A program made the position numbers and the translations under genes. The notes beneath the pieces were generated by a model. The model was not told where the DNA came from. It worked only from the letters and a program-made list of their open reading frames with translations, and ran no database searches. Positions 1-64,000 of a stretch of 64,000 nucleotides of DNA are shown here, one piece after another. Location: positions 31,224 through 95,223 of the forward strand of contig JAFGGC010000003.1 of the NCBI GenBank assembly GCA_016930715.1, read 5' to 3'. Positions within the stretch are counted from its first letter, which is position 1. Every line of letters begins with the position of its first letter. The DNA is from Endomicrobiales bacterium (GTDB lineage Bacteria; Elusimicrobiota; Endomicrobiia; Endomicrobiales; JAFGGC01).

Positions 1-3000
1 ATAAGGACAGTTTTAATTCTTCTCGATTCTCGCACTGCTTCCCGCGCCACGCCCTGAACTGCCGGGCCGAGCGCGACTTCGCCGAAGGCGGCCGCCCGGG
101 CCTGTTTTTCGGCCGCTTCATCCTTTATCTTTTTCAAGGCGTCCGTTATCTCGGCGTACCTGTTGGCCTGAAGCATCTCTGCGGCAAGCTCGGGGTACTT
201 TTTAGCTATATGGCGCACAAGCCCTTCGACATCTTTGGCGTATATCACGAGTTCGCTTAAGAGCTCCGCTTTTGTCATCCAGTCGCCGTCGGCGTCTTTC
301 CTGTCGACACCCTCGCCGAAATCGATGAACTGCACGCGGCCGGACGGCGTCACTAAATACTGTATGGTCCGCCTGACGCGCAAGCCCTGCGACTCTATCC
401 TCGATACGGCCTCCATCAGGTCGTCAATGGTGCCGGTATTGATGCGTTCTTTCGCGACCACCGGAAAATCGCCCGGGACGATGTCCGAGACAAGGCTTGG
501 CTCGCCCGATGCGGAACTTTCCGTGCCGTAGAACTTCGGCCCTATGCCGAGCGCGTCCGCGGTCATAGCGCCTCTTGCGTCCAAAACCCTGTATTTATCC
601 GCGTCAAACATATAGACTTTGACCGCGACAGGCGTGCCGTCGTCAAACCAGCCGAGTTTCGCGAAAGCCGTCGTGCCGTGGCCCGCCTTGCTCACTATGA
701 AAACGTCCTCATCCGGGAAGTTCACCCTGACGCTTGGGCATTGGTCAATCCTGTTGGGGAGCCTGCCTACGGGTCTTTGTTCCCTGAAACCGGATGTAGT
801 AGAGTATCCTTCCGGTAGGTCCTTTATCGATATATCCCCGGAATGCAGGAACCTATGGGCTTTCCCTTTTAATTTATCAACATAGATACCGATGGGATAC
901 AGGTTCTTTGAGAACCCGAGCTCGGGGACGGCCTTTGCTTTGGCGATGAGCTTCGCGGCTGAATCCGGTACAATCCTGCCTGCAACCAATCCCACCTCCG
1001 GGGTGGGTTTGGTTTTTAGCCCAAGGATGTAATCATAAAACGCCTTTCTGTTCAGCCAGCCCCAGTATTTGCCGTTCTTATTAATATTAATGTTCGATTC
1101 ACGTATATAGTCATGATATACATAACTCCATTTTTCGCCTGTCGGGTCGATTTCAAACGTCCTTCCGGCGGCGTATTCCGTCCCGTACCACAACATCGCC
1201 TCCTGGACGCTTTGCCTGGCTTTTAAATCTGTTTCTTTTCTGGCCAGGTCATGCCCGGCATCTATCGCGTCCACGTCACGAAAACCGCAGGACTTCAACA
1301 TATCCCTTATACCGTAGAGGAAATACTCCCGATTTGTCGAATATTCGTCTATAATGACTAGTTTTCCGTCTTTTCTTATTCCGAGGGACTCAATGTATCG
1401 CGCGAAGGCTTGCGGATTTTTTCTGGCAAGCTCAACGCAGTCCGGACCGCGACGACTGAAATCAACAAGGTAACACCTTCCGGCCCCGCCAAGCCCGAGC
1501 TCGTGTTTTAATCCGCAATAAAGCATATCCGCGCCCCTGCCCAGGAAGACGAACTGCGTGTCTGCGCCGGGATACGAATCCCTGATGGACTTTGAGATTT
1601 TTTCCACCTCTTTAAAAGTGGACCGAAGCCCCGGAAAATAGTTGTAGCTGTCGGTCGACAAATATTCGACACCGCAGTACCGGTTAAAAGCCTTTTTGGA
1701 GGCAAGCATCTCATCTACCTTTGCCTCATCGTTCCAGAACTCTTCGTCGTTTAAGAACGGGTCGTCAAGTATGAAGCCGAACTTTTCGGGATCCTTCTTC
1801 ACCGCTTCGGCTATTTCGCCTGAGCCAAGCAGTGATAGCCGCTCGAATATTTTGGTTTCTTTTGTTGTCTGTTCCGCGGCCCCCGCCGCACGGGCCACGG
1901 CCTGGGCGGCCCTGCCGATGACCGGGCCTAAAAATACGTCTTTTATTACGGCATTTATTATCGGAAAATCGTACTCGTGCGAATAAAGAGGCGACACCGC
2001 AAGGCCTATCGCCGGAATATTCACGCCTCTTGACTCAAAGAGTTCCCTGATACCGCCGATTTCTTCGCGCAGTTCCTTCTCGTTCGGCCTGCGAACGGCG
2101 GCATTAAGCGTGGATCTCGTGTTGAAATAGTCAGCGTCAAAAGACAGGAGGCATCCTTCCGAAAGGTCGGCCCACGGAAGGTCGGCCGGGTCATCCACTA
2201 TCTTCGCGTAACCGCCAAGGTATCGTGTCAATACTTCCGGCGCGTGCTTGGGCCTTACCCAGTACACCGGCCCGACCAGCCCTTCCTTTATGAGGAACGA
2301 CACCCAGTTGCCCTCCCTGATACCCCTTTGCGGAGGTATGTCTTCGGGCTTGTGCGGATTGTCGTTGTGATAATCGAACACGACAAGCGGCATCCCTTTC
2401 TTTATCTTCCCTTCTTCGACAAGGCGCTTTGTGAAATGGTAGAACCCGTCGTGGGTCCTGTGAGAGTCGAACAATACCGGCGCGTTTTTCGTTACAGGGA
2501 AAGTCATTTGAGACAACGGGATTTTTAAACCAAACGCCGTTTCCGGAGTGAGCAGCTCAAAAACAGGCTTCTCTGATACCGTAAGAACAACACCTAGCTT
2601 AGTCGAAACAAGGAACACCTGCTCCGCACCTTTCGGACGGACCACACGCAAATCGCCGTTGTATTCTCTTGCAAGCGCCATCTGCTCGGGTTTATATATG
2701 TTACCGTTGCGCTGTTCGAAACGCCAGAAGTGACCGCGAATGTCCGCCTTTCCTGTCTCTCCGCTCAAAAATACCATGAACCACAGGAAGCCGATGTCCA
2801 CGTTCCTGGCTATCAGCGCGTCATCGCTGGCCCTTTCTTTCGCGTCAGTGATCGCGCCGTACGGATACTTGCGCAGCATGCCGTTGATATAGCCGATTTT
2901 CTGTTCCATTTCCATCCGCGGATCCGGCAGCGTCAGCGGGGCGCCGGATATAATGTTGTACACCGCGTGGAAGTACATCCCGGCGAACGCGCCTACGGTG

Positions 3001-6000
3001 ACGGATGCCGACATCACGCTCAGCACCAATACCATCGAGACCGGAAAGGCAAAGAAACCGAAGCTGACCATCGAGGCGGCCGCGGTTAACGCAACCGGGA
3101 ATATGTAATTGAAAAACGTTATTCCAAGTACACCAAAAATACGCCTTTTGCGGCCACCTTCGTAGGCGCCGGGGCCCCTGTAGTGGTCCCTGAAGAATTT
3201 CACCGGATTGAGCGCCGCCTTGAACTCTATCTCGGCCACCATTCTCGCTATCCACCAGTCCGATTTCCCATCGGCCTTCCACTGCTCCACAAGCGGCCGG
3301 TTCACGGGAAGGACGAGGCCGTAATCGTTCTTCCCGTTGAGCGCGCGCTCCATCTCAACAAGCTCAGCTACCGATTCGCTGAATCCCGGCAGGTTTTCGT
3401 CCAGCGGCGCGAGCAGACCCCTGACAGTCACAAGGTCGCCGCCGTTTTCACGAAGATTATTTATCATCGCGACCCATCTTTCCGGTTCCGCTTCGTCCCT
3501 GAAGATTTCGCTCAAGTTGGAAAACAGCTTGCTGAACGCTTCTTTGACGTTCCGTTTCTGATCTTCGATGAGCCGCTCATCCGACACCTGCGTGACCGCC
3601 GGAACAGCGTGTTTTATTTCGTCCAGGACTATATATTCAGGCTCTGCTTCGAAAACCTCTGAAGGCGGGACGTCCACCATCGTGAGTTTTCCGTTCAAGT
3701 ACGAAGCGTAACCCAGGGCGTTCTCACGGTCGTTCGGAAAACCCGCGAAAATAACGTGATGGTCGAAAACTCCCGGAAGAGGCTCGAAATGCCAGCTCGG
3801 CGGGTTCTGCGGGTCCTCCCAGACCTGCGGGCTGTGGCTCACCACGTAATGTGCTGATGGTTCCTTGACCGTCGCGCGGAATTTCGCTACATCCATTGCG
3901 CCGTAATACGTGTGGCCGGCTTTTTTATCGCCGGGGCGGTCCGCCCTCGTCCATAGCATTTGTTTCTTGATATCGAACGATAATTTGTCCCGCGACGAAC
4001 CGGCAAAAATCGTGTTTTCTATCCTTGCAAGATTGGGGGCGCTTGCTGCCGGCCCCGCGTGATTTGCTATCAACCCCTGCCTGGGCACGTCTGTTTCTGC
4101 ACCCGCCATTGCGTGGCCGACGGCGAGGACCGGCGACAAGACAAGGAACTCGGCATAGAGCTTCAGGTAATCCTCTCCCCCGTAGAAAACAAGGCGCTCT
4201 TTCCAGAGCCTGCACTGGTGAATTCCGGATTTGTCTATGACGTCCTCTATAGTGTCGTGATTGCCGAGCAGGTAATAGACGTTTTCCGGCGCCTGTAGAA
4301 TCAACTCGTAAATGTACTGCATCATCCTCAGCGAGGAATTCATATCCGCCAGGTACCCGTGTTCCTCCCTGTGGACCGCGTCACCGAGTATCACGAGGAC
4401 GGCTTTCCCTGTCTTTATCTTCCCGAGGTTGCCGTTGTGTCCCAGTATCGCTTCGAGATTATCAAGGCGCGCGTGGAGGTCGCCGACGAGTATCACTTCC
4501 CTGTCTTTCGGAATGCCGCGCAAGTAAAGAACTGCGCCGCGCTGGTATATACCCGAAGCGCCGTTGACTTTCCCCGCGCCTTCGGCCCTGCGGCGCTCAA
4601 GGGCCTCCACTACCCGTTTCAGCTGCCCGATGGCCTGGTCGCGCCTGAGCAGACCTTTTTCGGACTCGTCGATGTCGCCGGCGCCACGGGTTTGCGGCGC
4701 GGCCGTTTCGTCCATCGTCAGCTGGGCGGACGTGCCCCAGAAAATGGTGTTCCACCACTCGTGGAAGTCCCTGCTAAACGCTATCCCTGCAATTAAAAGA
4801 ACTGAGGCCTGGAATATCCCGGCAGCTACGCCGTTCCAACCGTTGAAAAGAAGGCAGCCAATCACAAAACCAATGAGAATCGGCCCCCACATCAGGGTGG
4901 ACATTACCGCTATGCCGGCGGCCCTGATAATCTTTCCCTTGGGATTCGAATGACTTAAATAGAAGCTTACCGGCGTCAGCGCGCTCCAGAGCTCTTCCTC
5001 GGCTATGTATCTTGCCACCTCTCTTGCGGCTTTTTTTGTGGCTTGCCTTTCTATCCTTGCTTCGTCTTCTTCCCCTCTTATCCTCGCCCATCCCATTTCC
5101 CTTTCTTTTATCATCTCGAACGCGGCCCGGAAATATTTCAGGTTTTTGTCCATAACAAGGGCGCCGGACGGCCGGACAGGTTCGGGCAGGCCGCCGTTCC
5201 CGGAGGTCTTGAACGTTTCAAGGTCCGGCCTTTGCGTGGATATCGACAGGCCGCCTTTTGAATGGCGCAGGGCGAACCTGCCGTTATCCAGTATTTCATA
5301 CGTCCTTGTTTCCGAGGCCTGCCCGATCCTGTTCTCTATGACTTTTACCTCGCCGCGGTAAAACTCGAGCCATTTGAGGAAAGGTTTTTCCTTGCCTTCG
5401 TCGTCGGAAATGACGCTCAGAGAATCCAGATTGTTCTCATTCACGAGAAAATCCCTGATGTCTGAGGCCCTGATGCTGCCCTCCGACTTCTCCGCGCCTT
5501 CCGGATACGACGTGGCAATGACGGCGCGCCAGTCGGAACCCCTGACGTCTCTAAAAAATTCGGCAAATAGCTTCCGCTTAAGATCTTCGTTCTTCTCGCC
5601 CCATTTTTCCCTTACCTTCTCCTGGCTCTGAATGAGGAAATGGACCATCTTCCGTTCGCCGGTCTTTATGTTCTTGGCGGCGACGGCAACGCAGGTGGAA
5701 AGGCCAGCCGTCAGGACCTCGGTTTCATCAAAAGTTGAATGGGCAGTGTGCTCCGTGACTTTAATTATCCTTGATATGAATTTCTCTGAAGCTCTTCGCA
5801 GGATCAATTGATGGTCTTTGGCTATTACATTGTAAATGGCGTGCGTGTATATGTTGGCGCTGCGCGCGGCGTTCACCGCAAGTCCCTGCGCAAAACCGAA
5901 CGTCGGCACAAAAATAATCGCATAAGCCGCCCACATGAAAGCCGTGATTGCGGCCACGCCTATGCGCCTGCGCCACTTGCCGCCGGTATAGGCGCCGGGG

Positions 6001-9000
6001 CCTTCGTAGTGGCGCCTGTAGAACCTTACCGGGCTTAAGGAGTCAACGAACTCCAGCTTGGCCACTTCTTTTGCTATCCACCAGTCGGATTTGCCCTCGG
6101 ACTTCCACTGCTCCACAAGCGGCCGGTTCACGGGAAGGACGAGCGAACCTCCCGAAGCGTTGAGCCGGGCGGCAAGCTTCTTTACCGGACCGAGATATGA
6201 TGTGTCTTTTATGGGAATGATGGCATTAAACAGTTCGGGGTGTTCCTTCCTGACGTGCCTTAAAGCGGCGTCTTTGACCTCATCGGAAGCGTAAAGCAGG
6301 AGCTTCGCCAGCTCTCGCCCTTTAAGAGACGTGCTGTCCATCCTTTTCTCTAATATCCCGCCGCCGAAATCCAGGACCCTTATGCTGCCTCGGAGTGTCA
6401 CGTAATACTGAAAATCCCCCCCCACGCTCCTGCCGGACCTTTCGATCCTTGAGAACGTTTCGAGCAGGTCCTTGACGGTGTTCAGGCCTATGTGCGGATT
6501 GACCCTGTTCACAGGCCCCTCGCTGAACTGGGCTGCGAAATCCCCGGGGATTATACCCATCACGACGCTCACGCCGAAATAACCATCCCTGCAAATCCCG
6601 TGGAATTTTTGGCCGATGCCGAGGGCCTCGGCAACCGCCGCGCTTCTTGCATCTTCCAGGATCATCTTATCGGCATCGGACCGAGAACCGAGGAAAACGG
6701 ATTTCACCGCAACCGGCGTGCCGTCATCGAGCCACCCGAGCCTCGTAACCCCGTAAGAACCGTTTGATACCTTGCTCATCAAATACACGGTATTACCTGG
6801 GAAATTGACGTGCACGTCCCAGTCTCTTTCTTCCGGAGAAACCGGCAGGCGGCCCATCTCTTTTTCGGGGCCAAGCGCGCCGGTATCGGCATCAAGGTCC
6901 GAATCATCAAGATCGGCGGTCGCGATGAACATCGGTTCCATATCGGGCAGGCCCAGTCTCTCCCTGTACTGCCTGTTGACGACCCGCAACTTCAACAAAT
7001 TAGTGATATATATATCGTCGCTTGGAGGGGTTTTTTTGGCTTTACTCAATATTTTCGGGGCAGGGACTGTAACTGTCGTTTCACGCGCGGTTTTCAGGGC
7101 AAGCCCGGTCAGTTCGGGCAAATGTCTGGTTTCGGGGTTTTCGTGGTATGCTTTGTAGTCTTCAACGGTGGCGGAGGCTTGCCCGCCGGGGAGGCGGGGG
7201 CCTAAGGCGGTCAGTTCGGCGAGCTCTTCTTCGGCGAACCTTTCAAGCAGGGTTACTTTCGCGCCGCCGGGGCCGTGTATGGAATCGAATATGGCGCCCT
7301 GCCTGTCGGACTCGGCTATAAGCGCTTCAAGGAAACCCTGGTGTATGTAGAGCACCGTCTTGCCGGACTCGGTTGTCAGGAAGGCCGGTATACCGCAGAC
7401 CTGCCCTTGCGGTGTTTTCGCGAACACCTCATTGCTTTTTGAGACGCGTATCTCAACGTCTTTGCTGATAACTGATGGCTGATGGCTGAAAGCTTCCTGA
7501 AGCTTTTGCCTTTCAACTACGAACTCCGAACCACGAACTATGAACTGTTTTTCCGCTCCCGTGAACTTCCTGACTATTGCGGCCGAAATCCCGGAAAGCT
7601 TCACCACCTGCTGCCAGCCGGTGACGTCATCTACTATCCTGGCCGCCACCAGGAATTCCTCAAACCCGACCGAGAGGGCGGAGAACCCGGCATCCGGGTT
7701 CGATATCTTGATGACCATCGTCGGTTCGCCTGAGAAATCCTTTGAAACCTCAAGACCCTTGATCATCCTTCCATTGCCTTCGACGAAATATATCCTCTTC
7801 CCTTCCTGAGCGATTCCTTTCGCGTTCAACATCGCCTTGTGAAGGTAACCGCCGTACCTGTCATGTTCAGCGTGGTTCGGCGCAACGTTGTCCTCGCCCA
7901 TGGAGTTTATCTGGTTCACGCTTCCTCCGAGCGCCGTCGACCGGGCAGCTTTAATGAAAAGCACCAGCGCGCGCATAAAGGTTTTATAATCCTTGTAGTT
8001 AACCACCAGCTTCGCCGTTATTTTATCCAGGTGACCGAGCAAGTCTTCCGAACCGAAATACTCGCGGAACAACTCGCCGTCTACCTTTGATATTTCTCCG
8101 GATGCAACGAGACCCTTAAGAGCTGAAGCGCATTTCACCCGCTGTTCCTCATCGTTTGACCCCTGCACCCACGCACCCAGGTACCTGCCGAGGCGCCTCT
8201 CAAAATTTTCTTTGGCGTTCTTTTCGAGCATTGCCCGGAATCTCGCGACGGATACCTTGCCGCTCCCGGCGGCTTTCCCAAATTCAGAGACCAGACTGTC
8301 GAAATACCCGTACGGAACGGCCGAGCAGAACCCTTTTTCGCCGCTGCCCGCGCTGTCAAGCGCCCAGAATGCCAGGTTCCATTGCATCAGCGTCTTGATC
8401 CTTTCGAGGTCCACGTAGCCGCCGTCCGCATAGTATTCCCTGAACTCCTCATCGCTATCGAGGATGCGGCTGAAGGCCGTAAGACTGGCGGCTCCAGGCA
8501 TTATCGCGCCGACCCTCGCATGGGTCTTTATGAGCCAGTAAATATCGCCGGTCTCTTTCGCGCTCAGTCCCTGCGCCGAACCGAATTTTTCCATAATTCC
8601 AAGCTCACGCATCAGCTGCCCGCTTGAAATGTCGTGCATCTTGCTTGTCGCGCCGAAGTATTCTTCGCATTTTCCTATGTCGTGGAATAGGCAGATGAAA
8701 GCCCATGTGCTGAACGCTTTTTCCCCGCTCATGGCGCCGGCCATTGTGGAACGCAGCCCGGATAAAATATCTCCGGACAACTTGCCGTCGGTATCCCCTC
8801 TGAACAGCCCGGCAAGCCTAAGCTGCTTCTCCGGCTCCGGGATGTATTTCAGGTTGTGGCTCTGGATGAACGACGCGTAGACCGCTATAATATGGTTTAC
8901 AAGAATATCCAGTGTTTTCTCGTCTTTTTGACTGAATTCTTTGCCGGGGTAGACATGTTTAATGACGGAAGCGTAGTATTCACGGAGCGTACCGGAAAGC

Positions 9001-12000
9001 CTGCTTTTAAGCACGGCTTCGATCTCAGTCACGTCGGAAGGCAGTTCGTTCAGGCTTTTTACCTCGAACAGCCTCGCCACATTCTCGGCGTCCGTATACT
9101 CCATTAGTGCGTCAAGCGGCACAACGCTTTCCTTGGCCCTAAGTTCGGGACCGGGCTCCTCCGGCCCTGTCTGTCTTTCTTTCGTCAGCGCCTCGCCGGG
9201 CTCCGACTCGAGGTTGACATCATAATGCTTCGAAACGTTCAGCATATACGCCCCGGCAAGTGCGCCGGCGGGCGCAGCAACGGCTGCCAGCACGACGGCC
9301 AGGCCGCCTATCAGCGGAAACATGGAAAGCGTGACAAAAGCGCCGGCGATGGCTCCGGCCATTGCGCCGAGCTTGGTCTCGGACACTATCACGCCAAGCC
9401 CCGCCCGGCGCCAGAGCGTTTCGCCGCCCCTGTGCCGCGCCATGAACCTCTTTGACATTTCCTCAGCGCGCTTCTTTGAGAACACGCTTGCCGCCGCTAT
9501 CCACATCAACTCGACGGCTTCGGCCCGCGGCGCCACGAAAAGCTCGGCGTATCGCTCGATGACCTTCGTCTCGTCCGACACGTCAAGCTCGCGGCCCTTC
9601 GAGCGCTCGAGTTCTACAAGCTTTTGCTTGATCTTTTCCTGCTGTTCCCTCGAAAGGTTCCGCCACCTTGCCGCCGCCTTGTTTTGAGTGTCGATCGTGG
9701 TTAGCGCCTGTCCGGACTGCGCACCGGCGGCCTCCGACCCCTTGCGCGTGACGTCCCTCAAACTGAACTCGGCTGTGCGCGTGTCGTACGCGAAAACGGC
9801 CACGGCGCTTCTGCCTTGCGGATGCTTTATCCTGAAAGTGAACAACTGTTCCTGCCCCGCACCGGCCGTTATTGTAAGCAACTCTATACTGGGATTCTTT
9901 GAGCCTTCCACGGACGCGTTCCACTTTCTGGCGAACTCTTCAAGGTTCTTTGACAAAGTTTCAACATCCGCGTTCCCGCCCGCTGCATCCTTTAGTTTCT
10001 TCTGCGCGTATTCTTTGACGCTCAAACCCTCTTCTTCCGCGGCAATGCCTATTTCGACCCTGACTTCCGCCGAGACCAGCGACCTTACCCTCGCTTCCGG
10101 GCCGTATTCCGAAAGCAGCTTGAGCGCGAACGAGGCCTTAGCCAATGCGGCCTGCAGCTTCGCCGTTTCCGCGTAAAGCGCGTCCGAGACCTTCGTATCT
10201 TCGGTTATATTGGGGGTTACCACGACGCACGAAATCCTGCGGGCCTTTAATAGCTTCATCAGCCCGTCCGAATGGAAACCTCCCGTTACGACCACTATCA
10301 GCCCGGAGGCCTTTATCAGCGAGGAAAGCTCGGATTCCGGAACGGCGACTGCTCCCTTTCCCGCCGCTGCCCCCCGCGCCGGCACGTCCATGTTTTTCAG
10401 GAAACACGCGTTCCTTCTGATGTTCGCTTTGTAAAAATCGTCCGCGAGCTTGATGTCTCCGGCAAGCCCGTCCAGGACGGCGCCGTCGGCGTATTTCGGC
10501 CACAGGCTCCTGAATGTCGCGTAGTTCCCGCTGAAATAACGGTAGTCCTCGGCCGTAAGCTTGTTACCGAGGAAATCTCCGAGATAGGCGAGGAAATCCG
10601 ACAGGAACGACACTTCGAACTCAGGCCTTGTCTCCGAAAGGCCGGCGTGCACCGCCGAAATCAGCTTTTTTTCCTCGGCCAGAAGCACGGCAGTGTCCAG
10701 CTTCCTGCTTTTTTCAAGGTAGGCGAAGAATTTCGAAAGGTTGGGGTAGTTCGAGGACAGGTCAATCCTGTACTCCCTGGCCATACCCATCAGGCAGGCA
10801 TAAAGCTCGTCGAGTTTCTTGAAACCATCTGTCCGCTCGATGATGCGGTTGAAGGTCTTGAATGGTATCTTCTCCTTGAGGAGCGCCAAAAGCCCCTGTA
10901 TCTCAAGGCCTATCCGTTTGTAGTTCAGCTTTTCGGAATCTTCGGCCAGTTCAACGTAGAGCCTGATGTTCACGAAGTCGTTTTCATCGATCGGGCACAG
11001 GTTCCCGAAACCGTAGCGGTCGGCCTTGAGCTTTTTGGGGTACTTAAGGAGCATGGCGTAGTATTTCCGCGCCTGGATGCCGTTCTCCCTGTTTCTTGAA
11101 AGCAGGTTCTCGAACCTGATGTTCTTGGAGTTGAAGTATTTTTTCCTGGCTGCGCCCAGGGAATCCCTCATCGAAGCGAGCGCCGCCGCGTAATCGCCGG
11201 ACCTGGCTGTCAGCCGGGACAATCTCCGGAAGTTCTCGCCGTAGACCCGCTCGTCTTCTATGCCGGCAAGAAGGCCCGTTTTTCCGGACGTGACCGAGTA
11301 ATGCTCGGCGCCCGTCAGCCTTCCCTGCCTTACGAGGACGTCAAGCACTTCTTTTTTTGTCTTTTCGTCCGATATGGACGCGAGCCACGACGTGTCCACC
11401 CTGCCCGAAGCGCCCTCAACGTACACTTTCTTCAGCTTGTACTTCTCATCCAGCGATTCCAGTATCTTCGCTATGTTCTTCTGGACTTCGGCGTGGCAGT
11501 GCAGGTCCTGGATGTTCAGCACTACAGGGGAACCGGCGTCCGGGAACACGAAAGAGTCCGTTATCCTGCCTGAGGCGGCGGGAACCACGTAATCCCCTAT
11601 CATTTTTTCCACGCGCTTATCGTCCCTGCGGTTTTCAACAGCCCCCTGAAGCACCTGGGCGAAAACGGAGGTATAGATGAAGCAGGAAACGGTGAGGACC
11701 GCCACCAGTTTCTTGAAATTGAAAACTTGACCGATGAATTTTTCCAGAATGCTTGTCATATCTCCCTTTTTTACCCCCTCACATATCCTCTTCCCAAAGG
11801 GGAGAAAAAAATCGAGGGGTCCTTTAAGCAAATAAAAAACCCAACCGAGATACTTCCTGGTTGGGTAAAGACTTGCCCTTTTAAGGCAAGATATCTCCCA
11901 GGGCAGATTGCTCTTGGACAGCAATACCACGTAGATTATCATAAACACGATTATCAAAAAGAATCCCCTGCCCGGCGGGGCGTTCGACTGGTGTGTGTAC

Positions 12001-12335
12001 TGGTCGGGCGTCCAGAGACCGCCGAAAGCAAGGAGATAATTTGCCTGGTATTTCAATGTGTTATTGAACACGTTCAGGTTGGGTATACCCACGAGAAGCC
12101 CTTCCTGGCTTCTCGCGTCGTTCTTTTGCTTTATGAAGGGTGAAAGCGGTATGTGCTCCTTGACGGTGCCGGCGAGGGCCCCGAAAGGGGAGAGGACCGA
12201 TGCAACAACACCCGCCAAACCGGCGTTGACGCGCGGACGCTGTTTTCCGTCGCAAACCGTTTCTGAAAACCGTGCGAAATTCACGCTGTTCGCGCACAAA
12301 ACCAGTAAAAAGGATAGAAGTAAAAGCTTCCTCAT
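1..12335 (-). CDS. Giant multidomain, multi-TM protein. The 3' end lies beyond position 1, with at least 4,111 codons visible. Alternative start at 11759.
   Basis: In this minus-strand frame (forward triplets starting at multiples of 3), I found no TTA/CTA/TCA wherever I checked codon by codon: 3-41, 4251-4271, 4440-4499, 5670-5699, 6357-6377, 6693-6719, 7440-7502, 8670-8696 and 11760-11972. The rest was read by continuous hand translation. The track lists no competing ORF because the stop is off-window. ATG 12335 is preceded by AAAGGAAAT and gives MRKLLLLSFLLVLCANS. ATG 11759 is preceded by AAGGGAGAT and gives MTSILEKFIGQVFNFKKLVAVLTVSCFIYTSVFAQ. Motifs read: ICLFHDIGK (HD), TPVAVKSVF...VLDFGGG and TPVAVKVYMF...FIDFGEG (kinase-like), VILVGDLHAR...LGDAVHRE...LLGNHD (metallophosphatase). 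Confidence 0.8.
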   Translation of the reverse strand, partial: MRKLLLLSFLLVLCANSVNFARFSETVCDGKQRPRVNAGLAGVVASVLSPFGALAGTVKEHIPLSPFIKQKNDARSQEGLLVGIPNLNVFNNTLKYQANYLLAFGGLWTPDQYTHQSNAPPGRGFFLIIVFMIIYVVLLSKSNLPWEISCLKRASLYPTRKYLGWVFYLLKGPLDFFLPFGKRICEGVKKGDMTSILEKFIGQVFNFKKLVAVLTVSCFIYTSVFAQVLQGAVENRRDDKRVEKMIGDYVVPAASGRITDSFVFPDAGSPVVLNIQDLHCHAEVQKNIAKILESLDEKYKLKKVYVEGASGRVDTSWLASISDEKTKKEVLDVLVRQGRLTGAEHYSVTSGKTGLLAGIEDERVYGENFRRLSRLTARSGDYAAALASMRDSLGAARKKYFNSKNIRFENLLSRNRENGIQARKYYAMLLKYPKKLKADRYGFGNLCPIDENDFVNIRLYVELAEDSEKLNYKRIGLEIQGLLALLKEKIPFKTFNRIIERTDGFKKLDELYACLMGMAREYRIDLSSNYPNLSKFFAYLEKSRKLDTAVLLAEEKKLISAVHAGLSETRPEFEVSFLSDFLAYLGDFLGNKLTAEDYRYFSGNYATFRSLWPKYADGAVLDGLAGDIKLADDFYKANIRRNACFLKNMDVPARGAAAGKGAVAVPESELSSLIKASGLIVVVTGGFHSDGLMKLLKARRISCVVVTPNITEDTKVSDALYAETAKLQAALAKASFALKLLSEYGPEARVRSLVSAEVRVEIGIAAEEEGLSVKEYAQKKLKDAAGGNADVETLSKNLEEFARKWNASVEGSKNPSIELLTITAGAGQEQLFTFRIKHPQGRSAVAVFAYDTRTAEFSLRDVTRKGSEAAGAQSGQALTTIDTQNKAAARWRNLSREQQEKIKQKLVELERSKGRELDVSDETKVIERYAELFVAPRAEAVELMWIAAASVFSKKRAEEMSKRFMARHRGGETLWRRAGLGVIVSETKLGAMAGAIAGAFVTLSMFPLIGGLAVVLAAVAAPAGALAGAYMLNVSKHYDVNLESEPGEALTKERQTGPEEPGPELRAKESVVPLDALMEYTDAENVARLFEVKSLNELPSDVTEIEAVLKSRLSGTLREYYASVIKHVYPGKEFSQKDEKTLDILVNHIIAVYASFIQSHNLKYIPEPEKQLRLAGLFRGDTDGKLSGDILSGLRSTMAGAMSGEKAFSTWAFICLFHDIGKCEEYFGATSKMHDISSGQLMRELGIMEKFGSAQGLSAKETGDIYWLIKTHARVGAIMPGAASLTAFSRILDSDEEFREYYADGGYVDLERIKTLMQWNLAFWALDSAGSGEKGFCSAVPYGYFDSLVSEFGKAAGSGKVSVARFRAMLEKNAKENFERRLGRYLGAWVQGSNDEEQRVKCASALKGLVASGEISKVDGELFREYFGSEDLLGHLDKITAKLVVNYKDYKTFMRALVLFIKAARSTALGGSVNQINSMGEDNVAPNHAEHDRYGGYLHKAMLNAKGIAQEGKRIYFVEGNGRMIKGLEVSKDFSGEPTMVIKISNPDAGFSALSVGFEEFLVAARIVDDVTGWQQVVKLSGISAAIVRKFTGAEKQFIVRGSEFVVERQKLQEAFSHQPSVISKDVEIRVSKSNEVFAKTPQGQVCGIPAFLTTESGKTVLYIHQGFLEALIAESDRQGAIFDSIHGPGGAKVTLLERFAEEELAELTALGPRLPGGQASATVEDYKAYHENPETRHLPELTGLALKTARETTVTVPAPKILSKAKKTPPSDDIYITNLLKLRVVNRQYRERLGLPDMEPMFIATADLDDSDLDADTGALGPEKEMGRLPVSPEERDWDVHVNFPGNTVYLMSKVSNGSYGVTRLGWLDDGTPVAVKSVFLGSRSDADKMILEDARSAAVAEALGIGQKFHGICRDGYFGVSVVMGIIPGDFAAQFSEGPVNRVNPHIGLNTVKDLLETFSRIERSGRSVGGDFQYYVTLRGSIRVLDFGGGILEKRMDSTSLKGRELAKLLLYASDEVKDAALRHVRKEHPELFNAIIPIKDTSYLGPVKKLAARLNASGGSLVLPVNRPLVEQWKSEGKSDWWIAKEVAKLEFVDSLSPVRFYRRHYEGPGAYTGGKWRRRIGVAAITAFMWAAYAIIFVPTFGFAQGLAVNAARSANIYTHAIYNVIAKDHQLILRRASEKFISRIIKVTEHTAHSTFDETEVLTAGLSTCVAVAAKNIKTGERKMVHFLIQSQEKVREKWGEKNEDLKRKLFAEFFRDVRGSDWRAVIATSYPEGAEKSEGSIRASDIRDFLVNENNLDSLSVISDDEGKEKPFLKWLEFYRGEVKVIENRIGQASETRTYEILDNGRFALRHSKGGLSISTQRPDLETFKTSGNGGLPEPVRPSGALVMDKNLKYFRAAFEMIKEREMGWARIRGEEDEARIERQATKKAAREVARYIAEEELWSALTPVSFYLSHSNPKGKIIRAAGIAVMSTLMWGPILIGFVIGCLLFNGWNGVAAGIFQASVLLIAGIAFSRDFHEWWNTIFWGTSAQLTMDETAAPQTRGAGDIDESEKGLLRRDQAIGQLKRVVEALERRRAEGAGKVNGASGIYQRGAVLYLRGIPKDREVILVGDLHARLDNLEAILGHNGNLGKIKTGKAVLVILGDAVHREEHGYLADMNSSLRMMQYIYELILQAPENVYYLLGNHDTIEDVIDKSGIHQCRLWKERLVFYGGEDYLKLYAEFLVLSPVLAVGHAMAGAETDVPRQGLIANHAGPAASAPNLARIENTIFAGSSRDKLSFDIKKQMLWTRADRPGDKKAGHTYYGAMDVAKFRATVKEPSAHYVVSHSPQVWEDPQNPPSWHFEPLPGVFDHHVIFAGFPNDRENALGYASYLNGKLTMVDVPPSEVFEAEPEYIVLDEIKHAVPAVTQVSDERLIEDQKRNVKEAFSKLFSNLSEIFRDEAEPERWVAMINNLRENGGDLVTVRGLLAPLDENLPGFSESVAELVEMERALNGKNDYGLVLPVNRPLVEQWKADGKSDWWIARMVAEIEFKAALNPVKFFRDHYRGPGAYEGGRKRRIFGVLGITFFNYIFPVALTAAASMVSFGFFAFPVSMVLVLSVMSASVTVGAFAGMYFHAVYNIISGAPLTLPDPRMEMEQKIGYINGMLRKYPYGAITDAKERASDDALIARNVDIGFLWFMVFLSGETGKADIRGHFWRFEQRNGNIYKPEQMALAREYNGDLRVVRPKGAEQVFLVSTKLGVVLTVSEKPVFELLTPETAFGLKIPLSQMTFPVTKNAPVLFDSHRTHDGFYHFTKRLVEEGKIKKGMPLVVFDYHNDNPHKPEDIPPQRGIREGNWVSFLIKEGLVGPVYWVRPKHAPEVLTRYLGGYAKIVDDPADLPWADLSEGCLLSFDADYFNTRSTLNAAVRRPNEKELREEIGGIRELFESRGVNIPAIGLAVSPLYSHEYDFPIINAVIKDVFLGPVIGRAAQAVARAAGAAEQTTKETKIFERLSLLGSGEIAEAVKKDPEKFGFILDDPFLNDEEFWNDEAKVDEMLASKKAFNRYCGVEYLSTDSYNYFPGLRSTFKEVEKISKSIRDSYPGADTQFVFLGRGADMLYCGLKHELGLGGAGRCYLVDFSRRGPDCVELARKNPQAFARYIESLGIRKDGKLVIIDEYSTNREYFLYGIRDMLKSCGFRDVDAIDAGHDLARKETDLKARQSVQEAMLWYGTEYAAGRTFEIDPTGEKWSYVYHDYIRESNININKNGKYWGWLNRKAFYDYILGLKTKPTPEVGLVAGRIVPDSAAKLIAKAKAVPELGFSKNLYPIGIYVDKLKGKAHRFLHSGDISIKDLPEGYSTTSGFREQRPVGRLPNRIDQCPSVRVNFPDEDVFIVSKAGHGTTAFAKLGWFDDGTPVAVKVYMFDADKYRVLDARGAMTADALGIGPKFYGTESSASGEPSLVSDIVPGDFPVVAKERINTGTIDDLMEAVSRIESQGLRVRRTIQYLVTPSGRVQFIDFGEGVDRKDADGDWMTKAELLSELVIYAKDVEGLVRHIAKKYPELAAEMLQANRYAEITDALKKIKDEAAEKQARAAAFGEVALGPAVQGVAREAVRESRRIKTVL
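11834..11866 (-). terminator. Intrinsic-terminator-like hairpin lying inside the open giant-ORF frame
   Basis: On the minus strand: ACCCAACC-N12-GGTTGGGT followed by TTTTTTATTT. It sits between the two candidate starts (12335 and 11759). Confidence 0.4.
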
Positions 12336-12519
12336 ATTTCCTTTAAGCTTTCAGGTATTATAAGTATTGGCAATAATACATAGTAATTCAATGGTTTTTT
12401 ATTCTTTTTACGGTCTTTATATTACCCCCCCGGAATGGAAGAAAAATGAAATACTGTTGAAAGAATTGTGAAATCCCTACAAAAGGAGCGTTCAACGCGT
12501 ATTTTTAAGGCTATTCCGG

Positions 12520-15321
12520 TTAAAAAGTCGAGCCAAGGCTGAAGTAGAACACCCAGCCCGGGGAATCCATCCGCTGGGCAAGCTGAAAATTCAGCAGGAG
12601 CGGATACATCTGCAGTATGAACGTGTGAAAGCGAAAGGACGTGCCGTAGCTTCCTCTCCAGTACTCGGGCGTCACGTGGGAAAGCTCGGTCTCGTCGCAC
12701 ACGAAACCGGCGTCGACAAAAAGTGAGCTGTAAAAGGACTTAAAGAAAAAATCCGGGAACATGTACCACATGTGGTAGTTGATGTTGTAAACTATGGGAA
12801 ACCTCAGTTCAAGGTTAGCCACGAATATCCTGTTGCCTATGAAACGCGTGTCGGAAGGCACCCCCCTGACCCTGTCGACGCCTCCGAGGCGGAACGCCCC
12901 CGAATCCTCCCCCTTGCTCGCCCCGCCGAACATTCTAAAACCCACCGCGCTCGCGCCGGAAACCGGGAAATATCTCGCGGCGTCAAGAAAGTAGTTCTGG
13001 TAGTTATAGTCCCCGTAGAGCACCTTTTCCGAAAACTCCGTCGCCGCCGCCAAGCGCGTTCCCTCGAGCGGCTCAAGGTACGGCCCCCTCACCGTGTCGT
13101 GGCGGAATTGCACGCCGGCGATGTTCTCTCGCCTCCTGTAACGGGCGGTTTCCTCAAGGATTATCTCCTCCCTCCTGTCTATCGTGGCAAGCGAAAGGCC
13201 GACGCTCTGGAACCTGTTCAGGGGGTAAAGTACCGCCACGGCCTGCTGGTGGTCCTTCCTTATCCTCGAAAAATCCGGGTCCTCGAAGTCCTCCCTGTAT
13301 TCCTCCCCGGAAAAACCGAAATACACCTGCGTCCTGTAGCGCACGAACCCGTAAACCAAGTCGTAGTCCACGTAGTCAAACTCGCTGGCGTAGCTGACCA
13401 CGGACTGCATTCGGTGGTTGCCGAGCATGTCCGAAACCTGCCAGTACGTGGCAAGAAAAAGCCCGTCCAGGGACGAATAGAAGACCGCCGGAAAGAAAAG
13501 GTCGGTGGACGCCCTGAACCTGTAAGGCGCGTACTCGTCGTCCCTGTCATCCTTTTCCTCCGGTTCCTCCTTCGCGGCAGTCCCGCCTCCGCCTCCCGCC
13601 GGCGCTCCGGCGACGGGCTGAAGATCCTTGACCTCTGCAATATAAAGGTGCCTTTCCCCGTTCCTGAACGAAGAAAACAGAATGTAGCGCCCGTCCGGCG
13701 AGACCACCGGCTGAAAATTGCCTCCGATGACGGAAGTAAGTTTGTCCACCCTGGAACCACCCGCGTCCGTCCTGTAAACGTCGAAAATGCCGTCGGTGTC
13801 CGATATAAAATATACGGTCCCGCCGTCAGGGGCGAAACACGGGTTCCTCTCGTCGCCTTTGAGCGCGGTCAGGAACTTCTTTTCTTTTGTTTCCAGGTCC
13901 AGGAGGCACAGGTCGTACTCCATCCTCCCATCCGGGTTTTCCCGTTCGGCGGCAAACACCAGCGTCTTGCCGTCGGGCGAAACCTCGGCGTCGATTTCAT
14001 CGGTGTCTGTAAACGTCAGCCGCTCGGTCTTCCCGCTCGGAATGTCGTAGTAAAACAAGTCCCTGAAACCGCCCTTGATGCCGGAAAAAAATATCTTGCC
14101 GCCGTCCTTTGAGAAAACCGGCGAGGAGCACGTCTCCGTTTCCTGCCCGTATTTTTCTATTCTGTTTTTTTTGATGTCATAGGCGAAAATACGGTCCTTC
14201 TGCAGTTTCTCCCCGCAGAAGGCGAGATACCTGCCGTCCGGAGAGAACGAAAGACCCCTGCCTTCGGTGTTGACGTTTTCGACCTTCATCGTATCGTCAA
14301 TATCCCACAGGTTTTTCCTTTTTCCGGTTTTAACGTCCTGGACGTATATCTCGTTCATGCCCGTTTCATCGGAAATGTACGCTACGCTCCGGCCGTCTGG
14401 GCTAAAGGCCGCTCCCGTGTTGAACCTCGGCACGCGGCCTTTCCTGGTTATTTTCCTTCCGTACGCGGAAGGCTCCGAAAGCCCCCGGCTCGCGCGTTCG
14501 TATTTTTCTTCCAGGTATTCCCTGAAACGCCTGTCTATGCTGTTGACATCAGCGCCGAGCACGTCCGTCAGGACGGAATTGGCGTCATAGCGCTCCCTGT
14601 AGCTGACAAACAGCATCGGAAGCTTGTCCTCGCCGTATTCCTCGACTATGTACCTGATGAATGCCTCGCTTTCCTTGTAGGCGAGAGTCACCTGGTGCGG
14701 CAGGACGTGGTTGAAGCTGTGGAGCTGCTCCAGCGGCAGCAGTTTTTTCGAAGTCGCGGCGTCCCTGACGTACATCTCGCGCGTCGTCGCGTCAAGGTCT
14801 CCGCCCGAATACTCCGCCAGCCCCTCCATAAGCCAGTTCGGATACAATATGAACTTTATGAGTCTTATCGAACGCCAGAAACCGCTGAAGAGGTACTCGA
14901 ACTGGACCTCGTGCATGTACTCGTGCGCTATTATGTACTCGAACTGCCTCTGCGAGCCGTTGAAGCTGAGCAGGAACCTGTTCTTGAACGCCTCGGTTAC
15001 GCCGCCGGTCCCCTCGCCGATGTCGGTTATGTTGGTCTGCTCGAACTCATTGTGGTTGTTGTACTGGAAGAACGGAAGGCTTTCTTTCGGGGACTCGGGC
15101 ATTACCTTCTTTGCCCTGTCAAACGCCCTTTGAAGGTACTTCTCGGTGTAGGGAAGCAGCGCCTTTCCCTGCCCGCCGTAGTAGTATATGTCGAAATGCC
15201 GGACCGGCCTTATCTTCCACTTGTAATTTTTCGTGATTACTTTATTCTGGGAGAGCGCGTGCGCGGACTGCGGAAGGATTAATATGAAGAATACTGATAA
15301 TAAGCATGCCTTTTTAAACAT
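12520..15321 (-). CDS. Outer-membrane protein: signal peptide + gluzincin-like HExxH peptidase + TolB-like PD40 beta-propeller repeats + C-terminal Omp85/surface-antigen beta-barrel
   Basis: MFKKACLLSVFFILILPQSAHA signal. IAHEYMHEV then NWLMEGLAEY (HExxH...E). Repeated SPDGR/APDG...Y/FxS segments (PDGRSVAYISDETGMNEIYV, SPDGRYLAF, SPDGKTLVF, APDGGTVYFISD, SPDGRYILFSS). C-terminus FRLGGVDRVRGV...NLELRFPI...FYFSLGSTF ends in an aromatic residue, as Omp85-type barrels typically do. Confidence 0.75.
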   Translation of the reverse strand: MFKKACLLSVFFILILPQSAHALSQNKVITKNYKWKIRPVRHFDIYYYGGQGKALLPYTEKYLQRAFDRAKKVMPESPKESLPFFQYNNHNEFEQTNITDIGEGTGGVTEAFKNRFLLSFNGSQRQFEYIIAHEYMHEVQFEYLFSGFWRSIRLIKFILYPNWLMEGLAEYSGGDLDATTREMYVRDAATSKKLLPLEQLHSFNHVLPHQVTLAYKESEAFIRYIVEEYGEDKLPMLFVSYRERYDANSVLTDVLGADVNSIDRRFREYLEEKYERASRGLSEPSAYGRKITRKGRVPRFNTGAAFSPDGRSVAYISDETGMNEIYVQDVKTGKRKNLWDIDDTMKVENVNTEGRGLSFSPDGRYLAFCGEKLQKDRIFAYDIKKNRIEKYGQETETCSSPVFSKDGGKIFFSGIKGGFRDLFYYDIPSGKTERLTFTDTDEIDAEVSPDGKTLVFAAERENPDGRMEYDLCLLDLETKEKKFLTALKGDERNPCFAPDGGTVYFISDTDGIFDVYRTDAGGSRVDKLTSVIGGNFQPVVSPDGRYILFSSFRNGERHLYIAEVKDLQPVAGAPAGGGGGTAAKEEPEEKDDRDDEYAPYRFRASTDLFFPAVFYSSLDGLFLATYWQVSDMLGNHRMQSVVSYASEFDYVDYDLVYGFVRYRTQVYFGFSGEEYREDFEDPDFSRIRKDHQQAVAVLYPLNRFQSVGLSLATIDRREEIILEETARYRRRENIAGVQFRHDTVRGPYLEPLEGTRLAAATEFSEKVLYGDYNYQNYFLDAARYFPVSGASAVGFRMFGGASKGEDSGAFRLGGVDRVRGVPSDTRFIGNRIFVANLELRFPIVYNINYHMWYMFPDFFFKSFYSSLFVDAGFVCDETELSHVTPEYWRGSYGTSFRFHTFILQMYPLLLNFQLAQRMDSPGWVFYFSLGSTF

Positions 15322-15342
15322 AACATATCGGATTTTCCGCCT

Positions 15343-15558
15343 CTAATCCCCGCAGCTCGTGCAGCTTTTGCCCGGCGGACAGGTTGAGCACGAAGCGGAA
15401 GCCTTCGACGGCCCGTCAAGGCCGGGAGAGGCAAAGGACGAGAACAGCCGGACAAGGTCCCGGCCGCCGCAATCGGGGCACTGCGGTTTTTCGCCCGGCA
15501 TGACCAGTATCTCTATCTTTTTATCGCACTTGCTGCAGCGGAACTCGTAAATCGGCAT
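15343..15558 (-). CDS. FmdB-family zinc-ribbon protein
   Basis: MPIYEFRCSKCDKK...CPDCGG: YEFxCxxC...CPxCG signature. 71 aa. Confidence 0.8.
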   Translation of the reverse strand: MPIYEFRCSKCDKKIEILVMPGEKPQCPDCGGRDLVRLFSSFASPGLDGPSKASASCSTCPPGKSCTSCGD

Positions 15559-15567
15559 GTCTCGTTC

Positions 15568-17268
15568 CTATTCGTCATCGCTGTCGTCGATCAGTATCTC
15601 GCCCAGCGTCGGGTTGTCCTTCGCGCCGGAATATTTCTTGACGAGCTCTTTTTCGCGGTCGTGGTCCAGCTTTTTTATGGAAATGTCTATCTTCCTTTCG
15701 GAAGGGTCGCTCTTTATGACCTTCGCCTCTATCTCCTGCCCGATTTTAAGTGCGTCCTTGGGCGATTCAATCCTCTTTGGCGCGATCTCCGAGACCCTGA
15801 CCAGCGCTTCCACGCCGGGTTCCAGCTCGACGAAGGCCCCGAAGTCCGCGAGCCTCCTCACCACGCCCTTGACGACTTTCCCGCCGCGGTATTTCCTGAA
15901 AGGGTCTTCCGTCACGTGCTTGAGCGAAAGACTTATTTTTTCGTTTTCCGGGTTTATCTCTACGACCACGGCGTCCACTTCCTGGCCCGGCTGCACGACG
16001 TCCTTCGGGTGGCGTATCTTCTTGGTCCAGGACATATCCTGCACGTGTATTAGCCCCTCAACGCCCTCGCCAAGCTTGGCAAAGGCTCCGAACGGGACGA
16101 GTTTCGTTATGGTGACCTTGAGCCTCGTGCCGGCCGGATATTTCTTGTTCGCTTCTTCCCACGGATTCGGGGTAAGCCGCTTCAGGGACAGCGACAACTT
16201 TTCCTTCTCGGGGTCAAGCGCGTAAATCTTGGCTTCAACTTCCGCCCCGGGCTTGAACGACTTCATTACCGCGTCTTTATCCTCGTCCCAAGTGAGCTCC
16301 GACACGTGAAGAAGACCCTCGATGCTCGGCTCGACTTCCACGAAAACCCCGAACTTGGTCACGGAAGTCACCTTTCCCTTCACGAGGGACCCCACCGGGT
16401 ATTTGTCCACCGCCTTGTTCCACGGCCTCTCGGACATCTGCTTGATGCCGAGGGATATTTTCCCCTTTTCCTTGTCAATTTTCAGCACCTGCACCTGGAC
16501 CTTCTGGCCGGTTTTCAGCACGTCATCCACCTTCCTGACCTTGTGCCAGGCAAGGTCGCCTATGTGCAGGAGCCCGTCCATGCCGCCGATGTCGACGAAC
16601 GCCCCGAAGCCGGTTATGCTTTTCACGGTGCCCTCGATTATCTGGCCCTCGTGGATTGAAGAAAGGGTCTTTTCCCTTTTTATGCTTTTTTCGGTCTCGA
16701 GCAGTTTCCTGCGCGAAAGCACGATGTTCTTCTCCCTCCTGTTGTACTCCGTAACAAGGAACTGCAGTTTCTTGCCCAGGTACTTTTCGGTGTTTTTCGT
16801 GAAATGCAAGTCAAGCTGAGACATCGGCAGGAAGGCGTCGACGCCCGCGTCCACTATGAACCCGCCCTTTATCTGCTTTTTTATCTCGCCCTCGACGGGC
16901 GTCTTGTCGTTGAACGACAGGAGGAGCCTGTCCCACGACTCGCGCTCGGCTATCTGCCTCCACGAAACCTCCGGGTGCCCGCTTTCGGTGCGCGTGTTTA
17001 TGACGACCACCTGCACTTCCGTGCCCGGCGCCATTTCCCTGAATTTCGATTCCGAAGAAAAATCGGCCTTCGGGATCAGCCCCTCGCTTTTTATGCCGAG
17101 GTCCACCAGGACTCCGTCCGCGGTCTGGGAAATGACCCTCGCCTTCATCACGGCGCCCCTTTCGAGCTTTACCTCGGGGCCCAGGAGTTCCTCCATTGTC
17201 ATTTTTTCTTCCGAAGCGCTTTCCTCCGCCTTAATATTTTGTCCTTCACATTCCTTCATCTCGTCCAT
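15568..17268 (-). CDS. rpsA: 30S ribosomal protein S1
   Basis: 566 aa with six repeated S1 (OB-fold) units, e.g. GxVxxVxxFGAFVxL/I motifs. Sits in the conserved cmk-ispH-rpsA neighbourhood. Confidence 0.95.
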   Translation of the reverse strand: MDEMKECEGQNIKAEESASEEKMTMEELLGPEVKLERGAVMKARVISQTADGVLVDLGIKSEGLIPKADFSSESKFREMAPGTEVQVVVINTRTESGHPEVSWRQIAERESWDRLLLSFNDKTPVEGEIKKQIKGGFIVDAGVDAFLPMSQLDLHFTKNTEKYLGKKLQFLVTEYNRREKNIVLSRRKLLETEKSIKREKTLSSIHEGQIIEGTVKSITGFGAFVDIGGMDGLLHIGDLAWHKVRKVDDVLKTGQKVQVQVLKIDKEKGKISLGIKQMSERPWNKAVDKYPVGSLVKGKVTSVTKFGVFVEVEPSIEGLLHVSELTWDEDKDAVMKSFKPGAEVEAKIYALDPEKEKLSLSLKRLTPNPWEEANKKYPAGTRLKVTITKLVPFGAFAKLGEGVEGLIHVQDMSWTKKIRHPKDVVQPGQEVDAVVVEINPENEKISLSLKHVTEDPFRKYRGGKVVKGVVRRLADFGAFVELEPGVEALVRVSEIAPKRIESPKDALKIGQEIEAKVIKSDPSERKIDISIKKLDHDREKELVKKYSGAKDNPTLGEILIDDSDDE

Positions 17269-17287
17269 AACACGTCTCCTTTGCCTT

Positions 17288-18142
17288 TTATATGTTTAAA
17301 ATATTTTCAACTTTCGCTTTCACTTCCCCTATGACCCAGTCCGGCGTCGATGCACCGGCGGTTATGCCGACTTTCTTGGATTTCCTGAACCACGAAGGCC
17401 TCACTTCTTTTTCCGTTTCTATGTGGTGCGTCCGCGTTTTTCTCGAACATATCTGCGCGAGCCTCCTGGTATTGCCCGAATTCTTACCCCCTACCACCAA
17501 CATTATGTCGACGCACCCTGAAAGGCGCTCGGCCGCGTTCTGCCTGTCCAGAGTCGCGCGGCATATCGTATTGAAAGAGGTCACGTCCTTGCCCGATTTT
17601 TTTAGTTCGCTTATTATCCGGTTGAATTTTTCCGGCGTCTGCGTGGTCTGGCTGACCACGAATATCTTTTTCGGAAGCTTCAGTTTTTTCAGGTCCGCGG
17701 CGCTCTCGACGACCTCTCTCCTGCCCCTGCAATACGAAACAAGACCGATTACCTCCGGATGCGTCTTTTCGCCCACTATGACGATGGCCGAATTTTTTTT
17801 GCCGAGCTCCCTTATGATGTCGTGAGCGCGTTTCACGAACGGGCACGTCGCGTCCACGATCTCAAGGCCGCGGCCCTTGAGTTTTTCCTTTAAATTCTTG
17901 GGCATCCCGTGCGTCCTGATCAAAAGAGTCGATCTTTTGAGCCTTTCGGGGTGCGAGCTTACCTTGATGCCTTTTCTTTCAAGCCTTTCAACTTCCTGCG
18001 GATTGTGTATGATGGGGCCGTACGAAAATATCGTCCCATTTTTTTTAACCGTTTCCTCGGCAAGGCCTATCGCGCGCCTCACTCCGAAACAGAAGCCCGC
18101 GCTTTTGGCTATGTTTATGCCGCTCCGCGCATTCTTAACCAA
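17288..18142 (-). CDS. ispH: 4-hydroxy-3-methylbut-2-enyl diphosphate reductase
   Basis: N-terminal AKSAGFCFGVRRAI, later ATCPFV and STPDW motifs. The start codon is TTG and the gene overlaps the upstream gene by 8 nt. Confidence 0.9.
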   Translation of the reverse strand: MVKNARSGINIAKSAGFCFGVRRAIGLAEETVKKNGTIFSYGPIIHNPQEVERLERKGIKVSSHPERLKRSTLLIRTHGMPKNLKEKLKGRGLEIVDATCPFVKRAHDIIRELGKKNSAIVIVGEKTHPEVIGLVSYCRGRREVVESAADLKKLKLPKKIFVVSQTTQTPEKFNRIISELKKSGKDVTSFNTICRATLDRQNAAERLSGCVDIMLVVGGKNSGNTRRLAQICSRKTRTHHIETEKEVRPSWFRKSKKVGITAGASTPDWVIGEVKAKVENILNI

Positions 18143-19379
18143 GTTTTTTTATCTCCTCGACTATTTTTTCCGCGAATTTCTGATAGGATTCCCTCGTCTT
18201 TTCCTTCGGCGGATTCAGGGGCTTTCCGAAAACCACCTTCAGGGGCTTGAGCTGACCCAGCTTGCCGGAATTCGTCACCCTCACGGGTACCACCGGCACC
18301 CCGGCGTTGACGGCTATCATTCCGATACCGGCCCTTGCCTTTCCTATATTGCCGTCCTTGGAGCGCGTACCTTCCGGAAAAACAAGAAGCGCCTCGCCGC
18401 TCTGCAGCAGTCTGAAGGCCGCCTTGAAGGCCCCGACGTCCTGCTGGCCCCTCTTTACCGGAAAAGCGTTGGTCCTTTTTATGAGGAAACCGAGCACGGG
18501 CATTGCAAAAAGCTCTTTTTTCGCCATGAAATGCAGCGGGCGCTTCATCGAGGAACCGACAAGAGGAGGATCGGCGTAGCTCATATGGTTCGGGGCTATT
18601 ATGACGCCTCCCGTTTCAGGGATGTTGCCGTGCCCCGAAACCCTGTTGCGCCATATAGCCGCGTAAAGGACCCTGAACATGAACCTGCCGGCATAGTAAA
18701 GCCAGTGGCTCTTTATGGTAAACTCTTCGCCTTCCTTTATCCTCTCGATTATGGAATCCGCCACCTCGTTAGCCGTCATCGAAGTTGAATCTACGAGTAT
18801 CGCGTCCTCTGCTTTCATCAGCGGGCTGTGCTTGCGTGTCATGTCCTTGTGGTCGCGTTCGCGGATTCCGCGTTTTATCTCTTCTATGTCCGCCTTCCCG
18901 CCTTTTTCGACAAGCTGCCTGTACCTTCTCTTTGCCCGCTCCTCCACGGAGGCGTCCAGGTAAAACTTGAACTCCGCGTTGGAAAAAACCTCCGTGCCGA
19001 TGTCCCTGCCTTCCATCACTATCCCGCCCTTTTCGCCCATCTTCACCTGTATTGCGCGCACGACCCGCCTCACGCCCTCCACCGCCGCCACTACCTTCGT
19101 GTTTTTCGAAACGTTCTCGGTTCTTATTTCCGAAGACACGTCGAGGCCGTCAACGAAAACACGCCCGTCCTTCAATTCAATGCTCGTGTTGTTCGCCGTT
19201 TCTATGACCGCTTTTTCGTCCGAGACATCCACGTTGTTCTTCATCGCCTTGTAGGTGATTGAGCGGTACACCGCGCCCGAATCGACGTAGGTATAACCTA
19301 GTCTTTTTGCCACGGCCTTGGCTATCGTTGATTTTCCGGCGCCCGCGGGCCCGTCTATCGCGATGATGTAACGCTTCAT
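18135..19379 (-). CDS. cmk: Fusion protein: cytidylate kinase (N-terminal) + 1-acyl-sn-glycerol-3-phosphate acyltransferase (C-terminal)
   Basis: MKRYIIAIDGPAGAGKST (Cmk P-loop) ... then APNHMSYADPP (HX4D) and VFPEGTRS (PlsC motifs), all in one uninterrupted frame. ATG 19379 overlaps the aroA stop as ATGA. Confidence 0.85.
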   Translation of the reverse strand: MKRYIIAIDGPAGAGKSTIAKAVAKRLGYTYVDSGAVYRSITYKAMKNNVDVSDEKAVIETANNTSIELKDGRVFVDGLDVSSEIRTENVSKNTKVVAAVEGVRRVVRAIQVKMGEKGGIVMEGRDIGTEVFSNAEFKFYLDASVEERAKRRYRQLVEKGGKADIEEIKRGIRERDHKDMTRKHSPLMKAEDAILVDSTSMTANEVADSIIERIKEGEEFTIKSHWLYYAGRFMFRVLYAAIWRNRVSGHGNIPETGGVIIAPNHMSYADPPLVGSSMKRPLHFMAKKELFAMPVLGFLIKRTNAFPVKRGQQDVGAFKAAFRLLQSGEALLVFPEGTRSKDGNIGKARAGIGMIAVNAGVPVVPVRVTNSGKLGQLKPLKVVFGKPLNPPKEKTRESYQKFAEKIVEEIKKLG

Positions 19380-20662
19380 TTTCTTGAAATCCCGGTCAAT
19401 AATTCGTAGAAACCAGGGAAGGATGTGTCGACGCATTCGACACCTTCCACCGTAGTTCTTCCTTCCGCTATTGAGCCCGCCACCGCGAGCATCATGGCTA
19501 TTCTGTGGTCGGCGTGACTTTTGACGATAGACCCTTTGAGCTTCACCGGGCCTTGTATGATGAAACCGTCCTCTTTTACGGTAATATTCGCGCCCATTTT
19601 TTTTAGTTCGGAGGCAACGGTCTCTATCCTGTCGCTTTCCTTGACCCTGAGCTCCCTGGCGCCCGATATCACGGTCGTGCCTTCGGCCTGAGTGGCAAGA
19701 AGCGCGATGACGGGCAGTTCGTCAATCAGGCGCGGAATCAGCTCTTTGCCTATCTCGACGGCTTTCAATTTTGAACTTTCCACAGAGACCGCAGCTACGG
19801 GTTCTCCGGAAGCGGTCTTCTTGTCCGTCAGCCCTAACTTCGCGCCCATTCTTCTCATTATGTCCAATATTCCGTCGCGCGTCGGGTTTATGCCGACGTT
19901 CGATACCGTGAGCGAAGAGTTTTTCGCGAGAAGCCCCGCCGCGAAAAAGAACGCGGCCGATGAAATGTCGCCCGGCACCGTCATCTCCACGGCCTTCAGT
20001 TTCGCCGGACCTTCTATCTGAACGGCAAGACCGGTCTCAATTATCTTCGCGCCCGACACTTTTAGCATCCTTTCCGTGTGATCGCGCGATTTCTCCGGTT
20101 CCGTGAAGGTCGTGGTCCCGGACGCGTACATCCCGGCAAAAAGAACGCAGGACTTGACCTGGGCGCTCGCTATGTCGCTTGAATACTCGATTGATTTAAG
20201 GTTTCCGGCCCCGGTCATCCTTAACGGCAGGTAATTGCCGTCTTTTGACTCGATTTTCGCGCCCATCTTCGACAACGGCTCGATAATCCTCTTCATGGGA
20301 CGGCGCGAAAGGCTCTCGTCCCCCACGAATTCCGAAGAAAAGTTCTGTCCCGCGAGTATCCCCGACATAAGCCGCACCGTGGTCCCGGAATTTCCGGCGT
20401 CTATCGCGCCGGCGGGCTTTTTGAGACCCCTGAGGCCTGCTCCTTTTATTCGAAGGACCCGGGCCTCGCGGTCCGCCTTGATCCCCATCTTTTCAAACGC
20501 GCCGAGAGTCCTCATGCAGTCATCCGCAGGCAGGTAGTTCTTTATCGCGGAATCGCCTTCCGCGATCGACGCTATCATTATCGCGCGGTGTGTTATGGAT
20601 TTGTCGGGCTGGACTTCAATCGTGCCCGCAAGTTTTGATACGGGATTTATTGCCCAGTTCAT
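19376..20662 (-). CDS. aroA: 3-phosphoshikimate 1-carboxyvinyltransferase (EPSP synthase)
   Basis: 428 aa. PDKSITHRA, GNSGTTVRL and DHRIAM motifs. Confidence 0.95.
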   Translation of the reverse strand: MNWAINPVSKLAGTIEVQPDKSITHRAIMIASIAEGDSAIKNYLPADDCMRTLGAFEKMGIKADREARVLRIKGAGLRGLKKPAGAIDAGNSGTTVRLMSGILAGQNFSSEFVGDESLSRRPMKRIIEPLSKMGAKIESKDGNYLPLRMTGAGNLKSIEYSSDIASAQVKSCVLFAGMYASGTTTFTEPEKSRDHTERMLKVSGAKIIETGLAVQIEGPAKLKAVEMTVPGDISSAAFFFAAGLLAKNSSLTVSNVGINPTRDGILDIMRRMGAKLGLTDKKTASGEPVAAVSVESSKLKAVEIGKELIPRLIDELPVIALLATQAEGTTVISGARELRVKESDRIETVASELKKMGANITVKEDGFIIQGPVKLKGSIVKSHADHRIAMMLAVAGSIAEGRTTVEGVECVDTSFPGFYELLTGISRK

Positions 20663-20685
20663 ATGAATTCAGATTTGAGTTGAAA

Positions 20686-20764
20686 GGTACAAGGTAAATG
20701 GTAAATGTTAACGGCAAAAAATATCTCGGTTTTTAACTTTTACCTTTTACTATGTAACATTTAC
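20686..20764. repeat. Family B (GGTAAATG...CATTTACC) palindromic element of about 80 bp
   Basis: GGTACAAGGTAAATGGTAAATGTTAAC...GTAACATTTAC. Lies between the tyrA stop and the aroA start. Confidence 0.8.
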
Positions 20765-20768
20765 TCCT

Positions 20769-21635
20769 TTATTTTTTTAAAAGTCCCCGGCGGGCGTTTT
20801 TGCCTTTCCCGAATATTCTGGCCAGCTCTCCGGGCCTGTTCAAACTGCCTTTTATCCTCTTGAGATTTTTTATGAGCGCGTCGATCGCCCTTCCCACTTC
20901 TTTCGAATTGTAACTGCATATCTTCGCCCAGTCTTGGGGGTCGGAATCGGCAATCCTTGTCATATCCCTGAAGGAACCGGCAAGGATCTTTCTCGCCCCG
21001 GGGTCCCTGCGGACGGCGTCCGACGCCAAAAGGCTCAGCGCGTACGCGACGGCGTGAGGAAGGTGGCTCGTCGAAGCCACAATCCTGTCGTGTTTCGCGG
21101 CATCCATGAAAACAATTTTCGCACCTGTTTTTTTCCACATACCGGCGACCTCGCTAATGCCCGCCCGTCCCGGCCGGGTTTTGTTTGTGATGACCACACC
21201 CGCGTTTCTATAAAGGTCCTTTTTTGCCGCGCCGACGCCTGATCTTTCGGAACCAGCCATCGGGTGGGCGCCGACGAAAAAGACCGATCTCAAATTTGAG
21301 ATTTCAGATGACTTTAAGACCTTCTCGACTTCCCTGAGAACTCGGCCTTTGGCGCTGCCGGCGTCGGTTATCACGGCCCTTTTCTTCACGAAAGGCAGTA
21401 TCTTCCTGATAAAAGGCGCTATGAGGTTGACCGGAGTGCATATCACGACGATGTCAGCGTCTTTCACGCCTTCCGCCGCATCCGTCGTGAATGAATCCAC
21501 GGCCTTGAGCTTTTTGGCCTTCGCGAGCCTCTTCCGATTCCTTCCGACACCGGTCACATGCCAGCCTTTTTTCCTCAAAGCCAGGCCCAGCGACCCGCCT
21601 ATCAAACCCACTCCAATAATAGCTATTCTTCTCAT
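20769..21635 (-). CDS. tyrA: Prephenate dehydrogenase
   Basis: MRRIAIIGVGLIGGSLGLAL Rossmann motif and GAHPMAGSE. The track start at 21656 is GTG; ATG 21635 is the more typical start. Confidence 0.85.
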   Translation of the reverse strand: MRRIAIIGVGLIGGSLGLALRKKGWHVTGVGRNRKRLAKAKKLKAVDSFTTDAAEGVKDADIVVICTPVNLIAPFIRKILPFVKKRAVITDAGSAKGRVLREVEKVLKSSEISNLRSVFFVGAHPMAGSERSGVGAAKKDLYRNAGVVITNKTRPGRAGISEVAGMWKKTGAKIVFMDAAKHDRIVASTSHLPHAVAYALSLLASDAVRRDPGARKILAGSFRDMTRIADSDPQDWAKICSYNSKEVGRAIDALIKNLKRIKGSLNRPGELARIFGKGKNARRGLLKK

Positions 21636-21688
21636 TTTTATATTTTTTGTTTTCACTATTTTCTATTCACTATTTACTATTGACTGCC

Positions 21689-22702
21689 CTATATTTCCCT
21701 TCCTACCGCGGAAGCGACCTTTCGGAGCTCATCCATCAACCGCTCGAACTGGGAGGGAAGAAGGCTCTGCGGCCCGTCGGAAAGCGCTTCTTCAGGTTTC
21801 GGATGAACCTCAATAATGAGGCCGTCTGCGCCCGCCGCAACCGACGCCTTGGCCATAACGCCCACGTACTCCCTTATGCCTATCCCGTGCGACGGGTCAA
21901 CTATGACCGGCAGGTGCGAAAGCTTTTTGAGCACCGGCACGGCGTTCAAATCAAGGGTAAATCGCGTTGAATCCTCGAAAGTCCTTATGCCTCTTTCGCA
22001 GAGCATTACCTTGTAGTTGCCCTGTGACATTATGTACTCGGCTGACAAAAGAAGCTCTTTTATCGTAGTGGACATCCCCCTTTTGAGCAGGACCGGCTTC
22101 CTCTGCCTGCCGGCCTCTTTGAGCAGGTCGTAATTCTGGACGTTCCTGGCGCCTATCTGGATTATATCGCAGTATTTTCCGACGAGCTTCACCTGGTCTA
22201 CCGCCATCGCCTCTGAAACGCACAAAAGCCCCGTCCTCTTCCTGACCTGTGAAAGGTATTTCAGCCCCTTTTCCCCGAGGCCCTGAAACGTGTAGGGCGA
22301 GCTCCTCGGCTTGAAAGCGCCGCCGCGGAAAACACTGACACCGGCAGCTTTCACCTTTCTGGCGATATCAAGCGTGACGCCCATGCTTTCGACGGCGCAA
22401 GGGCCGGCCATCACGACGATCTTCGGGCCGCCTATCTCCAGGCCTTTTATCCTGATTACCGAGTTATCCCTGTGGAACTCACGGCTCGCGAGCTTGTACG
22501 GTTTTTCTATCTCGCTTATGTGGTCCACGGCGTCCATCGCCTCGAAGACGTCCCTGTACCTCTCGGCCCGCTCCCCTATCATCCCGATGATGGTGACGTC
22601 CACGCCCCTCGATACGTGAGGCCTGTAACCGAGTTTTTTTACTTTTTTGATGACCTTGTCGGCTTCCTGCCTGCTAGTGCCTGTTTTCAGCGTTAGTATC
22701 AT
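21689..22702 (-). CDS. aroF: DAHP synthase, class I-beta, with an N-terminal ferredoxin-like regulatory domain
   Basis: A roughly 70-aa N-terminal domain precedes the KDO8P/DAHPS core, which carries MAGPCAVES and DPSHG motifs. Confidence 0.85.
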
Positions 22703-22723
22703 AAAACACCTTTTCCCTGAATT

Positions 22724-23857
22724 TTATTTTTTTATCAGCTTTTTCACGGCCCCGATGAACATCCTGTTCTCGGAAGGAAGGCCTACGGTAACTCTCACGA
22801 AACCGGGATAGTCGTATTCGTCCATAGCGCGCACTATCACGCCGAGTCTCAACAGTTTCTGAAAAACGTATCTCCCGGAGAACGGCCTTATCTCCATCAG
22901 GATGAAGTTGGCCGCGGAAGGCACGTACTCGATGTCGAGTTTCCCGAGCTCACCGCAGAGCCATTTCTTCTGCGCCTCCGCCATCGAAACGCTTCTTTTG
23001 ACCTGCCGTTTGTCGTTCAAGCTCGCCGTCGCGGCTCTCTGCGCCATCAGGTTCACGTTGAAAGGCGGGCGTACCCTCTCGTAATAGTCCACCACGGTTT
23101 CGTCAGCGAAACCGTAACCGACGCGCAGGCCCGCGAGCCCGTATATTTTGGAGAATGTCCTCAATATAACGAGGTTGGGGTACTTTTTCAAAAGCCCGAG
23201 CGTCCTGGGATAGTCGCGGTTCACGAGGGCGTATTCATAGTATGCCTCGTCCATCACCACAAGCGGCGGCAGGGACAGCGATTTGACCGAAACTGAAGAA
23301 AGGAACCTCTCCAGCTCCCCTTTCGTGTTGTACGTCCCGGTAGGATTGTTGGGATTGGCTATGAAAACTGCCTTGGTCCTTGAGTTCACCGCCCGCGCCA
23401 TCGCGTCGAGGTCGTGCTTGAAGCCCTTCATCGGGACGGACACGACCTTGCAGTTCATCAGCTCTCCGGCCATCTTGTAGCGTATGAAGGCGTGCTCCGA
23501 CACCACTACCTCGTCGGCCTGGTTGAAAAAGAGCTTCGCTATTATCTCGATTATCTCGTCTGAACCCGCTCCGAGCAGGATGTTGGCCGGCTTGACCCTG
23601 AAGTTTTCGGCTATCTTCTGCTTCAACGCCCAGGAATTCGAGTCGGGGTAGAAAAAGACTTTCCTCGCGGCGCTTTTCATCGCCTTCACGGCTTTTTTGG
23701 AAGGCCCGAGCGGGTTCTCGTTCGAGGCGAGCTTTATCACTTTCTTGAGGCCGAGCTCGCGCTGTATGGTTTCCACGGGCTTGCCCGCGACATATGGCTC
23801 AAAACCCCTGCAGTTCGGCCTTATCATTTGTTCTATCTGTTTTTTCTTGTCGCTCAT
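22724..23857 (-). CDS. hisC: Histidinol-phosphate/aromatic aminotransferase
   Basis: LASNENPLGPS, YPDSN and FSKIYGLAGLRVGY (PLP lysine). Embedded in the aromatic amino-acid operon. Confidence 0.9.
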   Translation of the reverse strand: MSDKKKQIEQMIRPNCRGFEPYVAGKPVETIQRELGLKKVIKLASNENPLGPSKKAVKAMKSAARKVFFYPDSNSWALKQKIAENFRVKPANILLGAGSDEIIEIIAKLFFNQADEVVVSEHAFIRYKMAGELMNCKVVSVPMKGFKHDLDAMARAVNSRTKAVFIANPNNPTGTYNTKGELERFLSSVSVKSLSLPPLVVMDEAYYEYALVNRDYPRTLGLLKKYPNLVILRTFSKIYGLAGLRVGYGFADETVVDYYERVRPPFNVNLMAQRAATASLNDKRQVKRSVSMAEAQKKWLCGELGKLDIEYVPSAANFILMEIRPFSGRYVFQKLLRLGVIVRAMDEYDYPGFVRVTVGLPSENRMFIGAVKKLIKK

Positions 23858-23916
23858 ATTATTCCTCGTGCTGTTATTCCGTTGTTCTTCGGATTTAAAA
23901 TTTGAAATCGCTTTTA

Positions 23917-24981
23917 TTATTCCGCCTTCGGGAAGGACCCGAGCACTTTGAGAAAAACGCAGTTCTCTTTGACCTTTTCAAGCGCCTTCTGCACGCCGGG
24001 ATCCGAAACGTGGCCGATGAAATCGACGAAGAAAATATACTCCCACGCCTTTTTCTTGGTCGGGCGGGACTCGATCTTGGTCAGGTTTATTCCGTTCTCC
24101 TTGAACGACGTGAGTATGTCGTGCAGCGCCCCCACCTTGTCTTTTATCGAGAACATTACGGAGGTCTTGTCCTCGCCGGACGCCTGCGCCGGGTTCTTGC
24201 CGATAATGAGGAACCTCGTGTAGTTTTCCTTGGAGTCCTCTATGCCTTTTTCCACCACTTCAAGCCTGTACAGGACGGCCGCGGCGCTCGAGGCTATCGC
24301 GGCGGCGTTCTTCTCCGAAGCCGCGCGCTTCGAGGCAACCGACGTCGACGAAACTTCCGTTATCGGCACGCCCGCCAGGTTCTCCTCGAGCCAGTTCCTG
24401 CACTGCGCGAGCGGCTGGGGGTGCGAATATATCTTTTTTATGGCGGACTTCTTCCCGCTCTTCGAGATAAGACAGAGCTCTATCTGCATGTTTAGCTCCG
24501 AGCATATCTGAAGGTCGGACTCTATGAACATGTCCAGCGTGTGGTTTATCACGCCTTCGGTCGAGTTCTCGATTGGCACCACGCCGAAATCGGCGCGGCC
24601 TCTTTCCACCTCGGCGAAGACGTCCGCTATTGATTTCACGTCAACGAAATCGGCCGAGATGCCGAAGTTCTTTATAGCCGCAAGGTGCGTGAACGTCGCC
24701 TCGGGGCCGAGATAGGCGATCCTCAACCTTGATTCAAGCGACCTGCAGGCGTTGACTATCTCCCGCCAGATGGACTCCACGGCGGACTGGGGAAGGGGCC
24801 CGGCGTTCCTCTTCACCGCGTCCGATATCACCTTTTTCTCCCTGCCGGGGCTGTAGAAATCCTTGCCGCTTTTCGATTTTATCCCGCCGATCTTCTTCGC
24901 GAGGCCGGCGCGCTCGTTCAAAAGCTCCAGGGTCTTGACGTCAATTCCGTCGATCTTCTTCCTTAATTCATTGATATCCAT
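23917..24981 (-). CDS. pheA: Bifunctional chorismate mutase / prephenate dehydratase (P-protein)
   Basis: CM_2 N-terminus (LRKKIDGIDVKTLELLNERA), PDT core (RIAYLGPEATFTH) and a C-terminal ACT domain (TSVMFSIKDKVGALHDIL). Confidence 0.9.
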   Translation of the reverse strand: MDINELRKKIDGIDVKTLELLNERAGLAKKIGGIKSKSGKDFYSPGREKKVISDAVKRNAGPLPQSAVESIWREIVNACRSLESRLRIAYLGPEATFTHLAAIKNFGISADFVDVKSIADVFAEVERGRADFGVVPIENSTEGVINHTLDMFIESDLQICSELNMQIELCLISKSGKKSAIKKIYSHPQPLAQCRNWLEENLAGVPITEVSSTSVASKRAASEKNAAAIASSAAAVLYRLEVVEKGIEDSKENYTRFLIIGKNPAQASGEDKTSVMFSIKDKVGALHDILTSFKENGINLTKIESRPTKKKAWEYIFFVDFIGHVSDPGVQKALEKVKENCVFLKVLGSFPKAE

Positions 24982-25002
24982 AAACCACCTCGCTTTAACT
25001 AC

Positions 25003-25082
25003 GATTACACAGATTCACAGAATCTATTACACAGATAAAAATCTTTCATCAGTGTAATCTTAGTAAAAAATCCGTGTAATCC
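25003..25082. repeat. Family A (GATTACACAGAT / ATCTGYGTAATC) double-hairpin element
   Basis: GATTACACAGAT 25003-14 and TATTACACAGAT, then the inverted copies CAGTGTAATC and CCGTGTAATCC. Lies between the pgeF stop and the pheA start. Confidence 0.85.
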
Positions 25083-25088
25083 TTTTTG

Positions 25089-25751
25089 CTACATTTGAAT
25101 TATTGATATCATCCTTTTTGGTTGTTTGTCCCTTCTGTACGAAAAAAACAGCTCTTCCTCGTGGCACGTGCACCGGCCGCACACGTTTATCTTTTTAACG
25201 CCTTCTTCTTTCATCTGCCTTTTAGCGACCGCGGCAAGGTCAAGGTGCGTTTCGCCGCTTTGCATTCCGAACTTTTTTTTCAGGTCTTCTCCGACCCGGT
25301 AGCAGCATTTCCCTATGTGGGGGCCTATCGAGGCCGTGATCTCTCCGGGGCTCGCCGAAAACTTCTCCACGACGGTCCTCACCGCTTCCTTCAGCACGCC
25401 GGCGTGCAGGCCCTTCCATCCGGCGTGCACCACGCCGGCGCATTTGTCCCCCGCCGAGATGAAAACCGGCAGGCAGTCGGCGGTAAACACCGCAACCGGA
25501 AGGCCCTTCTGCCTCGTCAACAGCCCGTCCGCAAGCGGTATCTTCGCGCCCTTGTCGCCGGCGTCCACGACCGCCACCTTCGCGGAATGGACCTGCTCAA
25601 GGGTAACCAATGACCCGAAATCAACGCCGTTCCTCAGACAGAAGGATTCAACGTTTTTTTCGTCCTTCATATCCGAGAAAACCTTCGTCGAAAATATATT
25701 TAATTGCGGGATTTCGTCATCCCTGAAGACACCGTCCTGCAAAGCCCACAT
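25089..25751 (-). CDS. pgeF: YfiH/PgeF-family laccase-domain protein (peptidoglycan editing factor)
   Basis: TADCLPVF...VVHAGWKG...CGRCT motifs. Confidence 0.85.
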   Translation of the reverse strand: MWALQDGVFRDDEIPQLNIFSTKVFSDMKDEKNVESFCLRNGVDFGSLVTLEQVHSAKVAVVDAGDKGAKIPLADGLLTRQKGLPVAVFTADCLPVFISAGDKCAGVVHAGWKGLHAGVLKEAVRTVVEKFSASPGEITASIGPHIGKCCYRVGEDLKKKFGMQSGETHLDLAAVAKRQMKEEGVKKINVCGRCTCHEEELFFSYRRDKQPKRMISIIQM

Positions 25752-25872
25752 AAAAATTAGGGACAGACACCAATTTTTGTATTAACAATTTAAGCAAGCC
25801 GAATTGCCTTATTCTTCCAGAGGATTACGATGGCACAAATTGAAGAAAAAATAGGTGTCTGTCCCTATTTTA
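25752..25872. repeat. Family D (A-tract-TAGGGACAGNCNCC-T-tract) inverted pair
   Basis: AAAAATTAGGGACAGACACCAATTTTT (25752-78) and AAAAAATAGGTGTCTGTCCCTATTTTA (25846-72). The right arm abuts the pilT stop. Confidence 0.8.
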
Positions 25873-26967
25873 TCTCTCGATGAAGTCCTGGCCGGCGTTT
25901 TCCGTGCTTGTCTGTATACCCCTCACCGCGAGCATCAGCTCTTCGGGGTTCGAGGCCGCCGCGAGGGCGTCCTCCAGCTTTATCTCGCCGCCCTGGAAGA
26001 GCTTTATGAGCGCCTGATTGAAGGTCTGCATGCCGTAATACTGGCCCTGCCTCATCAGGTTCACTATTTCCGGTATGTTGTTGTCCTCTATCATCTTCTT
26101 GACGAGCGGCGTGACGACGAGGATCTCCACCGCCGGCACCCTTCCCTTCCCTCCCGCGTGCGGCAGAAGCCTCTGCGAGATGACCGCCTTAAGAACGTCA
26201 GCCAGGAGCAGCCGCGTCTGATTCTGCTGGTGCGGAGGGAACAGGTCTATTATCCTGTTTATGCTCTGGGCGGCGCTGACGGTGTGCAGCGTCGAAAGAA
26301 CAAGATGCCCAGTCTGCGCTGCGGTTATGGCCGTCGCCACCGTGTCCAGGTCCCTCATCTCGCCGAGCAGCACCACGTCCGGGTCCTGCCTGACCACGTT
26401 TCTCAGGGCGTCGAGGTAGGACAGCGTGTCAAAACCGAGCTCCCTCTGGCTTATTATCGACTTGTTGTCCGTGTGTATAAACTCTATCGGGTCCTCGATG
26501 GTGATTATATTCTCGGTCCTGGTCGAATTTATGTGGTTTATTATGGCGGCAAGGGTGTTCGACTTGCCGCAGCCCGTGGTGCCAGTGACCAGGACAAGCC
26601 CTCTCCTGTTGTCCGATATCTGCGATATCACGCCAGGGAGCTTCAGATCCTCTATCGTCGGGACCTTCACCGGGATTATCCTGAAGGCCAGGTGTATGAC
26701 ACCCCTCTGCATGAAAACGTTTATCCTGAACCGCCCTATGCGCTCGAAAGTATAGGCGAGGTCTACCTCGTGCCTCTGGTTGAAAACCATCTTCTGCTCG
26801 TCATTCATCAGCGAAAGCGCGATCTTCATCGTGTCTTCCGGCGTGAGGACCTTATCCACCGGGACAAGCGTCCCGTCTATGCGCATTATGGAAGGGCCGT
26901 TGGCCCTCACGTGAAGGTCCGAAGCTTTTTTTGCGAGCATCTGCTCCAATAAAGGTTTTATGTCCAT
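25870..26967 (-). CDS. pilT: Type IV pilus retraction ATPase PilT
   Basis: GTTGCGKSN Walker A, ITIEDPIEF, TGHLVLSTLHT. ATG 26967 follows AGGAGA; the track start at 26982 is TTG. Confidence 0.9.
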   Translation of the reverse strand: MDIKPLLEQMLAKKASDLHVRANGPSIMRIDGTLVPVDKVLTPEDTMKIALSLMNDEQKMVFNQRHEVDLAYTFERIGRFRINVFMQRGVIHLAFRIIPVKVPTIEDLKLPGVISQISDNRRGLVLVTGTTGCGKSNTLAAIINHINSTRTENIITIEDPIEFIHTDNKSIISQRELGFDTLSYLDALRNVVRQDPDVVLLGEMRDLDTVATAITAAQTGHLVLSTLHTVSAAQSINRIIDLFPPHQQNQTRLLLADVLKAVISQRLLPHAGGKGRVPAVEILVVTPLVKKMIEDNNIPEIVNLMRQGQYYGMQTFNQALIKLFQGGEIKLEDALAAASNPEELMLAVRGIQTSTENAGQDFIER

Positions 26968-26986
26968 TTTTTCTCCTGACAAGACT

Positions 26987-27092
26987 GATTACACAGATTT
27001 CCAACAACGATTGCACAGATTAGCGTCCCTTATCCCGCATGATCCTGTCATTCCGTGTTATCTGCGTAATCTCTTTTGTAATCCGTGCAATC
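26987..27092. repeat. Family A element
   Basis: GATTACACAGAT 26987-98 and GATTGCACAGAT, then ATCTGCGTAATC, TGTAATCC and GTGCAATC. Lies between the ftsZ stop and the pilT start. Confidence 0.85.
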
Positions 27093-27112
27093 AACATCCC
27101 GATTTTGGATGC

Positions 27113-28201
27113 TTATTTAAGCTTCTGGGATCTCCAGTACGTATACGCGGGTTTGTTGAGGTCAACTCCCGAAGAAGCTTCGTCCTTAGAATCCTTATCC
27201 TCAATGCTTGATCTTTTGGGCCTGATCGAGTGTTTCCTCGATGGGAACCCCGTCGCGATGACCGTTATCTTGAGCCTGTCGTCGAGGTTCGGGTCTATGA
27301 CCTGGCCGTAGAAAACGTGCGCCTCCGGCGAAACCGATTCCTTTATGAGGGTCATCGCCTCCCTTACCTCGACCATCGACGTGCCCTTGTTGCCGGTGAT
27401 GTTGACGAGCACGCCCTTGGCGCCGTCGATCGAAACCTCTTCGAGAAGCGGGCTCGATATGGCCCTTTTGGCCGCCTGCAACGCGCGGTCCTTGCCCGCG
27501 CTTTCCCCTATGCCCATCAGCGCCTCCCCGGCGCCTTTCATTATCGTCTTGACGTCGGCAAAATCCACGTTTATCTCGCCGGGCGTCGTTATTACGTCCG
27601 ATATGGACTGCACGGCCTGGCGCAGAACGTCGTCCACTATCCTGAACGCGTCCTCTATCGGAGTCTTGTCGTCCACAATCGTGAACAGCTTCTCGTTCGG
27701 TATGACGATGAGCGTATCGGTATAGTTTCTTAAATTCTTTATGCCTTCTTCCGCCTGAAGGAGGCGTATCCTGTGCTCGAACTCGAAAGGCTTGGTGACC
27801 ACGCCCACCGTCAATATGCCGAGGGAGCGCGCGATCGAGGCTATCACCGGGGCGGCCCCGGTGCCCGTGCCGCCGCCCATTCCGGCCGTCACGAAAACCA
27901 TGTCCGTGCCTTCAAAAAGCTCCTTTATGCGCTCGCGGCTCTCCTCCGCCGCCTGCTGGCCTATCGTCGGGTTGCCGCCGACGCCGAGGCCCCTTGATAT
28001 CTGGTCGCCTATCTGTATCCTCACCGGCGCAACCGAGCGCCTCAGCGCCTGCACGTCGGTATTAATGGTCACGAACTCGACGCCGTGAATGCCGGCCGCT
28101 ATCATCCGGTTGACCGCGTTCGAACCGCCTCCTCCCACGCCGACGACTTTTAATACCGCCGGATGCTCGGACTGCTCGCTGGCCATCTTTATTCTTATCA
28201 T
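27113..28201 (-). CDS. ftsZ: Cell division protein FtsZ
   Basis: [12 protein letters not shown] and [15 protein letters not shown] tubulin signature. Confidence 0.97.
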
Positions 28202-28239
28202 GACTTTTCCTTATTTGCCATCAGCCATATGCCATCTGC

Positions 28240-29472
28240 TCAGAACGACTGTTCGAACCAGTCCCTGAAACGCCTGTACCACGAAGGGCCTTTTATGGCC
28301 CTCGGCGCCGAGTATCCCGTGGCGTCGATGAACTCCGAACGGAACAGGGCGACGGCCGTCGCGTACGAAGGATTGCCTACCAGTTCTTCGGGGCCTTTTA
28401 TGTCCTGCGGGAGCCCGATTCTCGCCGACGTGTTGAGCGCCTGCTCGGCGGCCTGCACTATCCCTTCAAGGCACGAGCCGCCTCCGGTGATGATGACCCC
28501 GCCGGGTATGATCGCGTCGGTCAAATTCGATTTCTTCAGCTCCTCGTCTATCATCACGAATATCTGGTCAAGCCGCGGCTGGATTATCTCGACAAGCTGC
28601 CTGCGGTTGGATTCTCTTACCGTCCTTCCGTCAACGGCGGTGAAATCGAACTTCGAATCTTGCTTGAGAAGGCTCGCCATCGCGATCCCGTATTTCTCCT
28701 TTATGTCCTGCGCCACCGATACCGAGGTCCTCAGGGAATGGGAAATGTCCCTCGTGACGTAGTCCGAACCGATCTGCAGTTCCTTCGAGTACTTTATGCT
28801 TCCCTCGGTGTATATCGCGAGCCCCGTCGTCAGGCCGCCGAAATCCACGAGAAGGCACCCCAGCTCTTTCTCCTCCTGCGTTATCACGAAATCTCCGACG
28901 GACAGGAGCCCGTACACCGGCTCCATCACTTCGAAACCGGCCTGGGCGACCGACTTGTAGATATTGGAAAGATGGCTCGATGACGCGGTCAGTATGTGAA
29001 CGTCCACCTCGAGGAAATTGCCTTCCATTCCCACGGGATTGGGCACGCCCCTCTGGTGGTTGAGCGAGAACTCCTGCGGTATCGTGTGGAGTATCTCCCT
29101 GTCGGGCGAAAGGCGTATGGTTTTCGCGTTCTCTATCGCGCCGGAGACGTCTTCCGCAGTTATCTCCTTGTCGGTGCGCGAGATGTTTATCGCGCCCCTC
29201 GCGTTCATCGATTCGATGTGGCTTCCGCGCAGGCCCAGATATATCTGGCGGACGGTCTCGTTGGCCTTTTCTTCCGCCATCTCGATGACCTTTGAGACCG
29301 CGTAGGACGTTTCCTGCAGGTTTATGACCACGCCGCCCTTCACGCCCCTGCACGGGATCTTGGCCCCGCTCAGTATCTCGATCTCTCCCGATTCCTGGGA
29401 ACGCCTGCCTATCACGCAGCACACCTGGCTGCTCCCGATGTCAATTCCGGTCAAAATCTCATGTTTTGTCAT
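28240..29472 (-). CDS. ftsA: Cell division protein FtsA
   Basis: Actin-like ATPase (GIDIGSS, ITGGGS) lying between ftsQ and ftsZ. Confidence 0.95.
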   Translation of the reverse strand: MTKHEILTGIDIGSSQVCCVIGRRSQESGEIEILSGAKIPCRGVKGGVVINLQETSYAVSKVIEMAEEKANETVRQIYLGLRGSHIESMNARGAINISRTDKEITAEDVSGAIENAKTIRLSPDREILHTIPQEFSLNHQRGVPNPVGMEGNFLEVDVHILTASSSHLSNIYKSVAQAGFEVMEPVYGLLSVGDFVITQEEKELGCLLVDFGGLTTGLAIYTEGSIKYSKELQIGSDYVTRDISHSLRTSVSVAQDIKEKYGIAMASLLKQDSKFDFTAVDGRTVRESNRRQLVEIIQPRLDQIFVMIDEELKKSNLTDAIIPGGVIITGGGSCLEGIVQAAEQALNTSARIGLPQDIKGPEELVGNPSYATAVALFRSEFIDATGYSAPRAIKGPSWYRRFRDWFEQSF

Positions 29473-29504
29473 TTTTTTCCCCGTTTGTTTATTTTATAAC
29501 TTCG

Positions 29505-30320
29505 CTAACTGCCTTTTTTCGGTTTTATGAGCACCCTGCCGTCGTCGTAATAATACAAATTCGCGTATTCTATCTGCCCGTACCTTGAGCGGGCGTCAGA
29601 AAGCACGCTGTTAAGCCGTTCTATCTTGCCCTTCAGGTCGCCCTTGCCGGCGGCGCCCCAGTAGACCCTGACCCCGTCCGCGAGATCGAAAGAAACGTCC
29701 TTTACCGCTTCCGGCCTGAACCTCACGACCTGCGCGGACAACTCGCCGGCCGCTGGCTTGAAGATACTCAAGAAATCTATCAGGAAACGCCTTTCGGATT
29801 CCGTCACCGCCACGAGCTCGGCCAGCGGCGCATTCACGTATTCGCCGCGGAGAGGGAACGGCTTGTTGTCGGCGTCGACGCCGAGTTTCTTCCCGCCGAC
29901 GGTGACAAAGGCCATCGGGACTCGCTCCCTGAAACTCACCTTTATGCCCTGAAAGGTCCTTGACACCGAAAGGTCCTTGAGCTCCGGCTTGCAGGACTTC
30001 AAGTTCTTCTCGGCCGCGGAAACGTTCACTCGGAACATATTGTCCCCTATCCTGAAAGGAAGGAGCGCCAGTATCTCCGACTGCAGGATGTTTTTCGCGC
30101 CGGCGACCTCGATCGTTTTTATCTTGAAATGGTCCGACGTGAAAAGATAGTCGGAAACCCTGCCGTAGGTCCACCAGGCCCCGGCGAACAGGAGGCCTAT
30201 CAAAAAAATGTACTGCGCCGCGGCGAAAGCCCTGCGCCGGCGCTCGTAGCGGAACTTCGAGCGCATAACGACTTTCCTGGGGCGGTACCTTGAACGTTTC
30301 GCGGTCCTCGCGTATTTCAC
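29505..30320 (-). CDS. ftsQ: Cell division protein FtsQ (POTRA domain)
   Basis: Basic N-terminus, a single TM, then POTRA (FKIKTIEVAGAKNI). Position in the division and cell-wall (dcw) cluster fits. Confidence 0.85.
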   Translation of the reverse strand: MKYARTAKRSRYRPRKVVMRSKFRYERRRRAFAAAQYIFLIGLLFAGAWWTYGRVSDYLFTSDHFKIKTIEVAGAKNILQSEILALLPFRIGDNMFRVNVSAAEKNLKSCKPELKDLSVSRTFQGIKVSFRERVPMAFVTVGGKKLGVDADNKPFPLRGEYVNAPLAELVAVTESERRFLIDFLSIFKPAAGELSAQVVRFRPEAVKDVSFDLADGVRVYWGAAGKGDLKGKIERLNSVLSDARSRYGQIEYANLYYYDDGRVLIKPKKGS

Positions 30321-30464
30321 CTGAAAACACCCCGGAATCTTATTTCAAACATCACACTATCCGTCCGCCATCCAATTAACATCAAGCCGATCCTTATCAA
30401 TCTCAGGTGACCCGCCGAAGAGGCGGGGCCATTCTTTATTTTTCATTATTCCTATTCTTAAATC

Positions 30465-31397
30465 TTACACCGAATACTGCATTATCTTCACTACAAGGTC
30501 GTCGAAGCTCATTCCTACCGCGCGCGCCTCGTCCGGAAGGAGGGAAGTCTCCGTCATACCCGGGATCGTGTTGGCCTCCAGCACCCAGGGCTTGCCGGAC
30601 CTGTCGACTATAATGTCTATCCTTGCGACCGCCCTGCAGCCAAGCGCCGCGAAAGACCTGACCGCCGCTTCCTTGACCTTTTTTACCGCGGCTTTCGGTA
30701 TCCTCGGCGGTATCATATGGTCCGACATACCCTTCTTGTATTTCGACTCGAAATCGTAGAACTCGTTCCTGGGCACTATCTCGACGACCGGAAGCGCCCT
30801 TCCGCCCAGCACACCGCAGGTTACTTCTTTGCCGGGGATGTATCTCTCGACTATGGCTTCCGGGCCGAACGCGAAAGCCTTCCTGAGCGCGGATGCTATC
30901 CCGGATTTCTTCCGGACAACGCTTACGCCGTAGGCCGAGCCCTGGTCCGCCGGCTTGACCACCACGGTCCGCCCGCCGAATTTTTTAACGGCCGCCGAGA
31001 CATCCGTTTTCAAGGAACGCTTCCGGCAGACTATCCACGGAGCGCTGGCTATACCGAACCTTTCGAGGACGTACTTGGTGTAGACCTTGTTCATGCACAA
31101 CGCGCTTGAAAGGACTTTCGAGCCCGTGTACGGTATGCCCATCATCTCGAGCATCCCCTGCACGGTCCCGTCCTCGCCCCACGGCCCGTGCAGGACTATG
31201 TAAGCGAAATTTATCCTCTTTTTTTTTAAAACCCGGGCTATATCGTTTCCGGCGTCGATGCCGACCGCGTCGAAGCCTTTTCGTTTCAGCGCGGCGAGCA
31301 CGGCTTTGCCCGAAAGGAGCGAAATGCTCCTTTCGGAAGACCTCCCGCCGAACAAAACCCCGATTTTCCTCTTTTTAAGCCAGTTTACATTTTTCAT
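30465..31397 (-). CDS. ddl: D-alanine--D-alanine ligase
   Basis: IGVLFGGRSSERSISLLSG, HGPWGEDGTVQG and EANTIPGMT motifs. Confidence 0.95.
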   Translation of the reverse strand: MKNVNWLKKRKIGVLFGGRSSERSISLLSGKAVLAALKRKGFDAVGIDAGNDIARVLKKKRINFAYIVLHGPWGEDGTVQGMLEMMGIPYTGSKVLSSALCMNKVYTKYVLERFGIASAPWIVCRKRSLKTDVSAAVKKFGGRTVVVKPADQGSAYGVSVVRKKSGIASALRKAFAFGPEAIVERYIPGKEVTCGVLGGRALPVVEIVPRNEFYDFESKYKKGMSDHMIPPRIPKAAVKKVKEAAVRSFAALGCRAVARIDIIVDRSGKPWVLEANTIPGMTETSLLPDEARAVGMSFDDLVVKIMQYSV

Positions 31398-31495
31398 GCT
31401 TTGTAACTATTGTGATTGCTATTGCCCGCTTTTTTCAATGTTCAAATAACCTTTTGATATCAGGAAAGACTCGTTCTCACCGCCTAATCCTAACA

Positions 31496-31783
31496 TTAAT
31501 CCTTGTCTTCCGTACAACTCGATACTGTTGCCGTTCTTCTTTCCGACATCCTTAGCTGGACAGTCCCTGTTGAGTTCCCATTTTTGTCCGTGAACCGAAT
31601 CTGGCTTGACTGCTCGTCCTTAACTATTTTACCCGCCGGCTGCTGCCGATCAGCGCCCGCCCCGTTGCCTGACTCTTCCCTTATGCTGCCACTGCGGCAG
31701 CTGGTCTGGCCTACTGCAATAGCCAGCATTACCGGTATGATAATCAATCCCATTTTACTGCACATTTTTAATCGCTTCCCCAT
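31496..31783 (-). CDS. Small secreted or membrane-anchored hypothetical protein
   Basis: Hydrophobic N-terminus MGLIIIPVMLAIAVGQTSC followed by a polar low-complexity tail. I recognise no family. Confidence 0.45.
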   Translation of the reverse strand: MGKRLKMCSKMGLIIIPVMLAIAVGQTSCRSGSIREESGNGAGADRQQPAGKIVKDEQSSQIRFTDKNGNSTGTVQLRMSERRTATVSSCTEDKD

Positions 31784-31833
31784 TTTGACTGCTTATCCAA
31801 ACTTGTCCTTTTAATAAACACTTAATAATTAAA

Positions 31834-32001
31834 CTAAAACTTTTTTTTCCTGAGCTTTCTGCTGATTTCCTTTGTTTTCTCGTCCATAGCTTTTTCAAAA
31901 AATGCATTTGCTTCTTCCAGGAACCTGAGCTTGGCTTCCGTCGGCTGGGACATGTAAATTTTGATCCGTTCTACATCGAATTCATTTTCAGCTTTTTTCA
32001 T
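31834..32001 (-). CDS. Small helical protein, 55 aa (below the track cut-off), overlapping the 3' end of the NTase-like gene
   Basis: Hand translation: MKKAENEFDVERIKIYMSQPTEAKLRFLEEANAFFEKAMDEKTKEISRKLRKKKF*. ATG 32001 overlaps the upstream gene, whose stop is at 31988-31990. Confidence 0.45.
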   Translation of the reverse strand: MKKAENEFDVERIKIYMSQPTEAKLRFLEEANAFFEKAMDEKTKEISRKLRKKKF

Positions 32002-32485
32002 CGCGGACCTTTTTGATAAGTTTTAACGCGCTTATATCCGTTTTGTCCCGCTCGCGGCCGGCTATCTTTTTTAATTTAATCAGATCATCTATCGATATCA
32101 GCGGCAGTTTAAGCCCTTTTTGCGTGTATTCACGGCGTTCATACGCCTGCTCAAAATCCAGATATTCCATTATCATTATATCAACAACCTCCATCATATT
32201 GCTTGGGTTATGTATTTTAAATACCTTGGCGTTCTTTTTCTCAATCCATTCTTTTCTTTTTCGGGCATCGGCCAATTCTTCAATACCTACCGGAATTCCC
32301 GGTTTAAAACCATATTCCTTCATAAAACTTTCTAATTTCAGTATGTTTTCCTTGTCAAAAGACATCATTATATCTATATCGCCGGTTATCCTGTCATATC
32401 CATATAGATTTACCGCCATACCGCCTATTATCAGGTATCTCACGTCATGTTTTGTCAGTCCCTCGAATATTCGTTCAAATCCCAC
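31988..32485 (-). CDS. Minimal nucleotidyltransferase-fold protein (toxin-antitoxin/Abi-like) inserted in the dcw cluster
   Basis: VRYLIIGGMAVNLYGYDRITGDIDIMM matches the hGG-x9-13-DhDh NTase motif. The DNA is visibly AT-richer than the flanking murB and ddl. Confidence 0.6.
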   Translation of the reverse strand: MGFERIFEGLTKHDVRYLIIGGMAVNLYGYDRITGDIDIMMSFDKENILKLESFMKEYGFKPGIPVGIEELADARKRKEWIEKKNAKVFKIHNPSNMMEVVDIMIMEYLDFEQAYERREYTQKGLKLPLISIDDLIKLKKIAGRERDKTDISALKLIKKVRDEKS

Positions 32486-32487
32486 TT

Positions 32488-33384
32488 TTAAAATCCCGCC
32501 ATCTTTATTTCAAGCTCAAGCCCTATGCCGAATTTCTCCTTGACTTTCTCGTGAACGAGCGAGATCAGCGCGCGGACGTCGGACGCGCTCGCCTTGCCCC
32601 TGTTCACTATGAAATTAGCGTGCTTTTCAGAAACCTGGGCGCCGCCGAAACTCACGCCTTTGAGCCCGCACGCCTCTATCAATCTTCCCGCGGAATTATC
32701 AGGAGGATTTTTGAATATGGAACCGGCGTTTAGCGTGCTCAGCGGCTGCGTTTCAAGACGCCTTTTTTTAAGCGCCGCCATTTTTTTTAGAATATCATTT
32801 TTTATGCCTTTTTTCAAGCTGAAACCCGCGGCCGTGACCACGGTTCCCTCAAGGCCGGATCCCCTGTAAGTGAACGCTATATTCTCCCTTGAAATCCTCT
32901 CAATTTTGCCGGTTTTTTGAAGCACTTCGACGTAACCCACCACGTCTTCCATCCAGCCCAAATCGGTCCCGGCGTTGGATATGACCGCGCCGCCCACCGT
33001 TCCCGGTATGCCGGAGAATCCCTCCAGGCCGGAGAGCCCCTTTTTCGCGGTTTCATTGACGAGTACCGAAAGCAAGACCCCCGCTCCCGCGGTGACGGCC
33101 GTGCCTTTGACGCCGTACCTGCAAAAATCGCCCGAAAGCCTGATGACCAGGCCGTGGAAACCCTTGTCGGAAACCAGGATGTTCGAGCCGTTGCCCAGGA
33201 TCAGAAGAGGGATTTTTTCGCAAGTGGCGGCAAGGCAGAGTGAAGAGAGTTCCTTTAGGTTCCTGACGTCAGCGAAATACTTCGCGGGTCCGCCTATGCG
33301 GAAAGTGGTGTGCTTCGCAAGCGGTTCGTTGAGCTTTATCCGCGGGCAAACCGCCGATAAAAGCGAGTTCAGATCTTTCTTAAT
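32488..33384 (-). CDS. murB: UDP-N-acetylenolpyruvoylglucosamine reductase. The start codon is non-canonical and its position uncertain.
   Basis: The track ORF (32488-33075) holds only the C-terminal two thirds. The same frame stays open upstream and encodes LNEPLAKHTTFRIGGPAKYF...LILGNGSNILVSD (FAD-binding N-domain), with no ATG/GTG/TTG. Candidate starts are ATT 33384 (7 nt after GGAG) and CTG 33372, which overlaps the murC stop. Confidence 0.8.
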   Translation of the reverse strand: MKKDLNSLLSAVCPRIKLNEPLAKHTTFRIGGPAKYFADVRNLKELSSLCLAATCEKIPLLILGNGSNILVSDKGFHGLVIRLSGDFCRYGVKGTAVTAGAGVLLSVLVNETAKKGLSGLEGFSGIPGTVGGAVISNAGTDLGWMEDVVGYVEVLQKTGKIERISRENIAFTYRGSGLEGTVVTAAGFSLKKGIKNDILKKMAALKKRRLETQPLSTLNAGSIFKNPPDNSAGRLIEACGLKGVSFGGAQVSEKHANFIVNRGKASASDVRALISLVHEKVKEKFGIGLELEIKMAGF

Positions 33385-34721
33385 ATCTCTTCTCCGATTT
33401 TCCAGACATCGCCCGCTCCCAAAGTAAGCACTATATCTCCGGGACGCAGCTTCTTGACGAGAACCTGCGCGCCTTCAAAGAGGCGGGCCTGCTTGCCGCA
33501 CTCGATTACGCTGTTTATTATCAGCCTGCTCGTTATGCCCGGTATCGGTTTTTCCCCGGCGGGATATATGTCGAGTATTCGCGCCTTGTCCGCCTTCTCG
33601 AAAACGGGCCCGAACTCCCTGTAGAGGTGGGCCGTCCTCGAATAGCGGTGCGGCTGAAAAAGAACGACGAGCCGCCTCTTGGGCCAGTTGGATTTTATGG
33701 CGGAGATCGTGGCTTTTATCTCGGTCGGATGGTGCCCGTAATCGTCAATGACGAGTATCCTTTTCTTCTCGCCTTTTATCTCTATGCGCCTTCCGACTCC
33801 GGCGAACGCGCCCAGCGCCCCGGATATCTTTCCGAAGGGCACCTCAAGCTCGACGCCGACCGCGCACGCGGCAAGGGCGTTGAGCACGTTGTGAGCGCCG
33901 GGGACTTTCAGGTCTATATGCCCGAGCTTTTTGGAGCCCTTGTAAACGTCGAACGAGGAGACGTGCCCCCTGTGCCGGACGTTTCTGGCCGTGTAATCCG
34001 GAGAATCCTTCATTCCGTAGGTCACGTAATGCCTGCGTATCTTGGGCAGTATCTCCGAAACGTTCCTGTCGTCGGAGCAAAGTATCGCCGTGCCGTAAAA
34101 CGGTATGCTGTTGACGTGCTCCGCGAAGGCCCTCTTGATGTTCTCCAGCGTGCCGTAGTAATCGAGGTGGTCGTTGTCGATGTTCGTGACGACCGCTATG
34201 GCGGGGCTTAGCTTCAGGAACGAGCCGTCCGACTCGTCGGCCTCGGCGACGAGGTACTCGCCCTTTCCGAGTTTGGCGCCGGACTTTATGTTCTTGAACC
34301 TGCCGCCTATAACCATTGTCGGGTCAAGCCCGCCGCGCTCCAGCACCAGCGACGCCATCGACGTCGTCGTGGTCTTGCCGTGGGTTCCAGCTATCGAGAC
34401 GGTGTACTTCAGGCGGGCGAGCTCTGCAAGCATCTCTATCCTGGGTATCACGGGTATCTTTTCTTTAAGGGCCTCGGCCACCTCCGGGTTGGTCCTGTGC
34501 ACGGCGGTCGAGGTGACAACGACATCGGCGCCGGCGATGTTCTCTTTCTTGTGGCCTATTCGTACCTTCGCGCCAAGTTTTTCAAGGTGTTCGGTGACGT
34601 CGCTCTCTTTGAGGTCGGAGCCCGTCACCCTGTAGCCGAGGTGTATCAGGACCTCGGCGATGCCCGACATCCCCGAGCCGCCTATCCCGACGAAATGAAT
34701 GTGCTTTATTTTCTTGAACAC
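33369..34721 (-). CDS. murC: UDP-N-acetylmuramate--L-alanine ligase
   Basis: IHFVGIGGSGMSGIAEVL and GTHGKTTTTSM motifs. Confidence 0.95.
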   Translation of the reverse strand: MFKKIKHIHFVGIGGSGMSGIAEVLIHLGYRVTGSDLKESDVTEHLEKLGAKVRIGHKKENIAGADVVVTSTAVHRTNPEVAEALKEKIPVIPRIEMLAELARLKYTVSIAGTHGKTTTTSMASLVLERGGLDPTMVIGGRFKNIKSGAKLGKGEYLVAEADESDGSFLKLSPAIAVVTNIDNDHLDYYGTLENIKRAFAEHVNSIPFYGTAILCSDDRNVSEILPKIRRHYVTYGMKDSPDYTARNVRHRGHVSSFDVYKGSKKLGHIDLKVPGAHNVLNALAACAVGVELEVPFGKISGALGAFAGVGRRIEIKGEKKRILVIDDYGHHPTEIKATISAIKSNWPKRRLVVLFQPHRYSRTAHLYREFGPVFEKADKARILDIYPAGEKPIPGITSRLIINSVIECGKQARLFEGAQVLVKKLRPGDIVLTLGAGDVWKIGEEILRKI

Positions 34722-34734
34722 TCGTTACCTCGTT

Positions 34735-34770
34735 GATCACACAGATTTCAAAAGAGATTACACTGATTAC
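34735..34770. repeat. Family A element (short copy)
   Basis: GATCACACAGAT ... GATTACACTGATTAC. Lies between the queF stop and the murC start. Confidence 0.7.
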
Positions 34771-35210
34771 TTCTTAATTTTTTTGTGCTGTGCGCTTACC
34801 GTCGTCACTATCCCGCCGCGCGTTTTAAACTCAAGCTCTGCCGCCATCGATTTCGGCTTTATCTTTTTGACGAGGTCCGCCAGGACCCTGTTGACCACGC
34901 TCTCGTGCACCATTCCCACCATCCGGTAGCTCATCAGGTAATACTTCAGCGATTTCAGCTCTATGACCGCCTTCGCCGGGACGTAGCTTACCGTAATCTT
35001 CGCGTGGTCCGGCAGGCCCGTCCACGGGCACAGGCAGGTGAACTCGTCGGACTCTATTTTAACCTCTATCCTCTTGCCTTTGTACTCGTAGGGTATGGCC
35101 TCCAGCAACCCCGGCGATATCTTGTTAAAAGTAGGGACAGCGCCTACTTTTTTCACATCAATTTTAGCCCTGTTATTACTGATTTTTCGATATTTTTTTC
35201 TAAAAACCAT
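34767..35210 (-). CDS. queF: NADPH-dependent 7-cyano-7-deazaguanine reductase
   Basis: EFTCLCPWTGLPDHAKITVSYVP matches the QueF EFTSLCPxTGQPD motif. Start is ambiguous: TTG 35216, ATG 35210 (after AGAGGG) or GTG 35156. Confidence 0.85.
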   Translation of the reverse strand: MVFRKKYRKISNNRAKIDVKKVGAVPTFNKISPGLLEAIPYEYKGKRIEVKIESDEFTCLCPWTGLPDHAKITVSYVPAKAVIELKSLKYYLMSYRMVGMVHESVVNRVLADLVKKIKPKSMAAELEFKTRGGIVTTVSAQHKKIKK

Positions 35211-35251
35211 ATTCAAACCCTCTGTTAAAAAGTAGGCGCTGTCCCTACTTT
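35127..35251. repeat. Family D inverted pair bracketing the queF start
   Basis: AAAAGTAGGGACAGCGCCTACTTTTTT (35127-53) and AAAAAGTAGGCGCTGTCCCTACTTT (35227-51). Confidence 0.8.
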
Positions 35252-35254
35252 CCG

Positions 35255-37351
35255 TCAGCCTTGAAGCTGCGAAAAATCCAGAATCTTTGAGAAAAGCCCC
35301 ACCTTGTACTTCAGTATCGCGAGCCGGTTGGCGCGCAGCGCCTCATCCTCTACCATCACCATCACCTTGTCGAAGAAGGCGTCGACGAACGGCTTTATCT
35401 CAACCATCTTCTGCATTGAGGCGAGGTATTCCTTTTTTTCCGTGAGCGACACCACCTCGTTTTCTATCTTCTTGACGCTTTCAAAAAGTTGCCTCTCGGC
35501 TTCCTCTTTCATCAGCGCCCCGGAAACCGTATCGGACACCGCCGCCTTGTTCTTCTCCGCCTGCTTCAGTATGTTGGATGCCCTCTTGAACGACGCGGCA
35601 AGCTGGGCGAAATCCCCGTGCGACCTCATTTTTTTGAGCGCCTCGAGCCTTTTTTTGGCGTCAAGCGGCTCGTCGAATCCCACCGCGAGCACCGAGCGTA
35701 CCTCGTCGAACCTGAAACCCTCCGCGTCCCACAGTGACTCAAGCCGCTGGCGAAGAAAATCCTTGAGATGAGAAACGGCCTGCGTGTTTCCCCTCAAACT
35801 TTCCGGCAGTATCGAAAAGGCTTTTTCTATCAACTGAAAAACGTTAACGGGAAAATTTTTATCGAGTATTATTCTAAGCAACCCCATGGCCATGCGCCTG
35901 AGCCCGTAGGGGTCCTGCGACCCCGAAGGTATTATGCCCGCCGCGAAATCGCCGCAAAGCGTGTCTATTTTGTCCGCCATTGCCAGCACCGCCCCGAGTT
36001 TCGATTCCGGGAGCTTCGCTTCCGCGGAAACCGGCATGTAGTGCTCTTCAATGGCCCGCGCGACTTCCTTCGGCTCGCCGTCGTGCTCCGCGTAGACGCG
36101 CCCCATCACGCCCTGCAGTTCGGGGTACTCGAACACCATGTCCGTGACAAGGTCGGCTTTCGAAAGACGCGCGGCCTTCTCTATGTCGCGTATTCCGGCG
36201 AAAAGATTCGATTTTGACTCGAGCGTGTTTGTCAGGAATATCGCGAGCTGTTCCGTGCGCACCGTTTTGTCATAGACGCTGCCGAGCTTTGCCTGGAACA
36301 TCACGCTTTTCAGGCCTTCCGCTTTCGACGAGAGCTTCGTCTTCTTGTCCTTCTCGAAAAAGAAGGCCGCGTCGGCAAGCCTCGCCTCGAGCACGCGTTC
36401 ATAGCCCTCCCTGACCACGTCCTGATGCTCGCTTATGCCGTTGCGTATCCCGATGAAATGGTCCGTGAGCTTCCCTGAAGCGTCAGTTATGGCGAAAAAT
36501 TTCTGCTTTTTCCTGAGGCAGGTTATCAGCACTTCCCGCGGCAGTTTAAGGTATTTGCCGTCGAACTTTCCGGTGACCGCGACCGGGTGCTCGACCAGGT
36601 AATTTATCTCGTCGATGAGGGCGTCATCCTGCAGGGCCGAACCCTTCATTCTCTTTGCGGCCGATTCCACGTGCTTTTCTATTATCTCCCTGCGCTCCCC
36701 GGAGTCCGCCAGAACGCAGTTGTTCCTTAAAGTGTTCTTGTATCTCTCGGGCGACGGTATGGTTATCTTCTTTCCCCCCAGCGCGTGAAGCCCGCACGTC
36801 CAGTTCGAGGATTTAAGATCCGCAATCTGGAACTTCACTATTTTTTCGCCGTAGAGCGCTGCGACGGAGCGTATGGGCCTTGCGAACCTGAAACCCGAGC
36901 TTTCCCAGAACATAGTTTTCGGGAAATACAGTTTGGACGCGGCGGCGGGGAAGACCTCGGACAGTATTTTTTCGGCTTTTTCTCCGGGGGTTTTCTTGAC
37001 CACGCAGAAATACTCGCCTTTTTCGGTTTTCTTGACGGCGAGCCTTTCCGGCGTAACGCCGTGCTTCGACGCGAAACCTCTTGCGGCCGGGGAAAAGGAA
37101 CCGTCGGCGGCTCTTCCCGCCGAAACGGAAGGCCCGAGCATCTCCTCTGCCCTGTCCGCGCTCTTGTCTGAAAGCTCATCAATGACGACGGCCAGCCGCC
37201 TGGGTGTTGAAAACACCTTTAGCGACCCGTACTTGAGCCCCCTCTTGTCCAGGCTTTCGGCCACGATCGACATAAGCTGCTCGGCCGCCGGGACAACGTA
37301 AGCCGCCGGTATCTCTTCGCTGAAAATCTCAAATAGTGCGTCTTTGGCCAT
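35255..37351 (-). CDS. glyS: Glycine--tRNA ligase beta subunit
   Basis: 698 aa, N-terminus MAKDALFEIFSEEIPA, downstream of glyQ. Confidence 0.93.
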   Translation of the reverse strand: MAKDALFEIFSEEIPAAYVVPAAEQLMSIVAESLDKRGLKYGSLKVFSTPRRLAVVIDELSDKSADRAEEMLGPSVSAGRAADGSFSPAARGFASKHGVTPERLAVKKTEKGEYFCVVKKTPGEKAEKILSEVFPAAASKLYFPKTMFWESSGFRFARPIRSVAALYGEKIVKFQIADLKSSNWTCGLHALGGKKITIPSPERYKNTLRNNCVLADSGERREIIEKHVESAAKRMKGSALQDDALIDEINYLVEHPVAVTGKFDGKYLKLPREVLITCLRKKQKFFAITDASGKLTDHFIGIRNGISEHQDVVREGYERVLEARLADAAFFFEKDKKTKLSSKAEGLKSVMFQAKLGSVYDKTVRTEQLAIFLTNTLESKSNLFAGIRDIEKAARLSKADLVTDMVFEYPELQGVMGRVYAEHDGEPKEVARAIEEHYMPVSAEAKLPESKLGAVLAMADKIDTLCGDFAAGIIPSGSQDPYGLRRMAMGLLRIILDKNFPVNVFQLIEKAFSILPESLRGNTQAVSHLKDFLRQRLESLWDAEGFRFDEVRSVLAVGFDEPLDAKKRLEALKKMRSHGDFAQLAASFKRASNILKQAEKNKAAVSDTVSGALMKEEAERQLFESVKKIENEVVSLTEKKEYLASMQKMVEIKPFVDAFFDKVMVMVEDEALRANRLAILKYKVGLFSKILDFSQLQG

Positions 37352-37360
37352 AATTAGTCT

Positions 37361-37433
37361 TTCAATTTCGAAACTGAAATCTCGCCACCGCTTTCAGCGG
37401 AGTCCCGCCAAAGGCGGGAAATTTCGAAAAAAC
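37361..37433. repeat. Family C (CAATTTCGAA) repeats flanking two GC hairpins
   Basis: TTCAATTTCGAAACTGAAATCTCG ... CCGCTTTCAGCGG ... CCCGCCAAAGGCGGG AAATTTCGAAAAAA. Lies in the glyQ-glyS spacer. Confidence 0.75.
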
Positions 37434-37477
37434 CGCGATATTTAAACCCAAAAAATCAAGTAAACCGCCGCTTTTTG

Positions 37478-37505
37478 AAAAAAATTGGTGTCTGTCCCTA
37501 TTTTT
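37478..37505. repeat. Family D single copy directly after the glyQ stop
   Basis: AAAAAATTGGTGTCTGTCCCTATTTTT. Confidence 0.75.
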
Positions 37506-38342
37506 CTATTTTTCAAGGTAACTTTCGGCGCAGCCGCGGGCAAGCGCCCTCACGCGCCCGATATACGAAGTTCTTTCTGAAACCGAGATTGAGCCTCGTG
37601 CCTCGAGTAGATTAAAAAGGTGCGAACATTTCATCACGGCGTCATAGGCCGGAAGCACAAGCTTCTTCGACAGGAGGTTTTTTGCTTCAATTTCCCATTC
37701 GGAGAAATGTTTTTTTAGCATTTCCACGTTCGCTTCTTCGAAATTATATTTTGACCATTGTTTTTCGTCCTCAAGGTGCACGTCCCCGTAGGTGACGTCG
37801 TGGTTCCACTGCAGGTCGTACACGCTGTCTTTTTTCTGCGAATACATCGCCAGGCGCTCAAGGCCGTACGTCAGCTCCACGGACACGGGGTTGAGGTCGA
37901 TGCCGCCCACCTGCTGGAAGTAAGTGAACTGCGTTATCTCCATTCCGTCGAGCCATACCTCCCACCCGAGGCCCCACGCGCCGAGCGTCGGCGATTCCCA
38001 GTCGTCCTCCACGAACCTTATGTCGTGGCGTTTCGGGTCAAGACCTATCGCCTTGAGGCTGGCGAGATACGTCTTCTGGATGTCGGCGGGCGCGGGCTTC
38101 AATATGACCTGATACTGGTAATAATGCTGAAGCCTGTTCGGGTTGTCGCCGTAGCGCCCGTCCGACGGCCTGCGCGACGGCTCTACGTAAGCGACGTTCC
38201 ACGGCTCGGGCCCAAGGCACTTCAGGAAAGTCGCCGGATTGAATGTCCCGGCGCCTTTTTCAAGGTCGTACGGCTGCCATATCAGGCATCCGTGCCTGGC
38301 CCAAAATTTCTCGAGCGTCATTATTATTTCCTGAAAAGTCAT
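37506..38342 (-). CDS. glyQ: Glycine--tRNA ligase alpha subunit
   Basis: [19 protein letters not shown]...[12 protein letters not shown], highly conserved. Confidence 0.96.
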
Positions 38343-38345
38343 TTA

Positions 38346-39038
38346 TTACGCCCCTTCTGCCGCGCGATTCTCTTTCGTCATTTCCATTTTCTTGAAAAAC
38401 TCCCTCGCCGCCAGCGGCCTTGGGAGGTAAAGGCTGATGTATGAATCCAGATGCCTTCTTATCGCGTCCTCGGTCTCGCGGGAAATCTCGATATTTTCGT
38501 CGATATCCGCGCCTGAAAGGCTAGACAGCTTCCGTATCAGCTTCTCGTGCCCCGACGACACTATCTTCCTGGAGTTCTTCAGATAGTCCGAAAAACCGTA
38601 CCCGGAGAGTTTAAGGAAACGCAGAATGAAGGCAGTCGCTATCCTCTGAGGATTCCTGACCCCGCAGAGAAGCTCCCACGTCCTCTTGAGGAGCGAATAC
38701 TTGAGGTTGTTGGGAGAATCGAACGGCGTGAGCATCTCGCATACTTCGGCGCAGTACTGCGCGGTCCAGAAGCGCCTGCAGTCGGAACGCAGCGGCGGAA
38801 AACTTTCAAGTATGCGCGCCCCGGTCACTTTCGGCCGCGCGCCGGAAGCCTTGACGTACACCATGAACTCGGCCTCCATCACGGGCTCGGCCGCGGCGGA
38901 ATACTTCGCCTTTATCTTTTTGGCGCCTGGAACGCTCGCCGTGATCTTGCCCCATTCGCGCGTGTAAAGAACAAGCAGCTTGTCGGCTTCGGAACTGACA
39001 TTCGAGCGCAATACCAGGCCTTCCAGGTTATAATACAT
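38346..39038 (-). CDS. recO: DNA repair protein RecO
   Basis: OB-fold N-terminus (EGLVLRSNVSSEADKLLVLYTREWGK) and the recO-glyQ-glyS synteny. Confidence 0.8.
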   Translation of the reverse strand: MYYNLEGLVLRSNVSSEADKLLVLYTREWGKITASVPGAKKIKAKYSAAAEPVMEAEFMVYVKASGARPKVTGARILESFPPLRSDCRRFWTAQYCAEVCEMLTPFDSPNNLKYSLLKRTWELLCGVRNPQRIATAFILRFLKLSGYGFSDYLKNSRKIVSSGHEKLIRKLSSLSGADIDENIEISRETEDAIRRHLDSYISLYLPRPLAAREFFKKMEMTKENRAAEGA

Positions 39039-39041
39039 TTT

Positions 39042-40310
39042 TCATATTTTTCTGATCTTGACCCTGATTATTTTCTTCTTGTCGGCGTCGTCGACCGTGA
39101 GCTCGAGGCTTCCCCAGCGCAGGGCCTCGCCTGTCCTGGGTATCTTTCCGAAAAGGTCCAGCGCCCATCCGTTTACCGTGTCAAAATCGTTTTCCGGAAG
39201 GTTCAGCCCCAGCTCCTCGTTCACGTTCTTCAGCGATTCGCCGCCCTTCACGAGGTACCCGCCTTCCGGCAGGGGAACGACGGCTTTTTCCTGTATGTCG
39301 TATTCGTCCCATATCTCGCCGACTATCTCCTCGACAAGGTCCTCTATCGTCGCCAGGCCCGTCGTTGAGCCAAACTCGTCCACCACTATCGCCATGTGCT
39401 GGTGGCCCGTCTTGAACTCCCTCAAAACCTTGTCGATCCTCGCCGAGGCGGGAACAAAATAGGCGGGGCGGATTAAATCATCTATCACGAAAAGCGAGCC
39501 GCCGCGCCATGCAAGAGCCAGGTCTTTACTATAGACAATTCCGACGATGTTGTCAAGATTTCCGCGGTACACCGGGACCCTGGAATACTCCTTTTCTATT
39601 ATCTGGTCCACCACCGCCTGCGGGTCCTGGTCCAGGTTAACGGCCTGTATCTTGTCCAGCGGTATCATTACCTGGGATATCCTGGTCTTGCCGAAATCCA
39701 GTATCTTTTTCATCATTTTTCTGGCCGGCGTGGACAGAGGCAGAGTTTCGTCGTAAGTGAGGAGGATTTTCAGCTCGTCCGGCTGGAGGAAGGGCTTTTC
39801 CTTCTTCGCGTTGAGCCCGAAAACGCCTATCACGCCTTCCGATATGGAAAGCAGGAAGCGGTTCAGCCCGGCCGAGGCCCTGGCGAACCACACGAGCAGC
39901 GGCAGACCGGACAGCGACACGCTTTCCGAGCGGTAACGGCTGTATACCTTCGGTATGACGTCGCCGAAAACGAGCGTTATTGCTATCGACGAGACCGAGG
40001 CCGCGAAAAGCACGGCGCCTTCGGCGAGGTCCGCGTAGTGGACGATGTCAACGGCTATCGAGGCCGCTATGACGCCGTTGGCAACGAGGCAGAGGTTCGT
40101 ACCGACGAGTATCGTGGCGAGTATGTCGTTGGGCTTTTCCTCCCAGAACTCTATGCAGGCCGCTATGCCGGGGTTGCTCTTCTTCATCCTCGTCATGCTT
40201 ATCGTCGGCAGGCTGGTCAGGGCCGTCTCGATGCCCGCGAAATATCCGAGGGCCGTCAGCGAGACCAAAAACATCGCCGCCTTAACGAGCACTATCGTTA
40301 TTATCGTCAT
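39042..40310 (-). CDS. CNNM/CorC-family protein (DUF21 TM domain + CBS pair + CorC_HlyC)
   Basis: Four N-terminal TM helices, CBS-pair region, C-terminal transporter-associated domain (GWALDLFGKIPRTGE). Confidence 0.85.
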   Translation of the reverse strand: MTIITIVLVKAAMFLVSLTALGYFAGIETALTSLPTISMTRMKKSNPGIAACIEFWEEKPNDILATILVGTNLCLVANGVIAASIAVDIVHYADLAEGAVLFAASVSSIAITLVFGDVIPKVYSRYRSESVSLSGLPLLVWFARASAGLNRFLLSISEGVIGVFGLNAKKEKPFLQPDELKILLTYDETLPLSTPARKMMKKILDFGKTRISQVMIPLDKIQAVNLDQDPQAVVDQIIEKEYSRVPVYRGNLDNIVGIVYSKDLALAWRGGSLFVIDDLIRPAYFVPASARIDKVLREFKTGHQHMAIVVDEFGSTTGLATIEDLVEEIVGEIWDEYDIQEKAVVPLPEGGYLVKGGESLKNVNEELGLNLPENDFDTVNGWALDLFGKIPRTGEALRWGSLELTVDDADKKKIIRVKIRKI

Positions 40311-41337
40311 CGTCCTCTCTCTTCAGGTCGTATTCGTCAAGTATCTCGCCGACTATCTCCTCGAGCACGTCTTCCAGCGTCACAAGCCCCAGGACGTTTC
40401 CTATCGCGTCGGCGACGAAGGCTATGTGCGTCCTGCCGGACTGGAACTCCCTTATTATCTCCGAGACCTTTTTCTCCGGAGGCACGAAGTACGGCGGACG
40501 TATTACCTCCCTGGAGAAGCACTCGTTGTTCTTTTTCCAGCACCACAAAATGTCCTTCGTGTGCACGAAACCGGCTATCTTGTTAAGGCTGGAGTTGTAA
40601 ACGGGGACCCTGCTCCTGCCGGTCTCGACCACCATGTCGAGGAATTTTTCCTCGTCCTGGTACAGGTTCACCGCCTCGATATCGCTTATCGGCGTCATTA
40701 TCTGGCTCACTTTGAGCTCGCCGAGCTTCAACACCCGCTCGAGCATCGTGCTCGTGTCCTTGGCCAGCATCCCGCTGTCGTTGGCCTCGGATATCAGCCC
40801 GTGTATCTCTTCGAGGCTGATGTAGGTCAGCCTTCCGACCGGAACGAGGCTCAGCTTCGGGAAGAGCAGTTTTATCGGCGCGGTGAACGGCCATATGATT
40901 ATCTTCGAGAGCTTCATCACGGCGGTCAGAAAGGGAAGCAGCGTTATCGTCACCTTTTCCGGGTTCATCCGGCTGAAAACCTTGGGCGTTATTTCACCGA
41001 AAATCAGCAGGACAAAAGTAACTAAAAGCCAGGTGAAGAACTCGACCACTCCCCTCGGCACTATGTGGAACACCGAAACGGACACCTGCAGCACGATGTA
41101 TGTCGAAAGGCCCGACAGTATGAGGTCGTTGGTAGTGTTGCCGATGAGAATCGTCGAGAGGAGGTAATACGGGGCTTTCAGCCACTGCCCGAGAAGCGCC
41201 GACAGCGGCTTGTTTATGGCGATGAGCTTTTTTATCCTGTATTTCGAAAGGCTGGACAGCGCCGTTTCCGCGCCAGACCAGACGGCCGACATAACGAAAA
41301 GCACGGTCAATACGATGAAACCCAGAAATAGAAGCAT
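40282..41337 (-). CDS. CNNM/CorC-family protein paralog (DUF21 + CBS pair, no CorC_HlyC tail visible)
   Basis: Same DUF21 + CBS architecture. Overlaps the downstream paralog by 29 nt. Confidence 0.8.
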   Translation of the reverse strand: MLLFLGFIVLTVLFVMSAVWSGAETALSSLSKYRIKKLIAINKPLSALLGQWLKAPYYLLSTILIGNTTNDLILSGLSTYIVLQVSVSVFHIVPRGVVEFFTWLLVTFVLLIFGEITPKVFSRMNPEKVTITLLPFLTAVMKLSKIIIWPFTAPIKLLFPKLSLVPVGRLTYISLEEIHGLISEANDSGMLAKDTSTMLERVLKLGELKVSQIMTPISDIEAVNLYQDEEKFLDMVVETGRSRVPVYNSSLNKIAGFVHTKDILWCWKKNNECFSREVIRPPYFVPPEKKVSEIIREFQSGRTHIAFVADAIGNVLGLVTLEDVLEEIVGEILDEYDLKREDDDDNNDSAR

Positions 41338-41338
41338 T

Positions 41339-41815
41339 TTATGTCAATCCGAATTGTTTTTTCCAGACGGCGTCTTGTTTTTTGAACATCTCCCTGCGCC
41401 TGCCTGCCGAATAGTCCGAGTAACCGAATAAGTGGAAAACGCCGTGTATGGCGAGGTACGCCAGCTCCCTCTCCCACGAGTGGCCCGCCTCCTTCGCCTG
41501 GCGCTTCGAGCGGCCTTCCGCGATAAAGACGTCGCCGCAGAGCGGATCGTCGTTCACCTTGAACGATATTACGTCCGTGACCCTGTTCGTTTTTCTGAAC
41601 CTGCGGTTGATGCTCTTTATGAGGCGGTCGTTCAAAAGGATGAACGCTATCTCGGAAGGCTTTCCGATCCTCTCGGAATCAAAACTCAAGGCCACTGCTC
41701 TTGATATGGTCCTTTTGAACCTCTTGGGGACAAAAAAGAAATTAACCCTTGTCCCGCGCGGGCGGGGCTCAATCCTTCTGTTCCTTTTCGGTTTTCTGGT
41801 ATTCGATCCTTGCAT
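41339..41815 (-). CDS. ybeY: rRNA maturation endoribonuclease YbeY
   Basis: HGVFHLFGYSD zinc motif. The true start is probably downstream of 41815, because the long ORF overlaps the upstream gene by 47 nt. Confidence 0.85.
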   Translation of the reverse strand: MQGSNTRKPKRNRRIEPRPRGTRVNFFFVPKRFKRTISRAVALSFDSERIGKPSEIAFILLNDRLIKSINRRFRKTNRVTDVISFKVNDDPLCGDVFIAEGRSKRQAKEAGHSWERELAYLAIHGVFHLFGYSDYSAGRRREMFKKQDAVWKKQFGLT

Positions 41816-43247
41816 GGTGGATTCCGCTCAAAGTTGAGACCAGGCTCTCCGCTATGGAGTTGAGGTCGTGAAGCGTTATGGGACAGTCGGAAAACTGCCC
41901 GTCCGTGAACTTGTTGTTTATCACTTTTTCCACCAGGTCCCTGAGGCGCCCCGGGGACGGGTCATCGAGCGAGCGGCTTGCCGCCTCCACGGCGTCGGCA
42001 AGCATCAGTATGGCCGTTTCCTTGGTACGCGGCTTGGGGCCCGGGTACCTGAAATTTTCCGAAGGTATTTCCTTGTTCTCCTCCAGAGCCCTGTGGTAGA
42101 AATAATGTATGAGCGAGGTCCCGTGGTGCTGCTCTATGCAGTCCTGTATGACCCTGTCGATCCCGTGCTTCTGCGCCAGCGCTATGCCCTCCTTGATGTG
42201 CGATATTATGACAAGCGACGACATCGACGGCGAAAGCGGGTCGTGCGGGTTGGCGTTGGGCTGCTGGTTCTCGATGAAATAGTCGGGGTTCTTGAGCTTT
42301 CCTATGTCGTGGTAGTACGCGCCCACCCTGGCGAGCAGGGAGTTGGCTCCTATCGACTCGGCGGCCTGTTCCGCCAGCGATGCCATTATAAGAGAGTGGT
42401 GGTAAGTGCCCGGGGACTCTATCATAAGGCGCTTGAGGAGCACCTGGTTGAAATCCGCCAGCTCAAGAAGCTTGAGGTTCGTGGTCTTCGAGAAAAAGCT
42501 TTCGAGGAAAGGCAGGGTGCCCAGGACTATAAGCACCGAAAAAATCCCGCTCAGCGCCGCCCAGACGGCCATCGCGCCGAGCGTGTCCACCGGCCACATC
42601 CTGAAAAAATGCAGGACAAGCACCGCGGCAAGCGTCACCACGACGAGCCTTGCGGCAAGCGGCGTGAAATCCGAGCGGGTCCTGACCTTGTCCACCATTA
42701 TTATCCCGGAAACCGCGCTCACGAACTGGATGAAGAAAAGCTCAAGGCTCAGGCCGTTGAGCACGCCGAGGACAAGGCTCAGGATTATCGCCGTGACCAG
42801 GGCGAGCCTTCTCGAGAGCAGTAGCGCCGTCAGCATCGAAAAAGCCGCGACGGGCGTGGCCGACGGCGCAAGCAGCTTCTTGAAAAGCTGCATGGTCAGC
42901 ACCGCTCCGACGAAGATGAGCCCGAGAAGCATTATGGACTCGTCGTCCTCCGAGAAGTCCTCGCTTTCCGCCCTGACGTACACCGCCAGGAAAACATAGG
43001 TCAAGCCCAGGAAAAGCACGAGGCCCGCGATTTTGAGCCACGAAAGGCCTACCTCGAAAAGGAGAACGACAAAAAACGCGAGGATGCTCAGGCCCGAAAC
43101 GACAGGGGCCGGAATGTATATCTCCCTCTGCCATATCCTCTGGCCCCCGCCGCGCGTCACGGCGGAATCCTTCTGCTTCTTCTCGGTGGACTTGAGAAGA
43201 AAAAGCAGAAGCTTCCTTAAGGGTTTCCTCCAATACTGGTCCAGCAT
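41769..43247 (-). CDS. 7TM-receptor/HD-domain membrane phosphohydrolase (PgpH/YqfF-like)
   Basis: Seven-TM core followed by the HD domain motifs HHSLIMASLAE...AYYHDIGK...HHG. phoH-pgpH-ybeY synteny. Confidence 0.85.
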   Translation of the reverse strand: MLDQYWRKPLRKLLLFLLKSTEKKQKDSAVTRGGGQRIWQREIYIPAPVVSGLSILAFFVVLLFEVGLSWLKIAGLVLFLGLTYVFLAVYVRAESEDFSEDDESIMLLGLIFVGAVLTMQLFKKLLAPSATPVAAFSMLTALLLSRRLALVTAIILSLVLGVLNGLSLELFFIQFVSAVSGIIMVDKVRTRSDFTPLAARLVVVTLAAVLVLHFFRMWPVDTLGAMAVWAALSGIFSVLIVLGTLPFLESFFSKTTNLKLLELADFNQVLLKRLMIESPGTYHHSLIMASLAEQAAESIGANSLLARVGAYYHDIGKLKNPDYFIENQQPNANPHDPLSPSMSSLVIISHIKEGIALAQKHGIDRVIQDCIEQHHGTSLIHYFYHRALEENKEIPSENFRYPGPKPRTKETAILMLADAVEAASRSLDDPSPGRLRDLVEKVINNKFTDGQFSDCPITLHDLNSIAESLVSTLSGIHHARIEYQKTEKEQKD

Positions 43248-43259
43248 GTTCCCTTCCTG

Positions 43260-44204
43260 TCAGCGTTTCTGGTCCGTATCCCAGTTCTCGTATGCGGTAA
43301 TTATCTTTTTCACGAGCCCGTGCCGCACGACATCGCTCTGGTCGAACGTCATCGTCTTTATGCCTTCGACGTCGGCGATGATCTTGCGGACGGCCACAAG
43401 CCCGGACTCCTGCCTTTTCTCGAGGTCTATCTGAGTTATGTCGCCCGTCACCACCATCTGGCTGTCGGTGCCCAGGCGCGTCAGGAACATCTTCATCTGT
43501 TCGTGCGTCGTGTTCTGCGCCTCGTCAAGAATGATGAACGCGTCGTCTATCGTCCTGCCGCGCATGTAGGCGAGAGGGACTATCTCCACGGTCTCTTCTT
43601 CCCTCAAGAAACGGAACCTTTCGGGGCCCACCGTCGCGTAAAAAGCGTCGTAGAGGGGCTTGAGGTACGGGTTGATCTTTTCGTATAGGTCTCCCGGAAG
43701 AAATCCCAGCTTTTCGCCGGCCTCGACTACCGGCCTTGTAAGGACTATCCGGCTTACCCTGCCGGACCCGAGCGCTTCGAGCGCGCAGGCGACGGAAAGA
43801 AAGGTCTTGCCTGTCCCCGCGGGGCCTATGGCGAACACGAGGTCGTACTTTTTTATGTACTCGACGTATTTTCTCTGGTGGTCGGAACGCGGCTTTACGT
43901 GCTTGCCCTGGAAATTGATGTATATCGTGTCGGGTTCCGCGGCAGCCGCTCTCTGCGAAGGCGCGTTTCGTTTTATGTCTGCGGAAAAACCGTTTTCTCT
44001 TATTGCCTCTAGCTCGGAAACGACCTTTTCGACTTTTCCTGAGGCCCCTCTCACGACAACGGAAAAATCGCCCATGCCCTGGCCCTGGCGCACGAAAATC
44101 TGCACGCCGTGGACCTTCTCAAGGCGCCTGAGGTTTTCGTCCTGCTGGCCCATCAGCATCAGCGCTTCGTCGGAATTTTTCAGGAATAGTTTTTTAGTTA
44201 CCAT
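43260..44204 (-). CDS. phoH: PhoH-family ATPase
   Basis: AIGPAGTGKTFLS Walker A and ILDEAQN Walker B. Confidence 0.92.
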   Translation of the reverse strand: MVTKKLFLKNSDEALMLMGQQDENLRRLEKVHGVQIFVRQGQGMGDFSVVVRGASGKVEKVVSELEAIRENGFSADIKRNAPSQRAAAAEPDTIYINFQGKHVKPRSDHQRKYVEYIKKYDLVFAIGPAGTGKTFLSVACALEALGSGRVSRIVLTRPVVEAGEKLGFLPGDLYEKINPYLKPLYDAFYATVGPERFRFLREEETVEIVPLAYMRGRTIDDAFIILDEAQNTTHEQMKMFLTRLGTDSQMVVTGDITQIDLEKRQESGLVAVRKIIADVEGIKTMTFDQSDVVRHGLVKKIITAYENWDTDQKR

Positions 44205-44223
44205 GCTTATGCAAGTTGAAAAA

Positions 44224-44304
44224 CAAGGTGCAGGGTAAATGGTAAATGTTTAAATCCTTGGACTCCAGAGTCTTAAACCTTCACCTTTTACCATTCAGCA
44301 TTTA
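44224..44304. repeat. Family B element
   Basis: CAAGGTGCAGGGTAAATGGTAAATGTTTAA...TTAAACCTTCACCTTTTACCATTCAGCATTTAC. Lies between the LysM-gene stop and the phoH start. Confidence 0.8.
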
Positions 44305-44310
44305 CTTGGT

Positions 44311-44817
44311 TTATTGTTCCGATTCTTCTAAAGGTGGAATTATTAAAACCTGTTTGGGATAGATTTTCTTGGGGTCAAGTATCTGATATTTGTTGGCAAG
44401 GTATATTTTTTTCCACAGCCACGGGTCGCCGTAATATTTCTTCGAAAGGTTCCAGAGGCAGTCCCTGGTCTCCTGCCACAGCCAGACCCTGTGGATCTTG
44501 TGCTGCTGCTCGGGAGCCGCGGTGACCTCCTGCGGGAACGGGACTTCGCCGGCCTCTCCGGTTTCCGCCGGCATCATTTCGGCGTCCTCCATCGGAACGA
44601 TGTCCGAGTTTTCTGACGGGAGCATATCGGCGTTTTCTTCAGGGAAGCTTTCCTGTTCCTGGACTGTTTCATCGGTGATTCCGGGAAGTGGCTGGGCGTG
44701 CAGAAAATCCGCGAGGCAGGCGGCTGCAACAATCATAGCACCCGCTGCTAAACAATAAGAGATCTTCTTAGCTCTTATGGCATTCGATTCCATATGTTGG
44801 CTAACCATATTTAACAA
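44311..44817 (-). CDS. LysM-domain secreted or anchored protein
   Basis: N-terminal hydrophobic segment, acidic linker, and a C-terminal LysM-like segment (CLWNLSKKYYGDPWLWKKIYLANKYQILDPKKIYPKQVLIIP). Confidence 0.7.
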   Translation of the reverse strand: MLNMVSQHMESNAIRAKKISYCLAAGAMIVAAACLADFLHAQPLPGITDETVQEQESFPEENADMLPSENSDIVPMEDAEMMPAETGEAGEVPFPQEVTAAPEQQHKIHRVWLWQETRDCLWNLSKKYYGDPWLWKKIYLANKYQILDPKKIYPKQVLIIPPLEESEQ

Positions 44818-44863
44818 AAAAACAAAAAGAAATTCAAGGTATTTTAAAAAAAGGCCGGGGGCG

Positions 44864-46642
44864 CTACTGGGGTTTGGGAAGGTTGAGCTTGATACCGAGT
44901 TCCTTTATCTGCTTCTCGCCCACCCTGCCGGGCGCTCCTGACATCAGGCAGGCGGCCTTTTGCGTTTTGGGAAACGCTATCACTTCCCTTATGGATTCCT
45001 CGCCAAGGAGTATGGCGCACAGCCTGTCGAAACCGAGGGCTATGCCCGCGTGCGGCGGGGCGCCGTAGGAAAGCGCGTCAAGGAGAAAACCGAATTTTTC
45101 CTTCGCCTCTTCTTCCTTGACGTTCAAAAGGCCGAACATCTTTTTCTGCACGTCCCGCCCGTGTATCCTCACCGACCCGCCGCCGAGCTCCACGCCGTTT
45201 AGCACTATGTCGTAGGCGCGGGCGCGCATTCGGGCGCAGTCCTCTTTCAGGCCGGAATCAAGCAGGGGAAGGTCCTCTTCCTTCGGAGAGGTGAAGGGAT
45301 GGTGCATCGCGTTCCAGCGTTTTTCCTCCCTGTCCCATTCAAGGAGAGGAAAATCCACGACCCAGACGAAATCGAACCTCTTTTCGTCTATGAGCTTGAG
45401 CTCCCGGCCGAGCTTGAGCCGCAGGGCGCAAAGCCCCTGTGCCACGACCGAAACATCGTCGGCAAGGAATACCAGCAGGTCGCCGCTCCTGGCGCCGGTT
45501 TTCCTGCCAATCGTTTCGAGCTCGCCTTTAGAGAAGAACTTGACGATGTTCGATTCCGGGCCGGCGTCGGTCATCTTCATCCACGCGAGGCCCTTGGCGC
45601 CGTAATCGCCGACGAACTTCGTGAGCCCGTCTATCTCGGAGCGCGAAAAAGCCGCCCCTTTAGGCACGCACAGGCCCCTGACCACTCCGCCCTTGTCGAC
45701 GGCGTCCTTGAAAACCTTGAAACCGCAGGATTTTAGCTCTTGCGAAAAATCCGTTATCTCCATCCCGAAGCGCGTGTCGGGCTTGTCGGAGCCGTATTTC
45801 AGCATTGCTTCGTCGTAGGGCATCCTCCTGAAGGGCGTCTTCACGCCGGCGCCGAGCGCTTCCTTGAACACGGCGGAAAGCGCGCCCTCTATGACGCCTA
45901 TCACGTCGTTTTCGTCCACGAAAGACATCTCGAGGTCCACCTGAGTGAATTCGGGCTGGCGGTCTGCGCGCAGGTCCTCGTCGCGGAAGCATTTCACCAC
46001 CTGGAAATACCTGTCGAACCCGGAAACCATAAGTATCTGCTTGAAAAGCTGGGGAGACTGCGGAAGGGCGTAAAAATTCCCGTTGCTAAGCCGCGACGGC
46101 ACGAGGAAATCCCTGGCGCCTTCGGGGGTGGACTTGGTCAGGAAGGGCGTTTCTATCTCGAGGAATCCCTCCTTGCACAGGTAGTTCCTCACCGCCTGGA
46201 GTACCCTGTGCCTGAACACGAAATTCTTCTGTATTTTCGGACGGCGGAGGTCGAGGAAGCGGTACTTGAGGCGCATCTCCTCCGACGTGTCTATGAAATC
46301 GGATATCTCGAAAGGAAGGCCGGGCGCCGGGTTTATTATTACGAGCTCGTCGGCGACGACCTCGACTTCTCCGGTAGGCATGTTCGGGTTCTCGGTGCCG
46401 GCGGGGCGCCTTCTCACCGACCCGGACACTTTCAGAACGAACTCGCTGCGCAGTTTTTCGGCCGCCGAGAACATCTCCTTCTTCTCCGGCTGGAATACTA
46501 TCTGCGCGAGCCCTTCGCGGTCCCGCAGGTCTATGAATATCACGCCGCCGTGGTCGCGGCGGGAGTGCACCCACCCGCAGAGCACGGCTTTTTTTCCTGT
46601 GTCGGAGGCCCTTAATGCCCCGCAGTAATGAGTCCTCTGCAC
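44864..46642 (-). CDS. aspS: Aspartate--tRNA ligase
   Basis: 592 aa. GWVHSRRDHGGVIFIDLRD N-terminal OB domain and class II motifs (FRDEDLRADRQPEFTQ, GGGSVRIH). GTG start. Confidence 0.96.
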   Translation of the reverse strand: MQRTHYCGALRASDTGKKAVLCGWVHSRRDHGGVIFIDLRDREGLAQIVFQPEKKEMFSAAEKLRSEFVLKVSGSVRRRPAGTENPNMPTGEVEVVADELVIINPAPGLPFEISDFIDTSEEMRLKYRFLDLRRPKIQKNFVFRHRVLQAVRNYLCKEGFLEIETPFLTKSTPEGARDFLVPSRLSNGNFYALPQSPQLFKQILMVSGFDRYFQVVKCFRDEDLRADRQPEFTQVDLEMSFVDENDVIGVIEGALSAVFKEALGAGVKTPFRRMPYDEAMLKYGSDKPDTRFGMEITDFSQELKSCGFKVFKDAVDKGGVVRGLCVPKGAAFSRSEIDGLTKFVGDYGAKGLAWMKMTDAGPESNIVKFFSKGELETIGRKTGARSGDLLVFLADDVSVVAQGLCALRLKLGRELKLIDEKRFDFVWVVDFPLLEWDREEKRWNAMHHPFTSPKEEDLPLLDSGLKEDCARMRARAYDIVLNGVELGGGSVRIHGRDVQKKMFGLLNVKEEEAKEKFGFLLDALSYGAPPHAGIALGFDRLCAILLGEESIREVIAFPKTQKAACLMSGAPGRVGEKQIKELGIKLNLPKPQ

Positions 46643-46915
46643 CTGATTCTCCTTAGGTTTGCTTCAACTCGCAACCCGCAACTCGAAACTCGCAACTGTT
46701 GTTGAGGGATTTTACCAAAAACCGGGGATGTAGTCAAACCCCGTTAGAGACACATAAACGGAAGACTAACATGAACAGTACGAAAAAGAGAGCTGACATA
46801 AAGAATATAAATAAAAACCCAAGGAATTCCGTCCCCTTTGTTTGCTTTGTGCAAACAAAGCAGGGGGGACTATCTCTAACGGGGCAAGTTTTCCGCGCGC
46901 GAAACCCGGGCCCCT

Positions 46916-47572
46916 TCATCTCTTCCTGACGTAAATGTGCCCCGCGACTTCGGAGTCCAGCGCTATCTGGGTCTCGCCGGCCTTGATAATGTAGGAGGGC
47001 GACTTTTGATGGAGGGTTATATCGGTCCCGGGCACCAGGCCCAGGGAAAGAAGCTTGTGAAGATGGGGATGATCGGCTGTTATGATGTAGGATACGGCCG
47101 TTCTGTCGCCGACGGACATCTTGGTTAGAGGGACCACGATGGACTCTATCCTGGCTTCGGCTTCCCTGCAGCACTTGCCCTCGGGTATGCGCGAGCCGTG
47201 GGGGCAGGCTTTCGGGTGCCCGAGAAGCGTGCATATGGAATCGGCGACGTCGGAGGATATTATGTGCTCTATCTCGCACGCCGTCTTGTCCACGTCTTCG
47301 CCTTTTACTTCTATGACGTCGGCGAGCAGGCGTTCGGCAAGCCTGTGCCGGCGCGTCACGTCGCGCCCCAGCTCTTCCCCTTCTTTTGTGAGTTTAATGT
47401 CGTCCCCTTCCACGTGTATCAGCCCGTGCACGGCGAGGTCTTCTGTCACCCTGTCGGATATCCCGTGCGAGAGTATCTCGTGGAGCTTGCCTCCGTCCTT
47501 CTGCTTTCTGTCGAGAAAATTCCACACCACCCCGAGCGCCTCTTCGATGTCGTGCCATTTTTTGGATTTCAT
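46916..47572 (-). CDS. DtxR/IdeR-family metal-dependent regulator with a C-terminal FeoA/SH3-like domain
   Basis: RRHRLAERLLADV, CPHGSRIP, and a C-terminal FeoA-like beta domain. Directly downstream of feoB. Confidence 0.8.
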   Translation of the reverse strand: MKSKKWHDIEEALGVVWNFLDRKQKDGGKLHEILSHGISDRVTEDLAVHGLIHVEGDDIKLTKEGEELGRDVTRRHRLAERLLADVIEVKGEDVDKTACEIEHIISSDVADSICTLLGHPKACPHGSRIPEGKCCREAEARIESIVVPLTKMSVGDRTAVSYIITADHPHLHKLLSLGLVPGTDITLHQKSPSYIIKAGETQIALDSEVAGHIYVRKR

Positions 47573-47590
47573 GTTCCCTCCGGGAACAAT

Positions 47591-47667
47591 GATTACACAG
47601 ATTCCAACTTAGATTACACAGATTAGGTCTTTCATCCGCGTAATCGGTTTACGTAATCTGTGTAATC
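47591..47667. repeat. Family A element
   Basis: GATTACACAGAT twice, then CGCGTAATC and GTAATCTGTGTAATC. Lies between the feoB stop and the dtxR-like start. Confidence 0.85.
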
Positions 47668-47688
47668 AAAGAGCCGTATGGCTTAATC

Positions 47689-49608
47689 CTACATAATTCC
47701 AAACCGTATTACAACAAGGTTCAAAACACCCGCGAAAGCGAAGGCGTAGCACAGCGCGAACACGAATATCAGGCAGGCGGCCTTCAGGCCCTGCTCCTTT
47801 ATCACCATGAAAAACTGCGCGACGCAGGGGATGAAAAGGGTTATCGCGACCGCGCTCACCAGCACCTGGCGCGGGTCGAGCATCCCTTCCCTCGCGAGTA
47901 CGAAAAGCCCCGCGACGCCGTAATCCCTGCGCAGGAAACCCATCACGAAACTTTTCGTTGCTTCCACCGGCAGGCCCAAAACCCCCGTGATAAGCGGGGA
48001 AAGCGCGGCCTCGATGCGGCCCAGCATCCGCGTCTTGTCCAATATGAAAAGGATGAACGTGCCTAAAATGAACAGGGGGACGGCCTCTTTCAGATACCAG
48101 ACCATCCTAACCCTGACTTTCGTCAGTATGTTGGCAAGCGACGGATACCTCAACGGAGGTATCTCGAAAACGAACGGGGACCGGGCGCCCTTGATGAGCC
48201 TGTCGGCCGCGCTTCCGACGACATAAAGCGACAGCGTAAGCGAAAAAACCCAGAGCACGGCCACCTTCCAGGAGAGCCCCGAAACAAGGCCGAGTATGAC
48301 GCCTAACTGCGCAGAGCACGGCACCGCCAGCGACAGAAGGAGCGTCACCATCAGTCTTTCCTTCCTGGTTTCGAGCACCCGCGCGCCGAGGACCGCCATC
48401 GTCCCGCACCCGAGGCCCAGGACCATAGGGAGCACGGCCTTGCCGTTGAGGCCCACCTTCGAAAAAACCCTGTTGAGCATCGCCGACAATCTCGGCAGGT
48501 AGCCCGAATCCTCAAGGAAACCGAAAAAAACGAAGAACGTTGCCACTATCGGAAGAACTATCGCGAGGGCATATGTCAGGGCCATCGTCAGCATGCCGTA
48601 CTCGCCGACGAACATCTCCCTGACGAAAGTGAACGGCACGGCCCGGTCCGCCAGCTTCACGAGCAGGGGGTTCACGCAGGCCCCGAAAAGTTTTTTTTCC
48701 AGAAGGTCCACAAGGAACCCCGCGCCGAAAACGCCGACGAACTCGTACATCACGAACAGCATAAAAAGCGCTATCAGGTACCCGGGGAAGGGTTTCAGGA
48801 CCGCGTCGCCCAGCTTCTCGAGCCGGGACGGTTTTGCCGCGGCCTTCACGCTCATCACCCCGCCGAGTATCTCGTTTGCCCTGTTGTTCCTGGCGGTGAA
48901 TATCAAAAACCTCGGATGGTTGGAAAACTTCAGGACGTATTCCTTGAGTTTCTTCCTCAATACCGCCCTGAGGCGCTCGTCGACGTACCTCTGGCTTGAA
49001 GCGTCCTGGGAAAGCAGCATCAGGGACAGCGCCCTCTTGTACGCCGTCTCTTTCGGCAGGATTCCCTCTATCTCCGAAACGGCCTTTTCTATCTCCGCGC
49101 GGTACCTGAGCGTCAGTGAGCCCGGCGACGCCTCCGCGACACGTTTTTTAAGCTCTCCCATTCCCTCGCCGGTCACCGCAACGGTCCTGACGACCGGTAT
49201 GCCGAGTATGTCCCGGAGCTTCCGGGCGTCCGTCTTTATGCCGCGCTCGAGGGCCTCGTCGTCCATGTTGAGCGCAAGCACCATCGGCAGGCCGAACTCG
49301 AGCAGTTCCATCGTCAGAAGAAGCGTCCGGCGCAGGTTCTTGGCGTCGCCGACCTGGACGATGACGTCGGCCTTCTCCCTGACGAGGACGTCCCTCGTCA
49401 CCTGCTCGTCCTCGGAGGTGGGAAGGAGCGATATCGTCCCGGGGGTGTCGATGACCTGGTGCTTGACGCCTCCGAAAACAGAAATCCCGCGGGCGAGGTC
49501 GACCGTCGTCCCGGGGTAGTTCGAGACAACGGCGTGGTTTCCGGTCAGCCGGTTGAATATCACCGACTTCCCGACGTTGGGGTTGCCGATAAGTATTATT
49601 GTTTTATC
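47689..49608 (-). CDS. feoB: Ferrous iron transporter FeoB
   Basis: MDKTIILIGNPNVGKS G-domain followed by a polytopic membrane domain. The track start at 49674 is a TTG inside the repeat array; ATG 49608 is preferred. Confidence 0.92.
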   Translation of the reverse strand, partial: DKTIILIGNPNVGKSVIFNRLTGNHAVVSNYPGTTVDLARGISVFGGVKHQVIDTPGTISLLPTSEDEQVTRDVLVREKADVIVQVGDAKNLRRTLLLTMELLEFGLPMVLALNMDDEALERGIKTDARKLRDILGIPVVRTVAVTGEGMGELKKRVAEASPGSLTLRYRAEIEKAVSEIEGILPKETAYKRALSLMLLSQDASSQRYVDERLRAVLRKKLKEYVLKFSNHPRFLIFTARNNRANEILGGVMSVKAAAKPSRLEKLGDAVLKPFPGYLIALFMLFVMYEFVGVFGAGFLVDLLEKKLFGACVNPLLVKLADRAVPFTFVREMFVGEYGMLTMALTYALAIVLPIVATFFVFFGFLEDSGYLPRLSAMLNRVFSKVGLNGKAVLPMVLGLGCGTMAVLGARVLETRKERLMVTLLLSLAVPCSAQLGVILGLVSGLSWKVAVLWVFSLTLSLYVVGSAADRLIKGARSPFVFEIPPLRYPSLANILTKVRVRMVWYLKEAVPLFILGTFILFILDKTRMLGRIEAALSPLITGVLGLPVEATKSFVMGFLRRDYGVAGLFVLAREGMLDPRQVLVSAVAITLFIPCVAQFFMVIKEQGLKAACLIFVFALCYAFAFAGVLNLVVIRFGIM

Positions 49609-49619
49609 CATAAGATTTA

Positions 49620-49705
49620 CTACAATTTCGAAACTACAATTTCGAATTTCGAAAGGGCACAACTTTAACTGCAATTTCTAAACTGCAATTTCGAATTTCG
49701 AAAAA
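49620..49705. repeat. Family C tandem array
   Basis: CTACAATTTCGAAA CTACAATTTCGAATTTCGAAA ... CTGCAATTTCTAAA CTGCAATTTCGAATTTCGAAAAA. Immediately upstream of the feoB ATG. Confidence 0.85.
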
Positions 49706-49929
49706 TATCCGTCGCCGTTGTTGCGATGGGGCGAGCTTCAGCGAGCAATCCGCCTTTGGCGGATAAACCGCGTACGCGGTTACATCGCAACCCCGCCTAT
49801 TTCCTCAATGTTCGCGCAAAGCGGAGCAAGGAACAATTTCATAACCCGGTGAAGCGAGGGTAGAGTTCCACAAAAAGTGTTTTTGGCGGCGACATTCGCA
49901 TTCAGGAGCCGCCAAACCAAGCGAGCCCG

Positions 49930-50487
49930 CTAAGGCGAGCGTCTTTTTAGGAACTTCTGCCCGAGCTTCCAGTATAACAGCGCGACTATCGTCTTTGAAT
50001 CCTTGATTTTTCCGTTTTTCACCCACGCGAGCGCCTTCTTCACCGGCACCACGGCGTGGTCTATGAACTCGTCGTCGTCCGGGTTCTTTTTCGTTTCGAC
50101 GAGCCCTGAAGCCAGATAGACGTGGATTATCTCGTTCGAGAAAGCGGCCGTCGGCCAGTATGAAACAAGCTTCTTGACTTTCCCCGCGCGGAAACCCGTC
50201 TCCTCCTCGAGCTCGCGCCTTATGCAGGCAAGCGGGCTCTCGCCGGCGTCAAGCTTTCCGGCCGGGACCTCGTATGTCAGCTCCCCGACCGGGAACCTGT
50301 ACTGCTTCACGAGCACCACGTTTTTTTTGTCCAGGAAAGGCAGCACCGCCACCGCGCCGGGGTGGTCAATGTATTCCCTCGTCGCCCTCTTGCCGTTCGG
50401 AAGGGTCACGTCGTCGGCGAGGAAACCGACGGCTTTGCCGGAATAGACCCTGTTCCTTTTATAAAGCTTTTCCTTGAATGTTTTCAT
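49930..50487 (-). CDS. NUDIX hydrolase (ADP-ribose pyrophosphatase-like)
   Basis: Nudix box GKLDAGESPLACIRRELEEETG. Confidence 0.85.
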   Translation of the reverse strand: MKTFKEKLYKRNRVYSGKAVGFLADDVTLPNGKRATREYIDHPGAVAVLPFLDKKNVVLVKQYRFPVGELTYEVPAGKLDAGESPLACIRRELEEETGFRAGKVKKLVSYWPTAAFSNEIIHVYLASGLVETKKNPDDDEFIDHAVVPVKKALAWVKNGKIKDSKTIVALLYWKLGQKFLKRRSP

Positions 50488-50516
50488 GAGGGATCTCTTA
50501 ATGACAACAGATCCCT

Positions 50517-50594
50517 GATTACAAAGATTTAAAAAGCGATTACACAGATATAGTGACGTAAAATCTGCGTAATCTTTAAGTTATCTGTGTAATC
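50517..50594. repeat. Family A element
   Basis: GATTACAAAGAT and GATTACACAGAT, then ATCTGCGTAATC and ATCTGTGTAATC. Upstream of the nudix start. Confidence 0.85.
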
Positions 50595-50659
50595 AAGGGC
50601 TTGCTCGCCGCCGAAGTATTGGCGGCAGTGAGCCCTAATTATAGTAATTTTGCGCCTCC

Positions 50660-50688
50660 TTGACAAACATACTTTGTTTTATTATAAT
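50660..50688 (+). promoter_or_regulatory. Sigma70-type promoter of ndk
   Basis: TTGACA (50660-50665), 17-nt spacer, TATAAT (50683-50688). GAAGGGTG precedes ATG 50722. Confidence 0.7.
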
Positions 50689-50721
50689 CTGCTCCAATAT
50701 ACCGGACAAAAGAAGGGTGAA

Positions 50722-51252
50722 ATGGCAGTCGAAAACAGCAAGAATACTGAGCAACTTCTCGTGCTCGTCAAACCCGACGGGCTCAAGAAATCCCTCACGG
50801 GCAACATCTTGACCAAGCTCTCCGAGGCGAAGCTCGTGATAGTGGGCGCCAAGGTCATCCAGGTATCAAAAGAGCTCGCCGAAGAGCACTACAAGCAGCT
50901 CAAGGACAAGCCGTTCTTTCAGGAACTAATCAACTACATACAAGGCAAACTGCACGGCTCGTCCTACTCGAGGGTGCTGGCTCTGGTCTATCAGGGCGAG
51001 AACGCCATAGCAAAGCTCAGGCATCTGGCGGGCGCGACGAACCCCGAAGAGGCCGACCCCGTTTCCATACGCGGCGCCTACGGCAGGATAACCACCAAGG
51101 GCGTTTACGAAAACGTGATACACTGCTCGTCGGACCCGGTCGAGGCCGAAAGGGAGATAAAGCTCTGGTTCAGGCCGGACGAGCTCGTCATAAAACCCTA
51201 TCCCACCAAGAAAACAACAATCAAGAATTGCGATATCACGGTCTGGGACTGA
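50722..51252 (+). CDS. ndk: Nucleoside diphosphate kinase (with a C-terminal extension)
   Basis: LVLVKPDGL...NVIHCSSD (catalytic His). The longer track ORF starting at 50650 would contain its own promoter. Confidence 0.9.
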   Translation: MAVENSKNTEQLLVLVKPDGLKKSLTGNILTKLSEAKLVIVGAKVIQVSKELAEEHYKQLKDKPFFQELINYIQGKLHGSSYSRVLALVYQGENAIAKLRHLAGATNPEEADPVSIRGAYGRITTKGVYENVIHCSSDPVEAEREIKLWFRPDELVIKPYPTKKTTIKNCDITVWD

Positions 51253-51295
51253 AACAAACCCGGGCCTGGAAAAAGAAAGAAAGGGAAAACATACA

Positions 51296-53074
51296 ATGGC
51301 GAAGTACATCAAAAAATGGGTTGAAGAGCAGGCGGAACTCACCAAACCGGACAAGGTCTGGTGGATGGACGGCTCCGAGAAAGAGGCGCGCGAGCTGATT
51401 AACATCGGCATAACCAAGGAAATGATAGGCGACAACCACACCTTCAGCGGGCTAAACGCCAAGTTCTTCCCCAACTCGTACCACCATCCGTCGCACCCGA
51501 CCGACGTCGCGCGCACCGAGCACCTCACGTTCGTCTGCCACCCGAAAAAGGAAGACGCCGGCCCCAACAACAACTGGATGGACCCGGACGAGGCCAAGGC
51601 AAAGCTCAGGCCCCTTTACGACGGCTGTATGAAGGGCCGCACGCTCTACGTGATACCCTACATAATGGGCCACCCGGATTCGCCCTACGCCAAGCCCTGC
51701 ATACAGATAACCGACTCGGTCTACGTCGCCGTCTCGATGAGGATAATGACGAGGGTCGGGCCGGAGGCGATGAAAAAGATAGGCGACTCGAAAGATTTCG
51801 TCAAGGGCCTCCACTCGGTCGGCGACCTCAGCCCCGAAAGGCGCTGGATAATGCACTTCCCGCAGGAAAACCTCGTGATGTCCATCGGCTCGGGCTACGG
51901 CGGCAACGCGCTCCTCGGCAAGAAGTGCTTCTCGCTTCGCATCGGCTCGTGCATAGGGAAACGCGAGGGCTGGCTCGCCGAGCATATGATTATAGTCGGC
52001 GTCCAGGCGCCCGACGGAGACGTGAAGTACTTCCTCGGCGCCTTCCCCTCGGCCTGCGGAAAGACCAACCTCGCGCTCCTCGACCCGGTGCTAAAAGGGT
52101 ACAAGGTGTGGACGCTGGGCGACGACATAGCCTGGCTCAACGTCGGCCCCGACGGCCGGCTCTACGCCATAAACCCGGAAGCGGGATTTTTCGGCGTCGC
52201 GCCCGGAACGTCGGAGGCCACCAACCCGGTGATGATAAAGACGCTGAAAAACGACAAGTTCTACCCGACGCTTTTCACCAATACCGCGGTGGACACCGAC
52301 AACAACGCCCCGTGGTGGGAAGGGCTGACCGAAGCGCGCCCGAAAAACCTGATAGACTGGCAGAAAAAACCCTACGACCCCGCCTCCGGCAAGACTGCGG
52401 CGCACCCGAACTCCCGTTTCACGGTTTCCATATACAACTGCCCCACATTGTCGCCCGAATTCGACAACCCGAAGGGCGTGCCCATCTCCGGCATCATATT
52501 CGGAGGAAGAAGGAAGACCAACATACCCCTTGTCGTCGAGACGAAGGACTGGGAACACGGCGTTTTCCTTGCCTCCATAATGGGCTCTGAAACCACGACG
52601 GCCGCCCTGCACCAGGTGGGGGTCGTCAGGCGCGACCCGATGGCGATGCTCCCTTTTTGCGGATACAATATGGGCGACTACTTCGCCCACTGGCTGTCTT
52701 TCGCGAAAAAGCTCAAGCACCCGCCAAAAATATTCATGGTCAACTGGTTCAGGAAGGACTCGGAAGGCAGGTTCATCTGGCCGGGCTTCCGCGACAACTC
52801 CCGCGTGATAAAATGGATGATTGACAGGATAGACGGCAAGGCAAAGGGCAGGGAAACAATGCTCGGCGTGTCGCCGCAAAAAGGCGAGCTCGACCTCTCC
52901 GGCCTCGACATTTCCGACGCCGGGATGGAAGAGCTTTTTTCGATTGACAGGGAGTCCTGGAAGGCCGAGACCGCCGAGATAGAGAAATTCTACCAGCAGT
53001 TCGGCGGAAGGGTGCCGAAGGCGCTCTTTAAACAACTCGATTCGCTAAAAGATAAAATAAGCAAACTCCCTTAA
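51296..53074 (+). CDS. pckG: Phosphoenolpyruvate carboxykinase (GTP)
   Basis: 592 aa. GSGYGGNALLGKKC, FPSACGKTN (kinase-1a) and WEGL motifs. Confidence 0.95.
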   Translation: MAKYIKKWVEEQAELTKPDKVWWMDGSEKEARELINIGITKEMIGDNHTFSGLNAKFFPNSYHHPSHPTDVARTEHLTFVCHPKKEDAGPNNNWMDPDEAKAKLRPLYDGCMKGRTLYVIPYIMGHPDSPYAKPCIQITDSVYVAVSMRIMTRVGPEAMKKIGDSKDFVKGLHSVGDLSPERRWIMHFPQENLVMSIGSGYGGNALLGKKCFSLRIGSCIGKREGWLAEHMIIVGVQAPDGDVKYFLGAFPSACGKTNLALLDPVLKGYKVWTLGDDIAWLNVGPDGRLYAINPEAGFFGVAPGTSEATNPVMIKTLKNDKFYPTLFTNTAVDTDNNAPWWEGLTEARPKNLIDWQKKPYDPASGKTAAHPNSRFTVSIYNCPTLSPEFDNPKGVPISGIIFGGRRKTNIPLVVETKDWEHGVFLASIMGSETTTAALHQVGVVRRDPMAMLPFCGYNMGDYFAHWLSFAKKLKHPPKIFMVNWFRKDSEGRFIWPGFRDNSRVIKWMIDRIDGKAKGRETMLGVSPQKGELDLSGLDISDAGMEELFSIDRESWKAETAEIEKFYQQFGGRVPKALFKQLDSLKDKISKLP

Positions 53075-53090
53075 TATCCGTCGAGTTGTC

Positions 53091-53172
53091 GGTAAAAGGT
53101 ACACGTTAAAAGGTAAATGTTTAAGTCCATTCAAAGCCTTTAACTTTCAACATTTACCATTCACCTTGTACC
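53091..53172. repeat. Family B element, probably the pckG terminator
   Basis: GGTAAAAGGTACACGTTAAAAGGTAAATGTTTAAG...TCAACATTTACCATTCACCTTGTACC followed by TGTTTTT. Confidence 0.8.
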
Positions 53173-53185
53173 TGTTTTTAAGGGC

Positions 53186-53215
53186 TTGACAACTCATTTT
53201 CATTGTTGGTATAAT
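53186..53215 (+). promoter_or_regulatory. Near-consensus sigma70 promoter with an extended -10
   Basis: TTGACA (53186-53191), 18-nt spacer ending in TGG, TATAAT (53210-53215). Confidence 0.65.
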
Positions 53216-53221
53216 ATAGCC

Positions 53222-53283
53222 GAAAAGAATTTTAACGATCCCTCCAACGGCCAGGTTCTCCCCCAGCCTGGCCGTTCCTTTTT
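53222..53283 (+). ncRNA. Candidate small RNA of about 60 nt, running from promoter to intrinsic terminator with no ORF
   Basis: Predicted transcript GAAAAGAAUUUUAACGAUCCCUCCAACGGCCAGG-loop-CCUGGCCGUUCCUUUUU. The unpaired CCCUCC is complementary to Shine-Dalgarno (SD) GGAGGG sequences. Confidence 0.4.
53246..53283 (+). terminator. Intrinsic terminator
   Basis: AACGGCCAGG (53246-55) pairs perfectly with CCTGGCCGTT (53267-76). 11-nt loop, then CCTTTTT. Confidence 0.65.
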
Positions 53284-53446
53284 GTGGTTGCCAACCCCAC
53301 CCTTGTTCCTGCTGCGAAACCAACATTTTGGCTGCAATTAAAAAAATGCTCGGCTAACGTAGCGTTGCTACGCGTCACCTTGCATTTTTTTATTTCGCTC
53401 AAAATCTTGTTTTCTCGCTACGGAACCGGATGGGGTTGTCAACCAC
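53284..53446. repeat. 163-bp imperfect palindrome (MITE-like or long hairpin)
   Basis: Left arm GTGGTTGCCAACCCCACCCTTGTTCCTGCTGCGAAACCAACATTTTGGCTGCAATTAAAAAAATGC. Right arm GCATTTTTTTATTTCGCTCAAAATCTTGTTTTCTCGCTACGGAACCGGATGGGGTTGTCAACCAC. Extra copies of the terminal motif occur at 53462-53489 and 53752-53771. Confidence 0.7.
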
Positions 53447-53928
53447 TAAACTGCGCGGAACGGCCAACAAGGGTGGGGGCGGCAGCCACGTTTAAAGGAA
53501 GGGCCCTTCTGTAATGGCCTGACCGCCGGTCATTTTGTCGAAGATCCGCTAGTCGTTTTTGCGGATAGAAGATCCGCCGGATTTTTTGGCGGAGCGGAGT
53601 ATCCTTTTTGTTCAATCAGAGTTGTCATTCCGGAGCGCCTCAAGCGGCGACTTCCTTTATTTCCGATAATGAAGTCCCGTTCTACGGGGAATCCAGCCTT
53701 TGGTTTTCACTAGATACCAGATACTAGATACCAGATACGCCTTCTAGTTTTTTGGGTGGGCTTGGCAACCACGAACGAAGGTTTTTGTAGGCTACATTCC
53801 TCAATCCGCAATCTGAATTCCGCAATTGACCCGGGGGCGGCTTGACCAGACCGGGGTATAAACACCTTTGAAGATATACGTTTTTCATGTGTTCTGTATT
53901 GACTTCCCGACATGAAAGAGATAGCATA

Positions 53929-53956
53929 TTGCTGCTATTTTCATCTATGGTATAAT
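53929..53956 (+). promoter_or_regulatory. Putative promoter of the 54013/54733 gene pair
   Basis: TTGCTG, 16-nt spacer, TGG-TATAAT (extended -10 at 53948-53956). TAAGGAGAG precedes ATG 54013. Confidence 0.5.
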
Positions 53957-54012
53957 TAAATTATAGTTTGCATGTCTAAATTTGCTAATGGTAATATTAT
54001 AAGGAGAGTTTT

Positions 54013-54684
54013 ATGGAAAATGCTGACAAGGTATCTAGAAAATTCGATGAACTAATAGCTGAAGGGAAGAGCATTCTTGCTGCTTCCGGATGGGATGGAC
54101 ATGAGTATCATCATCGTCACCCTAATGAGGTAGACTACAAAAGATTTAGAACTGAAAGCCTGAATATAATCAGACGTGCCTGTGGCATTAATAGTGATCA
54201 TTATCAAGAACTCCTTCGCATAGCGACAGATAGCCGTAATAGCTATAATAGCTACTATATGAAAGACTGTTTCGGCATTTTGGAAGCTGCAAAAAGAGAT
54301 TTCGAAGGAGGATATCTTTTCGAAATAAGAGCTCTTATATCCTCAGAACTACTAGGAGATTTTCTTGAACAAGCTGAATTCCTATTTGAGAATGGTTATT
54401 TTGTGCCAGCAGCTTCATTGACAGGCGCTATTCTTGAAGATACATTAAGAAAACTATGCGAGCGCTCTGGCATTGTTGTAGCTGAAAAAACAAATATCGA
54501 AAAGTTGAATGTTGAACTTACAAAGGCAGGCATATATGACAAACTAATTCAAAAGAGGGTTACGGCTTTTGCCGATATACGCAATAATGCCGATCATGGC
54601 CATTTTAATAAATTCAATAAAGAAGACGTAAATGATATGGTGCGCTGGATTAGACGCTTCGCTTCCGATTATTTAGGAAAATAG
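54013..54684 (+). CDS. Soluble helical protein with a C-terminal HEPN/DUF4145-like domain
   Basis: C-terminal AGAILEDTLRKLC...VTAFADIRNNADHGHF (Rx4H). AT-rich DNA. Confidence 0.6.
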   Translation: MENADKVSRKFDELIAEGKSILAASGWDGHEYHHRHPNEVDYKRFRTESLNIIRRACGINSDHYQELLRIATDSRNSYNSYYMKDCFGILEAAKRDFEGGYLFEIRALISSELLGDFLEQAEFLFENGYFVPAASLTGAILEDTLRKLCERSGIVVAEKTNIEKLNVELTKAGIYDKLIQKRVTAFADIRNNADHGHFNKFNKEDVNDMVRWIRRFASDYLGK

Positions 54685-54732
54685 AGATGGTGGTTATAGT
54701 ATCTCAATGAACTACTATTTGCAGGGGTCCCC

Positions 54733-55437
54733 ATGAACATGCACGAAAATATTTATTGGCTTTTTAGCTCTTCTGCACAAGCCATTGCAGCTTTTTGTGC
54801 ACTAATAGTTGCAGGCTATGCTCTTGTAAATACAATGATGGACGCTATGCAAGAAAAAGATGAAACCCTTGAAGAAATTCATTCGCAGATCAAGAATGAT
54901 TATTACAAAGCAATAATTTGGTTTTCTTGTATCAATGGCCTGGCAATCGTACTAAGTTTACTCACAGTATATTTAAATGGTGTTAAATTTAAATATCTAA
55001 ACATCATGAGCATTTTTACCGCGCTTTTCGTTTTAAGTGCCATTGCTGGTGGTATATGGTTTGTTCTTTCAATAATCAATCCTAATAGATACAAGAATAC
55101 CGCAAAGCATATTATAGGACAAAAGAGTATCTCTGGGATAGAAGTCGATGTAGCAGAATTTATTAATTTGTTCATTAAAATGGAAAAAGTTATTCGCGAG
55201 ATATTCATAAAAAAGAAATTGAAATATCCCATAACTGACAAACCATCATTCGGGCATATGATTAAGGTAATGGAAATTGAAGAATTATTAACTAAAAAAG
55301 AATATGGGATACTTGAAAATGTTAATAATTATCGAAATCTAGTAATTCATGGACATATAGATAAAGTAGATAAAGGCATGGTTGACATACTAAGAAATAT
55401 ATTGAATGTATTTCAAAGGAAACAAGAAGAATTATAA
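54733..55437 (+). CDS. Three-TM membrane protein with a C-terminal HEPN-like domain
   Basis: Hydrophobic helices at about aa 8-32, 58-80 and 88-112. C-terminus ILENVNNYRNLVIHGHIDKV (Rx4H). Confidence 0.6.
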   Translation: MNMHENIYWLFSSSAQAIAAFCALIVAGYALVNTMMDAMQEKDETLEEIHSQIKNDYYKAIIWFSCINGLAIVLSLLTVYLNGVKFKYLNIMSIFTALFVLSAIAGGIWFVLSIINPNRYKNTAKHIIGQKSISGIEVDVAEFINLFIKMEKVIREIFIKKKLKYPITDKPSFGHMIKVMEIEELLTKKEYGILENVNNYRNLVIHGHIDKVDKGMVDILRNILNVFQRKQEEL

Positions 55438-55831
55438 TACTTAGGCAACTTACCTCCTCTGTTATCCTCTGGCGCCTACTTTTCAACTTTAGGCATATTA
55501 GCTTGCGTTAAAACCCAACAGATGTTCAACTTATCCATTTTTGTGAGTTCGTATCGCCTTTTCCAAAATATAAAAATACGAAATAGTTCAACTATATGGA
55601 ATCCATCAACCCTTATTCCTCTTTTAGATGAATACCGCGATTTTATCTCTTTTTGAAAATATGGGACGTATGCAACATAGCTACATCATATTTATGCGTA
55701 ATAGCATATCTTCTGCCTTCTTTATGACGTTGGCAAATCCGGGGGCTATCAAATGCTACTCTTTCTTGTAAATATAGTCATAATACAGATTATGTCAAAA
55801 TCTAAGAGCTAAAAGTAAAGACCTGACCCGG

Positions 55832-56512
55832 TTATTCCGAATCATCTTCTTCTTTACCGCTAATACTATCCCGTATTTTCTTTAATTTTAACGGTTGAAC
55901 ATATATATAGTCTAAAATGCTCCAAGTAAAATCTAATGTCGCAGATGCTTTTTCCCAATCCACATCTTTAAGTTCATCATCTTGTTCATGCGCACCCCAA
56001 TTCCCAATGATTCTTGTGGAGTGAGCTATTCCCCGAAGTTGCTCATCCTTTATGACTGCATCAATTTGGTCAATAAGCCTTTTTTTCTTATCTGCCCCCT
56101 TGTCAATTAATGCATTCTGGAGTGTCCTTCGACACATGCTTACACAAGCGCGGTATGCTTCAATTTTCTTGCAATTATTTGCTTCAGCATAATCTTGGCG
56201 AATATCACTTGGTATTTCATCTTTAATACGATAACCATTGAGTAATTCCATAGGGAACACTGTCGTCTTGAATGCAATTTTTGTATGTGTGCTTAAGCTA
56301 TAATCTCTTTCACGTGTTACAAAGAAATGTTTTCTGCAATCATCCCCCTTGCTTGAACATTGTACAAGATAATGCCGCTTATAGTTACTCTCTATTGTTT
56401 CGGCGAGTATTCTTGGGTATATCCCATAACCACAGAAGGGGCATGTAACTCCAAAAGTAGCCGTACCATTCACGCACTCTTGTTTCCAGTCGCTCATATT
56501 GACCTCCGCCAA
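55832..56512 (-). CDS. Zn-ribbon + DUF4145 (HEPN-like) protein
   Basis: N-terminal CPFCGYG...C...C cysteines. C-terminal half has IPSDIRQDYAEANNC...AYRACVSMCRRTLQNALIDKGA...STRIIGNWGAHEQ, the R-x2-GN-x2-AH signature I recall for DUF4145. Confidence 0.7.
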   Translation of the reverse strand: MAEVNMSDWKQECVNGTATFGVTCPFCGYGIYPRILAETIESNYKRHYLVQCSSKGDDCRKHFFVTRERDYSLSTHTKIAFKTTVFPMELLNGYRIKDEIPSDIRQDYAEANNCKKIEAYRACVSMCRRTLQNALIDKGADKKKRLIDQIDAVIKDEQLRGIAHSTRIIGNWGAHEQDDELKDVDWEKASATLDFTWSILDYIYVQPLKLKKIRDSISGKEEDDSE

Positions 56513-56557
56513 GTGTCAGCTTGCAGGTTGCTTTTATGTTACGGTGTCAGATTTCAC

Positions 56558-57148
56558 TTATTCATACATTCTTTCTATTTTATCAGTGCGGTAGGTATTA
56601 GTATTTCCTTGAAGCAGATTAGGATGTTTGTTCAGATACTTCCACGCGAAATCATTAATATTATATGCAAATCCTTCAAGCATAGTCCCAAGGGATGTAG
56701 ATTGATAAATTATGCCTTTGAATGCAAGCCCCTGAACTATGCCATCGTCAATTCGTAATACATTTGTCTTTGACTGTTTTGCGATGTAGAATCTGAGAAT
56801 TTGTTTTTCCTCTTCTGTTAAAACATAAAGGTGTTTACGCATATTTTTCAAAAATATCCAATCTGTTATACACCTTTTTACAATACTTATAGATTCAACT
56901 GCTATCGTAGTGATGCTTGTCGCTAGTGCAAGAATAAATAATATGCTGATCCAAGTACGATAAGTATGAGTAAAATCAAAAATGCTTAAGTATTTGAGAA
57001 TAGGTTCGGGCCCGAAGAGAAGAAAGGCGGAGGCTGCTCCGAGTGCAAAAAGATAACGAGGAGCAAGTTTCACAAATTCCAAGATAAGTTTTGTAATCGA
57101 TTCTATCATATTTCCCTTTTTGTCTATCATCTGATTTGCCGAAGACAA
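56558..57148 (-). CDS. Superinfection-exclusion-B (SieB)-like two-TM membrane protein
   Basis: Two N-terminal TM helices (APRYLFALGAASAFLLF; WISILFILALATSITTIAV), then LTEEEKQILRFYI...GIVQGLAFKGIIYQS...FAYNINDFAWKYLNKHPNLL. This resembles SieB-family proteins from memory and has not been searched. Confidence 0.5.
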   Translation of the reverse strand: MSSANQMIDKKGNMIESITKLILEFVKLAPRYLFALGAASAFLLFGPEPILKYLSIFDFTHTYRTWISILFILALATSITTIAVESISIVKRCITDWIFLKNMRKHLYVLTEEEKQILRFYIAKQSKTNVLRIDDGIVQGLAFKGIIYQSTSLGTMLEGFAYNINDFAWKYLNKHPNLLQGNTNTYRTDKIERMYE

Positions 57149-57523
57149 AATACATTGGACTATGACTTATGTGACGGGGTCAACTTGGCAACTTAACTGG
57201 CATCGTCTTTTTCCCTTTCTAGTCAATATGTATCTTATGTCCAAACGTCAAAAGGGATATTGCCGGAAACGCATGATTGGACACTCATTATTCCCCTTTT
57301 GGATTGATATCGCGATTTTAGCTCTTTTTGGGGGGCAAATCAAGCTTTCGCTGCGGTCCCCCGCCCCCGGACCAAGTCAACCTACGAAGTTGCCTTCGGT
57401 GGCCTTTGCGGGACTTCAATATCGTATATTTCGGAGGTCGCCGCATTGCTAATGAAATACAAGCACATTGGGAATAATTGGAAGAGGTGACAGATTGGCG
57501 CCGGTCGAGAATACTATCACCCA

Positions 57524-57552
57524 TTGACAATGTAGTCATATATTACTACAAT
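57524..57552 (+). promoter_or_regulatory. Sigma70-type promoter flanked by direct repeats (putative autoregulatory operator)
   Basis: TTGACA (57524-29), 17-nt spacer, TACAAT (57547-52). TGTAGTCA occurs at 57532-39 and again at 57553-60. Confidence 0.6.
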
Positions 57553-57573
57553 TGTAGTCAAAAAGGACTACAT

Positions 57574-58170
57574 ATGGATATTCTGAACGTCTCAAGGTCA
57601 AAACTCACGCGGGAACTCCTCGCGTTCTTCTTCACTAACGCCGATAAGGGGTTTTATCTGCGCGAACTTGAAAGGACGCTCGGTTTCTCCGTAGGCAACA
57701 TACGCCGGCAACTGCTCAAATTCGAGAAGGCCGGCCTTTTCTCTTCTTCTAAAACAGGAAACCTGACTTATTACCGCCTTAATAAGTCTTTCCCCCTTTA
57801 TGACGAAATAAAGAGCATCGTAACGAAAACTATAGGCATTTCCGGGATGTTCAAGGAAGCACTCGCGCCTGTAAAAGGCATTGAAACAGCTTTTATATAC
57901 GGCTCATACGCCAAAGGCACGGAAGACGAAAAAAGCGACATAGACCTTTGCGTAGTCGGGGGGCCTGATGACCTTAAACTCATGAAGGCCGTCAAAGCAC
58001 TTGAAAACAAGCTGAAAAGAGAGATAAACTATACCTTATTCTCATCAAAAGAGTTTGCCGAAAAAGCCGGAGAAAAGGGCGGATTCGTCAATCTTGTCCT
58101 GAAGGATAAAATAATACCGGTCATAGGGGGCTTTAATGCCGAAAAAAGTGATAGAAAAACTGCTAAATGA
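57574..58170 (+). CDS. wHTH + minimal nucleotidyltransferase (MNT-type antitoxin-like)
   Basis: wHTH (FYLRELERTLGFSVGNIRRQLLKFEKAGL) followed by IYGSYAKGTEDEKSDIDLCVV (GS-x9-DxD). Confidence 0.75.
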   Translation: MDILNVSRSKLTRELLAFFFTNADKGFYLRELERTLGFSVGNIRRQLLKFEKAGLFSSSKTGNLTYYRLNKSFPLYDEIKSIVTKTIGISGMFKEALAPVKGIETAFIYGSYAKGTEDEKSDIDLCVVGGPDDLKLMKAVKALENKLKREINYTLFSSKEFAEKAGEKGGFVNLVLKDKIIPVIGGFNAEKSDRKTAK

Positions 58171-58606
58171 GAGGAAACTGAAAAAGCAAGACGCCGGCAT
58201 TGTCCAGGTCGAAAAACTTCTTACCCGGTCTATGCACGACCTGTCGGAAGCTCAGAAAATACTGAAAATCGCCGAAGACGCGGCGTACCTTATGGCCTAT
58301 AACGCGATGTTAAAATCCGGCCGGGCGCTCTTGCTGCTCAACGGCTTTGTGCCGGATGACGGCGCGCAGCATAAGACTGTTGTTGAGGTCACCTCGGCGA
58401 TCCTGGGGCCGAAATTTGAAAAAGTAACTTCACATTTTGAAATAATGAGGAAGAAACGCAACATTCTCACCTATGAAGCGGATGGTTTAGTAACGTCTAC
58501 GGAATGCGAAAAAGCGTTTGAAGACTCTATTGAACTCGTTCGTACTATCCTGAATGCGGTAAAGTCGCAAAACCCTCAACTTGAGCTGAAATTTGAACTG
58601 AAATAA
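58136..58606 (+). CDS. HEPN-domain protein, partner of the MNT
   Basis: All-helical, about 156 aa, overlapping the MNT gene by 35 nt. AYNAMLKSGRALLL...MRKKRNILTYE: an R-x4-Y where the canonical motif is Rx4-6H. Confidence 0.6.
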   Translation: MPKKVIEKLLNERKLKKQDAGIVQVEKLLTRSMHDLSEAQKILKIAEDAAYLMAYNAMLKSGRALLLLNGFVPDDGAQHKTVVEVTSAILGPKFEKVTSHFEIMRKKRNILTYEADGLVTSTECEKAFEDSIELVRTILNAVKSQNPQLELKFELK

Positions 58607-58752
58607 AAATCTGCCAACTTCTGACGGGACATAGTTATCATATCCCTATGTTTCTTTTATTGCCAAACCCGCGCAGGAATGGAGGCGCCAGAATGTCACC
58701 ACCAATTGCCAGCGGAAGTGACAGGTTCACATCACTCATCACCCATCACTCA

Positions 58753-59130
58753 TTACCGTCCTCTTCGGAGCAATTCCTCGATCTTATCAAGGAGCACTTT
58801 GTTATCGAAGGGTTTTTGGATATAACAGTCGGCCTTTGCCTCCAGGGCGTCGCGCGCCTCGCTTCCCGTGTGCCTGGCCGTCAGGATGATGATAGGTATA
58901 CCCCCCGTGCTGTTGCCGACCTTCAACGTGCGGCACACGTTGAAGCCGTTCATGTGCGGCATCATCACGTCCAGTATTATCAGGTCGGGCATGTTTTCGC
59001 AGACCTGGTGTATGGCCAGGTCCCCGTCGCGCACGGCCACGACCCGGTAACCCTTGTATTCCAGAAGGCTGGCGACGATTGATATCACGTCATCGTCGTC
59101 GTCAACTATGAGTATCTTTTTACCCGGCAT
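58753..59130 (-). CDS. Stand-alone response-regulator receiver domain (CheY-like)
   Basis: KKILIVDDDDD...DLIILDVMMP...IIILTA...YIQKPF. ATG 59130 lies 4 nt after the upstream stop. Confidence 0.85.
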   Translation of the reverse strand: MPGKKILIVDDDDDVISIVASLLEYKGYRVVAVRDGDLAIHQVCENMPDLIILDVMMPHMNGFNVCRTLKVGNSTGGIPIIILTARHTGSEARDALEAKADCYIQKPFDNKVLLDKIEELLRRGR

Positions 59131-59134
59131 ATAT

Positions 59135-59674
59135 TCACCGTTTTCCAAGTAGTTTATCCTGAAAGTGACTGAATTTTTCCGGATATCCTTCATTTGCCGA
59201 CCATTTTTCAATATTTTTCATATCGAGCTTTTTCCTCTGCGCTTTCGCCACAAGTATCGCCTGTTCAAGCGACTGCGGATCGTTCCAGTGGAAATACGCC
59301 GCGAGCCGGTCTTTAACGCAGTCCGTGGGGGTCAACAAAATTACGGTTTTTATCCTTTCATACCTTGTGACCGGGACTTCCTTTCCTATCGCGACCGGCG
59401 GCGGAGGGAATTCCACGAAATACGGGCATCCGGCCCGCTCGAAATGCCTGCCGCTTTTCTGCTTGAACCCAATATTCTCCAGTATTCCGGCGATCTGCCT
59501 GAGGTCGGCGTGCGACACGTAATCGAGGTCCGATGATTCGTATTTGTTGCGGGTATATATTGAAACGCACGCCCCCCCGACAAGCACCGCGCTGACGCCG
59601 TTTTTCTCAAGCTCCCCGCTGACAATTCGCGCCACTTGCTCCACGTCCGCGTTTTTCCAGCCAGCCTTTTTCAC
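59135..59674 (-). CDS. Nucleotidyltransferase-fold protein (AbiEii/MNT-like)
   Basis: VSAVLVGGACVSIYTRNKYESSDLDYV NTase motif. The GTG start overlaps the upstream stop as GTGA. Confidence 0.6.
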   Translation of the reverse strand: MKKAGWKNADVEQVARIVSGELEKNGVSAVLVGGACVSIYTRNKYESSDLDYVSHADLRQIAGILENIGFKQKSGRHFERAGCPYFVEFPPPPVAIGKEVPVTRYERIKTVILLTPTDCVKDRLAAYFHWNDPQSLEQAILVAKAQRKKLDMKNIEKWSANEGYPEKFSHFQDKLLGKR

Positions 59675-59997
59675 GGTTTCCCCTTTCTTCTCGGCCTGGT
59701 GCGCATCCTGTAGTATTTCTCTATCTCGTCCTGAGGAAGCACGTCCATCGCCTTCTCAAGAAGGGCTTTAAGCTCCCCAAGGAACGGATACGCGGGGTTA
59801 AACTGGTACAGTCTTACCTTTCCCTTAAGTTGGCTCACCACCACGCCGCCGTCTTCAAGGCGGCGCAGCTGTTGAACGACCCCGGTCACGGGGATGCCGA
59901 AAGCCCTCGCTATGCCCCGTATATAGCCGTCCCCGTATACGAGCAGATACAAAAGCACCTTCTCCACGATCCTGTTGCCGAACAGCGGTTCAAGCAT
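59671..59997 (-). CDS. wHTH transcriptional regulator (antitoxin-like)
   Basis: MLEPLFGNRIVEKVLLYLLVYGDGYIRGIARAFGIPVTGVVQQLRRLEDGGVV. ATG 59997 follows AAGGGGA. Confidence 0.65.
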   Translation of the reverse strand: MLEPLFGNRIVEKVLLYLLVYGDGYIRGIARAFGIPVTGVVQQLRRLEDGGVVVSQLKGKVRLYQFNPAYPFLGELKALLEKAMDVLPQDEIEKYYRMRTRPRRKGKP

Positions 59998-60045
59998 ACT
60001 GCCTTCAGTCCCCTTTGTACATAATATATATACGTATGTACACAA

Positions 60046-60076
60046 ATTATATACAATAAAAACCTGATTTTGTCAA
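60046..60076 (-). promoter_or_regulatory. Sigma70-type promoter of the wHTH-NTase-REC operon
   Basis: Minus strand: TTGACA (60076-71), 17-nt spacer, TATATAAT. Two TGTACA hexamers (60016-21 and 60037-42) sit at about +1 and +20. Confidence 0.55.
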
Positions 60077-60146
60077 GGTATTATTTACAGAGAGAGGTTA
60101 TAATCTGATGGGCCGCGCCGTTCTTATTCAAGCCCAAATCCGGCCG

Positions 60147-60527
60147 TCAATTCTCAAGATGGCCGAGGCATCTCTTCGCGGTCTCGACTATATCCTTAAT
60201 GTCGGCCGGTTTCTGGATGTAATCCGTCACGTGCTTTATCAGGTCTTTCGACTTGGGAGGGGTGGGGTCCATGCTGGCGGTAAGCAGGACTATGACGGTA
60301 TGCTCGTTGTATCCCCGCTCGACGATCTCGCGTATCGTGTCCCAGCCGTCCTTCTTGGGCATTATGAGGTCCATAAAAATCACGCCCCTGAACCCGCCCT
60401 TGAGGTGCTCGAGGCATTCGTCAAAACCGGACGCGGCCGTGGCCTCAAGCCCGTTCCGGGTAAGAAGGCGGGAGAGCGCGTCCCTCGTGTCAAGCTCATC
60501 GTCAACGATCATAACCTTTTTGTCCAT
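60147..60527 (-). CDS. Stand-alone response-regulator receiver domain
   Basis: KVMIVDDELD...VIFMDLIMPKKDG...VLLTAS...YIQKPA. Confidence 0.85.
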   Translation of the reverse strand: MDKKVMIVDDELDTRDALSRLLTRNGLEATAASGFDECLEHLKGGFRGVIFMDLIMPKKDGWDTIREIVERGYNEHTVIVLLTASMDPTPPKSKDLIKHVTDYIQKPADIKDIVETAKRCLGHLEN

Positions 60528-61042
60528 TTTTCACCGTCCTTGTTATCCCGCCGGGACCCGATACCGGGAACGCGTCCTTCTGCGTTGGCAAGGATAAATG
60601 TCCCGCCAGGGCGGGATGGCACTATTGAATACCCGCTTTCGCCAGACGCGGCCTTCAATTACCGCGGCTATCTGCCGCATTGAAACCACAGCTTCGGCGG
60701 GTTATCCGCAGACTGTACATACTGTGACATTTACCAAAGTATCTGACGTATTCATCCACAGGTAAACCCGCGCTCTTCCACGTTGGCGGATAAAAACTAT
60801 CCGGCTTCAAACCCGCCGGCATTGAAATCCGCGGACAAGCGGAACGATAACGAATTTTTTTAAAGTACTATTTCCCCTTTAGGACTGATACCCGGATTGT
60901 ATCTCTTTTTTGGAGGTAAATCAAGCTCGACAGCCGTTATCAAAACCCCGCTGGAGCGGGACTCCATTTAGTTATTTGAGGTCACAATTTGTGACCTCAA
61001 ACCGGACTTAAAACTCTGCATAACACATTCGCATTTACCCTC

Positions 61043-61094
61043 TTGACAGATAGTTACCATACAATATACAATAGTCATATGTTTGTATGGTAAC
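61043..61094 (+). promoter_or_regulatory. Promoter with a perfect 12-bp inverted-repeat operator
   Basis: TTGACA (61043-48), 18-nt spacer, TACAAT (61067-72). GTTACCATACAA (61053-64) and TTGTATGGTAAC (61083-94) bracket the -10 and the transcription start (TSS). AAGGAG precedes ATG 61103. Confidence 0.6.
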
Positions 61095-61102
61095 AAGGAG
61101 CG

Positions 61103-61426
61103 ATGATTATGGTGATAAAGAGCGTATTACGCGAAGAATTAAAAAATTCTCTTAGAATCAAAAGAAATTATGAAAAAGAACTGAAAAAACTCCCTGAAGG
61201 AAGCCTTTTAAAGAAGCAGATAAAGGGGTATAGCTACTACTATCTCGTGTCACGCAATAATGGCAAGGTCAAATTTGCTTACAAGGGCAAAACGATATCC
61301 CCCAAATTGGCGGATAAATACAAAAATGCGAAAACACTAAGAGCAAAATATCGCAGTCTTTTGTCAAGCGTGAAAAAACAAATAAAGTTCCTGCGGGGGG
61401 CTCTCCGTGGCAGAGAATCAATATAA
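61103..61426 (+). CDS. Hypothetical basic helical protein, upstream partner of the NTase gene
   Basis: 107 aa, Lys-rich (KKLPEGSLLKKQIKGYSYYYLVSRNNGKVKFAYKGK). Overlaps the N-terminal fragment of the next gene. Confidence 0.5.
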   Translation: MIMVIKSVLREELKNSLRIKRNYEKELKKLPEGSLLKKQIKGYSYYYLVSRNNGKVKFAYKGKTISPKLADKYKNAKTLRAKYRSLLSSVKKQIKFLRGALRGRESI

Positions 61427-62089
61427 GCTGTGTTTAGAGGTCCTGCGCCGGCTTGAAAAAGCCGGGATCCTGAATAGATAGTGATCATAGGCAGTTGGTG
61501 CATACCGTTTTATAAAAACTATTTCTCAAAACCAACCTTTACCACCCCAATTAGAACCAGAGACATAGATTTCCTGGTTCCCGCACCTAAAAAGATCCGC
61601 AAAAACATAAGTGTACCGGAATTGCTCAAAGACCTGGGGTTCATCGTTTCATTCAAGGGTTCTGAAGGCTATATTCAACTGCAACATCCGTTTTTGATGA
61701 TCGAATTCCTTGTGCCGGAAAAAGGAAAGGGTATCGATAAACCCTATCCCCTCCCCAAATTAGGGCTGAACGCGCAAACTTTAAGATTTCTTGATCTTCT
61801 TGGCATTAAAACTATCAAAACGGAACTCGAAGGTATTCAAATCGTCCTGCCGCATCCTGCCGCCTTTGCACTGCATAAATTACTGACGGCTCAGCGCAGA
61901 AAAAACCCTGAAAAAGCGGAAAAAGACAAGAGAGACGCAATTTTAGTGATGGGCAATCTCGTTGAGAATAGCGAACAGGCTGTTTTGCGCAATATTTTTG
62001 AAAAATTGCACGCAAAATGGCAAAAACTGATAATAAAATCACTTGAACAGGAAAAAGAAACAGAGTTATTAGCCCTTCTAAAACCATAG
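61407..62089 (+). pseudogene. Nucleotidyltransferase-fold gene interrupted by a frameshift near 61475
   Basis: Frame A: GTG 61407 ...ENQYKLCLEVLRRLEKAGILNR then TAG (61479-81). Frame B from 61481: VIIGSWCIPFYKNYF...IRTRDIDFLV. The paralogs carry the same helix-then-hhhGG layout within a single frame. Confidence 0.6.
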
Positions 62090-62200
62090 TCTTTGTTTTT
62101 TGTACGATTAATCGGACCCAATTCGTATTTCGCCCGCCGTCTAAGATGGATCGCTGGCTTCATCATTGACACGCTTCGGCGAAAGAAGTACGATAGCGTT

Positions 62201-62584
62201 ATGAAGAAAGCGGTCGTTATTGCCATTGTCGCGTTGATCGTGCTGGCCGCCGCCGGAGCGGCGTGGTCGTTCCGCACGATATACAGCCACGTCGCGGATA
62301 TTTCCGCGCAGGCGTCGGCCGAGTTCGGGGCGCCGGCAGCGGACGCGCTGATGATGACCCTTCAGGACGAAACCCGCCCTTTCAGGGAGAGGAACCGCGC
62401 GGTCTGGGCGCTCGGCCAGCTGGCCGACAGGAAGGCCCTGCCTGTACTCAAAAAATACTACACCGGCGACATCCCCGAAAAAGAGCCGCTCGACAAGGTT
62501 TTGAGCCAGTATGAGCTTGCCAAGGCCATCAAGTGGTGCGAAAAAGGCAACGCCACCAGCTGGATGTACAAGGACCTCCGCTGA
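62201..62584 (+). CDS. Membrane-anchored HEAT-repeat (PBS-lyase-like) protein
   Basis: MKKAVVIAIVALIVLAAAGAAW anchor and RNRAVWALGQLADRKALPVLKKYY HEAT motif. Start chosen at the internal ATG. Confidence 0.6.
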   Translation: MKKAVVIAIVALIVLAAAGAAWSFRTIYSHVADISAQASAEFGAPAADALMMTLQDETRPFRERNRAVWALGQLADRKALPVLKKYYTGDIPEKEPLDKVLSQYELAKAIKWCEKGNATSWMYKDLR

Positions 62585-62698
62585 CCCTTCGCTCCGAATT
62601 CCGCCTTCCACACCACGCTCTCCCTGCCCCCTTTTGACCGCCCATTCCGCAGTCCGCAATCCGCGCTCCGCATTTTCAAGCCCACCAGATACGCCCCC

Positions 62699-62728
62699 TT
62701 GACCGCCTTACAACAATTTGTATATAAT
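62699..62728 (+). promoter_or_regulatory. Sigma70-type promoter
   Basis: TTGACC (62699-704), 18-nt spacer, TATAAT (62723-28). Confidence 0.5.
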
Positions 62729-62809
62729 TAACAACATATTGTGGTAAAGAGTTTTATGGCGGCCAAATCCGGGGTTCAGAACTTAATGATCAGTGCCGGG
62801 AGTTAACCT

Positions 62810-63076
62810 ATGCTTCAGAAACTTTTTTCGTCGAAGGCGCGCGTGGAGATACTCAAGATATTCCTCCTGAACCCGGACGAGTCCTTCTATCAGAGCCAGC
62901 TGGCCGACCTTTCGGAGCAGGCCGTGATGGCCGTGCAGAGGGAAGTGAAGAACCTCGAAGCTCTCGGCCTGCTTGAAAAAAAGGAAAGCGGCAACAGGGT
63001 CTACTACAAGGCGAAAAAGTCGTGCCCCATTTTCCCGGAGCTTCAGAGCATGTTCTCGAAGGCCTTCGGAGAATAG
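62810..63076 (+). CDS. wHTH regulator (antitoxin-like) with no partner gene
   Basis: MLQKLFSSKARVEILKIFLLNPDESFYQSQLADLSEQAVMAVQREVKNLEALGLL. Same fold pattern as 59671-59997 and the N-terminus of 57574. Confidence 0.65.
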   Translation: MLQKLFSSKARVEILKIFLLNPDESFYQSQLADLSEQAVMAVQREVKNLEALGLLEKKESGNRVYYKAKKSCPIFPELQSMFSKAFGE

Positions 63077-63235
63077 CAGTATTGAATTCTCGCCTTAAAA
63101 ATAGTAAACTGATGTCGCTTTGCGGCATCATCCCCGAAGGCTACTGTCGGGGATCCAAGGTTTTAAAAACTGATCGTGCTGGATTCCCCCGCCTCGGCGG
63201 GGGAATGACAAACATAAACCGAAAAGGACGAATAA

Positions 63236-63925
63236 ATGAAAGTCTCCATAGTGATGCCGGTTTACAACGAAGAAAAGATGATACTGGCCGCGATAGACGA
63301 GGTCAAGAATGCGCCGTTCCCCGAGGACAAGGAAATAATAGTGGTGGACGACGGCTCGACCGACGGCACGGCCGAGAAGCTCCGCGCTATTTCGGACCCG
63401 AAGGTGGTCGTCCTCAACCAGCCGAAGAACAGGGGCAAGGGCGCCGCCCTCCGCGCCGGCTTCGGGAAGGCGACCGGCGGGATAATACTCGTGCAGGACG
63501 CCGACCTCGAATACTCCCCCAAGAACTACCCGGAGCTCCTCGCTCCCATACTCGAAGGCAAGGCCGACGTCGTGTTCGGCACGAGGTTTTTGGGCGGCGG
63601 GCCGCACAGGGTGCACCTCTTCTGGCACTACATGACAAACAAGTTCCTCACCACGCTCTCGAACGTATTCACCAACGTCAACCTCACCGATATGGAAGTC
63701 GGCTCGAAGGTCTTTAGGGCGGAAATAATAAGAAAGATAAAGCTCGAGCAGAACCGCTTCGGCTTCGAGCCGGAGGTGACGGCGAAAGTGGCGAAGCTCA
63801 AGTGCAGGATATACGAGGTGCCCGTGTCGTACTTCGGCAGGAGCTACGAGGAAGGCAAGAAAATCGGCTGGAAGGACGGCGTCTCCGCCCTCTGGTGCAT
63901 CTTCCGTTACGGAATCCTTGGGTAA
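63236..63925 (+). CDS. Family-2 glycosyltransferase (polyprenol-phosphate sugar transferase-like)
   Basis: VSIVMPVYNEE...IIVVDDGSTDGT...NRGKGAALRAG...VQDADLEY. Confidence 0.85.
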   Translation: MKVSIVMPVYNEEKMILAAIDEVKNAPFPEDKEIIVVDDGSTDGTAEKLRAISDPKVVVLNQPKNRGKGAALRAGFGKATGGIILVQDADLEYSPKNYPELLAPILEGKADVVFGTRFLGGGPHRVHLFWHYMTNKFLTTLSNVFTNVNLTDMEVGSKVFRAEIIRKIKLEQNRFGFEPEVTAKVAKLKCRIYEVPVSYFGRSYEEGKKIGWKDGVSALWCIFRYGILG

Positions 63926-63926
63926 A

Positions 63927-64000
63927 GCAAACGACAATTTCGAATCTCGAATTTCGAAAGAAACACAGAACAACAACTTGCAGCAAACGACAATTTCGAA
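63927..64000. repeat. Family C array, truncated by the window end
   Basis: GCAAACGACAATTTCGAATCTCGAATTTCGAAAG...GCAAACGACAATTTCGAA. Confidence 0.8.

Follow-up and report, generated by a model that had tools for sequence, protein, structure and literature searches.

What does a reading frame of more than 12 kb encode when motifs suggestive of kinases, a phosphatase and an arginase-like enzyme are strung along a single polypeptide, and where in the cell would such a product work? In the window (the whole 64,000-nt stretch of DNA analysed here), a minus-strand frame stays free of stop codons for 4,116 codons, from position 12350 to position 3, and continues past the left edge. Counted from the ATG at 12335, the ORF (3..12335) comprises at least 4,111 codons before the edge cuts it, the visible part being the 5' 12.3 kb of the gene and the C-terminal portion lying beyond the window; residue n begins at 12335-3(n-1), and all features described below lie on the minus strand. 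An earlier note had placed a giant protein at 250-11560. The ORF is real and the motifs quoted were all found at or near the positions given for them, but that range covers the gene only in part, because the stop-free frame spans 12350 to 3 and continues off the left end. Besides the full extent of the ORF, the note had missed its membrane blocks and repeated linkers, a phosphoribosyltransferase (PRTase)-like module, and the giant family to which the protein belongs.

Trained on 20 housekeeping genes from the same window, a log-likelihood score of codon usage favours the giant-ORF frame in 41 of 41 successive 300-nt segments. The ORF is thus neither a chance ORF nor an obvious pseudogene, and represents a genuine gene with host-like (native) codon usage. 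The window also carries rpsA, ispH, cmk, aroA, tyrA, the DAHP synthase gene, pheA, ftsZ/A/Q, ddl, murC, glyS, aspS and feoB. Among the closest matches of the rpsA product, one comes from an Endomicrobiales MAG (63% identity) and the others from Elusimicrobiota MAGs; judged from sequence, the giant gene is chromosomal and its host an uncultured Endomicrobiales-like member of Elusimicrobiota.

Two candidate starts are present, the ATG at 12335, preceded by AAAGGAAAT, and the ATG at 11757-11759 (M193), preceded by AAGGGAG as a putative ribosome-binding site. The intervening N-terminal extension (residues 1-192, 11760..12335) has hydrophobic helices at residues 3-21 and 124-142, and its residues 28-168 match, with 25% identity (tblastn), a 166-aa ORF that immediately precedes the head gene in two related loci, L028 and L029. 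The counterpart of the extension is a separate small upstream gene in relatives and is fused in frame here, with no in-frame stop found before 11759; therefore at least one fusion or loss of a stop codon has occurred. This is a point in favour of an artefact, which could be an assembly chimera, several genes read through as one, or a decaying pseudogene without a product. We regard such an explanation as highly improbable, since it is contradicted by the length and correct codon bias of the stop-free frame, by the intact catalytic motifs of modules K1, F and G (see below), and by relatives of 4,000-8,000 residues that carry the same head and modules in independent assemblies.

The second start coincides with the N-terminus of homologues P0001-P0009 and of the giant P0023. 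It is followed by a helix (residues 210-228; start and helix together at 11652..11759) that resembles a signal peptide or anchor, with a putative cleavage site ...VFA|QV, the Ala at -1 of which is conserved among the homologues. Next comes a conserved "head" module (residues 232-745, 10101..11642), for which nine homologues were found with E-values from 1e-18 to 7e-121; D277, H279, Q285, E307, E344 and H688 (the last in a GGFH motif) are invariant, and the motifs QDLHCHAEVQ and VTGGFHSDG lie at 11481-11510 and 10263-10289. In the AF2 model (pLDDT 83.3) a large helical insert is set into an alpha/beta core. The head had been compared with the TIKI/ChaN/erythromycin-esterase superfamily, and the Foldseek matches in PDB are indeed headed by EreC and include BcR135 and HopBA1, but none of the fold matches is significant (best E 0.15) and the Pfam ChaN/Tiki model is touched by one of 17 homologues (E 0.042). 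The head possibly has a fold of the EreA/ChaN/TIKI type.

The enzyme modules further downstream differ in how well they can be assigned. Two kinase-like segments, K1 (residues 1836-2050, 6186..6830) and K2 (residues 3850-4060, 156..788), are true internal repeats, residues 1887-2035 being 39% identical to residues 3911-4050 (E 5e-25). A profile built from 34 family members matches the minimal kinase HopBF1 (6pwd/8hoe) across the catalytic loop and the metal-binding region (E 6.5e-5) and the N-lobe of the BMX kinase (E 0.0018), with the VAVK lysine on the beta-3 lysine; the match to RIO2 is weak. The kinase-like reading proposed earlier is borne out by these matches, and we assign both modules, with some confidence, to a predicted minimal protein-kinase fold like that of HopBF1. 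K1 possesses the full family catalytic set (K1878, D1974, Q1976, D1989) and the motifs SNGSYG (6750-6767), TPVAVKSVF (6693-6719), GGDFQYYVT (6396-6422) and IRVLDFGGG (6357-6383). K2, with the motifs TPVAVKVYM (609-635), RRTIQYLVT (348-374) and IDFGEG (309-326), retains K3906, Q3992 and D4005, while T3990 replaces the catalytic Asp; this column is Asp in 66 of the 76 family sequences and Thr in K2 alone, so that K2 is probably a pseudokinase, as had been suspected.

Module F (~residues 2600-2900, 3636..4538) is a metallophosphoesterase, as claimed before: it matches Pfam Metallophos with E 1.6e-8, its 35.6 bits exceeding the cutoff of 21.5, and contains GDLHAR (4467-4484), GDAVHRE (4365-4385) and GNHD (4254-4265), as well as NHAG, SAPN and VSHSP. 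For module G (residues 3285-3470, 1926..2483) the suggested arginase/UPF0489 relationship likewise stands, with a profile match to the peptide arginase 8brp (E 1.7e-15), further matches to agmatinases (E 0.004-0.008), and UPF0489 matched by 18 of 23 family members. All six metal ligands are present (H3295, D3321, H3323, D3325, D3400, D3402), aligned with His12, Asp39, His41, Asp43, Asp165 and Asp167 of OspR, and the motifs FDSHRTHD, FDYHNDNPH and SFDADYF are found at 2448-2471, 2352-2378 and 2124-2144. We therefore predict with some confidence that G is UPF0489/peptide-arginase-like, with the ureohydrolase fold and a complete set of binuclear-metal ligands. To judge from these alignments, the catalytic motifs are kept in F, G and the intact K1. 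Module H (residues 3490-3790, 966..1868), which has homologues in 10 proteins, comprises a helical N-terminal part and a PRTase-like Rossmann core with the motif KLVIIDEYS; its AF2 model (pLDDT 81.9) retrieves type I PRTases in Foldseek (probability 0.85-0.96, E 0.05-0.25), and it may with some confidence be termed PRTase-like.

Other regions are more elusive. The HD phosphohydrolase proposed earlier (~residues 1100-1400, 8136..9038; H1218-D1219 and H1272; ICLFHDIGK at 8670-8696, LIKTHARVG at 8508-8534) is hinted at by five HD-type models that converge on the HD motif, but all of them stay below their cutoffs, with E 0.018-0.09 (Cas3_HD 0.02, HD 0.09, NCBIfam HD-type models 0.018-0.087), and no homologues of this module were found. 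A CheD/CNF1-like deamidase is not established. Module E (~residues 2185-2410, 5106..5783) does contain a CheD-like Thr/Cys/His motif (T2209, C2215, H2232; GLSTCVAVAAKNIKTGERKMVHF at 5637-5705), but it yielded no profile match and no homologue, and the similarity to CheD of T. maritima (2f9z) is a post-hoc, ungapped pairwise BLASTP match of 23.5 bits with the Thr/Cys/His residues in register. Module C (~residues 1490-1790, 6966..7868) has no family match, and its sole match in a set of 144 proteins is to residues 1640-1792 of an Endomicrobiales giant, P0056 (E 5.5e-5). For the post-head region (residues 746-984, 9384..10100), composed of a small beta unit and a charged helix, P0023 alone aligns, weakly, and no family match was found. 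Together with the stretch before G, the post-head region and modules C and E make up the ~40% of the protein without an assignment.

The polypeptide thus consists of a hydrophobic leader and the ~510-residue head, followed by at least nine globular modules that are separated by four hydrophobic blocks, each 30-57 residues long and poor in charged residues. Block 1 (residues 990-1037, 9225..9368), delineated by hydropathy and charge counts, has 48 residues with a single charged one (K1036). In front of each of the other three lies an amphipathic linker that is repeated in the protein: block 2 (residues 2125-2154; with its linker, LVLPVNRPLVEQWK..., 5856..6158), block 3 (residues 2474-2522, 49 residues; with linker, 4761..5018) and block 4 (residues 3066-3122, 57 residues; with the second linker copy, 2961..3323). 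Residues 3007-3065 share 71% identity with the linker before block 2 and residues 2440-2491 share 33%, the copies before blocks 2 and 4 have an exact 42-nt run in common, and the linker is also found in P0023.

We interpret this architecture, with moderate confidence, as a giant modular membrane protein encoded by a native chromosomal gene, with enzyme modules at the envelope, similar to Archaeovorins. The leader would carry the head over the cytoplasmic membrane and the hydrophobic blocks would hold the polypeptide in the membrane, so that a set of enzymes modifying proteins and nucleotides would be kept at the cell envelope, where their substrates may belong to the envelope or to a partner cell, host or prey. 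Several considerations speak against this reading. Every hydrophobic block has a K/R-rich flank upstream and a neutral or acidic one downstream, a pattern at odds with both a simple all-outside and a simple all-inside arrangement, and modules that need ATP or PRPP could do nothing extracellularly unless they reached the cytoplasm of another cell. The unassigned ~40% of the protein, the sub-threshold HD matches, the C-terminal portion lying past the window edge, the absence of a secretion system or immunity-like gene in the vicinity, and the related genomes that lack such a gene after rpsA (see below) weigh on the same side. The K/R-rich upstream flanks and the need of ATP- and PRPP-using folds for a cytoplasm favour a scaffold for the cell's own use, signalling or metabolic, in which re-entrant hairpins place the enzyme modules on the cytoplasmic face, the head alone being extracytoplasmic, as a sensor or enzyme, and kinase, pseudokinase, phosphatase and HD-type hydrolase form an internal phospho-/nucleotide-signalling hub. 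The presence of kinase and phosphatase in one chain, the housekeeping neighbourhood and the native codon usage also fit this proposal. We nevertheless consider it distinctly unlikely: the protein yielded no match to receiver, sensor or output domains from known signalling systems, and the comparison with relatives reveals a variability unexpected of a housekeeping hub.

P0023 (6,545 aa) is a positional orthologue: in a related genome it comes after rpsA, in the same order as here (DAHP synthase, tyrA, aroA, cmk, ispH, rpsA, then the giant). Housekeeping proteins of the two loci are 56-76% identical, whereas the alignable parts of the giants are limited to the head (41%), the linker and a single kinase-like module; several related genomes lack such a gene downstream of rpsA. 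With residues 3100-4111 as the query, an exhaustive HMMER search retrieved 135 proteins at E<=1e-3, and many of these have 2,000-8,000 residues; those with an organism name are all from Omnitrophota or Endomicrobiales, and eight (2,004-7,727 residues) also begin with the head. Head, linker, kinase-like, F, G and H-type modules recur in shuffled order in relatives of 2,000-8,000 residues. In L028 the head has a gene of its own, and 8 nt beyond it comes a protein of 2,497 aa that carries Radical_SAM and PGM_PMM domains.

Such fast divergence of modules at a conserved locus is common among conflict genes, and an effector function of the giant protein would be compatible with its relatives. In line with the effector array proposed in the earlier note, it could be a delivered multi-effector toxin, exported whole or as cut fragments into a prey or host cell, where kinase, phosphatase, arginase-like and other modules would modify target proteins in the manner of MARTX, and where the bilobed hydrophobic blocks would insert into, or translocate across, the target membrane. 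The nearest match of the kinase-like modules, HopBF1, is a type III effector kinase, the best (non-significant) fold matches of the head represent a fold common to the effector HopBA1 and the toxin PMT, the nearest solved relative of G acts on peptides, and Omnitrophota have been proposed to be predatory or host-dependent (10.1101/2023.11.21.568195; PMC11573180). On the other hand, inspection of the window revealed neither a secretion apparatus nor a processing protease domain or an immunity gene, nothing like the repeats or translocation regions of known toxin types was seen, the linker/TM pieces match neither SLATT nor other pore-forming families, and nothing supports cleavage or release of the protein. 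We therefore deem delivery possible but unlikely and retain the envelope-held enzyme array as our interpretation, in which recombination at the conserved linker/membrane joints would diversify the module content.

Elusimicrobiota and Omnitrophica are enriched in huge uncharacterised proteins (PMC11573180), and the giant proteins of Omnitrophota have many TM regions, divergent enzyme domains, phosphoglucomutase/phosphomannomutase and Radical_SAM among them, and unannotated N-terminal regions (10.1101/2023.11.21.568195). Archaeovorins often carry SecA_DEAD, a difference from the visible 4,111 residues here, which contain none, and one that speaks against the envelope reading. Being giant, transmembrane-rich and multi-enzyme, the Archaeovorins of Omnitrophota are nevertheless best regarded as the same kind of object as the protein described here, which belongs to a barely studied giant family common to Elusimicrobiota and Omnitrophota.

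The giant gene fills the first ~12.3 kb of the window on the minus strand, where a single frame stays free of stops for 4,116 codons (12350 to 3) and continues past the left window edge; because it runs off the end of the window, it is absent from ORF listings. A codon-usage log-likelihood, trained on 20 housekeeping genes from the same window and scored per 300-nt window, favoured this frame in 41 out of 41 successive windows, more weakly in the first two. All motifs that had been read from the DNA in the earlier note were found at or near their reported places. Taken together, the stop-free frame, the codon score and the motif positions indicate that the range previously delimited as 250-11560 does belong to a real gene of native composition, but that this gene extends beyond it. 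Three plus-strand ORFs (3183-3662, 9688-10176 and 10272-11099) were rejected as spurious, since they lie antisense to a frame with a strong coding signal.

Two candidate starts are present: ATG 12335, preceded by AAAGGAAAT, and ATG 11759 (M193, counted from the first ATG, as are all residues below), preceded by AAGGGAG, which is the stronger of the two upstream sequences. Codons 1-192 (11760-12335, minus strand) are the counterpart of a separate gene for a 166-aa membrane protein, which in relatives is located upstream of genes encoding the conserved N-terminal module, here termed the head (residues 232-745). Such a small separate ORF precedes the head gene in two contigs of relatives, L028 (9396-9896) and L029 (1838-2338), and matches residues 28-168 of the giant. 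In the window no stop separates the small-gene part from the head part, i.e. the two are fused in frame, which is why the homologues begin at M193. A terminator-like hairpin with a T-run was found at 11817-11842 (minus strand), inside the ORF, ~60 nt upstream of ATG 11759 and at the small-gene/head junction; it may be a leftover of an earlier intergenic region.

An HMMER search with residues 3100-4111 against 1.84 billion representative proteins yielded 135 relatives at E ≤ 1e-3 (56 at E ≤ 1e-10), which sort into three module families: kinase-like, arginase-like (module G) and module H. Relatives with an organism name all come from Candidatus Omnitrophota or Endomicrobiales, and the C-terminal 612 residues gave no relatives in GTDB species genomes or JGI metagenome contigs. 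Annotators named these proteins after a single recognised domain (GH15, L,D-transpeptidase, HAD, helicase-related, GNAT or methyltransferase); one of them (P0089) has the same head, followed by domains of the HAD, methyltransferase, sugar-transferase and UPF0489 types. The closest giant and positional orthologue, P0023 (6,545 aa), is encoded on a 268-kb ENA contig directly downstream of DAHP synthase, tyrA, aroA, cmk, ispH and rpsA, which is the gene order of the window, and the housekeeping proteins of the two loci are 56-76% identical. The two giants can be aligned only in the head (41% identity), the linker/TM module and one kinase-like module; P0023 carries PRTase-CE and Peptidase_Mx domains instead. 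These comparisons argue that the locus is conserved and that its modules are replaced quickly. Synteny of the giant gene across the phylum was considered and rejected, as none of 26 Elusimicrobiota and other rpsA loci carries a relative and only the P0023 contig does. L028 contains a stand-alone head gene and, 8 nt behind it, a gene whose 2,497-aa product has Radical_SAM and PGM_PMM (phosphoglucomutase) domains; together the two look like a split form of a giant gene. Two head-bearing genes each are present in L028 (1-1244, minus; 10001-20216, plus) and in L030 (708-4298 and 10001-12265), both of which are Endomicrobiales-type contigs.

Besides the giant, the window looks like common bacterial chromosome and encodes rpsA, ispH, aroA, tyrA, DAHP synthase, an aminotransferase, pheA, ftsZ, ftsA, ftsQ, ddl, murC, glyS, aspS, feoB and PEPCK; no Rfam families or tRNAs were detected in it. 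Its S1 protein shares 63% identity with the S1 of an Endomicrobiales MAG and 46-56% with S1 proteins from many Elusimicrobiota and Endomicrobium MAGs, while its DAHP synthase has an exact match solely on a 4.7-kb Logan contig of run SRR13394437. Just upstream of the giant lies a 933-aa gene (12520-15321, minus strand) with Peptidase_MA_2, PD40/WD40-like beta-propeller repeats and a C-terminal Omp85 domain, for which an exact look-up of the protein returned no hit. Three related MAG loci (L002, L009 and L016) have an ORF of 930-1,016 aa after rpsA, comparable to this gene in size and place; the P0023 locus has no gene of this type. A 433-aa fusion of cytidylate kinase with a PlsC-type acyltransferase (18135-19436, minus strand) recurs in the related contig L031. 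Next to PEPCK, an islet of low GC content (54013-58606, GC 0.35-0.41 compared to ~0.54 elsewhere) contains small genes with defence-type Pfam matches, namely HEPN (weak), DUF4145, the superinfection exclusion protein SieB (E 4.6e-27), and a nucleotidyltransferase directly followed by a HEPN protein. The last two look like an MNT/HEPN pair, judging from their domain matches, and the islet as a whole resembles a horizontally acquired defence or toxin-antitoxin islet.

The two kinase-like copies, K1 and K2, are paralogous (39% identity, E 5e-25). A profile of 34 kinase-like sequences matched HopBF1 (8hoe, E 6.5e-5; 6pwd, E 7.6e-5) over a stretch that opens with the helix preceding the catalytic loop and extends through "D-f-Q-y...I-D" (D-L-Q-F...N-D in HopBF1). 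It also matched the N-lobe of the tyrosine kinase BMX (E 0.0018), in an alignment that pairs both the Gly-rich loop and the VAVK lysine. The match to RIO2 was weak (E 0.2), and Pfam kinase models matched none of the 34 members. The kinase-like fold that had been read from sequence motifs is therefore supported by profile matches, and the closest solved relative of these modules is, by the same measure, HopBF1, an effector-type minimal kinase. The likeness includes a domain size of ~200 residues; however, HopBF1 is a small secreted type III effector, whereas K1 and K2 are modules within a giant membrane protein, and the HopBF1 alignment covers the C-lobe only, the Gly-rich loop and beta-3 Lys aligning with a canonical kinase instead. 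Over 76 family sequences the key columns contain Lys in 62 cases (Arg in 8), the catalytic Asp in 66 (Glu in 5), Gln in 69 and the metal-binding Asp in 71. Scoring of these residues reveals a full set in K1, including the beta-3 Lys (K1878), the catalytic Asp (D1974) and the metal-binding Asp (D1989). In K2 the catalytic Asp is replaced by T3990, the sole Thr among the 76 sequences, which agrees with the suspicion that this copy is perhaps a pseudokinase.

The sole Pfam match of the giant protein is Metallophos, detected in module F with E 2.3e-7 for the whole protein and E 1.6e-8 for the slice (35.6 bits against a cutoff of 21.5), and spanning profile positions 3-81 of 191. As the score exceeds the gathering cutoff and the motifs GDLHAR, GDAVHRE and GNHD fit the PF00149 pattern (GDxH, GDxxxR, GNH[DE]), the assignment of a metallophosphoesterase is supported. 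Near-matches to the PPP signatures GDxVDRG, GNHE, HGG and SAPNY were read by eye from the sequence (GDAVHRE, GNHD, NHAG and SAPN); module F matched no PPP-specific model and no PDB sequence, and a search of the whole protein against PDB sequences returned nothing at E ≤ 10.

Module G had been described as arginase/UPF0489-like, and its relatives provide good grounds for this. A profile of 23 G sequences matched the peptide arginase OspR (8brp) with E 1.7e-15, as well as agmatinases (E 0.004-0.008) and formimidoylglutamase. UPF0489 (PF12640) was matched by 18 of the 23 members (best E 1.9e-6) and Arginase by 5, while the G sequence of the giant, used alone, scored no better than E 0.14-0.19 with this model. 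The conserved columns (H, DxHxD and DxD) align with His12, Asp39, His41, Asp43, Asp165 and Asp167 of OspR, i.e. the ligands of its binuclear manganese centre, and the six corresponding residues are all present in G (H3295, D3321, H3323, D3325, D3400 and D3402). Across the family, the position just ahead of the first His varies; in OspR it is Glu11, proposed to hold the guanidinium group, and in G it is Thr, so the substrate of G need not be arginine and may be a different one. Unlike OspR, G is located inside a giant protein and outside any RiPP cluster.

Module H, with 9-10 relatives, showed no match to Pfam and none among PDB sequences, except for a chance-level CheY hit on the "ivivDEfS" strand. 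Its AlphaFold2 model, built on the alignment of these relatives, is a confident one (pLDDT 81.9, pTM 0.83); it gave no Foldseek match at E ≤ 0.001, but the list was dominated by type I PRTases such as HGPRT and PyrR (probability 0.85-0.96 over ~140 columns, E 0.05-0.25, TM 0.24-0.45). The conserved strand "kivIVDEfS" (hydrophobic-x4-D-E-x-S) is located at the position of the PRPP loop; in contrast to type I PRTases, H is devoid of the phosphate-binding T-G-x-T of the PRPP motif. With moderate confidence, we therefore regard H as PRTase-like on the basis of its predicted structure.

For the remaining modules the signal is fainter. In the region assigned to an HD phosphohydrolase, five HD-type models converge on the HDIGK motif, but all remain below their cutoffs (Cas3_HD E 0.02, HD E 0.09, NCBIfam E 0.018-0.087). 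H1218-D1219 and a downstream His (H1272) are present, and the first His is at least ~55 residues upstream, farther than usual. A concatenated query of HD and module E found no homologues in the word-index protein search. Module E, with no homologue and no Pfam match at E ≤ 10, had been likened to CheD/CNF1-type deamidases. Its pairwise comparison with Thermotoga maritima CheD (2f9z) gave an ungapped alignment of 54 residues (23.5 bits, E 5e-4 for a single comparison), which aligns T2209, C2215 and H2232 with a Thr, a Cys and a His of CheD, which we take to be the catalytic residues of the latter. As this comparison was picked after the motif had been seen, the match is a lead rather than a test. 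No family-level similarity to CheD, CNF1 or YfiH-like proteins was detected. No family match was found for module C, for the region after the head, or for the stretch before G. When relatives of HD, C, E and F were sought among 144 retrieved proteins, module C produced one match (to the relative P0056) and the rest was noise. The slice 1780-2950 (1,170 aa) likewise retrieved nothing in the word-index search of 5.8 billion proteins. These empty searches, with the slice and with HD plus E, probably reflect either a saturated prefilter of 8,000 candidates or true orphan modules.

For the head, the word index yielded nine homologues, 348-926 residues long (E 7e-121 to 1e-18); only two of them carry a name, both from Endomicrobiales MAGs. 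The same module opens eight of the 135 retrieved relatives, with lengths of 2,004-7,727 residues. In 17 sequences D277, H279, Q285, E307-G308, G338, G342, E344 and G358 are invariant, and a GGFH motif close to the C-terminal end occurs in all sequences that extend this far. The confident model of the head (pLDDT 83.3) comprises a small alpha/beta core interrupted by a helical insert of ~300 residues. Foldseek placed the erythromycin esterase EreC on top (E 0.15, probability 0.44), followed by, among others, BcR135 and HopBA1 (probability 0.41), with E 0.15-2.7 and TM 0.14-0.17, none of them significant; one homologue of the head reached E 0.042 against the Pfam ChaN/Tiki model (PF04187), and head profiles found nothing relevant among PDB sequences. 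It has been reported that EreC, BcR135, HopBA1, ChaN and PMT share one common fold (PMC7979712). The head resembles EreA, ChaN, TIKI and HopBA1 in the order His...Glu...Gly-x-His (DLH, VEG and GGFH in the head) and in having an alpha/beta core with a helical lobe, but it differs in its first motif (D-x-H instead of G-x-x-H) and in the ~300-residue insert. The earlier suggestion of a TIKI/ChaN/esterase-type head thus remains the best available lead, albeit with no significant match. Overall, the module assignments made from the DNA have partial support. Of the seven, four stand, two are weakly backed and one is unproven.

Membrane segments were called from hydropathy only. They comprise leader helices at residues 3-21, 124-142 and 210-228, and four charge-poor hydrophobic blocks at residues 990-1037 (48 residues), 2125-2154 (30 residues), 2474-2522 (49 residues) and 3066-3122 (57 residues). 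Helix 210-228 terminates in a conserved small-residue/Ala site similar to that of Sec signal peptides, and for this reason the head is likely exported. An amphipathic linker (LVLPVNRPLVEQWK...) precedes blocks 2 and 4 in two copies that are 71% identical, while the linker of block 3 is a 33%-identical version. Between the two close copies, 42 nt are exactly identical (6102-6143 and 3276-3317, minus strand: CTCGTCCTTCCCGTGAACCGGCCGCTTGTGGAGCAGTGGAAG), synonymous sites included, which suggests a recent intragenic duplication or gene conversion. In P0023 the linker/2-TM module (residues 728-833; L031 12176-12427) weakly matches Pfam SLATT_1, a 2-TM effector domain (E 0.01). The idea of a SLATT-like 2-TM effector was nevertheless dismissed for the giant of the window, as none of its four linker/TM pieces matches SLATT.

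The giant thus combines a leader, a conserved head, intact active-site residues in K1, F and G, and membrane-length hydrophobic blocks between the modules. We propose that the head would cross the membrane, as inferred from helix 210-228, that the blocks would hold the chain in the membrane and the enzymes would thereby be displayed at the envelope, where the modules could act on macromolecules of the envelope or of a partner cell. The best-assigned modules, namely a protein kinase of effector type, a phosphatase of protein type and a hydrolase akin to an arginase that modifies peptides, would fit such targets better than core metabolism. The modules also turn over quickly, and the named relatives are confined to lineages suspected of being host-dependent or predatory, both of which point in the same direction. 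On the other hand, the upstream flank of each hydrophobic block is rich in K/R and the downstream flank is neutral or acidic, and modules using ATP or PRPP make little sense outside the cytoplasm unless they are delivered. For these reasons we retain two other explanations, that the protein is a multi-effector toxin delivered into another cell, which seems rather unlikely, or a scaffold facing the cytoplasm, which we consider improbable. Display at the envelope is the explanation that we prefer, with moderate confidence. The "effector array" suggested in the earlier note is a plausible hypothesis.

A broader and tentative possibility is that Endomicrobiales and Omnitrophota share a hitherto unrecognised cassette system, in which a gene for a small membrane protein is followed by a giant that always opens with an exported EreA/TIKI-like head, and whose downstream catalytic modules (kinases resembling HopBF1, hydrolases akin to peptide arginase, PRTase-like domains, phosphatases and further types) would be exchanged through recombination at the conserved linker/TM joints, as an arsenal against partner cells. 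If this were true, the arsenal for manipulating partner cells would be a quickly diversifying one, and effector-type minimal kinases would be common in free-living uncultured bacteria. Giant proteins are enriched in Omnitrophota and Elusimicrobiota and have been left without functional assignment in surveys (PMC11573180), and they are among the least annotated large genes known. Here, the conserved head defines a family across two phyla, and names can be given to four kinds of module, which makes them accessible to biochemical tests: a kinase resembling HopBF1, a phosphatase of PPP-like type, a metallohydrolase similar to UPF0489/peptide arginase, and a PRTase-like domain. The exact 42-nt duplication at a linker/membrane joint hints at how modules are exchanged, and a positional orthologue with almost wholly different modules shows the speed of turnover in such genes. 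If the modules act on proteins of another cell, they would represent, for uncultured bacteria, a novel kind of contact-dependent weapon or of device for manipulating a host. In the literature searched, the head family, HopBF1-like kinases within giants, the linker/TM joint with its 42-nt repeat and the positional orthologue with other modules appear to be undescribed.

With MARTX and other multi-effector toxins the giant shares the presence of several unrelated enzymatic modules on one very large polypeptide. It differs from MARTX in having neither MARTX repeats nor a cysteine protease domain and in the absence of type I secretion genes nearby; moreover, hydrophobic blocks, absent from MARTX toxins, lie between its modules. 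The Archaeovorins of Omnitrophota are described as giant, TM-rich, multi-enzyme proteins, whose N-terminal regions are without identifiable domains and most of which contain a divergent SecA_DEAD/SecA preprotein-binding domain, and the proteins termed giant exceed 30 kaa (West-Roberts et al., 10.1101/2023.11.21.568195). The protein analysed here resembles them in being encoded by a very long single ORF with many TM segments (the leader helices and four blocks of 30-57 residues, a likeness seen by hydropathy only) among highly divergent enzyme-like domains, in an N-terminal region without database annotation, and in that four of its modules are directly related in sequence to parts of Omnitrophota proteins with lengths of 4,000-8,000 residues. 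However, its host belongs to Elusimicrobiota (Endomicrobiales-like) and not to Omnitrophota, its visible length is at least 4,111 residues (3' end outside the window) and that of its positional orthologue 6,545, compared to above 10,000-30,000, and it has another set of modules, namely kinase-like, PPP-like, UPF0489 and PRTase-like. Pfam models of SecA_DEAD, HEAT, glycosyltransferase and TPR domains matched nothing in the visible 4,111 residues, the C-terminal part lying outside the window. Given the shorter length, the host from another phylum and no visible SecA_DEAD, we therefore place the giant outside the Archaeovorins, as a protein of Archaeovorin-like architecture.
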